The translations under genes and the position numbers were made by a program. This document shows positions 1-64,000 of a stretch of DNA of 64,000 nucleotides, in pieces; positions within the stretch are counted from its first letter, which is position 1; each line of letters starts with the position of its first letter. This DNA is from Phoronis australis (Eukaryota > Animalia > Phoronida): contig NMRA01000046.1 of the NCBI GenBank assembly GCA_002633005.1, forward strand, positions 808,144-872,143. The letters run 5' to 3'. The notes under the pieces are model-generated. The model made no database searches. It saw only the letters and a list, made by a program, of their open reading frames with translations, and was not told the DNA's origin.

Positions 1-14
1 ACTGACTATAGTCA

Positions 15-370
15 AGTTATAAATACCTTTTGCGCATGGAGGGACACCTTAGGAGGCCGTCGATGTATTTAATTCCTTCCAACTCGAACAACTTATTCCT
101 GTTATCAAACTGTTTCTTCGAGCAGTCCCTCGTTTCCAAAATCGGTAACTCACCATTTATAACACTGCATGCGACAGGTGGTATGATGTCATATCCCCTG
201 GCTTGCACAGAGTGAAAATGGTGAGTTAACGATACCACCTGTCGCATGCAGTGTTAAAAATGGTGAGTTACCGATTTTGGAAATTGAACGAGGGACTGCT
301 CGAAAAAAAGTTTGATAACGGAAGTAGTTGTTTGAGTTGGAAAGAATACATCGACCGGACAGCCTCCTAT
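15..370. mobile_element. Palindromic (foldback) MITE, copy 1
   Basis: About 55-185 is the inverted complement of about 232-368 (e.g. AACACTGCATGCGACAGGTGGTAT and ATACCACCTGTCGCATGCAGTGTT). It is related to 1430-1792. Confidence 0.7.
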
Positions 371-499
371 GGCTATGCGACTTTGGTGTTTTAATCAATG
401 CGAGGCATAATTTGCTGAAAAGCTTCCAGCGTATGAAGCGCCTATCTGAGCTCCAACGTCCTGCCGGCAAGCATACTAACCATTCAGATTAGGCTCTAC

Positions 500-775
500 A
501 GTCAGCTAGCTGTATGAAGACTATCGTCAAATTATAGCTTGGTATCACTGTGTGTTCAGTGCCGACAGACCTCGAAAATGCATTTTCTTGTGTAATTCTC
601 CACCTTTTGTAACAATGAACATCATTTTGAAAACAGCACGCTCGTGTCACGCACACGCGCCTTTTCTTAAAATTTTACGACATCTCTCGGAGATGATGAC
701 AGCTTCACAGCAACATAAAATTTGTTGTGAAATTGGGTTTGCTGGTATCAAAATTCGAAAACTTATAATGAAGTG
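500..775 (+). repeat. Dispersed repeat, with an inverted copy at about 33370-33780
   Basis: CTAGCTGTATGAAGACTAT...GTGTGTTCAGTGC.GACAGACCTC and TTTGCTGGTATCAAAAT match the reverse complement of 33370-33780. Confidence 0.65.
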
Positions 776-1429
776 AAAGCAGTTCCGATAATTTGTAGTG
801 ATGTGTACGCAGTCTCTTGAAAGAACAACAGTTGATTAAAGAATCGGCAAAAAAAGAAACCAATAGGTGACGCTATATTTCATGGCACCGAAAGCTGACG
901 CAGAAGATCTCCCCACAACTTTAGAACTTTAGCGGCTGAATAACGGTAGAATGCCAATTTTTCCAGCATTGTTAAAAAATTTAGTTTACTCAAGGAAGAG
1001 TGTAGTTTTTAATGACACTTGTTTTGTGTCAGCTTTTATCTGGTCAGTTTTTTACCCGCATCGACGCAAAGCTGTATATTTAGAATACTACTTTGTGCCA
1101 AGTCTAATAATAGGCCTGTTAGCGAGTGACTTACAGATGCTCATTGGATGCACATCTACAACAGCTTTGGTGAATAATCGAACATCAATCATACGATATA
1201 GTCTAGGTTTAGACTTATTAAGAAAAATCTTGCCAATATCGTGTTCTTTCATTTAAAACACATGGCAATATCTCGTGTGGTCTCGCGAAGTCTTGCTTTT
1301 CTAGCAAGGTCTTAGACAGTGATCACCATTTCTACCAGCCTTCGAAATGGTTAGGTTCCTAAATGGGCGCTTCATACACTGCAAGCTTTTCGGCGAATTA
1401 TGCCTCACACTGATAAAATATCAAAGTCA

Positions 1430-1792
1430 CGTTGTTATAAGTATGTTTTGTACATAGAGGGACCCCTTAGAAACCTTAGGAGGACGTAGATGTCTTTAAT
1501 TCCTTCCAACTTGAACAAAAACTCCCGTAGTCAACCTTTTTCTTCTAGCTGCCCATCATTCAGTTGCCCAAATCGGTAACTGGTCATTTTTACACTGCAT
1601 ATGTTTCTATTTTTGCTGCACCTGCAAGGAGCATGCACAGTGTTAAAAATGGCCAGTTGCCGATTTGGACAACTGAACATAGGACTACTTGAAGAAAAAG
1701 TTTGATTACCAGAGTATTTGTTCAAGTTGGAAGGAATCGATGGCCTCTTCAGGTGTCCCTCCCCTCTATGCGCAAATGGTACTTATAACAAT
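1430..1792. mobile_element. Palindromic MITE, copy 2 of the same family
   Basis: Ends TTGTTATAAGTA and TACTTATAACAA; internal arms ATTCCTTCCAACTTGAACAAA and TTTGTTCAAGTTGGAAGGAAT; similar to 15-370. Confidence 0.7.
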
Positions 1793-1887
1793 GAGATTTT
1801 GATGTCGAGACGGTGGTCACTATCTAATGAGGTCGTAGCATTATTGAACTTTACCCAGGCAATCACTAATGCAGTAACATGACTACT

Positions 1888-2314
1888 GTAACGGGCCTGT
1901 TGCAGCACAAACTTATGCCTGCACCAAACTGATTTGGTGCTCTTCAGTTTGACACGTTTTGTTGAGCCAAACTGATACCTGCGCCATACTGAAGCTACCG
2001 TCAGTTCTAAAGTTACTGCCAGTGGATTATAGGGTTTCGGATAATCAGAACTGAAATTGACTACAATTAGTGCTGGGAGGTGCGTAATAGTTTCTCAGGA
2101 TACTTCTCCCATGTGATTAATCTATATGACCTGCACACGTGAGCACTCACTGTCATCAATTTCGGTTCTGGTAAGCGTTAAAAAAGTCCATAAACCATTG
2201 GCAGTAATTTGTGAACTTGTGATAGCTTCATTTTGGTGCAGGTATCAGTTTGGCTTACCAACCCACTCCAAATTGAAGTGTGTCAAATCAGTTTGAGCTA
2301 CAACGTTCCCGTTA
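1888..2314. mobile_element. Palindromic MITE
   Basis: Long imperfect inverted arms, e.g. AGCCAAACTGATACCTGCGCCA and TGGTGCAGGTATCAGTTTGGCT; ends TAACGGG and CCCGTTA. Confidence 0.65.
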
Positions 2315-3178
2315 TTCAATACCTTGGATTAAACTGGTTCTCTAAATCAGGGACCCCTATGTCCGATCAATAGTGAATTAATTAGGGTTTTAAAGGAAAC
2401 CTTTGTCGTTAGTCTTTGTACAGTTGGTTGTTTAGCTGGTTGTCTATAGGAATCAATCAGTAATCCTGGCATCACTTAGTCTTGGGCTTAGCCAGCCACG
2501 TAACTTTTGAAAAATCCACGTGCTGACAGCAGGTGTCAAATACAGTCTGCCGTCATGAGAGTCAAATGTTTAAACCATTCTGCCAAGAGAAATTTGTTGG
2601 GAACTCACCTTAGTTGTGCACCAATGTTGACAAAAATCTGCGAACACTGAGCATTATACCAAAGTTTCTTGCGTCAGAGTCGAGTGTCCGATCCGTTCGT
2701 TTGAGAGGCAATTGCTACTTGGCGAGTGGCTTGGAAAAGCTTTGTTGTAATGTACGTCACATCCAAAGGTCGTGGAATACAATAGCTATATATGACTAAA
2801 CGTCAAAACATAGCTAATGGACGATGTGGGTTAAAATTTGGAAATTAAAGCGAAGCTCACTTTTTCAGTTCAGCATAGAAACTCTGTGGTCCTATCACAA
2901 CACGTCCAACTATTTTTTGCAACATTCAACTTACACCAACTTTGTCTGTTGAGGATGTTTAAAAGAAATGCAATCTGATGAACGTCATTTCTTACATCAC
3001 TCTCTTTCATGTGTAATGTAAAGTCCCATGTTGATTTCAGAACGGTACGATCGTAACACCTGCACGAGCCATTTGCTCCATTTTTTGTTTGGTGAAGTGA
3101 TTTCTTTTTGGACATGATTGGAACTTTACTGAAGCAAAATTTCCTGACAATTGCAGATTATTATGAAGCTGAATATTT

Positions 3179-3283
3179 GTACATCTATAGACCGAGGCTA
3201 GGCTGTACTCAAAGTACATCTAAAGACCAAGGCTAGGCTGTACTCAAAGTACATCTATAGACCAAGGCTAGGCTGTACTCAAA
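3179..3283 (+). repeat. About 35-bp tandem repeat, 3 copies
   Basis: Unit GTACATCTATAGACCRAGGCTAGGCTGTACTCAAA. Confidence 0.85.
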
Positions 3284-4039
3284 CTAGCTTAGATAAAGCC
3301 GCATTTTGTCCTGTTTAGCGAACAAATATCGAAAATCAAATTAAGTATTTTGCTCTCATGAAATGACTCATAATAGTGCTTACCTTGACAGGATTCTTTT
3401 TTTTCATTACCAAGAAGAACATTAAAACCGTCAGCAACTCAAGAAAACATTTGTACTTTAGTGGCGTTTGGCCAAGGTCCTAAAATCACGAGTTTGAAAA
3501 TGTCGCATTGCTTGTGATTTGAGTTGGAAATGGGATTCTACCATAGTTAGGAATATTATGAGGCCAATTTTATGACAGAAAAAGGCCTAACTTTATGTTA
3601 TTTTAGCATATAAACGGCAAAATGCATGTCTAAGATGCGTCGTGTTGAACATTACAGACAGCATGTTTGTCGCATGTGGAACTGACCAGCATCTGGTTTT
3701 AAATTGGTTCATTTAGTTACGATCTATTTCTAGCAAAAGCAATGTATATGCCTGCTATAAATAATGTTCTGGTATCAAATAAATGTCTTTGTAAGCATAT
3801 TCTTCCTATCCAATATCACACTCTCATCCTTCGAGTTGAAAAATTGGTTGCTGAAGGCGCATGTTGTTTCATCTTAGATTTTCCCTGTTTTTTATGAAAT
3901 TGCCACAGCACTGTTAAGGAAGCTTCCTGTAGTATGTCCGCAGTGGTATGTCAGCAGCAGTTTTGAATAGTTGCGTCATGCATGTTGTCAACATTGCACT
4001 TATTCCAGCTTTCAATCTTGGTTCTAGATCATCTTCATC

Positions 4040-7000
4040 ATGCCTGTCAATACAGCTAAAGTTGACCAAGCACTTGCTACAATGAAGAAAGTGGAGGAAT
4101 ATATTACTGCTGGTATGGACACAACCGTAGATGTGGTTGTGGACTTTGTGGAGAGTGATAAAACTGGTAAATTATATTTTGCTGACAATGTGATTTATAA
4201 ACTCTTAGTTGTGAGAGTTATGATATACAGCCGCATGCACAAAAAGTCACAGTAGTTGGCATTCTCTGAAAATCATAGCTGAAAAGTCCTCTTTTGTCGC
4301 AGGACCTCCCTTTGAAGGTGACCAAAGAGCATAACATGGGTAGTGTAAAGTAGTAGTTCAGCTGTGAAACACAAAGATGGCACTGGCGCTAACTAAGATG
4401 TTTGCTGTTGTTTGATAGTCAATCCACATGTGTCTGTGTTGGACGTCTGCAACAAAGTGTAAGGCACTGAAAGAATCACCCTCTGTCAAAATTTTTTTAA
4501 CATGATGCACTTTTTATATTTGCTACAGATAGAAGTTACATGTATATTAGACACGATTTGTCTCTGTTGATTATAAAGGATATTCGGCATGTCTTGCTCA
4601 GTGGATCCCAGTCACGAACTTACGCTGTTTATGACATATACACTCACCCGCAATGACTGAGTTCGTATTACAAGACTCTCAAAAGTATTTTGTCAATAAT
4701 TTTGAAAAAAGCTAATGATAGTATACTGAAAAATTGAAGATTGAGCATAATGAAAAGCTGACTATGTTTTTGTTTTGGTCAAGATATATGTTAACTCTTT
4801 GAAAACAACAAAGATGTATTTTCAATACACCGAAATCAATGAGTACAACTCCTGCATGGCTATCAAACAATACAATAGATGAGAACAACTAGATCGGTAC
4901 ATGTCATTCCATAACACACAGTGATTTCAGGGCATTGTAAAACTAATTGATTTTATGGAATGATGAAGAAAGTGAACGAGTTCCTGAAGCGCTCGTCTGC
5001 TTTGTCATGTTGTCTAATAACTGGTGTCTCTGCTATACTTGATGTTAAATTGTCAGTTTCTTGTTGCCACAAAAGTAACATGCGATTATTAATTTGTAGC
5101 TGAAGAGGAATAGCAAAACATATTTTAGTTGTGTGCAAAAATACTTGTAGTTAATGCACTTGATAAAGGTAGTCATGACCATTTTCTTTGGCCTTTAATA
5201 CTATGAGTGGAAAGTCTGCTTTATTTTTGAAGGAAAACTGAAAAAATAAGCAAATATGAATAATTTCTGCTGTATTGTTTGTTTGGCAGTAAAGTTTTCA
5301 GTTGAATTGTTGAAGGTAGTAGTTTTTCACTTAAGACAGAATTGTCTCAGACATTGAGGTACATTTGAAGCATGTTTTCACTTGTGGTGCGTTCAGCAAG
5401 GGAAGTATCGCAAGTTTCAGATTATGGTAATCTTCCTCAGATATTGCCACATATTGCAGATGAAGGGAGTGATTTCGCTAACTTACGGACAGGTATAAGG
5501 CTTTCTAGCATTTTCTGGGCTCTACTAGAATTATTGTAAATTTGTCTTTTCATAATAACCAATTTTTAAAAAAAATAACTTGCACTTGTGAGTGGATAGC
5601 GTTAATGGATGCATCTCCAATTTGCCAGTTTTGATTTTATCTTAATTCTTTTCCTTTTTACAGAGAGTGAGAAAATCCAAGAACTGAAGGACAAAATGCT
5701 GCAGTATGTTAGCATGCAGAGAGAGTTAAATCAATTCATTGAAGCTGCAGATGCTATCAAATCTGAGGTATGTTGTCTCTTTTGAGCAAATGAACTTGTC
5801 TAGAGCCATCTATTGGTTAGAAAGGGAACTATCAATACAATACACATCCATTCTAATGTGTTGAGGCAGATTTACATAGAAATCTCGACATGTCGCAAAC
5901 TGACAGAAGTTGACGTGGAATGAACTGGCAATGTGGCATCAATGTGCTAGTTCGGTGTTAGCTATGTGTTTGTTTTCTAACTCGTATATGAAAAACGAGC
6001 TTTGTCAAAGCAAAAGTTTCTGACAGAAAATGAGATCTGGGTTTACAAAAATGTATTTTTATATGTATGTGCCATTATTATTATTACATTAACACCTTTT
6101 TAAGTCAAAATTTTATTTTTAAGAAAGGTACATTCATACCAGAACAACCTCTCACTTGATTTTAATGAAACTTTTTTTGATAAAAGCTTCACCAGTTACC
6201 TCAAAAATGCTGTTTGGAATTTTCGTTTAGTCTTTTAGTTTGGTTTTTATGGCAAATGAACTCGCAAAACGCAAGGAATTTTTATAAAAATGTAGTTATT
6301 TTCGTCTTTGTTGCATTACGTACAAAGTAGGCCTTTGTATAAAAAATCCTAGAAATGTTTTTGAGATTAATGAATAAGTATTAAGTCTGGAAAGTTTCAG
6401 CAAAATCCAACAAGCCGTTTTTGAGAAATCGTGTTCCTAAGTTCAAATTAAGTTGCATTGCCGAAGTTGAGTGAAAATGAATTAAGTTGGGAGGCGCGAA
6501 AGGTGCCAAGGTGGTTCCGCTAAATCTGATTTTCTCGCTATACGCTATACATTTTGTGTTTGAAGTTCCCCAAGAATGAAGATAAGGTATTTTGCTAGAA
6601 ATGTTTATGTCCAATTTTTTGAAGTTTGAGATGTTCTTAATTTATGTTGTGCATTATTTTTTGTTGTTCATTTCCAAGATAGGGACTTCATGGAATTTGC
6701 TCAGAATATACCTACAACTGGTTTTGATTTGTAGGTCATAGAAGACCCTGAAGACATTGACAGTTTGTTGAATGCCAAATTAGAAGAAATAACGAGCAAT
6801 AATGATGACACTGAGTTAGAACAACATGACAAATATAGAGACATGATGCAAAGGATATGGGACGCAGAACATCCAGGTATCACTGTTATTGTCATACTGT
6901 TTGTGTGCCAATAGGTAGCAATAGCTGCAATTATTTTTAAAGGAAGAGTGTGCATCTATTTAGAGGATAGTCGCAGAAAACTGTATTTGGTATAAAATTA

Positions 7001-8835
7001 ATATCTAAAGTAATGATTCAAACCCAAATTTTCTGCCTTTCGATTTTTTAAGATTCAACTCTTCACCCTGGTTTTTATTCCTTTTTTTCTCTTCAAGAGA
7101 AAATAAAGCTTTGTCTAATCAATTGAGATACATTGCAGTTCATGAGGTGGAGTGTGCTGTGTTGGCTGTACTGTATTGTACTATTATTGCTTGTAATTTT
7201 CTGCACTGTACTGTACTGTGCTGCCCTGCCCTGCCCTGCCCTGCCCTGCCCTGCCCTGCCCTGCCCTGCACTGCACTGCACTATTACTGACTGTGTACTG
7301 AATGAACTATACTGTACTGCTGTATAGTGTATTGTACTACATTGGTCTGTACTGCATGGAATGATGGTAGTCATGCTATTGTACTATCATGAAGTTGCAA
7401 ACCAAAAGAAACTGTAGCTGCTGTGTTATTGTTCAATTAAAGTAGTCTAACATTTTACTATAAGTGTGCCAAAATATACTATCCAAGAGCTGGGAAATAA
7501 ACCTGGTTGGGAAATTGGTCCGTGTAACATTCAGTAATTTCTGCTGGCAACAAATTTTTCAGAATTTATTCCCTAGCTGCCACCTGCAATAAATATTGTC
7601 GGTGCTTATTTATGTTACTTGCTTGAAAAGAGAGAGATTGTTATTATGAAATACTTGACATTGCTTTTAGATGATGACCTATCAACAGTACAGGATAGTC
7701 AGCCAGTTGGTGACGGTGACATTGTTATGACACAGCAAGAGATCTCCACCAAATGTCCTTATACACAGAAAGAGATGGTGAATCCCATGAAAAATAAGAT
7801 CTGCAGTCACACCTATGATAGGGAAAGTGTGTTGTCAATGATCAAAGCAGGAGGACGCAAAGCAAGGTAAGGAAATTTCATGGCACAAATTAAATGGAAC
7901 GTGGTTTTCAACCAGTATACGTGTACAAGTGTATCCTTATCAAGCTGACACTCATTTGTATTTCTTTGGCTGGCACTGACTTATATACCTGGCTAGCCTA
8001 GAACAATGTATGACTGCATCAGCCATAGATTAAAACTTTTCACAGATTTATTGACCACTGAGCTACAGAGAAATGCAACAGGAGTAACCTGTGTAGCATT
8101 TTAAATCTAGTTCTTCAGTTTAATTGTTGCGTAGTAGATTGACCACAGATCTCAAGGAGTAGTATCAAGGTTAAACATTCTTAAATTATCATTTGAGAAG
8201 TCATATACATGATTAGACAAACCTCCACAGACCAACTTGGCTTCTCAGTAGTTCCTGGTTCTGTAAATAGACAACTTAGCAGGTTGGCACAGCATGACAT
8301 TATGAACAATTTTGTTTACTTGATGTGTGTCTGTGATGACTGTAGCAACAGTGACTACAATTCAAGATTGCCTTCAGCTTCAGTCTGTGCCTGACGTGGA
8401 CAACTTGTCCAATACTGGCATATACAGGTGAGAAAAGTCTGGGTCAATGCCACTGAGGTCCCACACAGCACTACTGGATTCAACCCAAAATAGTAAAGTT
8501 CAAACTGGAATGTAGTGACGTGGAATTTTTCTGTTTCATTTGGTTGATAATCCTTGCCAGAGAACTAAAACAAAGGGTTCCACCCCAAAACACATAAGAA
8601 AACCTTGGTGAAAGTCAGTGTTGTGTAGTCACAATGACTCCTTGAAGAAGAGTAAAATTAATTCTGTCTCGTGTCAAATTTCAAGTTTAATCTTCCTCTC
8701 ACTAGGTGTCCTTACGGTGGCTGTAACAACAATAAACAGTTGGTCATGTCAGACATGGAGGACAATCTGGAATTAAAGAGATATATGGAGAAGAAAAACA
8801 GACAGGCAGCAAAGTCGAAATGCAAAAGAAGCTAG
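4040..8835 (+). CDS. NSMCE2: E3 SUMO-protein ligase NSE2/MMS21 (SMC5/6 subunit), 5 coding exons, about 232 aa
   Basis: Exons 4040-4166, 5664-5767, 6735-6876, 7671-7866 and 8706-8835 join in frame across GT-AG introns. The SP-RING is KCPYTQKEMVNPMKNKICSHTYDRESV...RCPYGGCNN, preceded by DGDIVMTQ; the N-terminus is helical. An acceptor at 4025-4027 implies an upstream exon, so the N-terminus could extend. Confidence 0.9.
7155..7355 (+). repeat. Compound pentanucleotide microsatellite (CTGTA/CTGCC/CTGCA)n in NSMCE2 intron 3
   Basis: A pure (CTGCC)n core at about 7221-7268 with degenerate CTGTA and CTGCA flanks. Confidence 0.9.
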
Positions 8836-9419
8836 GTGCATCTTTATGTACTCTGTCAGTGCAGCACATTATGTTACACCGTTATTGCCAGTTTTTGGCA
8901 GTGAAAAACTGTGAATAACACCTATTAACATACCTGATCTGTGAGAGTGAAGAAAGAAGATGGAAAGGAGCCCCGTATGCACGAGAAGCTACATGTCAAA
9001 GTCAAATGGAGTGGAAACTGTGTTAAGATTTATAATGGCAAAAGTTTGAATCTGAAACACATTATTGCCTGACAGCTGTAATAACTGTATTACTGTTGGA
9101 AGTTGAAATCAGTTTATCTTTGGAAAGGTTGGGCATGTCACTGAATGTATGTAAACCTTTTGATTAAATGAGGATTTGTAGTCATAAAGATGGATCGTGA
9201 CTAACCTTATTTCTCGGTTCTTGTATTTAAGGAAATACTGGTACGGGAAACGCCCGTGAAGATTGTTAACCTTTTACATACACAAAGGATTGTTGGATAT
9301 TGATCATCTAAAGCAGCCCTTCAAGTAGACTTAGACATAGACATAGAAATACAATGTGCTAAGATCACCTCATTTTAGTAGCATGTCAAGCCATCAGAAG
9401 TTCTTTTTATCATAGATAT

Positions 9420-9595
9420 GGATATACGTTGGCATTTATCCATTGTTAGTTATAGATGATCGCTTACATGACAGATCCTGGATACTGGACATTTATCCAT
9501 TCTTAATTATAGATGGTCATCTACATGGCAGATCCTGGAAACTGGACATTTAACCATTGTTAGTTATAGATGATCGCCTACATGACAGATCCTGA
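9420..9595 (+). repeat. About 57-bp tandem repeat, 3 copies
   Basis: Unit approximately GGATACTGGACATTTATCCATTGTTAGTTATAGATGATCGCCTACATGACAGATCCT. Confidence 0.8.
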
Positions 9596-9641
9596 ATAAT
9601 GGATTGGCAACTTAGTGAAAATACCTCTTCCATGGCCTTAA

Positions 9642-10038
9642 AGATCCCTGGATCGCGAAAAACAGACTAAACTGTGATATTGAATGTGGTTTTCTGCTAT
9701 TGAAACAGAATTGAACCTGCTCACCAGGTATTTTTAGTTTTTGTTCATAAAGATTTTAAATTTCTGTTCTTATGAAAACATTTTCTTTTAGTTTCAGATT
9801 TAAAAAAAAAGATGTCAACTGCTTGTCATTTCATTGATTTTTCTCCCACAAGGCAAAGCTCGTCTCCACAGAGTTTTTCCGTCGCGTGTATCATTCAAAA
9901 ATCGTGAATTTTGGGATTTTTTCTGGCCACTTTCTCGAGGGGAAAACTGAATTGTTCTGCACTAGACGTTGTGAGATGGTACTTTCCTCAGGAATTGTTT
10001 AAAAGATTTTTTGGTGAGCTTTCGCGTTCCATGCCTCT
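9642..10038. mobile_element. TTAA-flanked MITE (Kolobok- or piggyBac-like)
   Basis: TTAA|AGATCCCTGGATCGCGAAA at the left end and TTTCGCGTTCCATGCCTCT|TTAA at the right form imperfect TIRs. Confidence 0.55.
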
Positions 10039-13000
10039 TTAAGAGCCATTCCACAAGAAAATCAAAAGAAATCAAAAAATCATTTGGGGTCATCTTCCAT
10101 ATTCAGCTTAGTCTTTGTCTATGTGATCATGGTGTGGCTCTGATACAAAAATCACCTATTTTCCACTTATTGACTTCTTGGTTTTTTACCTATATGCCTT
10201 CAAAGGTTTATGAACAAAATGACACGTTTTTGCCTACTGAAAACATCAAATTTCTAAGAGATTACACAGGCACAAGAGATGGCATAATTGCCTGGTGTCA
10301 ATACCCAGAACGGTTGATGACCTCAGTGACAACTTTTAGGCTGATATGAATAATTCGTGCGATTTTTAATGAAACATTCAGATTTGTGCAATATTTCAAG
10401 ACAATTTAGCTTTTATTTAAAAAATTCTTTTGAATTATAGGTTCGTGATAAAAGATTATTTTTTCACTTCGAAGACAAAAGCCTACATCACAGGAAAGGT
10501 ATCAATATATGAAATACAAAAATGAAAAAATTTCAAAATCGCATGGTGCATTAAAAAGTTATCACTGTGTCAAATTTTGACTTTATTTCAGTGGGTTGGT
10601 CATCTTGAGATGTCAGCAGCACAGGTTACGGATTTAAAGTGCTTAAACATTATTTTCACAAATATTCTAGCAATAGAATTTAGTAACATATTTTTACCTA
10701 CCATTCTGTCAATCCAAGAGTTTACATCAGGATTTAATCACGCAAGTGTAACTTATTGAATTGAGTGGTTAAAGTGCTTACAATTCAGGTTGGACAACAT
10801 GGCGACTTTTGTGAACTGAAAGGCATGTTCAACAGGCTACACTGTCCTTGGTGAACATTTAACAATAATACATTTGCAGATTCTCTGGTACAAAAAGCAG
10901 TTTTGTACATTTTTTTTTGGTGATTGAGTCATAACTATTTTGAATCTTCTATTCATTTCAATGTGAAGTGCCCATTCAATTGACCTTGCATTCTGCTAAA
11001 TTCTTTTGTTCTGAAATTGTTTTTTGTTTGAAAGTCAACTTCTGATCAAGGTATGATTATATGTCACAACAGGACTCATATTTTTCTAAATTCTTTGCAC
11101 AGAATGCGCTTTTGATTCATGTTTTGTGACTAGTTACTTTCTGCTTCATGATACATCAAAGCAACAAAATGTGAAAAAAAATCTTACTAGATTTACAGAA
11201 ATAGGTTACATTTGGATTATGAAGTGTGTAGATTACTCGATTCCTGCTTTGCACCTTCATATTATTTATGTCTAAGGTAGTCACTTTCTAGTTTAGGATG
11301 AAAACTTTTATGGTCGCCATAGTAACAATTAGGCATGTCTACTTTCATACTTATCTGAGCTTGGTTCAATGTTAATTACTGTGGCAAAAGGCTGTTAGAA
11401 TCCTTTTAGTTTGGGTATTAATGTGTTTTGAGATCACTTTGATAGGTGTAAGCCATACTTACAATGAAAATTTCGAAACCTAGTTTGTCCAATATTTTTA
11501 AGAGATGTCATTTTATCTCTCATGAAAGTGTAACAAGTGACAAAATCAGATTTGGGTGCAATCATTAAACCATTAGCATCTGTAAAAATGACAAAACTCA
11601 GATTAAAGTGACTTTATATATTTTATGTAATGATTATCATATAATAAGGTGAACGTTACCAGGGCACCAGTTAGCAGCTGACGTGGGGCACAGGTTAGAC
11701 GCATGAATGGTTTCCAAAGTGCTGAAACTGTCACAGGTGTGGCAGCACAGGTTAGACTCATTCGAAAACATGCACTAAATAATATTAGTTTTTGGCTAAG
11801 TTAGAAGTGGGAAACAAAAACCACGCTAGAGTGCAGCATTTAAACGCGGTTTCGATATTAGTCAAAAATCATGTTAGATTAGTATTGAAATCGTTCTCAA
11901 ACATGCATGTGCCATCATTTCCTCGATGGAAACGTTTTGGCCAAATTTCACCCTAAGAAATCTTGTAATAGAAACTGTCTCCAGGGGCCCAGCAGTAGTC
12001 AAAGTATCTAAAAATTGACATCCACTGATTTGATTGTCATAGAAACATATTTGCAAAAAATAATGAAGCCCCTTTATGAGATTTATAAGATACAGCTGCA
12101 TACTGTCCGTAGTCAGGCACTGTAAAATACGCGATGGTATGTCTTTTCTATCGGCTATTGCTTGAAAACAAACAAAAAGCCCAGCACCTCGCAAACTGGC
12201 CCCCAGAGCACCTCAGAACTGGCTAAAAATCAAAGACACAAAATTGGGCAAAATTTACAGAATTTTGGCACTCCATTGAATGTTAACGGAAACTGTCTTC
12301 AGAGAGAGAGGTTCAATGTCTACATAAGCATATTTTTCTTTCCCATTCTTTTAATCCGTTTTAAAAAAACTTCACTAACTGAACCTTTTTGAACCAAAAA
12401 TGAGCCATTTTGGGCCAAAATATTCATGATGTCCTAACTTAAAAAATAATGGCCCAAAAAATCAAATAAGCATTTTGAACATATCCCACAAGGATGTAGG
12501 CCTACACACGATCTGAGTCGGTAACCCTAGAGTCGACCTTTTGGTGCTCTCGTGGAATGGCAGTTAATTGGTTAAAACGTTACGAAACCCTCATAACGTG
12601 TCACATTTTTTCCTTGCTAGTCAGGTGATGTGATAGTCAAACAAATGTTGAAAGAGCAAATTTGGGCTTCTGTTTAATTAAGTGGTTTGCGTGAAGATCC
12701 GTTTAATGACATTTAACAAGAAGGAAGCGGAAATAATGTCTTTAAAATATTTAGGTAAAATTGTTAATTTGTATTTAACTTCGCTTTGTACTCGGAGTCG
12801 AACTCGAAACTATTTTTCGCATTGTCTATTCTTGTGGGTTCAAAATGAGTGTCTACTACTTTGTGCTCGAGAACATTATGGCTTTTCATATTGGGTTTCT
12901 GGTCCAACTGAAATTCGCACATAATCACCCTCAGATTCGAGCTACAAACTCGACCAAACCTCGAGATTTCCGAGTTCACATTCGAATTTCTAACTTTAGT

Positions 13001-13267
13001 AGTTATACAGTTATTCGCGTAAGCAATCATGTACTCTCACATAGAGTAACGGATACTTATCTAAGTTCGCACAAAATCATAGAAGATGCCATCAATAATT
13101 TCGATTTGGATCAAAAGAAACATTAGACCCCAGGCTCTGAGCGTCCGCGTGTCTTTCACGTGCGGTTTATTGCCATTTGATGTATTAGCTGACACAGATC
13201 GACTTGCCGTGTTGAGAGTTTGTTATATAAAAATTGCAATTTGATTCCATGCACTGAAACAGATTTC

Positions 13268-13862
13268 CATAGGCGGATTTAGGGGGGGGGCCGCCCCCCC
13301 CCCCTGGCTGCCGCAAAAAATAAAACAGCAAGAGCGTAGGGACATGTTGAGTTTATTAATCAACCCCGGTAATTAACATTATACGGCTGAAACAAGATGT
13401 GTGAATTTTTTGTGTTTGAGGGGGGGGGGGGCTCTGATCCAATTTGAAGTGTCAAATTCGGAACACGGCACAATCGTAACGGAACTATGGCTAAGTATAG
13501 GCTCTCCCGCGATGTCCCAGGCGACCGGCTGTGGCGCTGCGCACTACGACTCCGTTTCCGTCGTCTTCTTCACTGTGCAATGAAGAAAATTACTTCATTT
13601 TTGAAAGAAAATGGAATCTGAGTGACGATGAAAAAACAGAAGCTGCTTGTAAGATGTGAATTGTAATCGAGTCTTTGGTAAAGTTTGTCAAGTTTGACAC
13701 GTTCTCCCTGTTCTTTTTTTTTCTTTGCCTTTTTTTCTTGGATAATACTTCAGGAATCAAGGAAAATGCTTAATTTTTAGAGGAAGAACAGAAAAATTTC
13801 CTTGCGCGGGAGGGGGGGCAAACCCCCCTCCCGACCTCCCCCCATTCGGTGCTANGCCACTG
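13268..13862. mobile_element. MITE fragment of the CA.AGGCGGATTTA-poly(G) family
   Basis: Left end CATAGGCGGATTTAGGGGGGGGG matches the 29197 element; the right end is unclear because of an N at 13855. Confidence 0.5.
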
Positions 13863-13899
13863 ATTTCACTCAGTGCATTAAAACTCTACGCTAAGGTTC

Positions 13900-14367
13900 T
13901 ACTGTAGTTGCACTCTCTGTGTTCGATTTTCTAAGTTCGGAAACAGATGGTGCTACTCCAATTGTGCTAATGGTCAACGAACTCTTGTGCTCCATATTTT
14001 TTAAATTTAAAAGTAGTGCTATTCAAATAGCGCTAACGGTGGATCGTGAGAACTCATGTTTGTTTAGTCTTTCTAATTTAGAAGATAGCGCTAATCCAAT
14101 AGCGCTATTGGAACAGTATGATTCCACTCATGGATTCAACATCTACTATTAGGGCTATTGTTGTGACACTATTTGCTAATTTAGACTCTTGGGTGTGATC
14201 TTTCTATTAGACGAAAGTGATATTTGTCTTCATTGGGAACTCTTGTGTCAGAAGTTTTCAAGTTAAAAGATAGAGTTGATCTAATAGTGCAAATAGCGGA
14301 TACACAATATTTTCAGTGAACTCCCCTGTTTGATCAACATTAGAAGATTGTGCTAATCCAATAGTGC
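13900..14367 (+). repeat. Degenerate tandem repeat with a recurring GTGCTAATCCAATAGYGCTA / GAACTCTTGTG core
   Basis: The motif recurs about 5 times at irregular spacing. Confidence 0.5.
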
Positions 14368-14795
14368 TAGTGCCTGGTTGCATGAAATAGTACTAAACAG
14401 GGACTCAACCAAGTTCCCTAAATCTTTTTCGTATTTGTTTTGTTCTTAGGATCACTGAGGTGCAAAATTTTTATATCATTTTATCTTTACTTAAAAGCTC
14501 TTTTTGATCAGTGAAATTTTCTAATAATATAACTAAAAATCGAGCCTCTAATTCTGTCAAAATAATTAGATTCTTAATCCTTAAATTAGGAGCGTTTCAT
14601 GAAAAGATCCCAACTTATTTTCTATAATATTGAGAATTCAATGTAGAATTCACTCTCGATAGCCGAACATTAACATAGTAATGAGACTCAAACATCATAA
14701 GATAAGCAATCAGTTTTTTCACATGCCTACAAATAGATTTAGGGAACTTAGTAGTTGAGTCCCTATTTGGGACTGTTTCATGCAACTGAGCACTG
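14368..14795. mobile_element. MITE with long TIRs; a partial second copy at about 28940-29185
   Basis: GTTGCATGAAATAGT...AGGGACTCAAC..AAGTTCCCTAAATCT at the left and AGATTTAGGGAACTT..GTTGAGTCCCT...CTGTTTCATGCAAC at the right. Confidence 0.75.
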
Positions 14796-17264
14796 GAATA
14801 GTTCTGGCTTCCAAGGCCGCCCACATCAATTTCTGAATCTATGAAGGTATCGTGTGTGCCTGTGCGGGTGTGGGTGCGTGTGCGTGTTTTAACGCTGCAC
14901 AGAGGTACCTAATCCTGGGTAAACGAGGTTTGAAACGTCATGAATTGCCAAGCGATGCAGTATAACCTGTACAAAACTTAACGATGTATTGTACTGGTGT
15001 TCACTTGTAGTATAAGCGCAGCGCTGCATCTTACCAATAACTAAAGGAAGTCAATGCAGTCAGGAACTTGACTGTCAGTATTTCGGCTTGCTGGAACCAG
15101 ACCAAGTGTTGAATATTTGAAAACTTACACATGTCCAGGACAGTTTTATGTTAGTCATATATCCGCTGTTAACGCTACATTAACTATATAGTGTTGTGAT
15201 AGTAGCACAATTTGCTAATTTACGGACTGAGATCTGTATAGCGCTGTTAGTAGCTAGTAACACTATCTGCAGCTATAGTTTAGTTATAGACCATACTCCG
15301 AATTAAGTTCATGACACATCATTGTACCAGTCAAAGCTAAAAAACCTGACTCCACGGGTGCGGCCCATATAAGTCCGGAACCTCATCCTTGGGCACTTTT
15401 ACATTGCTGTATTTTACGATTCTCGTTACTCATGATTGTTTTTTCCTTCCTTCAGGACAAAAGCTGTCTTATGCGGCTTATTGCGTCTTTAAAATAGACA
15501 ACTCATCTGGTAATGACGTTCCATTGATGGTGAGGTTGTGACAACGCACGTACCCTAAATCCGGGCGCGGCGGGTGGCCCCTGTCTGAGTAAACTGCCCC
15601 GCCGGGGTGTCCACGGACCCTGGAAAGTTTGATGAAAAGTACCTACCACATAGCTCCAACATTGACCACCAAAATAGGTTGTGTATTACTTTTTACAGTT
15701 AACAGTAACAATGCTTTCATTTCTTTTATTTGATATTCTGGAGCCAATCAAAAGTCTAATTCGGGATTCGCGATCACAGTTTTTTGGCATTTGGGACCCC
15801 CTCAGTTCAGGTATGACATTTGCTAAGTGAACTCTGGTGATTGATTCTGACAGCCTGATATCCAGTTAATCCATACAAGCATTTTCAGGACAATCCAATG
15901 CTTAATTTTGAAGTGACAGGACTCTCCAAAATCTGAAAAAATCACAGTTTCAATTCGCGAGATCAATAAGGGGCGTGGCGCCCAATAGGGCCACATCTCG
16001 GAGACCCTTTGACTTGGGTGAATGTGAATAAAGTTTTACAGGTAATCATTGTGTATCATGATTAACATCTCAGTAAATTTTCATACAATTCTGAGATGGT
16101 GACCTTGACACCCTCTGGGTGATTTCATGTGGAATGACCCTAGGCCTGACATCTATAGTTAAAACTACAGTACGACTCCAGCCATAATAAATACAGTAGT
16201 AAGGAATTTATTGCTCGTGTTATATACGCAGACGCCGTTGGTGTTGGTTGTTGGTGTTGGTGACTCTGTGGGGTGTCGGAAATCTCGATCACTGGTGTGC
16301 TACTTGGTGATAACCGGAGGAGTAGCAACTGGGGACTTGGGTGGTATTGTTTTCTTCCTCCCGGATGACTACAAAAGTATACGTTTCCAACTGTCACTGT
16401 TTTTTTCGCATACGATAAGTAAACTTCAGCAAAACCCAAAAAATCAGCGTAATTGTTTGGTAATTCACAAATTGCAACTATCCTGGTCCTAACTTCTCAG
16501 TGTAAGCACAACTTTTGTTTTGTATGGGCTTGCTGAGAAAACGCGAGAACTAAAAACCAAGTACTAATTTAATTAAGCTTACACGTTGGCATTTGCTTTT
16601 GAAAGTGTAGCCGAAACTCTAGTGTCCCGTTTTGCACAGACCCTCTAGAGGTTGGGGGCCCTACACGCTATCCGTGACGTCACATTGTGAGGCCCGGGAA
16701 CCAGGTTACCGAAACTCTTGCAGTCCATGGAACTCTGCCCTGGCGGAGTTACACGACGGTAGACAGACTACGGTGGGCGAGGCCTAACCTAGACTGGGAA
16801 TCTGATTCTGTCAAATGATTGGTCACAAAAATGACGTCGAGTAACTCGTAGCGTAGAGTACGCTGGTCTTAGGTAGTCCCGGCAGCACTGAGACCTTATC
16901 CTGCATACTGCACATTTGTCTTCATATTGCACTGTCTATAGGGTAATTTGAATAACTCCTTGTGTACCAGATACATAATAATAAGAACAAATAAAATATG
17001 TTTTATTGATGTAGCACTTTTAAATGCGAAGTAACGACATATCTAGCTAGCCAACTCGCGTGATATGACTTTTCCTAATCCGAAGTCAGAAAGGAACTTG
17101 GTTGTACGAAGACGAGCATAGCCGCGATTGTCTATACTACCAGTAAGACATTAGTACGGAGTGATGCCGGGGACTGAGTTGACCTAAGCGAAGAAAACGT
17201 TAACCTTTATTGCCCAAAACGGTGGAAATTCTTCCCCATGTCAGTTTTGAACGTGCTTAAAGCC

Positions 17265-17690
17265 AATGGGCGTTTATTCGGAAAAATATGCCAAATAAAT
17301 GTTTATTTGGTGTTACAACTTCAAGGGTCCAGATACTGGGGCGTTTATTCGAAAAATGTCCTCTAAAATCCCACTCAGCGTCAACTTTTAGTCTCAAATT
17401 CATTTTTCTGGAGCATTTATCATTTATAAAAACGAAAAACTGTTGGCGAACTACGCATGTATTAACATAAAATTAAAAAACACAGTTTTATGTAAAAACT
17501 GTCAGTCAGGAAACTTCTTAAGCGTACGTGTATTGGCCATGCTGGCATCACCAAAACTATGACTTTCCGTGTGCACGCTCCTCTTTTCCGAATAAACGTC
17601 CGCGTATTTGTTTGGTGTTAATAAAACTCCTGAAAATTTTCATTTTCCGAATACACGCCCATGGACTTATCTACGGAAAATCCCGGTACC
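17265..17690. mobile_element. MITE-like element with GGGCGTTTATTCGGAAAA / TTTTCCGAATAMACG inverted subterminal repeats
   Basis: Two direct copies at 17268 and 17338, and inverted copies at 17584 and 17643. Confidence 0.55.
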
Positions 17691-18547
17691 AAAATTTTTT
17701 TGTCGGGACGGAGACGGAAATTTGTGCCGGAGTAAAGAAATGTTGTGAGACATGAACTTATGAAGACTTGCCGGGTTGCAGGGTGGATTTCATAATTACC
17801 ACAGTACTGTTCCTAGTGGCTGGTGGACGGGCTCAGTTCAAATCTACATTTCACCCTGTCAACCTCTCTAAAAAACGAAAATCGAGCAAGGCTTTTTATT
17901 CTCATAAAATCGGTATTAGTCGTTACTAAGGCCAGTCGTTACTAAGGCCAGTCGATTTTCATTTTTGCCGTCAAATAAAGGTAGCTCATCATGCGAAATG
18001 CAGCTTTAACTGAAGTTCTGAAATAAGGCTTTGTATCAGATTTTGGAAAAAAATGAACCAGTTTCTCACTAACTATTTTCATGAATACTCGTCGGAGGCA
18101 CTGTACTGGACGATCAATTTGGAAAATGTTCCGTCATTCACTAGTTAAAGACACTTCATGATTGATTGCCTTGTCCTATACCTGGAAATTCATGGCTCAC
18201 CCTTAGTGGTGGGATTTCGTTTCACTTGAGTAATGACTGATGCGGACATTACCCGAATCTGCGCTTTGTTCCCTGCTTTCTTCAGGCCCACGCGTCGGGT
18301 CGTGGGTGTCCCGCCTTATACAGGTGAACTCGTGATCCGAATCATGAATTCAGTCACAGTGCTTTCAGGAAATGACAATTTTTGTTAACTTTGAGCGACT
18401 TCAAATGGATGTAAGTTTGTGAAGTTATTTCTATATATTTCCAAAAGACAGTCAAACAGTGATTGGGAAATAATAAATTAGTCAGAGACATTGCTCCCAG
18501 ATTGCGTGTTCCGACAGCCCAACAATAGCACGGAGGTGACCCAAGCG

Positions 18548-18612
18548 TGATGCAATCGTAATCCAGAGGTCAAAAATGACGTGGGCAATTCTGAGTAAGA
18601 CGCCAATCCAAT
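18548..18612 (+). promoter_or_regulatory. Putative Tribbles promoter: C/EBP-ATF element, UPRE/CRE-like site and tandem CCAAT boxes
   Basis: TGATGCAAT at 18548-18556, TGACGTGG at 18577-18584, and CCAAT at 18603 and 18608, about 1 kb upstream of the ATG. Confidence 0.55.
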
Positions 18613-19613
18613 AATTTTCCGTGAAAAATAGTGCTTAGGTTTTACATAACAACCAACAGTCAAAAGCTACATCAATGCCCATATCAATTTTGATCGTTTG
18701 TCGACGATCAAAATTCATTTGTCTGAACATTTTAGTAGTTATTTATCTTGCTCGCAACGCGTTGTTAGTGTACTGCGACAACAGCTGCGTAGTGATACAC
18801 CCTATACTTCCCGAACCGGTTAACTGAGGTGATTCACAGCAGTATGGCTCACGGAAGAATGGGTGCTTTTCGTCATTAGTGTGTTCCAAATTGTCTTTCC
18901 GAAGGGTTCGTGGCGATCCTTCACTGTGTTAAGGATACGTGTTGTGTGAATTGAACCTTTATGGACTAGTCTGGATTTTTTCAAGCAAAAACCCCATTTC
19001 CAAGTGTAGAAAGTTCGCTGTTTTTGCGTTGACAAAGAACTTTCGACGGAGTCGAGTTGACAGGTCGTTTCGTCATACGTGTGCAATTTGTGTGGGACCT
19101 CGTGAAGTGTTCTGGAACTCGTTGATTTGAAAGGAACATTTGAACACAATGAATTCAGACTTACGTATTCGTAAGAGGGATTCTGTGGTGTAAAGTTGTA
19201 GGTAAACGACAGCCCGAAATTTCGTAGGCGTATATATTTATTGCGAACTTCTGAAACAACGCTGAAACGTCACAGTCTCGCACTGTCATAAGTCACAACT
19301 CATATCTGTGTTTATCAAGGACGTGCAAACGACTGTCGTATGAGAAAGGAATCTTATTTTTATACGTTAACTTTTGACTGATTTTTTGTCGTATTCCAAG
19401 GAAACGAGTATCTCATTGTTGCTCAATTTAAGTGAATGGTGCTAATACCTGAACAGGTGACAAAATCCCCACTCGTGGAACAAAGGTTGAGAGAGAAACA
19501 AAGAACTTAAACCTGTGTGAAAGGGTTAGAGACTGTCATCTTTTAGTTTGTCTGTGATAATTATTTTTCGCAATTGACTTTTGTGAGGAATTTTAATTGA
19601 ACATTGTGTTTCA

Positions 19614-22600
19614 ATGAGTCGGTATCGTTCTCGACCAAGATCTCTCATAATTACAAGTGGTCCACGAAAACATGTGGACTTCGATCCGCCACCAAATGTT
19701 GGTAACTTGAGTCCGAATTTGCAACCTAACAGTCCTCCGACTTTCCCACAGTCAGGAAATCATGAAGTCTTGCGTATTGGAAAATATTTGCTTACAGAAG
19801 AAGTGGAAAGGAGTAGCCTATATGTAAAATACACAAGTATAAATACAATTACTCAGGAAGAACTAATATGTAAAGTAAGTACCTTTAAAATTGATGATTT
19901 TGCTTTCATGCATTTCATTAGAAATATGGTATCCAGGAAATTAGCTTTTTAAGTTTCTTATGTGTTGCATTTGGTATTAAATTTTAATAAACAATGCTAA
20001 ATGTTACACGATTTTGTTGTTTCAAAAATGTTGAATTCTTTTACCGTGTTAAGTTGAGATCGGTGATATTGGAATAATCGGAAATTGTTTTCTTTGTTAC
20101 AAATCATACTGATGTAAAAATGTCATTTTTGCAGGAGTTCAGTATACAGACTTACAGAGACTCGATGTCAGCATATTGGAGTGTCGACTGTCACGAAAAT
20201 ATAAATGAAATTGTTGAGATACTTCTGGGACAAACAAAGGCTTACATATTCTTTGAGAAAAACTATGGTGATTTGCATTCATATGTGCGGAGCAAAAAGC
20301 GTTTGAAAGATGAAGAAGCCAAAAGACTGTTCAAACAAATAGTTGCTGCTGTATATCACTGTCACAGCCGAGGACTAGTACTACGTGACCTCAAGCTTCG
20401 CAAGTTTTTGTTCAAAGACCCACAAAGGTTTGTATTTTTTTAGATTCTTCCATTCTGGTGGCTGAGCTATTTTTTTCTAGTGAATATCGCTAAGAAATTT
20501 GAGCTGTTAAGATTCACATATTTGTTTCCACTGACGTAGGTTGTAGGTTGGAAGTCGGTAACCTTGTTATGATGAATCAGACTGATTTGTGAGTGGGAAT
20601 TGGTGAAGCAGTATAGTATGTAAAATGCTCAGAAATTGCAAAAAATTATTTCCCAAAATGATTGGTGTATAATGTTTGGGTAGTTAAAGCATTTTTTTTT
20701 CTGTGAACATGTTATTATCATGTTCCCAGTAAAGCTGCACTTCAAATACTGGTATAATGAGAGTAAACAGTTTTTGTTCAATGTAAACCGTTCGTGATGA
20801 CGTAGCATTTCATAACACCATCTCTGGAATGACTGGTCAGAAGAGTGCAACATTTTAGTCGAGTCATGCTATGGCATATGCTGAGTCAGCAAATTATACT
20901 TGTTGATCCTAAGCATGAGGTTGCATAATATTCAATGAAATGTTTACAAATGTCAAAGGCCACTTTAATGCGACCAGAAAGATTTTATGTGGGGGTGGGG
21001 AGATGCTAAGTCTTTAGTTCATTGGTATCCTGCAGGGCTCGACGCTATTAAAATCGCCAGGTCGCATTTTGCGACCTAGCCAAAATCCCAGGTCGCATTT
21101 TCAAAATCCAGCTCGCATTCGTAAATGCCAGGTCGCAAAATTTTCCCGCCATTTTTACGCGCCAAAATAGATTTTTTAGATCATCGAGAAAATGTTTAGA
21201 TTATGCTCTTACCTGCAGCGTTAGATACCCACAAATTTTGGATCTCAGAATTGACTTCATTCATGCATGTAGGGCCTTACTGTTCTTCACGACCGCCATT
21301 GAAAGACTCTAGAGCGCAGGGCAAGTTGCCGACGTAAAAGTTGAATCAGTGCTCTCTAACTGACTTGTGCATTCGAGTAGCTAAATTTGCGATGTGAAAA
21401 GGGAGAAAATGCCCGTTGAAAAAGCATCCAGGATTTTGTTAGATCTGGCCTGCTACTGGTTGTCATCCAAGTCGTTAACGATTCAAACTAACTAACTCGG
21501 GTAATGGCGAGTTTGCTTCTCAATACCTTTCAAGTACGGGAAAAATAGGTCAGTCACAAAACGACACACATGTCACTAGTGTTAACTTGCTTTCCGAGGT
21601 ATAAAACAAAGCCGGGATTTGGTTTTTACATATTGTGAAAAGACGTTTTTGAAAACTGAAGTTGTGTAAAATGAAAGTGACACACCATATAAGCTGCGTG
21701 TCAATTTTAAACCACACGCTGTCGTTTGTTGTGCTATCATGGGCGCTAGCTTGAAGTGTGGGCGCTTAATTTGAAATTCTCAAAATTTAAGGGGGGACTT
21801 TTAATAGATCAGTGAGCGCTTATTATGAAACACTTTAAAGGTAGGGAGTAGGCTTGTACGTGAGCATAGTCGTTAACCTCAGTGTTTGCGGTAATAAGAT
21901 ATTAAAACCCTACAATGGTAAGAAACGTTATAATAATACGATTTTGCGAGGCAAACTCCATCTAGTAGGGTTGACTTTCTGGATATCGTTACCACCTACA
22001 TTGTACCCTTTTTAGCCACCCGGAATGAGTTTGTTTTTAACTGCCCGCTTCAGCCGGAACAAGGTTGTTTCTATAGGAGTCTGAACATTTTACGGCGACG
22101 GTGGCTCGGGGAGCNNNNNNNNNNNNNNNNNNNNNNNNNNNNNNNNNNNNNNNNNNNNNNNNNNNNNNNNNNNNNNNNNNNNNNNNNNNNNNNNNNNNNN
22201 NNNNNNNNNNNNNNNNNNNNNNNNNNNNNNNNNNNNNNNNNNNNNNNNNNNNNNNNNNNNNNNNNNNNNNNNNNNNNNNNNNNNNNNNNNNNNNNNNNNN
22301 NNNNNNNNNNNNNNNNNNNNNNNNNNNNNNNNNNNNNNNNNNNNNNNNNNNNNNNNNNNNNNNNNNNNNNNNNNNNNNNNNNNNNNNNNNNNNNNNNNNN
22401 NNNNNNNNNNNNNNNNNNNNNNNNNNNNNNNNNNNNNNNNNNNNNNNNNNNNNNNNNNNNNNNNNNNNNNNNNNNNNNNNNNNNNNNNNNNNNNNNNNNN
22501 NNNNNNNNNNNNNNNNNNNNNNNNNNNNNNNNNNNNNNNNNNNNNNNNNNNNNNNNNNNNNNNNNNNNNNNNNNNNNNNNNNNNNNNNNNNNNNNNNNNN

Positions 22601-25600
22601 NNNNNNNNTTTTAATAAAACATTGGTGTAGACCAAGACTTTTACAATGCTATCAACCAAGGGTGAGCATAGCAACATTGTATATACTTTGTATATACATT
22701 GTATATTTCTTCCTGCTTTGAAAAAAGAGCCCCCACTGTGAGCCTTCAGAGGCTTCCTAGTAATCATTACAATGTGTGTGTCCAAACTTGAAAGGTTCCT
22801 ATTGACAGTGGGCGTCCAAATGATACATTGGGCGTCCTTGCCAGGGCGTCTATTTTAGTGCTGGGGCGTCCATTTGGACGCCCAGGACGTACGCTGCATG
22901 AAGGCCTGGTTGGAGGTTGATTTCCTGGTATGATTGGTTAACCTACACACATTACATGTGAGGGTTGGAGGTTGATTTCCTGGTGTGTGCTTGGATAACC
23001 TGAGGTTCTTCATTTATTGAATGTGAAACAAGTTGACATTTTGGTTAGATTGATCCTTTGATAAATATGAATGAAAATGACCACATTTCAGTCCATGCAT
23101 TATGTCTAGGACCAATATCTCAGATTATGTGAATGATTCAATCATGGTTTAATTGATAAGGTAATATTATGATTGACATTTGACAATTCGCAATAGGTTG
23201 GCTGTGTTCACGAAAAATTAGCACACAGGATTTTTTTGTTGAACTTCATGCTTTATTCACAGTAATTTTTTTGTTTTCCAATTCGCCAAACAGATCTTAG
23301 TTGTTGATATGAAACACCTTTTTAGGAAATAAACTGGTTTATAGTCTTTAGCTGCATTTACACCGGAGATAGTTGTTTCGAATCAACTAACAAGGAACAG
23401 CTGATTGGGCACAAATGTGTGTGTGAGCACAACTGATACGGAGCAAGTTGACACTGCGGCGGCCATTTTTACACTGGTTTGAGAGGTAGAGCGAGTTGCA
23501 CTTGATCAGTTTTCTCCAATATCAATTACATGTCTAAACACAAACTGGGGCAAAGCTGAAGGATCATCTCTGTTACGCTTGTGTAATAGTGTAGATTTGA
23601 GTGATTCACTTGCATTCCATGCAGAATGGATGTTCGATATGGTTTATGCAAGCATGTACAGACAGTCTTCGTTTAAATTACTCGTGCTGATCCACTTTGC
23701 AATCAAATGTCGTGTAAGTGCATTTAAAGTGGAGCAAGTCCAATCGTTACTACTTGCAACGTATGAACTGCACCCCGTGTAAAAACAGTTTAAACTTCTG
23801 ATTTCTTTTGTTGGCTCTTGATTCTGTGAATAGAAAATCTCATGTAGTGGTAGTGGCAGTGGCAGTGATAGTAGTGTTCAACAAAGGCTGCCATAAGGTG
23901 CCATGTCAAGGTGACCTGCATTTATCCTTTATTTGAACTTGTGCTCTGGTTATTAACCTGCTAATGAAGAACTTCCAGTGAAGACTTTTATGGTTTCGCG
24001 AATATGTGTTTCCATTATTCCAAAGAGTTTGTGAAGGTTGTTTTTGTTATAGTTTCGTGGATGCAACAACACTTGAGATAGTTGTTTATCTCATGGTAGT
24101 GTGGAGGTAGTGATACGTCATATAGCTTACATCACCTACAACTGCTGATGAAAGTTATTATGTATTAGGGATGAACACTCATCACCACCATGGCAAGTGC
24201 ATTTTATTCTTACACAGAGGCTTGCTGTCTTGTCAGTGCTGTGATTAATTAGTACATCCTGTCGCAGAAGCCTTGGGGATTCCTTCTACAGGAAATGTCA
24301 TATGAAGCTTGCCAACTAAAATAATTGGCTGTTTTTGCAGACCAGTGCTGGCGGCTAGTCAGCTATTGGATTTTATGCACCATAAAAAGCAAATGTTGAT
24401 GGAAATACCACTGGTGCCTCGTTGGCATTTAAGCTATGCAAATAATTTTAATGTGAGTGCATTGATTTTGGGTGGATTGTTAACATTCTGACATCATTCC
24501 CAGCTATGTGTATTGCGTTATCCTTGTACCTTTTTTACTGGTAGTTGGTTGCCTACCAGAACAGAAATTGTTACAGTTAATTGGGTAATATTCACTTTCA
24601 TACTAATATTGGGGAGTTACCGTTTTTATGAATGGTTTAATTTCAGTCCTGCATCGAAGTTAACAGCGCCAGTTAACTTTGCAGTAAATAGGTGTACTTA
24701 ATAGCGGAGTGTCAATGGTGCGGTGCGGTATGAACAGTCAACTTTGGTCTCATCAAAGTTATCGCCAGTGGCCACTGTTATTGTCAACAATTAGAGGGCT
24801 GTGTTGTCACTAATTGTTGCTTATATTTTGCTCACCAATCAAATTCGAAATAAGTTTTATGTTAGCAGTTTAGCACACGTAAATGTTCTAATATGGTCAC
24901 ATTAAAAAAATTTTAGCATGCATGGGATGCATGTGATTACTTTGATGATGATAGCGTCACCTACCATTTACTTCAATAGAATTAAATACTGAAGGTGGTG
25001 GTATGAACAATTCAACTAAATTCGCAGTTTACCCTGATGCTCCGCTCATTCTGGAGATAAGTTAGTATGAAAGGGTCTTTAGTTGTGAGTTGATCAGTCC
25101 TGTTTACATAAAGCATTATATGGAACTGGATCAGCAAGGAAGTCAGTTCCGGGTTTTCTGGTTTGTGGATGCTTGGGGTTTACAACTACAAAAGCCAAAG
25201 CCATTGTAGAATTCCAACTATTATGTCAATGACAATTTGTAGATACAGCACAAATTGTGCAAGGGTTACAAATGGTCATCTGTTGCTGTCCTATAAATGC
25301 ATCATTATAGATGTCCTAGATTTTGAAAAACAGTATGATGTGGCTGATGCCCCTTATTTAATGGAGGAAATTGGTTCTCAAAATGTGGGACTCCCTGTAA
25401 GTGGCTATTACCATTTATTGCTTAAGAGCCAAGAAATAATAGGACATCTACAGTAAGATCTGAGACTTGGCTTCTCAGATACAGTTTTCTAGTAAATTGT
25501 GTTTTCCCATCTGCACTTATTGAATTTTCTGAGTACTAAATCCAAACAGGATATGGTGACTTGCTGTTATCAGTGTTGTTTACAAACTAAACCTGGGTGA

Positions 25601-26230
25601 CCTTTGAGTATAATGTGGATGGTAATGGGGTATTTTCAGAGATGTCACTCAGAAGTTGGCTTAATCATGTTAATCCCTCTACTGTGGTGTTCATACTGAG
25701 ATTGAGATGGATTGATTTCACAGTAAAACCAGTATAATCTTTATTAATTTCATTTCAGGACCCAATTGGTGTTAGATGGGTTAGAAGACGCTAGTGTTCT
25801 AGAAAATGAGCAGGATGATGGAATGTCAGATAAACATGGCTGCCCTGCTTATGTGAGTCCGGAAATCTTGCAGAACAGCGATCGCTACTCTGGTAGAGCT
25901 GCTGATTCCTGGAGCCTCGGTGTTGTTCTCTACACCATGTTAATAGGAAGATATCCATTTCATGACTCAGAGCCTGGCGCTCTGTTCAATAAAATCCGCC
26001 GCGGACAGTACACTGTGCCAGAGTCTGTGTCTACGAAAGCCAAGTGTTTGATCCGTAGCTTGCTGAGGCTTGTGCCGTCCCAACGCTTTACTGCTGAGCA
26101 AGTTCTTCAACATCCCTGGTTCCATTGCAAGTCATTAATGACAGCCAAACCTCGTCTAGATTCCAAAGACATGGACCAAACTGTGCCAGATATCTTTAAT
26201 GGTGCAGAAGATGCATCACTCTTCTGTTGA
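19614..26230 (+). CDS. TRIB2: Tribbles homolog pseudokinase (TRIB2-like), 3 exons, about 341 aa
   Basis: Exons 19614-19874, 20135-20427 and 25759-26230 join in frame. Motifs: LRDLKLRKF, DGLED in place of DFG, DKHGCPAYVSPE, HPWF and the C-terminal COP1-binding DQTVPD. The paralog symbol is nominal for an invertebrate gene. Confidence 0.93.
20879..20891. promoter_or_regulatory. Perfect T-MARE (Maf/CNC site) in Tribbles intron 2
   Basis: TGCTGAGTCAGCA, a 13-bp consensus match, within a cluster of bZIP and Fox motifs. Confidence 0.5.
21033..22114. mobile_element. hAT-like element fragment running into the assembly gap
   Basis: CAGGGCTCG terminus followed by four CCAG(G/C)TCGCA subterminal repeats; the other end is not visible. 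Confidence 0.45.
22115..22608. other. Assembly gap (494 N)
   Basis: A run of n characters. Confidence 1.
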
Positions 26231-26813
26231 ATTGTAGATAGCACTTGAAAGACTGGTCCGATGTTAAATTAGTTGAAAATATTGAATTCTAAGTTATTCC
26301 AATAGATGAGTTAATGTTATGTGATTTTGTTTTGTGGTAGAAAATTGTAAATTTGTTTCCAGTGACATTTTCATTCTGTGTGTGTGTGTGTAAATAGAAT
26401 ATTTTGGAACATGGAACATTTAGAGTGATGCGCTGGAGGGTGTTTACTCTAGTGGAATTGATAGAAATTCTAGTACAATTGAGCACAGACTGCTTTTTGT
26501 GTGATAGCGTTGATTTGTGCAAGAAGTGGACCCTAGAAAATTAGGTTAACAGTGCTCCAATCTAAGCAGCTGTAGTTCTTGTAGTATTAGCTTGTCTGCT
26601 AGTTTTGTTGTTTTATTAGTTTTTAGGCTAACACTCTACCAACTTTCACATCTCTGTATAGTTCTTCATTGTAATTATTTGAGGATCTTTATTTTTAGGA
26701 GGTTGTAAATAATGTTTAATATGTTTTAATTGAGGGTGTTATGTTTCAGTTTGTTTTATTATGTTGTATAATATGAGTCCTGATATTTACAAACTATTTC
26801 ACATTGTTGACAC

Positions 26814-26819
26814 AATAAA
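26814..26819 (+). terminator. Likely Tribbles poly(A) signal
   Basis: AATAAA (doubled) at the end of a U-rich 3' UTR of about 600 nt. Confidence 0.55.
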
Positions 26820-29196
26820 AATAAAATTTAACAGTTTGATTTCTGTCAAAGAAGTACTCCGTTCATAAGCCCTGTTTATTTTAGGTTTAGAAAGACGTCT
26901 TGGTTACCCTGTATCAGCAGACGTCTTGGTTACCCTTAGCTGTATCGGTATGTTACAGAAAAAAATAAGCAAATCTACCTCAACAACACTACGTTAGTAT
27001 GCTAGGAAAGTAGTATTTTGTTGAATCCAAGAAAATTTGGTGACTGGAGGTACTTTTGGGACAAACAAAAAGTGGGTAAGTATTTGACAGCCAAGGGATA
27101 CTGTTGGTTACAGTTGAGGTAACGATCGTCGTGACCCTCTAATGCAACATCACAGCTAAGTATGTCTCCCTTCTGTTTAAAAATTTCTCTCTTTGGGAGA
27201 GCCAAAGATATAGTCTCGCCCGAAGCTCTGTTTCTAACAAAGCAGTGGTGATCTGTTGTTATTTTAGGAATTCGCGTAGGCACAGGGGCACAAATCGTAA
27301 AGCGATTTTTCTTCAAATCTTCTATAGGATTATTCCTTGCAGCTTGTTTTTCTAGAAAACATTGCCTTAATCAGAGAGTGAGTGTCGCTCTTGTCTCGTG
27401 TTTCTGAATAAAACCAAGTACCGGTATGAACATTGGGGTGATTCTATTACAACAAGCAGGCCGGCCCCCAGTAAGGGCATCATTAGGATTGTATGTTTTC
27501 CTCACGTGCAAGGAGGTGTTTCTGTTGAACCTGAGAGCTTTTGGTCGTCGGGTATTTTTGTTTTTACTTGTGTCGTACTTATTGCCATGAAAACGGTTGT
27601 CATTTGACTGATTGCTAATCTGACTGAATTACGTCATCTATCAACTCCCACGAGAGTGCCTTGGTGAATCCAATATCGGTGAAACGCCAACTAGAAATTG
27701 GAAGTGCTGAGCACGAGAAAGGGTGTAGAGAAAGGCAAATAGCTCATCAGGTGTAGCAGAGCATATACATGGTTAAAACAACGCAATAACTCGTAGTTTA
27801 ACTGCGGCGTCCACATGCGACATTCAGTAGAACAACATATGGATACTCGTCAATGAAACTGAGTGGACTAAAAGAACAACCAAGAAAGTTATGGACACGA
27901 AACTACACGGCAATGTCTTCGTGTAGATTAGTAAGCAGACGAGCTACACCAGATTAAATATTTGGCGACACCTGGGCCTGGACTGTATGGAAAATTTGTT
28001 TTGTGGTCTTCTATTACGTCACAAAAGAACGAGCTCAGTGAGTGGCCGGTGAAAAATTTGTTTCTTCAAGTCGGGGTTATCTTTGTTGCTGAATAGTAGG
28101 CGGAAGTGATGAGTGTATTGATTTGCGAATATTTCTTTGTGGTTTTTCTGTGAATTTTGCCCCTGAACTTACTCGAGAATCTGAGTACAAGTCAAACATG
28201 CGCCTATTTCGCCTTTTCGGAAATCGTTATGTGTGGGGTGGGTTATGGGCATTACTGACTGATTTGTAATGAACGACGCTGAGGTCAGTGAAGTACCGCT
28301 ATGCAAGAGGGACAGCAAAAAGTGGTTAATCTCATATAAAACCGTATTAACGCGAAATTTCACCCTATGGTGAAGACGTCACACCCTTAAATACAAAAAC
28401 AAACTTTTTCAACAGGTTCACCCAATATTTTGTATCTAAATAGACGCGTTTTCGGCAAAACTGGGAATGACTGAATGTTTTGTCGTCGGTTTCATTACTT
28501 TAACCAATGAGAAGCCATGATAAACAACATATCACACTGCTCGTACCTTTCGTAGCGCTGTGAAAGAGTAGGAACCAGCGAGCTGTGCCCCGTTCCATGA
28601 ACAACAGTGCCAACTAAGTTACATGCGCGCACCCAGCCTAAATTATAGGGGTATGCTGTTAACTTTTTACTGAAAAAAAAAAATCAGCGAGAACTAAAAA
28701 AAAAACAGGGCCACTAGGTTCAGGCCTACGGATTGTGCATCCCCGTCGAATTCCTGTGGGGCTTTGTGGCGGACTTTTGTCTCCTTTACGCATTCGAGCC
28801 CTCCGACCTCGCCCCCCCCGGGTGCGCCCACGAGTTACCTGAATCTCAGTTCTGCGTTTTTGTTTCATTCTTTATTTGCAGATGTGATATTTTTTGTCTC
28901 AATTATGAGCTCTTCTTTTGACTAATGACATTTTCTAATAAATAATTAAAATTGAGCCCCTAATTTCTTCTGAGTTACTGAGGGGCGTTTTATCAAAAGA
29001 TTCCTACTTATTTTCATTTATACTGAGAATTCAACGTAGACCTAGTGTTCACTCTCGATTTGTATCAAAGTCAAATTTTGATTTAGTAATGAGACTCAAG
29101 CAGCTGAAAAAAGGACAATCACAAATACGCAGTCAATTAGTCAACGTAGTTGCGTCCCTATTTGGGACTGTTTCATGCAACAGGCACACATTGCTC

Positions 29197-29385
29197 CACA
29201 GGCGGATTTAGGGGGGGGGGGGGGCTAGGGGGCCCGGGCCTCCCCTCCCCTTGGCTGCAGAAAAATTTCCTGGGCGGGAGGGGGCCACATTCGGTGCTAT
29301 GCGCATCTGCAATCGTGGATTGCGCAAATGCTTGCAGCCGGACAAAATGTTGGCCCCCCCTTGTGATATCATAGATCCGCCACTG
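29197..29385. mobile_element. Short MITE
   Basis: TIRs CACAGGCGGATTTA and TAGATCCGCCACTG, flanked by the direct repeat TGCTC. Confidence 0.7.
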
Positions 29386-31893
29386 TGCTCTTTCCGCCAA
29401 CAATCGAATTACAATGTCATTCCACTAAGGCCGCGGCTGTCAAGCACGCAATTCCTTCGGGTCAACTAAAGTGCAGCGTTTTTGATTCATTTATTGTTTA
29501 CTTTCGCATTTTAAAAACTAATAGACTTTGTCGGCGTTTGTTTGTTACGAGTATTCTGTTGACTGTTAATCATTCAGAGTCCAACAGCATGCGACGCTCC
29601 AGATACATAAAGTCAAATATAGCCCAGTCTGCATAACAAGGTTTACGTCACTTGCGCATTACGAGCCAGGACACGACCGACGTGCGAGTTAGCCGATCAG
29701 CAGATGGCACTTGTTGGACGCCCCGTGGTGTGAAAAAACATGGTCGGCCGGCAAACTTGGCTTTCCGTAACTGCTAATGAATGTTGAACGTAGCTTGGTT
29801 TGAAACCACTGTCGAAAATAATAGCAGATAACTAAACCTGAAAGTGCATCTGATAGGCTTTTCGCTTTTGTCGACATTGATCTTTCATCGAAGAGTACTC
29901 CGTCGGTCTGTGCACATGTGATCTATAGACAGATTCCATTACGGAAACTGCCGAATGCCTGCGGAGCGCCATATTGAGGTCACGCCATTAAAAATACTAA
30001 ATATCTGTGTGCTACCGCAAAAATTCCGTCGTCACCCTTGAAATTAATAAACTTCCGGGCTTATATAGAACCATCATGGCCGTGTATCGGTGTTGAATCA
30101 ATAGTCATGACTTTACGGTACGTCGTCAGCTAAAGGTGTTTGGGATTCTTATAGTATACATGGAATGCACTATTTTCTTTATGATGACTTCTTGCGAGAA
30201 TCAAACGGAATGATTGTAAGGTTCTGAAACGTGATTTATATAGGTGACAACTGTGAAACGCATGGGCTCCTTCATTTGTTTTTATGTTTTGCCCGCAGCA
30301 GGGCTCCGCCTTTATTTGCCAAAAAAGGTACAGTTGGTTATGGTAACTGTTTTTATTTTGGAAATGATACGATGTTTCTATTGTTGTCTGCGCGCTCTTT
30401 CAAAAAAGAAAAGCCAACTAACTCGAAGAAAACTGATACAGAACCTTTTTTCTTAAACCATCGCTTGGCGAATCATGGCGTCAGTTGCAAACCTGGATCG
30501 GTGCTTTGGTGCACTTTTTCAACAAAAAAAAGATAAAGTAGACACGAAAGCACGGGTGAAACTGATGCAGCGTTTTTTAGTCGGTGAATACCGGCAAGGT
30601 AGAGTTCAGTGGCTGTCGCGGCTCAGAGAAATATCTAGCCAAAATCACGTGCCCTCTTTTAGATTACACGGCTATATATCGCGTAATCTCTCGCCTTGTT
30701 TTCTAAAAGATCTAGCATTACTGAAATCTACCCAAGTTTCAAAAGGAGTAGTTTCGGTCTACACGCTGTCGGTTTCGTGCAAGCCCGGCCGACTGAAAAC
30801 ACCTTTCCTGACTTGCATTCTGTTGTTTTCCTTATATGTGGAAAGTCACATGACTTGACTAACTTGATAAAGTTCTTAACTTTATCACTTTGAAAACGCT
30901 ATAGAGAGTATCGGTGCATGAAACACCGTTTGGTAATTATTTTGCTATTATTCTGTACTTAATGAGTTATTCTCTAATACAAAGACAAGGGTAAATCTAT
31001 CACCTGCGAAATGCACGCAGTGATGACTCTCGTGTCAATTCCACATCATATGATCAACTAGGAAGATGTGAATGATTAGGGGACCAACATTACAAAAATC
31101 CCTCGTTTGGTTTCAAGTCCAGATTACAGCTGTTAATTTGAGGCTAATCTAGCTATTGGTCTAGTGTATTGTGAAGCTTTCCTGTGCTATTTTGTTCGGC
31201 AGGTCAAGGTTCAAATAGTTACTAAAACAAACCAGAAGACCGACACCCACGCATCTCTTTTGGTTATTTTTATCCTCATTTCTTCGGGCAAAATGATCCA
31301 AACTTGAATTTTTGGAGGAATTCAACTTCAGACAAGCAGCTCCAAAAGTCCCAGTTTCGGTCCACAAGCCAGTGTTTTATTGCTGGGACTAGCCATAACT
31401 GTACCAGTACTATTGGCGGCAATTCATTTAGTCCACGCAGTAGGACCTTCGATCAGATTCTCTGATGAACATCCTTCTTGACGCCAGTGGGAATTGTNGC
31501 TCGAACGAAGTGGGCAAAAGGTCCTCCTCAAAGAAACAAAAACTACAAAAAAGTAGATAACGAGACAAAATTAAAAGTCCATAAAAAAGGCAGGAGCTAC
31601 CACTAATTCGGCGCAAATCTAAGTGAAAGGTCCGCATTTCAAAAATTCGAGCCCCCCATTTTTAGGCTGGGTGCTCGCATGCATTTTCGCAAGGCCCTAG
31701 CATTATTAGGCTTAGACAACGTACGTGGGCCTATCTGCTATGATTTTTGTCTGCTCGCGAGAACGGAATCAACCCCAGGTGTCGCAATTTGTCATTCATC
31801 CGGGCATTTCTACTAGTGTTCCGCCATTTTAAGCGTTGTTGGTTGGCGTTCTTTTCTCCGTCTTTGTTTGAAGATCTGTCATATCGAGTGAGA

Positions 31894-34800
31894 ATGGGAA
31901 GAAAAAAGAAGAAGCAGTCGAAACCTTGGTGTTGGTATCCTTTGAATGATGAAAATATTTTCAAGCAAATTTTGCGTCGTGTCTCGTTAAATCTCTTCGT
32001 TCCGTCCACGACCAAGTCGGTAGTCGGTAGATAGACGCACAGGCGCTTGAGTTTATCTGTTACTCGATCGCAAATGACGTCACTCACTACTAAGGAAACA
32101 TAAAGGTTGGGCACTCAAAATCTGTTTGCTCAGAATTTTCTACTCAAATGAGCATGGAACTCCACGAAACTAGCATCGAACAATTCTTTGAATACCTTCT
32201 TTCATTTGATCTCTTCAAATTGCCTTCGAGTGGTGATTTGTCATTTGACGACAAAAAATGTTAAATTCAAGGACCTTATTTTGTGACAGATGACCTTCGA
32301 GCATTTGGGTTTTTGGCGGATCTACAGCAAAATCCGGCAATTACCGATGATGATTTACCGCGACTAAGCGTGTGGTCAGACATTGGAAATGTCCGCCAAA
32401 AACCGAGTGTTCGTTGTGCTTCAACAAAGAATACCACATAATGTCAAGATCAAACACAAGATACACCAATTCTTGCTATTAAATTCTAGGTTAAAGGTTA
32501 AAATGAGCTATAAGGAGAAACAAATTACACATAAATGGAAGGTTAATTTTAATAACCTCAATCATTGAAATTGGGGATAATTTTCTTGACTTTGACATAG
32601 GGGTTGCTTGCTTAAATTCGGAATTTTATCTTCGACAGACGAACAAGTTTAAGCACAACTGAAATCCGCCATGTTAACTATTTTAGGTCCTTGAATTCAA
32701 ATTGTTGAGTTTGTTTCGAAAATTTCGTCGCCAATTCACCACTCACAAGGATAATTTAATGAAATCAAGGAAGAATAAGGCTTCGGAGATTCATGCAATA
32801 CCAGTCTGAGAAAGATACATGGAAATTTTATTTGGATTTGGGACAGTTGAAGTTGGGAGTCTCGGCTTGGCAAAGTTTTAGTGTCCAACCTTTATGTTTC
32901 TTGTATATGGTTTTGAGTCATCGGAAAATTCGAGCGCCTCAACGTTGGCGTTCCCATTTGCAAAGGCTTTGGCCTTAAATGGTGTTGGAACTGGAAATAT
33001 GCACAGTGAAAGTGTAGAATCAAGTGCCATACACCTAGCCTTTTTTACAAAGCTGTATACTAAATATACAATTTTGCACCGGTGTGGGTAAAAATGACTA
33101 AATAAAAGCTGACACATAATTAGTGTCATTAAAAACTACACTTTTCCTTGAGTACACTGAATTATTTACAAGTGCAATGTTGGAAAAAATAGCGTTCTTC
33201 TGAATATTCTGCTGTTAATGTTGTGGAGCGATCTTTTGCGTTGGCTTTCAACGCCATGAAATATTGCGTCACCTATTGACCAGTTTCATTTTTCTTCAAT
33301 CAGCCGTTCTTCTTTCATGAAGTTGCGTGCATGCCACAACAAATTATTGGAATTGGTTTCGTTTGGTTTTTAGTATTTTGATACCAGCAAACTGAATTTC
33401 AGAACAAATTGGGCTGCTGCGAAGCTGTTGTCATCTTTCAAGAGATGTCACAAAAACTCAGGAAATGGCATATGTCACGAGTGTACTGTTTTCAAAACGA
33501 CGACATACTTTTCTTTGTTACTAACGGCGGAGAATTACGCAAGAAACTGATGTTTATTAGATTATGTTTTACTTAAATGGCTGTAACAGGCAAGGCGAGT
33601 GTCAGTTGACTCCCAGATTTTGCATGCATCCTTGTCGGTCTTTAGCTCTGCATATTTATACAAGTTTCACGGCGTGGTGACTAGCAGAACTACCCCGGCT
33701 GTGTGCAATTTGGAGGTCTGTCTGCACTGAACACACAATGGTACCTAGCTGTATTTTGACAATAGTCTTCATACAGCTAGCTAGCTGGCTGCCATACGCA
33801 TCGCACTCGAATTGTTCATCAAACATTAATGCGCACGCGTCGAAATTGCAATTTCGTGAAAACGTTTATTTTAAGAAATAATATGGCGAATATAACTGCA
33901 CAGAAATGTAGCCCTTAGAATTTAGAACTTGTTCACTCAAGGATTCAACCTTTTTAGTCGGTAAACCCTGGTAAAAGTGGAGTAAATGGGTCCCTCTTCA
34001 AAATGGCTGCCGATAACGAGTTTTCACTGAATAACGAACATTGCCGGTATCTATTTTGAAAAGGGGCCCTGTTTACTCCACGTTTATCAGTAAACCAACC
34101 CTTGAAAGTTTAGAATCAAGTGCCGTACATAACACACTCGAATTGCACATCAAATAATGTGCACACGTTGAAATTGAAACAAGGGCCAGGACTTGTCTTT
34201 CAGCAGATTAGTTTTGAGTCGTTAAGAAATTCTCTAACCTCTGTTTCTGGGGCTGAGCATGTACCTAGACAGGAGTCATCTGTCACTCACATGTTGCTGG
34301 CAATGTAATGTGTACTCCAGCCATTCAAGTATGGGAACTTAGCGTGCATACCACTCCAAAGCCGCACATCAGAAGCGAACAGAGATAGTCCTAAATAAAA
34401 AGAGTACAAGCTTTTCTGTGTCAAGCACCCAGGTGTTTATTTAATAATGAACCCTGGTACTTTACAATGTTCACCGGGCCCGATGTTCCCGACACAATGT
34501 TCCATGCTTCTGTAACTAAACTGGTAAGCATGAAATTGTGGTTGGAGAACATTTATTCGAATAACCCGATAATAGAAATCTGTTGGGATTCAGAAGTATT
34601 TCAAGGATTTTGAAGAACTAATCATTGAATATGTAAACAACACAAGTTACAAGAATTTTTCTTGTGTCATTCAGCCATGGGAATGTTGTGGGGTTTTCGA
34701 AAGAATAATTCCCAATCGCTGGAGTTCCAAATTTTGGACAGCAAGCAAAAGGAAGTAGTTTGTTGCACTTAGAGTTATCGATCTTTGACGACTTTGATGA

Positions 34801-37800
34801 CAGTCATTAGGCAGTTAAATCCTAGAAAAGTCACAGGTATTTTTCCTATGCGTATTTTCTCCTGTTTCAAGTTGCATACTTAGCTACTCGAATGCATGTG
34901 TCGATTAGAGTGCTCATTCAACCATTCGCGTCGGCAACTAAGTCGCTCCCAATAAAGTGGCCTGCAATGGTTGGAAATCGCACGCCCGTTCAAGTTCTTC
35001 ACTTCATTTGTCACAATGTAAATCATTGCCAATATTCAGGATACCAACTTCGTTCACCGGTAAGCCCCCGGTGTCATTTTCGTTAAAATGTCTTGTACTG
35101 ACTGTGACCTTTTGTCTAAACGAATCGCATAAAGTTAACATCTATTTGCTCAGTTCGAGCACACTGCGTCAATGTTTTTTGTTGCTGGAGCTTTGAGACT
35201 CCCATCAAAATTAACTTTACATTCAGGATGGAAATACTAGAGGGAAGAGAAACTTTTGAACTCTACAAAAAGCTGGGAAATGATAGAGTGCAACTACTGC
35301 GCTCTGAAGATTTGCTCGCCATCAGGGTGACCAGCCAGTGAACTTCTACTCACCCAGCACCATTTTTAGTCGCATTGGTGACTGGGCGAGTGGCTAAGTA
35401 TATCCCTGTCTGGCCTGTCATAACATAACCACAATCATATCATCACCACAAGGCTTAGATCACCTAAAAACAGCAACCGTAGATAAGACGTAGAATCTAA
35501 AACTATTTTCTATCAAACAGGCTCCCAACAAATCACTAACAGTTATTGTATCTTTTGATGGCACTTAAAAGCATCCTGCTTTTAATGTTTGCTTCAAATT
35601 TGTGATTAAATATCAGAAATTTGTCTAAACTTGATGCATCCCTCTTTTGCACCTAACTGATGTTAATGGTCAAATTCAAACATGCAATAGCAGCTGCCAA
35701 TTCATCTAGGCCGCAAAGTTTAATAACGGGGAAGTGATAGCATATTGCACGAAACTGAATCCTCCTCAGACATGGAATCCTGCTAGTTTTTCACATGAAC
35801 AATGCTGAGAAAATGTATTTGATAAATACGTGCTCCTTTGCTTAGTCATTACAAATCGGTTTTCCTCATTACATGGGATGACTAGATAAGAGTTTTTGGC
35901 ATATCATCATGCCTTTGCATACCTTCATAAACCTGTGGTAAGCAATCCCTGAGCAGTTTTTCTGTGTCTTCGCAGCAATCAAATGTCCCACTGAAATTCA
36001 AACAATACTGTGAAAATTGGGGTTAGGCACAACAAACTTTGTTGTGTCATGGAAGCTAGATGATCTTCAAACTGCATTTCTTAACTGCTGTGCCAGGTAT
36101 TGTAACCGTGAATTTGATGATGAGAAGATCCTAATCCAGCACCAGAAAGCCAAACACTTTAAATGCCACATCTGTCACAAGAAGCTGTATACTGGACCTG
36201 GCCTGTCTATCCACTGTATGCAGGTATGTTAAAATACAAGCCTATACTGAACCTGGTCTGTCTATCCACTGTATGCAGGTATGTTAAGATACCAACCTAT
36301 ACTGGACCTGGTTTGTCTATCTGGTATGTTAAGATACAAGCCTGTACTAAACCTGGTCTGTCTATCCACTATATGCAGGTATGTTAAGATACAAACCTAC
36401 ACTGGACCTGAGCTGTCTATCCACTGTATGCAGGTATGTTAAAGGAGAATGTCACCCAAGTCTTTTTTACCGTCGTAATCGGTCTATATCCACATCGCCT
36501 CTTATACAGTTGACCTCACATTGCCGAGAGGTGTCGCGTTAAAGTGTGAGGAAGGTGAGAAACGACGCAGCGACGTCAGTGATTCGTCTGCAGAGTTAAT
36601 GCCGCTGTATTGCTGTGCATCGTTCCCGCTTGTCCGAACTATGAAGCTGTGAAGAAAGCGGGTATATCGTTTTTTTCGACTTCCTAGAGCCTGAAATGCT
36701 TAGGAAGTGGCTCACGGTAGTAAAGAATGAAAGGTACGCTGTTAATAGCAAGTATGAGGCCGTGAAACATCTCCGTGTCTGTGGCAGGCATTTCGTCGAC
36801 AGTGATTTCTCTGACAAATTCGGGCTTACCAAAGAACTATCCATACGTTCCGTTGTCTGTGCATGGTCACGGCGACTCTCTAGTGTATCTTAATCAGTGT
36901 ATTCCGGTTCGAATTGATACCCTGTGAAACCTATGATCCGACCCGTGAAGTCTTCGTCGGATGAACTCTTGACTAAGTCGGGATTGGTGCCGTGCGAGTT
37001 GCTATGTATTCCGCATTCTGTTTCAAAATGAATTATTCTCATCCTAACCAATGCTTATATAAAACTGAAAAAAGTCTGTCTCATTAGATACAATTTTTAA
37101 TGCCTTTGCAGTATTCGTGAGTAAATGTTGAGAAGCCAGCAATGAATAAACCACTGCGTTACGGGCTTTTGATGCCAGCAATGAATAAAGGTAATTAACC
37201 GGGCACTGAGGCCGTGTGACTAATTCAGTGTTTGCTGACAGAAAGCTGTTGTGAAACAGTTACTCGATTTTATATGCTATGGTCTTAGTTAGAGGAATCT
37301 TTATTTCAGGGCTTGGAATTTTCCGCGGAAACGCGGATTTCCGCTTTTTTCAAATGTTCTTTCCGCGCATTTTATTATACTTCCGCGTAAAAAAAATCGG
37401 ATTTGATATAAAATTTCCGCGGCAAAGTCCTTTCTTATCGCGGCGTTGCAAACGACGTTCACCTCGAAAAGCGGAAGTTGCTCTTTATGTTTCGGAGGAA
37501 CGTAAATTGTCAACATTGCCAGGGCATCTGGGATAGCGTGGTGGGATTTTCAATGGCGTCTCGTGTTATTGTAAACCACGGCGACAAATACTACGGCTCT
37601 GCAGCCAAAAGTTAGTGGATTGGGAGTGGACGGGCGACCTAAAAGGACGCAGACGCATGTTACTGATGGTGGTAACGTTTTTTTTTGTTCTTTTTTTCAT
37701 TTTTTTTAGTCCCGATTTTTGTCGGGGAAAGGTTTACTTTGACCACTTCAAGGCTGGGTAGCGCGCGCATGATTTGAGCTGTAAAAGTTTCCGCGTTTTT

Positions 37801-40800
37801 TGTCATTGGTCATTCCAAGCCCTGTTATTTAGAAATACAGATACATTATTCAAATCATTGTTAATGTACAACCTTTGCCCTGACGGTCTGTGGAAGGGGA
37901 ACCCGACTTCGCGGCCCCCGACAAGTAATTAGATTTTCAGTTTCGTGGCTAATTCACGTAAATAATTACGTGCACATTATTTCTATGGCTCACTATTATC
38001 AGTGTTGTAGTGGGGCGTAGGCGCAGCCAACCACCTTTTGGCATGTGAACGTAGCGCCTACGCACCGTAAGTTACGTTCTATGCTCAAGGTGATACGGTG
38101 GGCTTTCGGCGCCTACTTACCTCTACTTTTGCCACTACAGCACTGACTGTTATAGTGTTTTCGTGGCTGGAGGTTTAGTTTCCAACTCAAGCTGGTTTAT
38201 GTTCTTGCCTGCCCCTGCGGCTGCGACGGACCTGATCGGGTTCCAAGCCACTGGACAGGATAACGAGTCAGTCCGGCCGCAACGGGCCTGATTGGGTTCG
38301 AGCCACTGGCCGGGATAACAAGCGTTTTGTGTGTTTAGAACACAAAAAATCACAAGTCTAAACAACACAGATCTTGGTTCTCTTGTCTGTATTTCACAAA
38401 TAATACTTCGAATTTATCTCCAAACAGACCCCAAACTCCTGCTACGGACCTTGGTAAATTGGCTTGCTGACCTTTGTAGGCTATGGTGTGTCCAAATACC
38501 AAATGAATAAATCCGTAATATCGAAATAAAACAACACGTTTTTATAAGAACTCGGTGTATTTTTAAGGGTTTTACATCGAAGTTTGGTGATTTATTGATA
38601 TTAAATGATGAATTCAAGCGATAAGCTGACACCAGTAACCCGTGTTGGGAACTGCTGAACAGACTGCGTGTGAAACAAATGATGTCGTTGGATAATATCA
38701 ACACCTCTGTTTGCCGTCAGGTGTCGGGAAACGCAACCGAATGTGCCGTTATCGAGTAGAACTACACGATCTAAGTTGATACTAAACAGATTGTTTTTTG
38801 GGTGGCATTCTCCTTTAAGATACCAACCTATACTGGACCTGGTCAGTCTATCCACTATATGCAGGTATGTTAAGATACCAACCTATACTGGACCTGGTTT
38901 GTCTATCCACTGTATTCAGGCATGTTAAAATACAAGCCTATACTGAACCTGGTCTGCCTATACACTATTTGATAGTTATTTCATTATAGAGCATGTTGGA
39001 GTAAATGCGCTTTTTGACTCAACTTGTTCCAGGTTCACAAGGAGAAAGTGGACTCGGTGCCTAATGCATTGCCAAACAGAAACAATGTGGACATTGAAAT
39101 CTATGGAATGGAAGGAATACCTCAGGGAGACATAGAAGAACATGAGAAACAAAAGAAAGGCGGAGGTGGAGGTAAAATGTAGACCTGTTTGAATGTGACT
39201 AGAATGTCTATCAGCCAGAAATATACATATGTTTGTAGTGGAGGTGCTGCTGCCAAATTATTGTGGTGTGTGTGTGCGTGTGCGTGTGTTATTACATGGC
39301 GAGGCTATTGTTTCCCTCATCCAGACCCTGAGTGGGATTTGGAGCAATTGTCACTTAAGGGGTGTCAAACCCGAGAGTGACAAATTCTGCAGATTCCACG
39401 AAGGGTCAAGTTGTTGCAAAGAACTGCCAAGAACCTGTAAATCCCACCTAATGCGCAATTAAATCTACGAATCTCACTAAAAATGAAAATATTTAAGTTT
39501 AGTTATGCTAGATGTCGAGTCATTCTTATACGGCACAATGGATGAAACCAGACACATGATCATGTTCTATAGAACATTGCTGCATATCTTTCATGTTTCA
39601 TTCCAAATTCTTTGCCCCCAGGAGAATAGGTTTGCTCCAGTTATTTACTGTTCAGGGTTGCTTTGGGACATAAAATGTTCTTATTCTGTTGCAGCTAGCT
39701 GGCTGGCACTGTGATATGATGCAGTATTTTGAACCGTGCTTTATTTATTGTCAACAGGTGAACCTAGCAATAAAAAGGCTCGGCTGGATGACAGCGATGA
39801 AGACAGTCAACCAGCCATGCCCAGTCAGCCGTTAGCGCCTCCAGTGCCACCCATGACTGGTCCAGGCATGCCACCGATGCCACCTATGGGCATGATGGGT
39901 CCTATGATGGGACCAATGGGGCCTATGGGACCAATGCCACCGATGGGTCCAATGGGTCAGTACATTGTTTCAAACTAGTTCTATTTTGTTTGATGAATTT
40001 TTCAGCAAGTGATTATTGATTCACACCAAATAAAATGTGATTTTTTGGTGTGTTTATTCAAAGTTACAATAATATGGTACAAATACAGTTACCTCATCAT
40101 TAGATTTGGGTAGAGTTTTTTCCAAATGAGACTGAAATCGCACACCACCTCTGGTTACACACCACCACATATACCCAAAGCCCTCCCTCAGCTTAGAGGA
40201 CGAAGGGAAGGAATTTTGTGGCCTGGTGAGGGGACTTTTTGCTTGACTTGAAACAGGGGAATTGGGATGATGTTTGGGTCCAAAATAAAGACGTTGAGGT
40301 CCATAGTAGCTTAAGGTATGGTCAAGTAATTTGTCATTAAGATACTTAAACGACTTTCAGTGATATACAGTAAACTTGTTGGAGGATAAGACAACAAAGT
40401 AATTGAATTTAGTATGTATGAAAAATGGTTCTCTTACGTGTTGATTACATCTTTGATGCTCTAGCCTGCACAACATCCAATGATAAGTTAATGTTGCTTT
40501 TTGGGCCATTCACCAGTTCAAGAAGAGTTATATAGTTTTACCTTTTTCATTTCTCCGCAGGTCCTATGAGACCAATGGGTCCAATGGGTGGTATGATGGC
40601 ACCCATGATGGGTCCTATGCCTCCTCGTCTACCTCCGGGTATGAGGCCACCTCCGCACACACAGATGAATCCTGTATCCACGCAGAGTGGTCCCACAAGA
40701 ATGTTATTCCCAGCTGCTGGTCAGGTTAGTCTAAATGTGGTGTATGGTGATCATAATCTTTTGACACCGTTTTGTTAATGCAAAATCAAAAATCATTTCC

Positions 40801-43161
40801 TAACCTCATAGTAGATTTTGGTGTAACTTGATTAAAGGAGCATTATGATGCTGTTAATTTTGAATTCTTAAGCAAAGCGCTTTGGGGTTTAAAAACTAAC
40901 ATGCTCATCTGATCTTGAATTTTTACCAAGTATGCTGGCAACTCGTGCGGTATGCCATTTTTAAATCTGCAATTTTAGGGTTGGCTAACTGTAGTTAATT
41001 CTGAAGGGTTTTCCTGTGTTGCTGGTAGTTTGTAAGTTCTTGGTATTGAAGATAAGAGTCCTATCATGTTTAAGACTGTTATGAGAACGGTTTTGAGTTT
41101 AGTCAGCTATACTGTGCATATGCAGCTTCAGTGCAAGTTGCCGTCATGATGTTTAAGTACCGTATTCGCCGTAATAACCGCCCAGGGCGCTTAGAAAAGT
41201 TCGGTTTAAGGGGGGCGCTTATTATAACCCAAGGCGGTTGAAACCCGGTCTCCGAAACGGGTGAAATCGGAAGCTAAGATTCATCAAATTTACGTTCTTT
41301 GACGTATCTGTAATCTATGAAAGACTTCCAACAAAACTGTGGTGCATTGCTATCAAACTTAGCTGCTAAATTACGATCATTTTANTGTTAATTTTGAATT
41401 CTTAAGCAAAGCGCTTTGGGGTTTAAAAACTACCATGCTCATCTGATCTTGAATTTTTACCAAGTATGCTGGCAACTCGTGCGGTATGCCATTTTTAAAT
41501 CTGCAATTTTAGGGTTGGCTAACTGTAGTTAATTCTGAAGGGTTTTCCTGTGTTGTTGGTAGTTTGTAAGTTCTTGGTATTGAAGATAAGAGTCCTATCG
41601 TGTTAAAGACTGTTATGAGAACGGTTTTGAGTTTAGTCAGCTATACTGTGAATATGCAGCTTCAGTGCAAGTTGCCGTCATGATGTTTAAGTAGTTGGAT
41701 TTTCTTTAGGTCTTATGTTGTGGTCAAAATAAGTTTTCTGCAGTCAAAACAATGATGACCCACCCAGCTCTCTAAGAGTTTCTATAGAAACGTTGACGAA
41801 ATATTTGTTTCCAACGCTAACCTTCTTCTGAGTATTGACTGCTTCAGGACATTGTGATCTCATAGGACTGTGTTCAGTATAGTTAACACTGGAGACCTGT
41901 TTCATTGTGATCTCATAGGACTGTGTTCAGTATATTTAACAGTGGAGACATGTTTCATTTGTTTCTGTACAGTCACAAACCAAAACAAGCTCAGCCCCTG
42001 TTGGCCCCGATTTCAAGCCCACTCAACCTCCGTCTTCAAGCAACAGTCAATCAACAGCTAATAAACCAACGTTCCCAGCCTATTCAGGGGGTGCAACCAC
42101 TGGCCTACTGCCACAAGAGACGAACACTAATGTTACCATATCAGCTGCACCTACCGTGAAGAAAATAGAAGGCTCCAAACTCATCCATCCAGATGAAGAT
42201 ATTTCTTTGGTAAGGTTACTGAATGATTTTATAGTTATCCTTTGACAATGATTTGTTATGGGGCATTGTGTTTCATGTAATATTGACTACTACTTGGATT
42301 CGTACTTTAGCATAGACTAGATGGCTCCAATCTATTCTAGCGCATGATTGTTCATAGAAGTAACTCGCACTACCCACAAGGGCACAGGTTGATTTCATCA
42401 CAATAATTCTCTTTTAATTCCATGTTGATATCTGCTAGGTAATAGTAACATCTATAATATCATTGTTTGCGTATACTGCAGTGATGTTTGTAGTACATGC
42501 GCAGCGCTGAAGCGACATCTATCAAGCTAGTCAACTGGTGTGGCTTTCCAACTCGGGAAGTTGCTACAATTACAAAATGGACTGTTTTCGGCTTGCACGA
42601 AGCTGACTTTGTGGTGGAACGAGGCTAGGTATAATTTTGTATTTCCATTGTGTTTTTACAGGAGGAGAGGCGGGCTAGTTTTGGTAAATACAGGAGCAAG
42701 GGTCGGCCAGCTGGAATGCCTGGTGGCCCAGCACCACCACAGATGATGCAAGGTGAGTTGATAAAAATGAAACGATTGTGCTAGACTATGTCTAAATCAC
42801 CGTTCAGTTTACTGTTGCCCACTTCAGAATCAGTGAGCTCTATTCAAAAAAAATGTTGCATTGTAATCACAATGGCTTTTCTTTGTTAAATTGTTCATTT
42901 TAAAACTCTTGCGAAAATGTTTTTGGTTAATTACTGTGTTTGGTTTGTTAAGCTGTGTGTTTTTGGCTTTAGGAGTGGGTTTGTAGCCATTGTTAAATAT
43001 TGTGCTCTTGTTTTTACAATGTTGTCTAGTTGTGTTTCTTCAAACCTAAGAATACAAAATTTTGTGGTGTTTTTACAGGTCAGATGGGAGTCCGACCTCC
43101 ACTGATGCCCACCCCGCCCATGTTTAGACCTATGATGATGCCAGGAAGCGGCCACTACTAA
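31894..43161 (+). CDS. ZNF207: BUB3-interacting GLEBS-motif zinc finger protein ZNF207/BuGZ, 8 exons, about 359 aa
   Basis: Exons 31894-31934, 36097-36223, 39033-39171, 39758-39955, 40561-40724, 41973-42209, 42662-42752 and 43079-43161 join in frame. N-terminus [60 protein letters not shown], then [10 protein letters not shown], a Pro/Met/Gly-rich region, KPTFPAYS and the GLEBS motif [16 protein letters not shown]. Confidence 0.96.
32180..32790. mobile_element. Degenerate inverted-repeat element in the U12 intron
   Basis: AATTCAAGGACC pairs with GGTCCTTGAATT, and GAGTGGTGATTTG with CAATTCACCACTC. Confidence 0.5.
33915..34115. mobile_element. Small palindromic MITE
   Basis: GTGGAGTAAATGGGTCCCTCTTCAAAAT pairs with ATTTTGAAAAGGGGCCCTGTTTACTCCAC. 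Confidence 0.6.
36599..36893 (+). pseudogene. Frameshifted THAP zinc-finger remnant of the transposon
   Basis: Across frameshifts it reads C..VPACPN...GISFFRLP, then LRKWL...[13 protein letters not shown], the C2CH THAP signature. Confidence 0.7.
37307..37824. mobile_element. MITE nested in the Kolobok-like element
   Basis: TIRs CAGGGCTTGGAA and TTCCAAGCCCTG, flanked by the direct repeat TTATTT. Confidence 0.7.
38000..38145. mobile_element. hAT-like MITE nested in the Kolobok-like element
   Basis: TIRs CAGTGTTGTAGTGG and CCACTACAGCACTG; 8-bp TSD ACTATTAT/ACTGTTAT with one mismatch. Confidence 0.75.
40852..41693 (+). repeat. About 308-bp near-identical direct duplication across an N, with a truncated TACCGTA-type MITE between the copies
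   Basis: 40852-41159 matches 41386-41693 with a few substitutions; the N at 41385 is exactly at the junction. Confidence 0.85.
41850..41960 (+). repeat. About 53-bp tandem duplication just upstream of the ZNF207 exon 6 acceptor
   Basis: CATTGTGATCTCATAGGACTGTGTTCAGTATA.TTAACA.TGGAGAC.TGTTT occurs twice. Confidence 0.85.
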
Positions 43162-43547
43162 TGACTGCGCGGTTTGGTCAATGAACTTTTTTATTAATGC
43201 GCCTTTCCCCAGCCATTCATAGTGATATTTTTATTCCAGTTCCACATATGAATGGTAAGGTTGTACTGTGGTGTTTTGCAGCCAATAAATGGTGCTTACG
43301 GGTTACACTGCTACGCTGAGGTTATGTTAATTTCTTGACGCCAAGAAGATCCAAAGGTATGGCTAGTGGTGTGTAGTTTTACGTCGGTATTGTCCAGGCA
43401 TGCTCACTTGTGTTTTATCAGTTTGGATCAACGAGGACTGTTGGCCCTAACAAGGCAAGTCGATATTGTCTAATGTACTGCTGTGCTATATTCACTCAAT
43501 AAAGTTATCTCCGCCTCAGCCGTGTTGTTATGGACTACAGTAAGTGG

Positions 43548-43879
43548 CAGGCAAGTTGTGTCACAGCCATTGTGCTGTTGGGTAGTCATGCCCCCAACAC
43601 AGTAGTGTTGGTGACGCTTTCCTTTCACTCAACCATCACCAATACCACCATCTAGTGTACAGTACGACGGGTGTTTGACGAGCAGGCAAGTGTGCTCTTG
43701 TCACAGCTAATGTGCTGTTGGGCTCTAAGCCCCCAACACTGGCTTAGTGTTGGTGACTCTTTGTTTCACTATATCGCAGCAACTGGACCATCAGGCGAGC
43801 TGATTGACTCAGGCAAGTGACCTCTGGTCACAGCACTTGCTGTTGGGCTAACGGCCCCCAACATGTTATTGTTGGTGAC
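43548..43879 (+). promoter_or_regulatory. Three-copy structured RNA element (GC-type 5' splice-site motif plus four-way junction) in the ZNF207 3' UTR
   Basis: Units at 43548-43615, 43683-43757 and 43810-43879 share CAGGCAAGT-N3-8-GTCA-CAGC-loop-GCTG-TT-GGGY-loop-GCCC-CCAACA-loop-TGTTGG-TGAC. Stems are conserved while loops and spacers differ. G-U pairs favour the + strand. Function is inferred. Confidence 0.75.
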
Positions 43880-46683
43880 TCAACACTTTGACATTCACAC
43901 TCGTACTTCATTAAATGCGTTTCTGCGAATGCTTGCCTCTCTGTAAATGATTCAGAACCATCATGTAGCTTTTGCTTTCAGATTTGATTTATGGTTATCA
44001 TACTTGAGAACATTAAAGACGTACTGAGAATTTTTTTTCACTGAAATTTCTGAATGCTGGAATATTTTAATAGATTTTAATTCAAGAGAAGGGCGTTTTC
44101 CTCACAAAAGAATTTCCATAATTTTAGACATCTTTAAGATGATCAAGTGCTCTTATTTATTTCAAAGTTGCATTTGTGGTGTATATCTGAAATCTTTCTG
44201 TCTCTAACTATACCACCAATAAGGAAAATGTGAAGTTGTTGAGATTGTAAAATTTAAAACTAATGTGTATTTGATTGAAAACACAAAGTTTATCATTTAT
44301 TGATATACTTTGACATCAACATTTACTGTTAGCTGTAAATGTAGGTGAAAATCTTCAATGTTTTTTTATTTCAAATTTATCTTGCCACCGTTTTTGTTTT
44401 TAGAAATATCAGTGTTTTCAACTGTTGCACTGCAGCCTGCGATAAACCTGGTATGTACGTAATGTACTTGTGTGCACATAACTTTAAGTTGCATTTCGTC
44501 ACTGTCCCGGTCAATGTTGATTTACTAAACAGAGCACTTTGGGGTTTAAAAACATTACCTTGCTCATCCAATCTTAAATTGTTACTGAATGAGCCCTCAA
44601 GCCTCGGGCAATGCACATATGTGCTATTTTCAAATGGGCTAACCCCCAAATAAACTGAAGCATTTTCTTACGCTGCTGGTGGTTTCGATTTACTTGTCAG
44701 TAATGGAAATAGAGTGATCATGGTAAGAATATGAGATTTGATGAGAGGAAAACAATTGTTTTTTTAAGCCAGCTAAACAGGACGAAATGCAGCTTTTAAT
44801 AGATGTTTGTTAACAGCAGATCACATTCAGAAATTGTTCAATCTGGCAATCAATTACAAATCTTATGAAATGGTAGTTAAATCTTGTTTGATGTATTTAA
44901 GAGAGCTCCTCTTTTAGATTTCAATAAATATTTGACCATAAAATGTGTTGTATCTCAATTAAGTAGTTTATTAAGACTCAATATTATCAGCACACAATGT
45001 GTGCATGCAACACAGATGGGCTGTTATTCACGCCTTAAAGCCACTCTGCTGGATTTGAATTTGCATTATCTGCCAATTCAGAATTGCACTTCCCATTTTC
45101 AACAAGTTAGCAATATATCACAAGTTTGCTTTATGAGCTTTGTGTTGAAACGCATTCAGCTGTTGTGATGCAAAGTACAAGTAATCGTAAAGTAATTGCT
45201 CTTCTAGGATAAATGAATACTCATGTTATGTCTGCTTGTATGTTTATCAAACTACAATTTGACTTCACTACATTCATAGTGAGCTATTTCCTACACTGAG
45301 CAATATTAAAACTGCTAAGAAGCATGTTCTGGTATATTATCCTATTTGCATGAATTGGTTGAAAACACCTGGATACTGGTCATACTACATTGACATTTGA
45401 AACTAACCTGTCGTGACAAACGAAACTTCACTCACCTCATCTACAGCAACAACAAACTATCATTTCTTCTTCCTTTAAATTATTTCTAATATGAGTAAGG
45501 AACAAAGTGAGACTATTCTGTTACAGTAGATGGCCTAAATCAAAATATGTTTTTGGCAAAGGTACAGGTTCATTGCCCCATTAAGTAAGGGCCTACAGCT
45601 TATACTGAAAATGTAAGGGGTGAATTGACCCAATGTTTTTGTGTAAAAGGTCCACATTTACATATTTCGTTTAAAACGAAACAATGCTTTTATAGGCCTG
45701 GAAATTGGCAAATTAGACCGTGTGAAACTAGCCTCGTTTAACTGGCATTTTTTACAGTCTCTCTGTTAATCAACAGTCCTAAAGACATTATCACCAAGAA
45801 ATTTAACAACTGTGATAAAACGATGGTATGATATGTACATGATACTTCCATTGTCATAGACTTATTTAGTCAACGATGACCGAATTACTTTGTGAAATGT
45901 ACTATCTTGATTGTTTATTTCGTGGTAATGTCTTTGGAACAGCTCCACAGGTAGTGAGACTGTATCAAAAACTAGCCATTCAACTGGAAATTCCAGTGGT
46001 GTGTTAAATGATACTTGTATGAAAAAAGAGTTGCTGCAAATTTGTATGATTTAACAATCTAAATATAAAACATATGAGGTTCACCTGAGACCTGTAGCTG
46101 TCTGGGAAAAGTTAGCGTTAACCTATCACTTCAAACTGTGAATTAATTCTTCCAACAAGTGCAAAACAAAATTAAGACTTGCCATAATCCTTTCTGTGAA
46201 TTGTAAAGAAGCAGTGTGCACTATAACTGCAGAAAATTGTTAGCATTTTCACATGAGATCAATAATGTGTTTGCAATGAGAGATGAATGGCCGTGTTGAG
46301 CTCTGACTGGGATGGTTTTTGGCTAAACATAAAAAGTTCAATGTAAATACATGTCCATACATAATGGTATTAGTTTTGAGCCTTGGAAGTGCACCATGCA
46401 GCGCCATGTCTGAAAACCATTCTTATTAACGTGACAAAAACTGATCAAATGGAATTCATTGATGGTTTAAACGAAGATTCACCACCGCAAACTTTGATTC
46501 ATTTGAGTTTTGAAGTTTGCGAATTCGGCTTGACCTGGTTAGTACTGCATGGAATTTTATGTACCAGTATATGACACAATCTTTTGAATAATTTCAATGT
46601 TATGCGACTCCTGACACTCATGGATGCAAACATCATCCAGACATCGATGTAAATATCAATCAGTTACTTGTAACGTGCATCAT

Positions 46684-49600
46684 TCAGTGCTGAGTAACCA
46701 TCTTCACCATCTCCAGTGCTGTATAACCAGCATCAGAGGGCACCATGTGACCTGCTGCCAGGATCCAGTAGAATGAGAAGTTCTTGTAAGTCTTAACGAA
46801 TGCTGCTGTCTTCTGGTTTATGTAAATCGGCTTTCTTGTTGACTTGTTGTAGCCCACCAGTCCTGGCCACTTCAATGTTTGAACCCAAGCTTCAGTTCCT
46901 GAAATGCAGGCATGTATAAATGAAAGTGACACTAAACCTGTGATCAATCAAAGAAACTTAATTTTGATTTAAACCACTTGAGCTATAAATTGGCTTCAAC
47001 ATTTTCTTTTTTCAAATGAGAAGTGACTTTTTGGTCAACAAATAAAATGACACATGTGACGAGTCAACTTTTAGAACCTCATCTCAATCAATAACTAAGT
47101 GCCAGAGCTTTGCCAGTCCAGAAATCGCATCTATTTTGACTACAGAACAAACTGAGATCAATTTCATGCCGTTAAGTGGTCTTCATAACAAAATATGACA
47201 AAAGGCGGGTTTAAATACAACAGTCTGAGTAATGATGCCTTTAATCAGCACATATTGTACAAGTAGCAATTGGCAAAAAGTTGCATTACTTTTGACTAAC
47301 AATGTGTGATGGTGTATTACACAAGACTTTGGTACAGGTGTGATGGTGTATTACACAAGACTTTGGTACAGGTGTGATGGTGTATTACACAAGACTTTGG
47401 TACAGGTGTGATGGTGTATTACACAAGACTTTGGTACAGTGTAAGTGATCAACATTGGAGAGACAAACTTCAGTGTCTTCAGACATGGAATTGTGTAACT
47501 TACGCATACTTAATCACAGTACATCACAAATTTGTTTGTCATTTGGTGTAAAGTGTAATTAGTCACATTGCCGTAGTACTACCCATCATGTCTCCCAGTT
47601 TAGTAGTACTACCCATCATGTCTCCCAGTTTAGTAGTACTATCCATCATGTCTCCCAGTTTAGTAGTACTACCCATGGTGTCTCCCAGTTTAGTAGTACT
47701 GCCCATGGTGTCTCCCAGTTTAGTAGTACTATCCATCATGTCTCCCAGTTTAGTAGTACTGCCCATCATGTCTCCCAGTTTATCATGATTCTCAAACAGT
47801 AGCAAAAGCTGTGGGGCTTTCAACAGCTTAAAATCACCAATTTCATATAAAAACACCAAAAACCAAACACACTAGTCGATCAGCTGTCAAACCCACAAAC
47901 ACTATCTGATGACATGTAGATTAGATAACTCAAGTTACAAGCATTTATTGGTTGGAAAATACTACGAAAAATCGGGACAATCTTGGCTCTAGTCATTATC
48001 ATCATTCAGTGTGTTTAGTGTGAAAAGTCGTCAAAATATTGCTGCTAGTATTCCTGTGGTTTATGGTATAATAAGGAATGATGAGGTCTTTGGTTTGTGG
48101 TAGTTGTGACAACTTGGTATTTGACCACGCTGTGACTTTTGACTTTCCCACGGGATGTCGAAGAAGTGGGGATATGGCACATGTTTGTGCAAGAAACTCG
48201 CGCGTTGGTGGAAATGACACACTGATGCTGGGTATGTTCCTATGTCACATTCATGTTGGTGGAGTCCAGAAACTTTCAACTGAAGTCACTTTTCTTTTAA
48301 CTTCTTATTCTTGGGTTACTGAATTAACGATTGTGGTATGCAGTGCTACAAAATAAGGTTTAATGATGTTGACAATGTAGTCACTTGTCAAAACTGGTAA
48401 ATTGTGGTTTTATGCACTTAAACGAAAAAGCAGAGGACCACATTCTCTCTCAAGACTTCAAACTTTATTCAGACCCTCAAAATTTTGTCAGTACTTGCCA
48501 TGGTTACTCCCAGATGCCTAAGATTTACCGTGGTAGCCTGCATGGTAATCCTACTGTATAGTGTATATACAGTCGCATGTGGAGCTATGTTTATTATGAA
48601 AGTTTAAAACAACTGCAGCAACCTATGGTGCACCACGTTTCATCACAAGAGTATGGTTGTGGACTTGCCATCCGTGTGACTATGGATCCTCACCGTTGTT
48701 CCTGATTTCTATCTCTGTAGCTTAACTTAGCTATACATACTTGAGGTAACAATCCAACATGTTATTTAAAAACATCGTGTTAAATGTTATAAGCTCTCCA
48801 ATGTAATATTGAAAAAATGGCTTCAAATTTTTGTAAATTAAACAAGCATTACCTTTCCACCAAAATTAAAAGAATTCCATAATAAAATCCTTTTCTTTTT
48901 CAGAACGATTAGAGCTGCAAAATCACGTTTTGTACAACTTACCCAAGGTATTCACAATAAGATCAAGTTGTCCAGAATATACCACAACTGACAAGTTGGT
49001 TGTTTTGAGAAGTTCATCCACTGAAATGCAAAGCATGTTATCAATGAGAGGAACACAGACAGTGTTGATATGCACCCATTTTTTGTTCATTTTTCATACA
49101 AGAACTTGACATTGAGTCTGTGGGGTGCAGTGCTAGTGATCATCTGAAAATTTACTAATGCAATTCTGGTAGAGTGATGAGACTACAGCAAACATGTAAC
49201 ATAAAGCATTGAAATGTGCCCATGGCATGGTTCTTGGGGTGTTTATTAGTATGCTAAAACTGGCCACTAGGTGGTGCAGAATACATCAAACCCATCCGAT
49301 AACAGGAAAAGGGTAGTTATCTCGTTTATAAAAACCCACTTGCCAATTTCATGAAAATCTGCCAAGGAACTCTGACGATACAAAGGTAAACGTAAAAAAG
49401 TGAAATTGCCACTAAGGGGCACAGTTGTAGTCAGATGTGTCCAAAAGTCGTTATGTTATCAAGTCCATAGAAAAACACTGATGACCCTGCAAGGGGTTAA
49501 GGAGAATCAGCCGTGGATGCAAAAACAAAATTACCACTGGGGCACACCACAGCAGTCTGACCCACTTTTGAGCCTCACAATTAACACAAAATTCATTGGC

Positions 49601-52600
49601 TGCACACAGTTCTGTCTTCAATCCTCCCTTAGAGGCAATGTCATCCACATTTTTTCAGGCACAGCTTGTATTGTTTGTTAGTGATGAGTATAAGTAGCTG
49701 ATGAGCAATGCTGGAAACTACTTTCCAATGAATAGCTCAAGGCTTGGGTTTTTTCTGTCAATATCGTTATTACTTGACTAATTTTGAAAATTTAAGAACG
49801 CACGTAGTCTAATTTAAATCCTCAAATTTTTATCCAGTGGAACCTCTGAAGACTGGGCAATGCAACTTGAACAGATTTCTCGTTTGGCCCATAATTTGCT
49901 TCACCGTTATTCAGGACTCGTTCCACATGGTCCAATACATACGCCATCTATGGTCTTAATTCGTTTAATGTTAGATATTTATTGCCGTGGCTGTTAATCC
50001 AGTCCATTGGGAATGCTGACAATTTACTACTGTTGCTTATCATAAGGTTCTTTATTTCGGTTTGGACAATGGGAAACCACCTTCTGACTGGAGTGTGGAG
50101 AAGTGATCAGGCTGACCAGGCCACATTGGAAAAATTCAAAAGACTTCTCCACACCAATCCTTGTCTTGCTTAAAGGGGATGTTTACAGCATGGAGACGAG
50201 GATTTTTCAGATTAGAAAGGCTAGTTCACACTATCTACGGGGGCCCATCAGTGGTTGCAAAGCAGTGACCAAATTAGCATGCAGAAAAAAATTGGCATGG
50301 AGAAAAAAATGATACCTACCAGTGTTTACCACAGGTTTCATAAATTCTGTTCTCTGGTATTGGAATACCTTTTCAGACTGGCCGCCCCAGGTAACGTTAT
50401 CAGGTATCACTCCAAGCATTTTACGAACTGGACCATTCATAAGAGTAGATAGCTCATCTGGTTGCATATACATGATATGGCGAAGATATGACTTTTCTGA
50501 AATACACATAAAAAAACATGTCACCACTGAATGTGAGCCGCAGTATACATATTTTACAATTACTGACAGAGCTATCAGGTTTTCTTAACTTGTAAAATTC
50601 ATACAAAGAAGGATTTGTCTACAGGCTAGCTTCCACTTATTTTAATACATAGCTCTGATTTCAGAGACTACCGCCTCAAACTGATAAAAATCCATGCTCA
50701 TCTTTGACACAATTTCATGAGTGTACATAATATAGTTTAAATTCAATATATAAATGGACAACCAGTTTCTACAGCTAATCTGTCCTGGTTTGCACATCAA
50801 AGATATGTAAAACTTGGCAGAAACAATTGTTGTGGAAGATTGGCAATTTCTAACTATAGTTTTCTAGTTGAAATATAGCCCAAAATGCTTTTAATAGATA
50901 GTTTCAACTACATGTTTGAATTAGAGCCAACAATGAACTGCAATTTTTGGAAACAACAATCCTTCATTTAACAGGTCATTGTGAGAAAATGTTTTTTTTG
51001 GACAGTTTTTGATGCATAACTCCTTGGTTCACTAATCTTGACACCAGTTTATTTGAAAACTTAAAAGCAAGTAACATTGGCATGTTGCAATGCACTTTCA
51101 AAATACATGAAGTGCCTTTAATAGGGCCATCTCAGATTACACAGCAGCATTCCAATCTGGCTGTGTTTACCCACAATTTTGCCTTATCCGTCAAGCAGTG
51201 TTGAAGCCTGGCGTTTTCGCACTATTAGAGTTCCACATGTTCTTTGTTGCTGTATTCTTTAAAACTGTTATTCTCGGCTACATTACTGGCTTTTCGGTCT
51301 TCAAACATGAGGCAACTCCTATGCTAACATTTGGGGTTTTGCTACCTCAGCGCCTAAGGGAGATCATAGCCAAAATATATGACTAACATGTCCTAATTAA
51401 TTCACAGCCAAACTGGAGAAGAAAACCTACTCACTAATTTCTCTTTAAAAATTCGAACTGAAGACGATAATATTTACTTTTCAATTTATTGTTTAACTTT
51501 TTTTACACTTTGACTCGTATGCTTAACAGAAATGCTGGTTTACAACTGCAATTATTTCATCCAATACATGAATAAAAATGATGCAATACAGAGCAGCATG
51601 AAAATGATGTTTCGAATTAATTAAATATCATCATCACGTACAAACAACAAAATATCATAACAGAATGCTCACTTCACATGACAATGCATGGCACAAGATC
51701 TGTCAACTAAAAATTCTACAACAAGTCCAGCTTATATGATCCAACATGTGCAATGCATTGCGATGTGAAGTGAACATTTTGTTATGATATTTCATTTTGT
51801 GTCTGCTATTGTACCTGATGCTGATTTGGCGGGTTAATTTTGAATCAACAAGAATCTCCTTTCTTGAAGATATCTTTCAATTCTGGTACTTTTTAAACAG
51901 TTGAATCGGGAATACTTCCACCGCAATATAACTTGACGGTTTCCGACATATGACCAGTGAAAATATATCCCTGACCAAAACTAGGTCAATGAAAACAAAG
52001 TACTTTCTTACCTCCAGAACAAAGAAGACTTTCATTACTTTGTAATACCAGATGGGCCTATTGTTTGACATGAAGCTTTTCATAAAAAATTAAAATTAAG
52101 TTGGCTTATGCATTTTGAAAATTTGCCAGTATGTACAGGCAGCTTATGGCCACTTAATTGGTTCTCGGTGGCACTGGACAATGCGGCCATCACACCCGAC
52201 TGTCCTACTCTGGAGTCGCGCACTCTTTGAACCTGGTTAAAGCAGCTCAGAGCACAGATGAAGAATCAGCGTTGAAAATTCCTGCATATCTTTAGAAATG
52301 CATGTTTTCATTGTGAGCAAATTATTCACAGCATGAATACTCACGAATACTGAGGTGCCCAAGGCCATCAAGGTGCTGTTTCAGAAACGACACGCTCTCA
52401 TTCAGAACCACCCATTTTCCAGTCTGTTATGTCAAGAATATCCTAGTGTCTGACACACACACGACATAAGTCAAAACAGTCACTTTATTGAATGACATCA
52501 CTTGTTAACCTGTGATTTCACATTTTGAAAACTGATAACCAATAAATGAGAATTGCATACATTTTAACATTTTAGACATAAGTGTTTTTCTTTTGGGAGG

Positions 52601-55600
52601 TGTTTATTTACAAATCAATAGTAGTCCTCAAATTAAGCTGCACACTGATTACAGTATACAACACCACTTACCTAAACAATAACCAGTAAATGTGCTTGGT
52701 TTAGAGCGGAACTTTAGGTTTTCTCCCTGTGTACCCCACCGCAGAATGTTGTAGAAATTGACATCGTTGGTGCTGTTTTCCAAGACCTCTTCTGTGACAC
52801 TCCACTGTTGAGTTGCTTCCTTCCACCTTCCTGACTGTATGTCTGCTGAAGCCTGACGTGCAGCTTTATCTATGGCTTGTTTACCATTTTCATCTACGAC
52901 CGACTTAAGAGAACAAACATTAATATACCGCGAGCTCAAGAAAAAGTCACAACCACAATTAAAATACAAAGGATACATTGTCAAACTACCAAAACGGTTC
53001 TGAAGTGTATCTGCCAAAGGCTCCAAATCTTCTATGTACAACTTTTTATGATTGACATATTCAATAACAAGAAAAGTAATATGTGCATCTTAAGCTCCCG
53101 GAGATATGATAAGTAGATTGAAGTTGGCGAAATAAGGTCATTTATTAAGATTAATTACGAGTGGAAAGAATATGAATGAAAATAAAAATACAATTTGTAA
53201 AAAATAATAATCTCTGAAGAAATGGACAATAAAGAAACATTGAAGACAGCTTGTTAGTGTGAGAGCTCAAAAGCGTCTTTCGCTTCAAATCACATTCTTA
53301 TACTGGTGTGCACGAATGGCAGAATTCATTGATAGGGCATAGGTGAAACACTGAACAGCAGATGTGACTTGAGTTATCACCACACAGGCTCTGATGTGTT
53401 ATCACCACACAGGCTGTGATGTGTTATCACCACACAGGCTCTGATGTGTTATCACCATACAGGACCTGATGTGTTATCACCATACAGGCTGTGATGTGTT
53501 ATCACCACACAGGCTGTGATGTGTTATCACCACACAGGCTGTGATGTGTTATCACCACACAGGCTCTGATGTGTTATCACCACACAGGCCCTGATGTGTT
53601 ATCACCATACAGGCTATGATGTGTTATCACCACACAGCCTGTGATGTGTTATCACCACACAGGCTCTGATGTGTTATCACCACACAGGCTCTGATGTGTT
53701 ATCACCACACAGGCTCTGATGTGTTATCACCATACAGGCCCTGATGTGTTATCACCATACAGGCTATGATGTGTTATCACCACACAGGCTCTGATGTGTT
53801 ATCACCATACAGGCTATGATGTGTTATCACCACACAGGCTATGATGTGTTATCACCACACAGGCTCTGATGTGTTATCACCACACAGGCTCTGATGTGTT
53901 ATCCTCTAGCAAATCCACTCAAGCTGAATTACATTTAGTGACATATTGATTTCATGTTGTTTGTCAGCTACATGCTAACAGTATTCTGATTTCAAAGCTA
54001 TAGTTCAAGTTGGTTTTCTGGGCAATTCTGATGATTCAAAAACAAATTTTGAATGTGTTTTTGTAAGTAAAGACAAATACACCCATCAGAAACAATGTTT
54101 CAGAACAGTCAGGCGAGGTTAGTTTGTAATTGGTTTGTAATACGAGCCAAGTAAAGTGCAATTAAGAGGAAGTCGACACTCATTGTTGTGTTGTCTCCAC
54201 TTTCACAACAGAAAACTGATGTCGATGTAGATATACGCGATATCAAAAACAAAGATACTCGCCATATTCACCTAATGGAAGAAACCCAATTACTTTTGTT
54301 CACAGAGATTTTGAGACATTAGATATTTGCGAAAATTGTTTGAATATTACTGCTGCAGTACTTGCGTAATAGCAGCAATTTAACAGATGATTACAAAAAC
54401 TGATATTTGCTTTGGGAGTAATTTGCACTGCAGTTATCTTTGTTAGTAACGACCCCTGGTGGAACTTGTAGAAATCGAATAAAGCGCTTCCGGTATAGTC
54501 ATTTCAACGTGTTCTCTGGTGCTTCTTAACAATCTTTATTTCTACTACACGAGGCATTATCCTTTGTTCTGTAGTAAACAGACACAAATCTTTTATGAAC
54601 AAACTTACAAATCTTCCTCTCGATACTTACTGTTGCAAAAAGATATGGTGCCCAGGACAGTGTGGATGCTTCAGGAGATATCCATGAATCTCCCATGGCA
54701 AAACCCTTGAAGTTACATCGAACAGCTTTTGATTGGATGGCACCATGAAGACCTTGACTGAAAGCAGCAGCCATCTTACCACCATAAGACTCGGAGAATA
54801 CATAAAATGGCACCGTCTGAAAAAATATAGCAAAAGTATTAAGACCACTAATGCATTAATTCTATTGGTTTTGCGAACCCACTTCAGTTTTTAGTTTCAA
54901 GCAGTTATAAACACACCTCATGACGGCGACATCCCGTTCTCCCAACTTGTTCGATTTTATAGCCCAACAACAAGTTGGGAAGTTTACCCCCATGTAGCCA
55001 ATTAACTCCATTCTGGCATTGATGGTTGGAGGGCCTGTGCTCTTTTGTTTGATAATTGCTCTAATCTCCGATCAGATCATATCTAGCGTGACTGGGGTGG
55101 GCTGATAAAAATGTAAGTTAAGTTAAGCCAGATATTATCGCACGTTCAACACCCCTCACGTCTAGTGGAAAAGTTACTGAACGACAGGACGCTGTAATGT
55201 TCAGTAAAAAAACTTTCTTTTTCATTTGGGCTTGAAGAGGGTAACTACATGTGGAGAATTTCTCATTTACACTGGTCACCACTCATATTCCATCAGCCCC
55301 AGACAACTGCTATGATGCCTATTCTGCACGCTCTTTGTATTGATGTAGATCTGAGCTAATGAAGTGGAAAGGTAATAGCTGGCACTACTGTCTCAACAAA
55401 GGTAGTAGTCATTACACCAAATTGGTTTTCTCTGGCATTTGCACATCACATCCTGCAACTGTGGAGAGTAGTTTTAACAATGGTACATTTTAAATATTAC
55501 AAATGACTACAAAAGTTAAATTGTGTTTATCTTGACCAAAGGCAACCTCCCAAAGGAACGATGGTTTTAAATGTTTTCGCTACTTCATTAGTAATACTCC

Positions 55601-58600
55601 TCTGCACTTACCACGAACGGGTTGATATCTTTTTATTTTATTTTCAAACTTGAAGTACCAAAACAGTGGTAGATTTTGATTGCCAACAAAACTTGATTAC
55701 AGTCTAGTTAATTGTGAACCCATCCCTGAACTTTCCAGATTAGGACTTTACTAAACATTTCACAGTAAACAAAACTACACGTGTCATTAGTTCAAGTTTA
55801 CTCTAGAACTCGAGTGCAAATGTGTTAATGGGCAAACTGAAGATTTGCATCTCTGGACAGTTTCGGTTGCACTGACTACATAAGTATTCTAGCTTTTTGT
55901 TGGTCATCAAAAAATGAAGAGTGGGCACAAGTTGTAAGTACAACTGTTTCCTAGTCCAAAATCTGATTGAACAAGATTCAATTGAAAGAACATTAAAAGA
56001 ATAACCCATGGGATGTTCTTAACTCTGATTAAATCCACCGAGTATATCAATAGGCATGGTCGTTTATCTTCAATCGTACCCCGAATGGTTGTAGTTTTTA
56101 GCTTATTAGTTCATTGATTTTTAAAAATTGAAAACCTTATTTGGTTGTTTTTTCAAGCTGAATACCGCCGTGGTGTTTGTTTTTAACAAAAGTATTGGTT
56201 AGTGCATTCTGAAAATTCGCCATTATATACAGGCAGATATGTTTACTACAGTTTATGGTCAGGTAATTACACTTAATAATTGCGGCCATCACAACTGTAT
56301 CTGACTCCAGCACTGCGCTCTCTTTGATCCTAGTAAAAGCCACTCAGAACGATGAGCGTGAAATGCCGCTGACTTCCTCGTAAGTGTATTATCAAGTAGT
56401 CCACATACCCACTTCCAATTTTGTGGACAGTTTTAAATCACTGATGTTGATCACACACAATACTTATGATGCCTTTTGAAAATGACATGAAAGGTCAGTG
56501 AAGATAGTTCTTTGTGAACCCTGCTATTAATCATATAATTAACTCTCAGTTGGACTGTGTAACTAAACACACCTTAACAACAAAGGGCATGGGACAATAG
56601 CAGTTGCAATGTGTGTTATTCCTCTTTTGGTCTGTTTCCCCTTCAAACAAATAACAGCTTTCAATGGTTGGGTAAGAATCATAAAGAGGAAGCCATTATT
56701 GCTGACAGCAGGAAGAGACAAATGACAGTCATCATCCCTGTTCCCTATATTTCCCCAGACAAAAGAAGCCCTAGTTATGTGGTATAATCCAACCATTAAG
56801 AAGCATAGCTAGTCTAGAAATGAGAAGCGAAATGAGTAGCGCATAATGCCATGCTCGATGCAAAAAATAAACTGACATAAGCCAAATAATACTGAGCTTG
56901 GTGTGTCTCAAGCCATAACGAACTGCAAGGTCTTCTCAAGTTCAGACTCAAGGAGCCAGTGTGACCTAGTGGGCTGAGTGCATGTCCGCCTCCTGTTCTC
57001 AAGGTTGTGGTTCAAATCTCACTAAATGCCACTCCATGATAGTGAAGCTTTAGGGAGTATAACTACACTGGACACACTGTTATCACTGGTTCTGTTTCCA
57101 TCCACAAAAAGGGTGAAAAATGAAATAAAAATCTTACTTGTTTAGGCCACTTGTATCTTAAGCTGTCTGATTAAAGTACAATAAAGAGTAATCGAGCAAA
57201 AAGCTTTTCTGACCATACAGTGTTGCCCGCCTGCCAACTCCTGAAAATCCATACAAAAATGTAATGTTATGGCAGTACCCCGGCTGGAGTCAGGTCTCTA
57301 GCCTTTCAGCTTGGTCTAAATTTGTGTATCTGTATCATATATGCTTATATTAATAGCAAAAATTGGTGTTTCATACAATGGCCCCCTCTGAGCGGCCTGC
57401 AGCCCACATCTGATGCAACATGCAGGCCTGTCAGACCACCCGCACTATTTTTTACTTCAGAAATCATCTTTAAGTAAAAACATGAAAACACCAGTTTTAT
57501 AACCCTAGCTGGCCTAATTCCTAATGCAAAATGGCTGTGATGCAACCACTTAGGGATTTCACAAATTAAGCATGCTTTTCAACTCCCACTAGTTACAAGC
57601 CAATGAAAACAACATCTTTCTTTTAAAGTATTGTCTTAATGCCATCAGCTTAAAGCAGCTATACCTGCTTTCTGTCACAAAAAGACCTTGGCCAAAGCAA
57701 ATGTGATTACTGACTTTACAAAAACCACCCATTTGGTTTCAGCTCCAAACATTTGGTTTCTAAAAGGAAGCTAGTCCAGTATCAACGAATCTAGTCCTTT
57801 ATTAAGTGTTCCGAGGCTCTTTTGTCTATCATCAAAATTTGCAGCCCAGTTATCTACCATAGTACAAAGAGTTACTTGTTAAAACTATTCATCCACGGGT
57901 ACCAGAGAACCGGAACCAAACAAATCAATTTTGGCCAATTTTTATTGTATTTCCTAGTATAAAAATGATCTAAAAACTCTTTACGAGAAATTCAATTTCA
58001 GAAGCCAAACACCGCAAAATATCCCATGATTTAGTCCACAATATCAATCTAATTCAAATTGTGTTTTATTGTTACGAAGCCATCGCTAATGCAAAATTTT
58101 TTTACTCCAAACACAAGAACCATAGATTCCGTGATAAACACACAAACTTCTTGACAGCAACGGGAACTGGATGCAATTTCCGATGAAAGTACAAAGCGGA
58201 CACCAAATTGGCCAAATTACTAATGGGCTTGGAAAGAATGGGCAACGAGTTCGTCATTGCCCGAGACCAGGCTCTACAAGTTAACTTGTCTTGGTATGTC
58301 ACTTTATTCACTTCTTATCTGTTAAAGAAATTAGTTGAGTCTAACTTTATTATGGCAAATGATCTAAATCAAAAAGTTATAGTTTCGTTGGCCGGCCCCA
58401 GGTTTATTTCAGAAATGGCTGAACAGATTCAAGTGAAACTTTCAGACGCACTGTTCTCTAAAGCTCTGTTAGGATTTTTTTAAAATTTCTTTTTAGCACA
58501 TAATGGGCTATCTAAAAACAGGATTCAAAGTTTTTCCTAATAAAATTAATAATATTAAATGAAGATGAAATGATTACTTAGAAAATTGTAACAGCATTTT

Positions 58601-60603
58601 TGACATTTCACCTTGAACATTATTTTTACAACAAATGGAATTTGGTCATACCATAATGACATCATAGTTTTGCTTTCAATGGACTTAATTCATTTTTGCT
58701 AAATTTTACAAAAAACCCAATAGTCACATGACCCAATTCATATTATATTGGTAAAAAAATCAAAAGCAAATACAGGCTTTCTATTTTCAGAAAAAAATTA
58801 CAGAATTACAATCTAGTGTTGGAGATATTTAGCGACATAAACTAATTGTTTATAAGGCCCTACATAACCATAATGTGTTTGGAAATGAAATAAAAGGTCA
58901 TTCGCCAAACAAACACTTGCTGTTTGAGAGTAGGTATGCTCACTGGCTACCGAGGCCATTTATCGACATAACAGGGCTGTGTCAAGTTATTTTTTGACAG
59001 AAGGTTTATATTAACAGCTTTCATGTTTTAAGCAGTTTCAAATGGTGAACAACTGTTTCCATGGTGACAATTTTTTCTACTCTGTAAGATGTTTAATTGT
59101 CTTACAGTTAATAATGCATTCTAAAATCTTGCCATTTCCAACTTCCTGTTTCAGACAGTACTGCTTCAATCCATCTGGCATCCAGTTGCACAAGCACACA
59201 CCTGTTCATATTCTGGGCCCATAAGAATATATTGAAGTAGAGCTCCAAGGATCTACTCTAAAAGTCTGGGTAATTTCAAATGATAAAAAATATAATTTAG
59301 AGTTTGTACTATGAGCAAACACTACAGAGTACTTTACACACACACAGTGTAAAACTGACATTTGACCCATGATCTCAATGTTATATTATTGATGAAGTTA
59401 GATAAAGAAGATAACAAACCTGAAATGTTGGATTGCCTTTAAGAAAGGATTTCATGACAGTCACAAGATCATCACTTATAGTTTTAACATCTGTGGCAAA
59501 TGCAGAGTCATCTGTTGTGTAGCTGAAGCCTGTACCTACAGGGTTGTCCACAAATAACACATTGGCAACAGATACCTGAAATGTAGTTAATTTTTAGAAT
59601 TATTCTCACTAAAACTCTCCGCAGTGACAAGACATTGAGACAAAATGTAGTCACACTTTACTGTGCAATAAACAATACAGTTGTCTACATATAGAAAAAA
59701 TATCTACCCCGGTACAATGTCACGTTTTTCACCGTGTGTGGGTGGGCGTAGGTTGTTACAGACCGGTGCTAATAGCTATCGGTGTGACGATTGACTGAAG
59801 ACTGGTTCGAGTTAAACCTTTATTAATCTTGACCGTATGTTCACAAGCCTACTCAAACAAAATGACCAACATAATGTCTGTTTATGCTCATGCCAATCAA
59901 ACAGAACAACAAAACAAAACAAAACAATACAACTAAAAACATTGTCAGTCTATATTCTGACATACAACTAATTTATTAAATTAATTCAACTTACCCATGA
60001 AGTTGACCGTTTTTCCAGTTTCACATTCAGTGGTCCAATTTCCTGGAAGTTCCCAAAGCCTGTTGATGAACCACCAGGGCCACCCTACAAAATGCATTAA
60101 TGTACCCAATGCAACAATGATTGTTTCATGTTTGTGTTAAGTTTTAAACTTATGACCAGCTTTTCATCTACTCAAGCTTAATTCAGACCACCCTGTTATC
60201 AAACTTTGTCTGCTCGACCACTCCGGGCTATTGGTCAGAAGTTTAATTTTAGGTCTATAGGGTGAAGTCACACTCTTCACTTGTACGTAAACAACAAAAG
60301 CATTAATAATATAAATGCAGATTTTACAAGAAGTAGAGGAATAAACAAAATCAGCCAAAGCCTCAAGGTTGTGACATGTGCTTTAGGGGCACTGTGAAAC
60401 GAGGGCTGAAAACAGTTAATAAGTCATGTGACTTATGACTAAAAAATTATTGCAGTTTTATACCTGTAGCCAGAGAATGAGAGGTTTGTATGTATATGAT
60501 CCTGCCGCAGTCGTATAATAGAGCCACCAGAACATGTGTGCATGTGGTCGCACTGTCACGTAATCCCACTTTGTCTTCTGTTCTTTTAAAAGTGAGGTCC
60601 CAC
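46684..60603 (-). CDS. SCPEP1: Retinoid-inducible serine carboxypeptidase (S10 family), 8 exons found, 5' signal-peptide exon not identified
   Basis: Minus-strand exons 60603-60464, 60084-59995, 59575-59420, 54816-54631, 52903-52672, 50496-50320, 49020-48943 and 46898-46684 join in frame. Motifs: WDYVTVRPHAHMFWWLY, WLQGGPGGSSTGFGNFQEIGP, VDNPVGTGFSY, catalytic SESYGGK, GQLDLIV and AGHMVPSD. Confidence 0.94.
47304..47439 (+). repeat. 34-bp minisatellite, 4 copies
   Basis: GTGTGATGGTGTATTACACAAGACTTTGGTACAG, four perfect copies. Confidence 0.95.
47572..47782 (+). repeat. 30-bp minisatellite, 7 copies
   Basis: GTAGTACTACCCATCATGTCTCCCAGTTTA and close variants. Confidence 0.95.
52100..52270 (+). 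repeat. Dispersed repeat, second copy at about 56195-56355
   Basis: Both share GAAAATTYGCCA.TAT.TACAGGCAG...TGCGGCCATCACA...CTCTTTGA.CCT.GT.AAAGC..CTCAGA. Confidence 0.6.
53373..53904 (+). repeat. 25-bp minisatellite, about 21 copies
   Basis: GTTATCACCAYACAGGCTVTGATGT repeated head to tail with no spacers. Confidence 0.95.
56952..57125 (+). mobile_element. Degenerate tRNA-derived SINE
   Basis: A-box-like TGACCTAGTGG and B-box-like GGTTCAAATC (57009-57018) at tRNA-like spacing; no cloverleaf; followed by a body sequence. Confidence 0.45.
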
Positions 60604-62997
60604 CTATGTGGAACAGGAGTAATGGCCATCAGCTACCAGAGTACAATAGCAAAAGTTTGCCTATCTCAGGTATAGACACAAAATTAGAATCATGATCGAC
60701 ACCCAAATCTTGAGGTGCTAGACTACATTACGAATAAAGAGAGAGCATGAATATCATGATTTGGTTACCGTTCAGGCATTCTTCAAATGTCCTAGTGAAA
60801 GCACCTTTTAATAACTCCCTCTTTACTGCTGCACATCCCAAATCCAGACCAATGCAATGGCTGTCATGTACCCTCAGCCCTTTCATTCACCAAGTAGATA
60901 ATACTGAGTCAACGAGGTATACGTTGCATAAAAAGATGCCACCGAAAACATAGTTTTTATCATGAGGGAGTCGAGCATCTGCATGCATACGACCGTTGTA
61001 ACTTACTAGTAGTGTTCACTAGTACAGCAAGTTGCTAAAGAAGATAAAATCCTCCTCAAAAGTCATTAATTTGATGTGTAATTTGACATTTTGCCGTTTC
61101 GATCTCGTGCTCACGGGGCGCTTTAACCACCGATTATTGATTTCTGTTGGCCATTTCATACTTGGTTTCTTGATATCATTCTTATATACAATGAACTGCT
61201 GGTACGTGAAATCTGACGTACAAAATTAAAAGTTCTTGTGATAATTAAGTTAATTATGCACTATAAATTCAGTTGACATTGCGAGTGAATGTTGAAATAG
61301 GGGAGATGGTTAAGGCATTTATAGGTTATATTGACCGAAAACAAGTTTTCATCAAAAAATTTAGCGATAACCGTCAGATTTTGAAGACACACGTTTTCTG
61401 CTTTTTCCCAGCTGCAACAATCACCATAAACAATCGGGTTAATGCCCTGAGCGATTAAATTGGCAAACCCAAAAAATCGAGGTTGGGCGGTTAACCAGAC
61501 ATGGGAGCTTAAATGTGCAATTTCAAGAAATCGCGGGGTGGACGGTTAATCTTACTTCATGATGATGATCCCACTCCCCATACGTAGTTGGAACGCATAG
61601 AGCTTTTCCGAGCTTTATCGCCACGTTGCCAAATGACGGTAAAAATGTAATAACAACGGATGATCCCAACAAAGGTTCTGTTGCCCTCAGATTAATCATT
61701 TCAGTTAAATTTACAATTGCCTCAGTGTGCCTTCCTGGGCGCATCTTTTAAAACACACTAATGGGTAATTTCGCTATGAATGTATCAGTCCTGAAAATGC
61801 TAAAATTTTGACTTAAAAAGGTGGTTACATAATAATGATAATGGCTCATAAATACAATATATATTTTTATAATCTCTGATCTTTTTTCTTTTAGAATACG
61901 TGTACTGTATTTACTTTTACTAGTTGACAGAGCTATCCAATGGGCAATTGCTCTTGGTCTGCCTACATAACGTGAAATGTTCATCATAGCATCTCAGGGG
62001 TTATAGGGACTATATCAAACTTGACACAGAGGCTATTATCAGTGATTTCAATAGTTTAGTACCCATTTGTGCTGTAGGGGCAATAAACATGGAAATTACA
62101 CCTGGTCTGCCAATGGAACTTAATGCCATCAGGTAATGTGTATAGGCTTGAAATCGCATGTTACAGGCCAAACAAAGGTTTGCTGTTTTCTCAGGAATTT
62201 CCACTGGCCCGAAATTGCGACGAGGTTTTTCGAGTCGGCCTATCATGACCAAAACGCGATATGAGTTAAGATTAGTGCATGGTGGTAATGTGAGAGGTCG
62301 CAGGTTCAAAAGATTCAGCAACTGCCGTGGCGTGATTTTTCACTTTACTATAGTGATTCCCAACAATCATCATTCCCATAATGGTAAGGAGATAGCATAG
62401 CCTCCAAAGCTGGATGAGGAGGTAATAACTAATAGCATTAAACTGCATTGCATTCGGGCAAATCACAATCAAGGTCCATATTCGGTCGCCACTTTTGGTG
62501 AAAAATGAAGGTTGTCATATAACTGTAAAAGCTGGGTTATTATAAAGTACCATCATTCCAGGTTTGTAATCTAAAATATTTTTGCACAAGAACCATCGAA
62601 TAAAATTTTATGGCCTAATGCATCACATCTGTATAAAAGGGTACATACGCTACAACTTGTGGTCACAGCCCACTTCTATAATGCAAAAATTCATACAAGG
62701 TTAATTTAATAAGTTCTTGGTCAAATTGAAGAAGTATCACACGCTAAAGTAAGAAAAGTTGTTACCGTGCTGATAAGTTGTTCTAGATGACCATTACATT
62801 GCTTATCTTAACACAGAATAATGAGAACTTCTCTTGCAATATGATTCTTACAAAAAGAAAATGACAAGTAACTACTTTTTCAAAAACTTTATTGGTGCTA
62901 TTTGCCTAGTTTTCAATACATTCACCAGTGGGTCAAAATAGTTAAAGCAATGCTAGGCCCAGTGTTCAACTTGTAAACAGTAATAAATGGTACTGGT

Positions 62998-64000
62998 TGG
63001 GGGGTACGTACACTACGCACAGTTAATCAACGTCAAATTTTGACTAAGTTACAAATATATGGAATGGTCTCAAGTTTTGTGCTGCCTCTACTTGTTGGTT
63101 TGATGCAAGTTGAAGTTGTCTTGAGAGATAGAGAACCTGCCTATGCAACATCAGTTGTCACATGACGTGTCTTCTAGGATTTTCAGTACTAGCCAAGTCC
63201 TGTGTGGCATTTTATTGTCCCCAAATTTGATAATGTCCATTGTTTTTTTGTCAGACTGTATTTATTTTGGAAATATCGGTATTGTTCATGAGAACAGCAG
63301 TATGTAAAAATTCTTGTGGGCAATACTTTATAGCACAGAGGTTGAAGACCTGTATGTACACTACACAGTGGTACGTACACTACATTTCAATGACTTTTCA
63401 GGTTGATAAAAAATAATAAAAATCTACTGAGAGTTCATTTACCAATATTCAAAGAGAACAAATAAAAAGTACAGCAAGCAGTCATGTGCATATCTGTCTG
63501 TCATTCTTTGAAAACAGGCACATGTTAAAATGTAGGGGTACGTACACTACACAAATGCTAATATTTCACTCAAAACAATTTTTAACTAACACCCTTTTAA
63601 CCTAGCATTTTAATTGAAGAAGCTGTCTGTGACAAGTGTTGCTTACTTAACATGTAATATTTTTTGTTTCATGGTATTTATTCACATGGGGGTACATACA
63701 CTACACAGGGGTACGTACACTACATTTCAATGACATGTCAGGTTTGTAACTAAATACTAAGAATCTACTGAGAGTTAGTTGATTTACTAAATCAATTCAA
63801 AGAGAAAAAATAAAAAGCATATTAATGTGCATATCTGTCAGGCACAATTTAAAATATGGGTGTACGTACACTACACAAATGGTAATATTTCAGTCAAAAC
63901 AAATGTATTGGCAATAAACATTCTTTTAACCTAACATTTTTAAGGAAGAAAACAGTCTTTGACCAATGTTGCTCACTTACCAAGTGACATTTTAATTTCA
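62998..64000 (+). repeat. About 340-bp tandem unit with a recurring GGGGTACGTACACTAC motif
   Basis: About 63370-63707 aligns with 63708-64000; the motif occurs about 7 times from 63001. Confidence 0.75.

What the first reader, a model, noticed from the sequence alone, without database searches (positions are those of the whole stretch)
43548..43879. Triplicated GC-donor plus four-way-junction RNA element in the ZNF207/BuGZ 3' UTR
Seen in sequence: three units about 130 nt apart, separated by unrelated spacers. Each begins CAG|GCAAGT (43548, 43683, 43810) and 3-8 nt later folds into the same cloverleaf: P1 GUCA/UGAC, P2 CAGC/GCUG, a UU linker, P3 GGGY.../...GCCC, and P4 CCAACA/UGUUGG stacked directly on P3 and P1. 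All loops differ in sequence or length (P2 CAUUGU/UAAUGU/ACUU; P3 GUCA/CUA/AAC; P4 AGUA/GGCUU/UGUUAU). Pairing is kept: P3 pairs 4-5 are U-G/A-U, C-G/U-A and C-G/U-G, and P4 is 7, 8 and 6 bp. Each unit is followed by a pyrimidine stretch containing UUCAC. This pattern fits selection on RNA structure rather than a recent tandem duplication, and the G-U pairs place it on the ZNF207 sense strand. Established: CAG|GCAAGT is the GC-AG donor consensus and pairs with the U1 snRNA 5' end except at +2; U1 itself has a four-way junction; splicing regulators often control their own mRNA through repeated elements (MAT2A hairpins, USSE in RNPC3/SNRNP48). ZNF207 has been linked to splicing and, as I recall (to be verified), to U1 snRNP. 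Inference: a feedback sensor in which BuGZ or U1 occupancy at weak GC donors, gated by a structured and possibly U1-mimicking RNA, sets the fate of ZNF207 mRNA. I recognise no named RNA family for it.
Basis: partly seen in the sequence, partly recalled or inferred. Interest (0 to 1): 0.9.

Follow-up and report, generated by a model that had tools for sequence, protein, structure and literature searches.

The report
Repeated RNA cloverleafs in BuGZ mRNA
In several distantly related invertebrates the tail of the BuGZ/ZNF207 message carries three to five copies of a conserved, apparently undescribed RNA element predicted to fold into a cloverleaf, most copies sitting just behind a weak splice signal not seen to be used, which likely lets this splicing helper turn down its own production.

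Summary
The three units are real. They are transcribed, unspliced, in a long ZNF207 3' UTR isoform and are kept in a second species, where unit 1 changes only in loops. A metagenome scan found the same element in six further non-redundant loci. Three of these lie in ZNF207 3' UTRs (one bivalve-like, two annelid-like); three hold no coding DNA. In all there are 28 units, 3-6 per locus. The junction core is nearly invariant and the outer stems covary (96.6% of cells paired; 24 double-changed cells, 0 of 500 shuffles as high). 21 of 28 units carry MAG|GCAAGU 1-18 nt upstream, always GC and never GU. There is no Rfam match, no dispersed copy and no paper in my searches. Human ZNF207 binds U1 and is needed to retain and degrade mRNAs with an unspliced 3' UTR donor. 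The best reading (0.55) is therefore a ZNF207/U1 negative-feedback element. Neither binding nor function was tested.

The parts
31894..43161 (+). Host gene ZNF207/BuGZ, start codon to stop (TAA 43159-43161); last coding exon begins at 43079
   Evidence: ORFs; exon peptides match ZNF207 homologs; splice joint 42752>43079 in 31, 39 and 35 reads; ATG position
43162..44960 (+). Long 3' UTR isoform containing the array (continues beyond 44960; end not mapped)
   Evidence: X1 contig runs 43077-44960 unspliced with 3112 further bases; reads of X3-X5 lie on the mRNA strand
43284..43289 (+). First AATAAA; changed in organism B
   Evidence: 43289 A>T
43452..43460 (+). Orphan GC donor AAG|GCAAGT without a junction; no change listed in organism B
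43498..43503 (+). Second AATAAA, 45 nt before donor 1; intact in organism B; candidate proximal poly(A) signal (use inferred, no poly(A) reads seen)
43537..43545 (+). GU donor-like site ACA|GTAAGT just before donor 1
43548..43556 (+). GC donor 1, CAG|GCAAGT
   Evidence: no joint seen from it
43560..43615 (+). Four-way junction 1: P1 43560-62/43613-15, P2 43563-67/43574-78, U 43579, P3 43580-84/43589-93, P4 43594-600/43605-11, Y 43612
   Evidence: 51.9 bits with model R1 (training member); organism B changes only 43569 and 43603, both in loops
43683..43691 (+). GC donor 2
43700..43757 (+). Four-way junction 2
   Evidence: 56.3 bits (training member)
43810..43818 (+). GC donor 3
43827..43879 (+). 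Four-way junction 3; alignment to organism B ends 6 nt after it (43885)
   Evidence: 58.8 bits (training member)
43968..43981 (+). Candidate 3' splice site (pyrimidine tract plus CAG) downstream of the array; no use seen
   Evidence: sequence; no joint to it

Best explanation
This is a conserved array of RNA modules in the long 3' UTR of ZNF207/BuGZ, each a weak GC-type 5' splice site followed by a predicted four-way junction, that likely acts as a negative-feedback sensor: U1 snRNP would dock on the weak donors without productive splicing only when ZNF207 is abundant, and the marked mRNA would be held in the nucleus and degraded. Shown: the modules, their conservation, the covariation of their stems, their place after the stop codon, and their presence unspliced in RNA. 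Inferred steps: (1) the near-invariant junction core is a sequence- and shape-specific protein site, most likely for the ZNF207 zinc fingers or a U1 partner of ZNF207; (2) the fixed C at +2 keeps U1 pairing weak so that occupancy depends on helper dose, and 3-6 copies steepen the response; (3) bound U1 may also suppress the poly(A) signal just upstream, as the HIV-1 major donor does, shifting output from a short, element-free mRNA to the long, repressed one; (4) retention and decay would run through LENG8 and PAXT, as for human 5'ss-PAS reporters.
For: Conservation: the scan pattern held only the P2-P3-P4 core. Yet 9 matches in 7 of 57 loci also carried GUCA and GUUGGYGA, which were not searched for, and 8 of the 9 also carried the donor; the other 50 loci had neither the donor nor the P4 partner. 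L027 is a spliced, full-length ZNF207 mRNA; L026/L040 and L055 are ZNF207 genes; units lie about 390-830 nt after the stop in all 4 anchored loci. Best named protein matches are an annelid for L027 and bivalves for L026. Structure: 25 units, 96.6% of cells paired, 24 double-changed cells against 8.9 shuffled, 0 of 500 shuffles as high; slid controls 33-58% paired. Outer pairs of all four helices beat permutation (P1 0/5000, P2 0/5000, P3 98/5000, P4 22/5000). Held-out units score 44.4, 38.5 and 31.5 bits against at most 23.9 outside. Over 14,204 nt of these regions AGGCAAG occurs 26 times (1.0 expected, 4 antisense) and GGTAAG 15 times (2.8 expected, 2 antisense). Unspliced in reads of X3-X5, in the contigs of X1 and X2, and in L027. 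Selection: organism B has 0 changes in 51 core positions of unit 1 against 39 in the other 431 (P=0.011); 0 of 15 listed variants of organism A fall in units (P=0.023). An AATAAA lies between stop and array in 4 of 4 anchored loci, and depth over the units is roughly 19, 25 and 39% of proximal-UTR depth (my arithmetic). Literature: ZNF207 zinc fingers bind U1-70K and U1 snRNA (PMC12952242 section 13); ZNF207 loss relieves 5'ss-dependent retention and decay of a 3' UTR reporter, and tethering it lowers mRNA (PMC12363940). The window's zinc-finger exon matches the mammalian records at 39 of 41 residues, K42 included.
Against: No binding, probing or reporter data. The human results used a reporter donor, and whether a GC donor behaves the same way was not seen in what I read. 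Absence of joints is weak: depth is 4-25, only about a fifth of each run was read, a joint needs 3 reads, and a spliced form destroyed by NMD would be hidden. P1 is predicted closed (P>0.5) in only 8 of 25 units in context, and donors are often predicted paired. 7 of 28 units lack a donor and 5 donors lack an intact junction, so the two parts are separable. The long isoform is readily seen in bulk RNA. No poly(A) reads mark the proximal site; the depth fall could be library bias; AATAAA is only mildly enriched (15 seen, 8.6 expected). The search patterns fixed part of the 'invariant' core, and the shuffles ignore relatedness. 3 of 7 loci have no coding DNA to place them. The passages on autoregulation in the ZNF207 preprint do not concern ZNF207.
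Confidence: 0.55

Rival explanations
1. The GC donors are real but regulated splice donors: high ZNF207, helped by the junction acting as an intronic enhancer, activates a 3' UTR intron, and the spliced mRNA is destroyed by nonsense-mediated decay.
For: The donor is a perfect GC-AG consensus and the junction lies on its intron side 1-18 nt away. L003 and L055 share a pyrimidine tract plus TTTTAG and a following short motif after the last unit, then paired GU donors. The window has a candidate acceptor at 43968-43981. ZNF207 promotes poison exons in LUC7L and LUC7L2 (PMC12952242 discussion).
Against: No joint or loose end at any GC donor in three runs. Three transcript contigs are unspliced there. 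The window's candidate acceptor lies outside the block shared with organism B. A fixed GC in 21 of 21 donors suits binding better than efficient splicing (inference).
Confidence: 0.2
2. The array is a cross-regulatory or export/stability element read by another protein (for example a LUC7, RBM25, LENG8 or m6A-pathway factor), so ZNF207 mRNA senses U1 pathway state rather than ZNF207 dose.
For: Nothing here identifies the junction's ligand. Donor-less junctions persist, often at array ends. SNRNP48 and RNPC3 USSEs are auto- or cross-regulatory (PMC8329584 passage).
Against: All 4 placeable loci are ZNF207 and no copy was found beside another gene. ZNF207 itself is a U1-binding RNA-binding protein.
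Confidence: 0.13
3. Spliceosome-mediated decay: the spliceosome performs only the first step at the GC donor, cutting the mRNA from its tail, as for yeast BDF2.
For: In run X5, 5 molecules begin at 43550, the last base before donor 1's GC, and depth falls 33>23>14 across it. It is the only such pile-up listed for three runs. Precedent: PMC3792478 (abstract).
Against: Seen in 1 of 3 runs, 5 molecules only, noticed after the fact; the tool's 'begin' does not say which RNA end; no conserved branch point was found (UUCAC not enriched).
Confidence: 0.07
4. A self-acting RNA: ribozyme, nuclease-resistant RNA or tRNA-like processing signal.
For: A compact, near-invariant four-way junction repeated in a UTR.
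Against: Loops vary freely in length and sequence, leaving no pseudoknot or catalytic loop. No Rfam hit, no ARAGORN hit. Reads run through the units. It would not explain the donors.
Confidence: 0.03
5. A decayed tandem repeat or transposon with no function.
For: Copies share identical stem sequence, and minus strands fold about as well.
Against: Only 3 copies in 64 kb. One locus per assembly prefix in the metagenome scan. No read of X3-X5 with loose ends at the units. Present in ZNF207 of bivalve-like and annelid-like animals with unrelated spacers and compensatory changes; unit order is shared between L003 and L055.
Confidence: 0.02

Closest known systems
U1A (SNRPA) 3' UTR: U1 site plus PIE
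   Same: A U1-associated protein's own terminal exon pairs a 5'ss-like U1 site with a protein-binding RNA structure to lower its mRNA (review PMC5071671, passages; the primary paper was not held).
   Different: PIE is bound by two U1A molecules and blocks poly(A) polymerase. Here the structure is a four-way junction, the donor is GC, the module is repeated 3-6 times, and there is no Rfam match.
USSE and conserved U1 site of RNPC3 (U11/U12-65K) and SNRNP48
   Same: Repeated, unspliced 5'ss motifs in a long 3' UTR give feedback through nuclear retention; a conserved suboptimal U1 site controls cleavage/polyadenylation (PMC5473595 abstract and section 8; PMC8329584 passage).
   Different: USSE is a tandem U12-type site for U11 that activates an upstream 3' splice site, with no junction described in what I read. 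Here the sites are U2-type GC donors, each with a fold.
5'ss-PAS transcripts retained and degraded through U1, ZNF207, LENG8 and PAXT
   Same: An unspliced 5'ss in a terminal exon ahead of a poly(A) site; ZNF207 is required (PMC12363940 section 5 and passages).
   Different: Described as quality control on reporters and misprocessed RNAs in human cells, not as a conserved structured element in ZNF207's own mRNA.
MAT2A 3' UTR hairpins (recalled)
   Same: Repeated conserved structures in a 3' UTR that tune mRNA splicing and stability.
   Different: Simple hairpins with a conserved loop motif read by METTL16 (recalled). Here the loops are free and the junction stems are fixed.
Ultraconserved pseudo-5'SS of ENOX1/Enox
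   Same: A deeply conserved, unspliced donor acting through U1 snRNP (PMC13100119 abstract).
   Different: Single, intronic, 9 nt, a splicing silencer; no structure is mentioned in the abstract.

Membership tests
U1A-type U1 site + PIE autoregulatory element | Unspliced 5'ss-like site in the terminal exon | tested here: met
   low depth limits the 'unspliced' claim
U1A-type U1 site + PIE autoregulatory element | PIE sequence and structure | tested here: not met
   No Rfam match over the units; that Rfam holds a PIE model is recalled
U1A-type U1 site + PIE autoregulatory element | Structure bound by the gene's own product, lowering its mRNA | not testable with these tools
   Needs binding and reporter assays
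USSE (RNPC3/SNRNP48) | Tandem U12-type 5'ss bound by U11 | tested here: not met
   Donors are MAG|GCAAGU; no TATCCTT in the window's 3' UTR
USSE (RNPC3/SNRNP48) | Activation of an upstream alternative 3' splice site | tested here: inconclusive
   Only the normal last-intron joint and one minor downstream repeat joint were seen
5'ss-PAS retention/decay substrate (LENG8, PAXT) | Unspliced 5'ss upstream of a poly(A) signal in the last exon | tested here: met
   Donors at 43452-43818; AATAAA at 44649, 44923, 47041 and 48881; the distal site used is not mapped
5'ss-PAS retention/decay substrate (LENG8, PAXT) | U1-dependent nuclear retention and exosome decay | not testable with these tools
   Needs fractionation and knockdowns
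U1 or U11 snRNA copy or mimic | Match to the snRNA covariance model | tested here: not met
   No such hit at E<=10 or E<=1
U1 or U11 snRNA copy or mimic | Three-dimensional likeness to the U1 four-way junction or stem-loop 3 | not tested
   No U1 sequence or structure was fetched; a comparison from memory showed no shared junction sequence and is only a lead
tRNA-like (mascRNA/menRNA type) | tRNA geometry with conserved D and T loops | tested here: not met
   ARAGORN 0 genes; loops variable; linkers 0/1/0/1 nt
Known ribozymes or xrRNAs | Conserved unpaired core or pseudoknot; Rfam match | tested here: not met
Spliceosome-mediated decay target | RNA ends at the donor without exon ligation | tested here: inconclusive
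   5 molecules at 43550 in 1 of 3 runs
Transposon or satellite | Many dispersed or head-to-tail copies | tested here: not met
   no whole genome was held, so the test is indirect

The most novel reading that the evidence does not exclude
The four-way junction is the natural RNA ligand of the ZNF207/BuGZ zinc fingers. Paired with a GC donor it forms an ancient, multi-copy sensor, shared at least by molluscs and annelids, that counts ZNF207 and hands its own mRNA to U1-triggered retention or spliceosomal cleavage. It would be a new RNA family, the first defined cis element for ZNF207, and a case where a splice site is held at GC across phyla so that it binds U1 conditionally.
Probability: 0.35. 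Interest if true: 0.92.

Novelty: new variant of a known kind. Interest (0 to 1): 0.82.

Why it matters
ZNF207/BuGZ is an essential spindle-checkpoint protein recently recast as a U1 snRNP helper, and the authors of PMC12952242 say the RNA contacts of its splicing-active domain remain to be defined. A 55-60 nt element with a fixed junction core, present in dozens of natural variants in the gene's own mRNA, is a ready-made candidate ligand. It makes that question, and whether ZNF207 autoregulates, directly testable. It would also add a new structured RNA family in under-sampled invertebrates and a natural test of what a strictly conserved GC donor does when it is not spliced.

Tried and rejected
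Own-genome search and file: none held, so dispersal was tested indirectly. Rfam: 0 hits at gathering score in the window; only chance hits at E<=10 in 43100-44300; none on units in six homologous loci. ARAGORN 0. Viral contigs: 1 chance match for each of two patterns, and no ZNF207 relative. Prokaryote genomes: 39 pattern matches; of the 40 loci searched (these and L098) 12 gave model hits, best 23.9 bits with broken stems. The look-up of sequencing runs listed no holder on record as RNA; the raw RNA runs were laid directly. A switch in which the donor is sequestered by the strand after the junction: 12 of 21 units above their shuffled tails, mean 0.39 against 0.32, rejected. An alternative pairing of the first GUUGG with CCAAC: negligible in nearly all of 25 units. 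UUCAC as a motif or branch point: not enriched. A>G editing in the units: none listed. Extending L055 and L026: records not held. The window's taxon from its GLEBS exon: only 2 hits, best named an annelid, so lophotrochozoan is an inference. Earlier findings: nothing on this element; one unrelated BuGZ exon note. The exon-2 identity printed was out of frame and was not used; the 39 of 41 count compares one search's peptide with the mammalian rows printed.

Full report
Observation. CAGGCAAGT occurs three times in the window, all on the + strand (43548, 43683, 43810), and the cores GCTGTTGGG and CCCCCAACA occur only in these units. Each core folds into a four-way junction with z -3.6, -3.5 and -2.4; the reverse strands fold about as well. 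The spacers are unrelated. The host gene is ZNF207/BuGZ: ATG at 31894, stop at 43159-43161. AATAAA lies at 43284 and 43498, before the array. Rfam gives nothing at gathering score for the window and only chance hits at E<=10 around the units.

Transcription. No genome is held for the window. Three raw RNA runs of the same species label (about a fifth of each read) and one contig set were laid. Reads cover the units at depth 4-25 in the same orientation as the coding exons, and one 5439-nt contig runs unspliced from the last exon past 44960. Depth over the units is roughly 19, 25 and 39% of the proximal UTR (my arithmetic on bins 43565-43894 against 43103-43366). This fits a short isoform ending near 43520 plus a long one, but no poly(A) reads were listed. 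No joint or loose end starts at any GC donor (threshold 3 reads). One pile-up is listed: 5 molecules at 43550 in run X5 alone.

Second species. The contig of organism B aligns over 43079-43885 with 66 substitutions and 11 gaps and stops 6 nt after unit 3. The table shows 40 of 70 rows, all up to 43643, so only unit 1 can be read. Its two changes are in loops: 0 of 51 core positions changed against 39 of 431 others (Fisher P=0.011). The AATAAA at 43498 is intact and the one at 43284 is not. Of 15 listed variants within organism A in 43162-44030, none is in a unit (P=0.023); a few weakly supported rows were not shown.

Distant homologs. One exact scan of metagenome contigs with a pattern covering only the P2-P3-P4 core gave 57 loci with 60 matches. 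Nine matches in seven loci also carried GUCA and GUUGGYGA, which were not in the pattern, and eight of them the donor; the other 50 loci carried neither the donor nor the P4 partner. L040 is nearly identical to L026, leaving six. L027 is a spliced ZNF207 mRNA of 370 codons with three units about 830 nt after the stop. L026 and L055 are ZNF207 genes with units about 530 and 760 nt after the stop. L003, L028 and L042 are short contigs without coding sequence; L003 repeats L055's module order. The best named relative of the L027 protein is the annelid Lamellibrachia, those of L026 are the bivalves Ruditapes and Dreissena, and L055 shares the annelid-type motif before HPDEDISL. The window's exon also hit Lamellibrachia best, weakly. 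So the element likely spans molluscs and annelids. Whether arthropods or chordates have it is untested, since an exact pattern would miss diverged forms. Each assembly prefix gave one locus, which argues against a dispersed repeat. Viral and prokaryotic scans gave only chance-level hits.

Anatomy. Twenty-five units aligned give RUC, ACAG..CUGU, U, GGG..CCC, CCAAC..GUUGG, Y, GAY: a four-way junction with two single-base linkers. 96.6% of cells pair; 24 cells change on both sides against 8.9 in shuffles (0 of 500); slid structures pair 33-58%. An anchor-based permutation on 26 of the 29 model hits (L003e and two decayed L026 units left out) supports the outer pairs of P1 (0.78 against 0.59), P2 (0.89 against 0.71), P3 (0.90 against 0.84) and P4 (0.71 against 0.46). 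Neither control corrects for relatedness, and my patterns fixed part of the core. A covariance model scores training units 50-66 bits and held-out units 44.4, 38.5 and 31.5; a fourth scores 24.3, at background level; nothing outside these loci exceeds 23.9, and the window's next hit is 14.9. In context at 20 C, P2, P3 and P4 are predicted in 21, 24 and 23 of 25 units but P1 in only 8, so junction closure may need a protein or metal ions. Loops are free in length and sequence.

The donor. 21 of 28 parsed units (29 given, one unparsed, L040 left out) have the donor 1-18 nt upstream. With C or T allowed at +2, all 21 are C; -2 is A, +6 is U, -3 is C or A, and +7 is G in 15. Across 14,204 nt of these regions AGGCAAG occurs 26 times (1.0 expected from shuffles, 4 on the antisense strand), AGGTAAG 9 times (0.8; 1) and GGTAAG 15 times (2.8; 2), while UUCAC is at background. 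These UTRs are thus rich in U1-type sites generally. The donor has no consistent pairing partner.

Mechanism. PMC12952242 (abstract, sections 11, 13, 14, passages and part of the reference list) shows that human ZNF207 binds U1-70K and U1 snRNA through its zinc fingers, K42 being critical; that exon is 39 of 41 identical here. The preprint PMC12363940 (section 5 and 12 of 13 ZNF207 passages) shows that a 5'ss in a 3' UTR causes U1-dependent retention and decay and that ZNF207 loss relieves it (about 4-fold rise in cytoplasm/nucleus ratio). A review (PMC5071671, passages) gives the precedents of the U1A 3' UTR and of the HIV-1 donor suppressing an upstream poly(A) site. PMC5473595 (abstract, section 8) shows a conserved suboptimal U1 site doing similar work in RNPC3. 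Putting these together, I infer a dose sensor: the junction recruits ZNF207 or a partner, U1 is stabilised on an otherwise weak GC donor, the proximal poly(A) site may be suppressed, and the long mRNA is retained and degraded (0.55). The rivals are regulated 3' UTR splicing with NMD (0.2), cross-regulation by another factor (0.13), first-step spliceosomal cleavage (0.07; PMC3792478 abstract), a self-acting RNA (0.03) and a functionless repeat (0.02). That the element is functional RNA of some kind is about 0.95.

Comparison and novelty. It works like the U1A and RNPC3 terminal-exon feedback elements but is a member of neither: no PIE, no U12-type sites, no Rfam family. U1 mimicry is unsupported at model level and untested in three dimensions. 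I found no description of the element in the search listings. These cover open-access PMC and bioRxiv only. Zhou et al. 2025 on ZFP207 and U1 (PMID 40050462) and Guan et al. 2007 were not held; I saw their titles and one-line summaries in other papers, and ZFP207 binding to U1 stem-loop 3 is recalled only. I read no supplements; tables from genome-wide structure screens could list a ZNF207 element. PMC13100119 was seen as abstract, and PMC8329584, PMC12953826, PMC12701963 and the bioRxiv version of the ZNF207 paper as passages. Earlier scan notes held nothing on it.

Verdict. Observation confirmed and extended to a multi-species family; interpretation partly supported. It is a new variant of a known kind of regulation carried by an apparently new RNA family. 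Interest 0.82.

Noticed in passing
window 31935-36096: ZNF207 intron 1 is U12-type: it starts GTATCCTTT and ends with a TTTCTTAAC branch-like motif close to the AG. A minor intron in ZNF207 is mentioned in PMC8329584.
   Followed up: partly
window 36133-36475 and 38774-39016: 55-nt tandem copies of the 3' end of the zinc-finger exon, including its donor, fill intron 2 and give several decoy donors.
   Followed up: no
window about 36440-38820: An insertion with terminal inverted repeats flanked by TTAA splits that tandem array and holds a THAP-domain fragment at 36645-36890 (E 3.6e-06); probably a DNA transposon.
   Followed up: partly
L003 1440-1490 (-) and L055 3665-3710 (+): After the last junction both loci share a purine/pyrimidine hairpin holding two canonical GU donors 18-19 nt apart (z -1.4 and -2.3). 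L027 has a similar donor pair; I saw none at that place in the window.
   Followed up: partly
window 43550: Five molecules of run X5 begin exactly at the last base before GC donor 1; not seen in X3 or X4.
   Followed up: partly
L003, L055 and L026 arrays: The third module in L003 and L055 and the second in L026 keep the GC donor but have a decayed junction, while the last modules of L003, L042, L055 and L028 keep the junction and lack the donor.
   Followed up: partly
window 7577-7867, 19587-26230, 52649-54855: Neighbouring genes: an NSMCE2-like exon (zf-Nse), a kinase-domain gene that looks like Tribbles (Pkinase; name by eye) and a minus-strand gene that looks like a serine carboxypeptidase (by eye; no Pfam hit on the one exon tested).
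   Followed up: no
window 43944: Three reads each in X3 and X4 join here to a sequence not in the laid stretch; possibly an allele with an insertion or a read from another locus.
   Followed up: no
L042 2506-2608 and 2859-2995: Long hairpins with sub-threshold microRNA-family hits, probably inverted-repeat elements.
   Followed up: no
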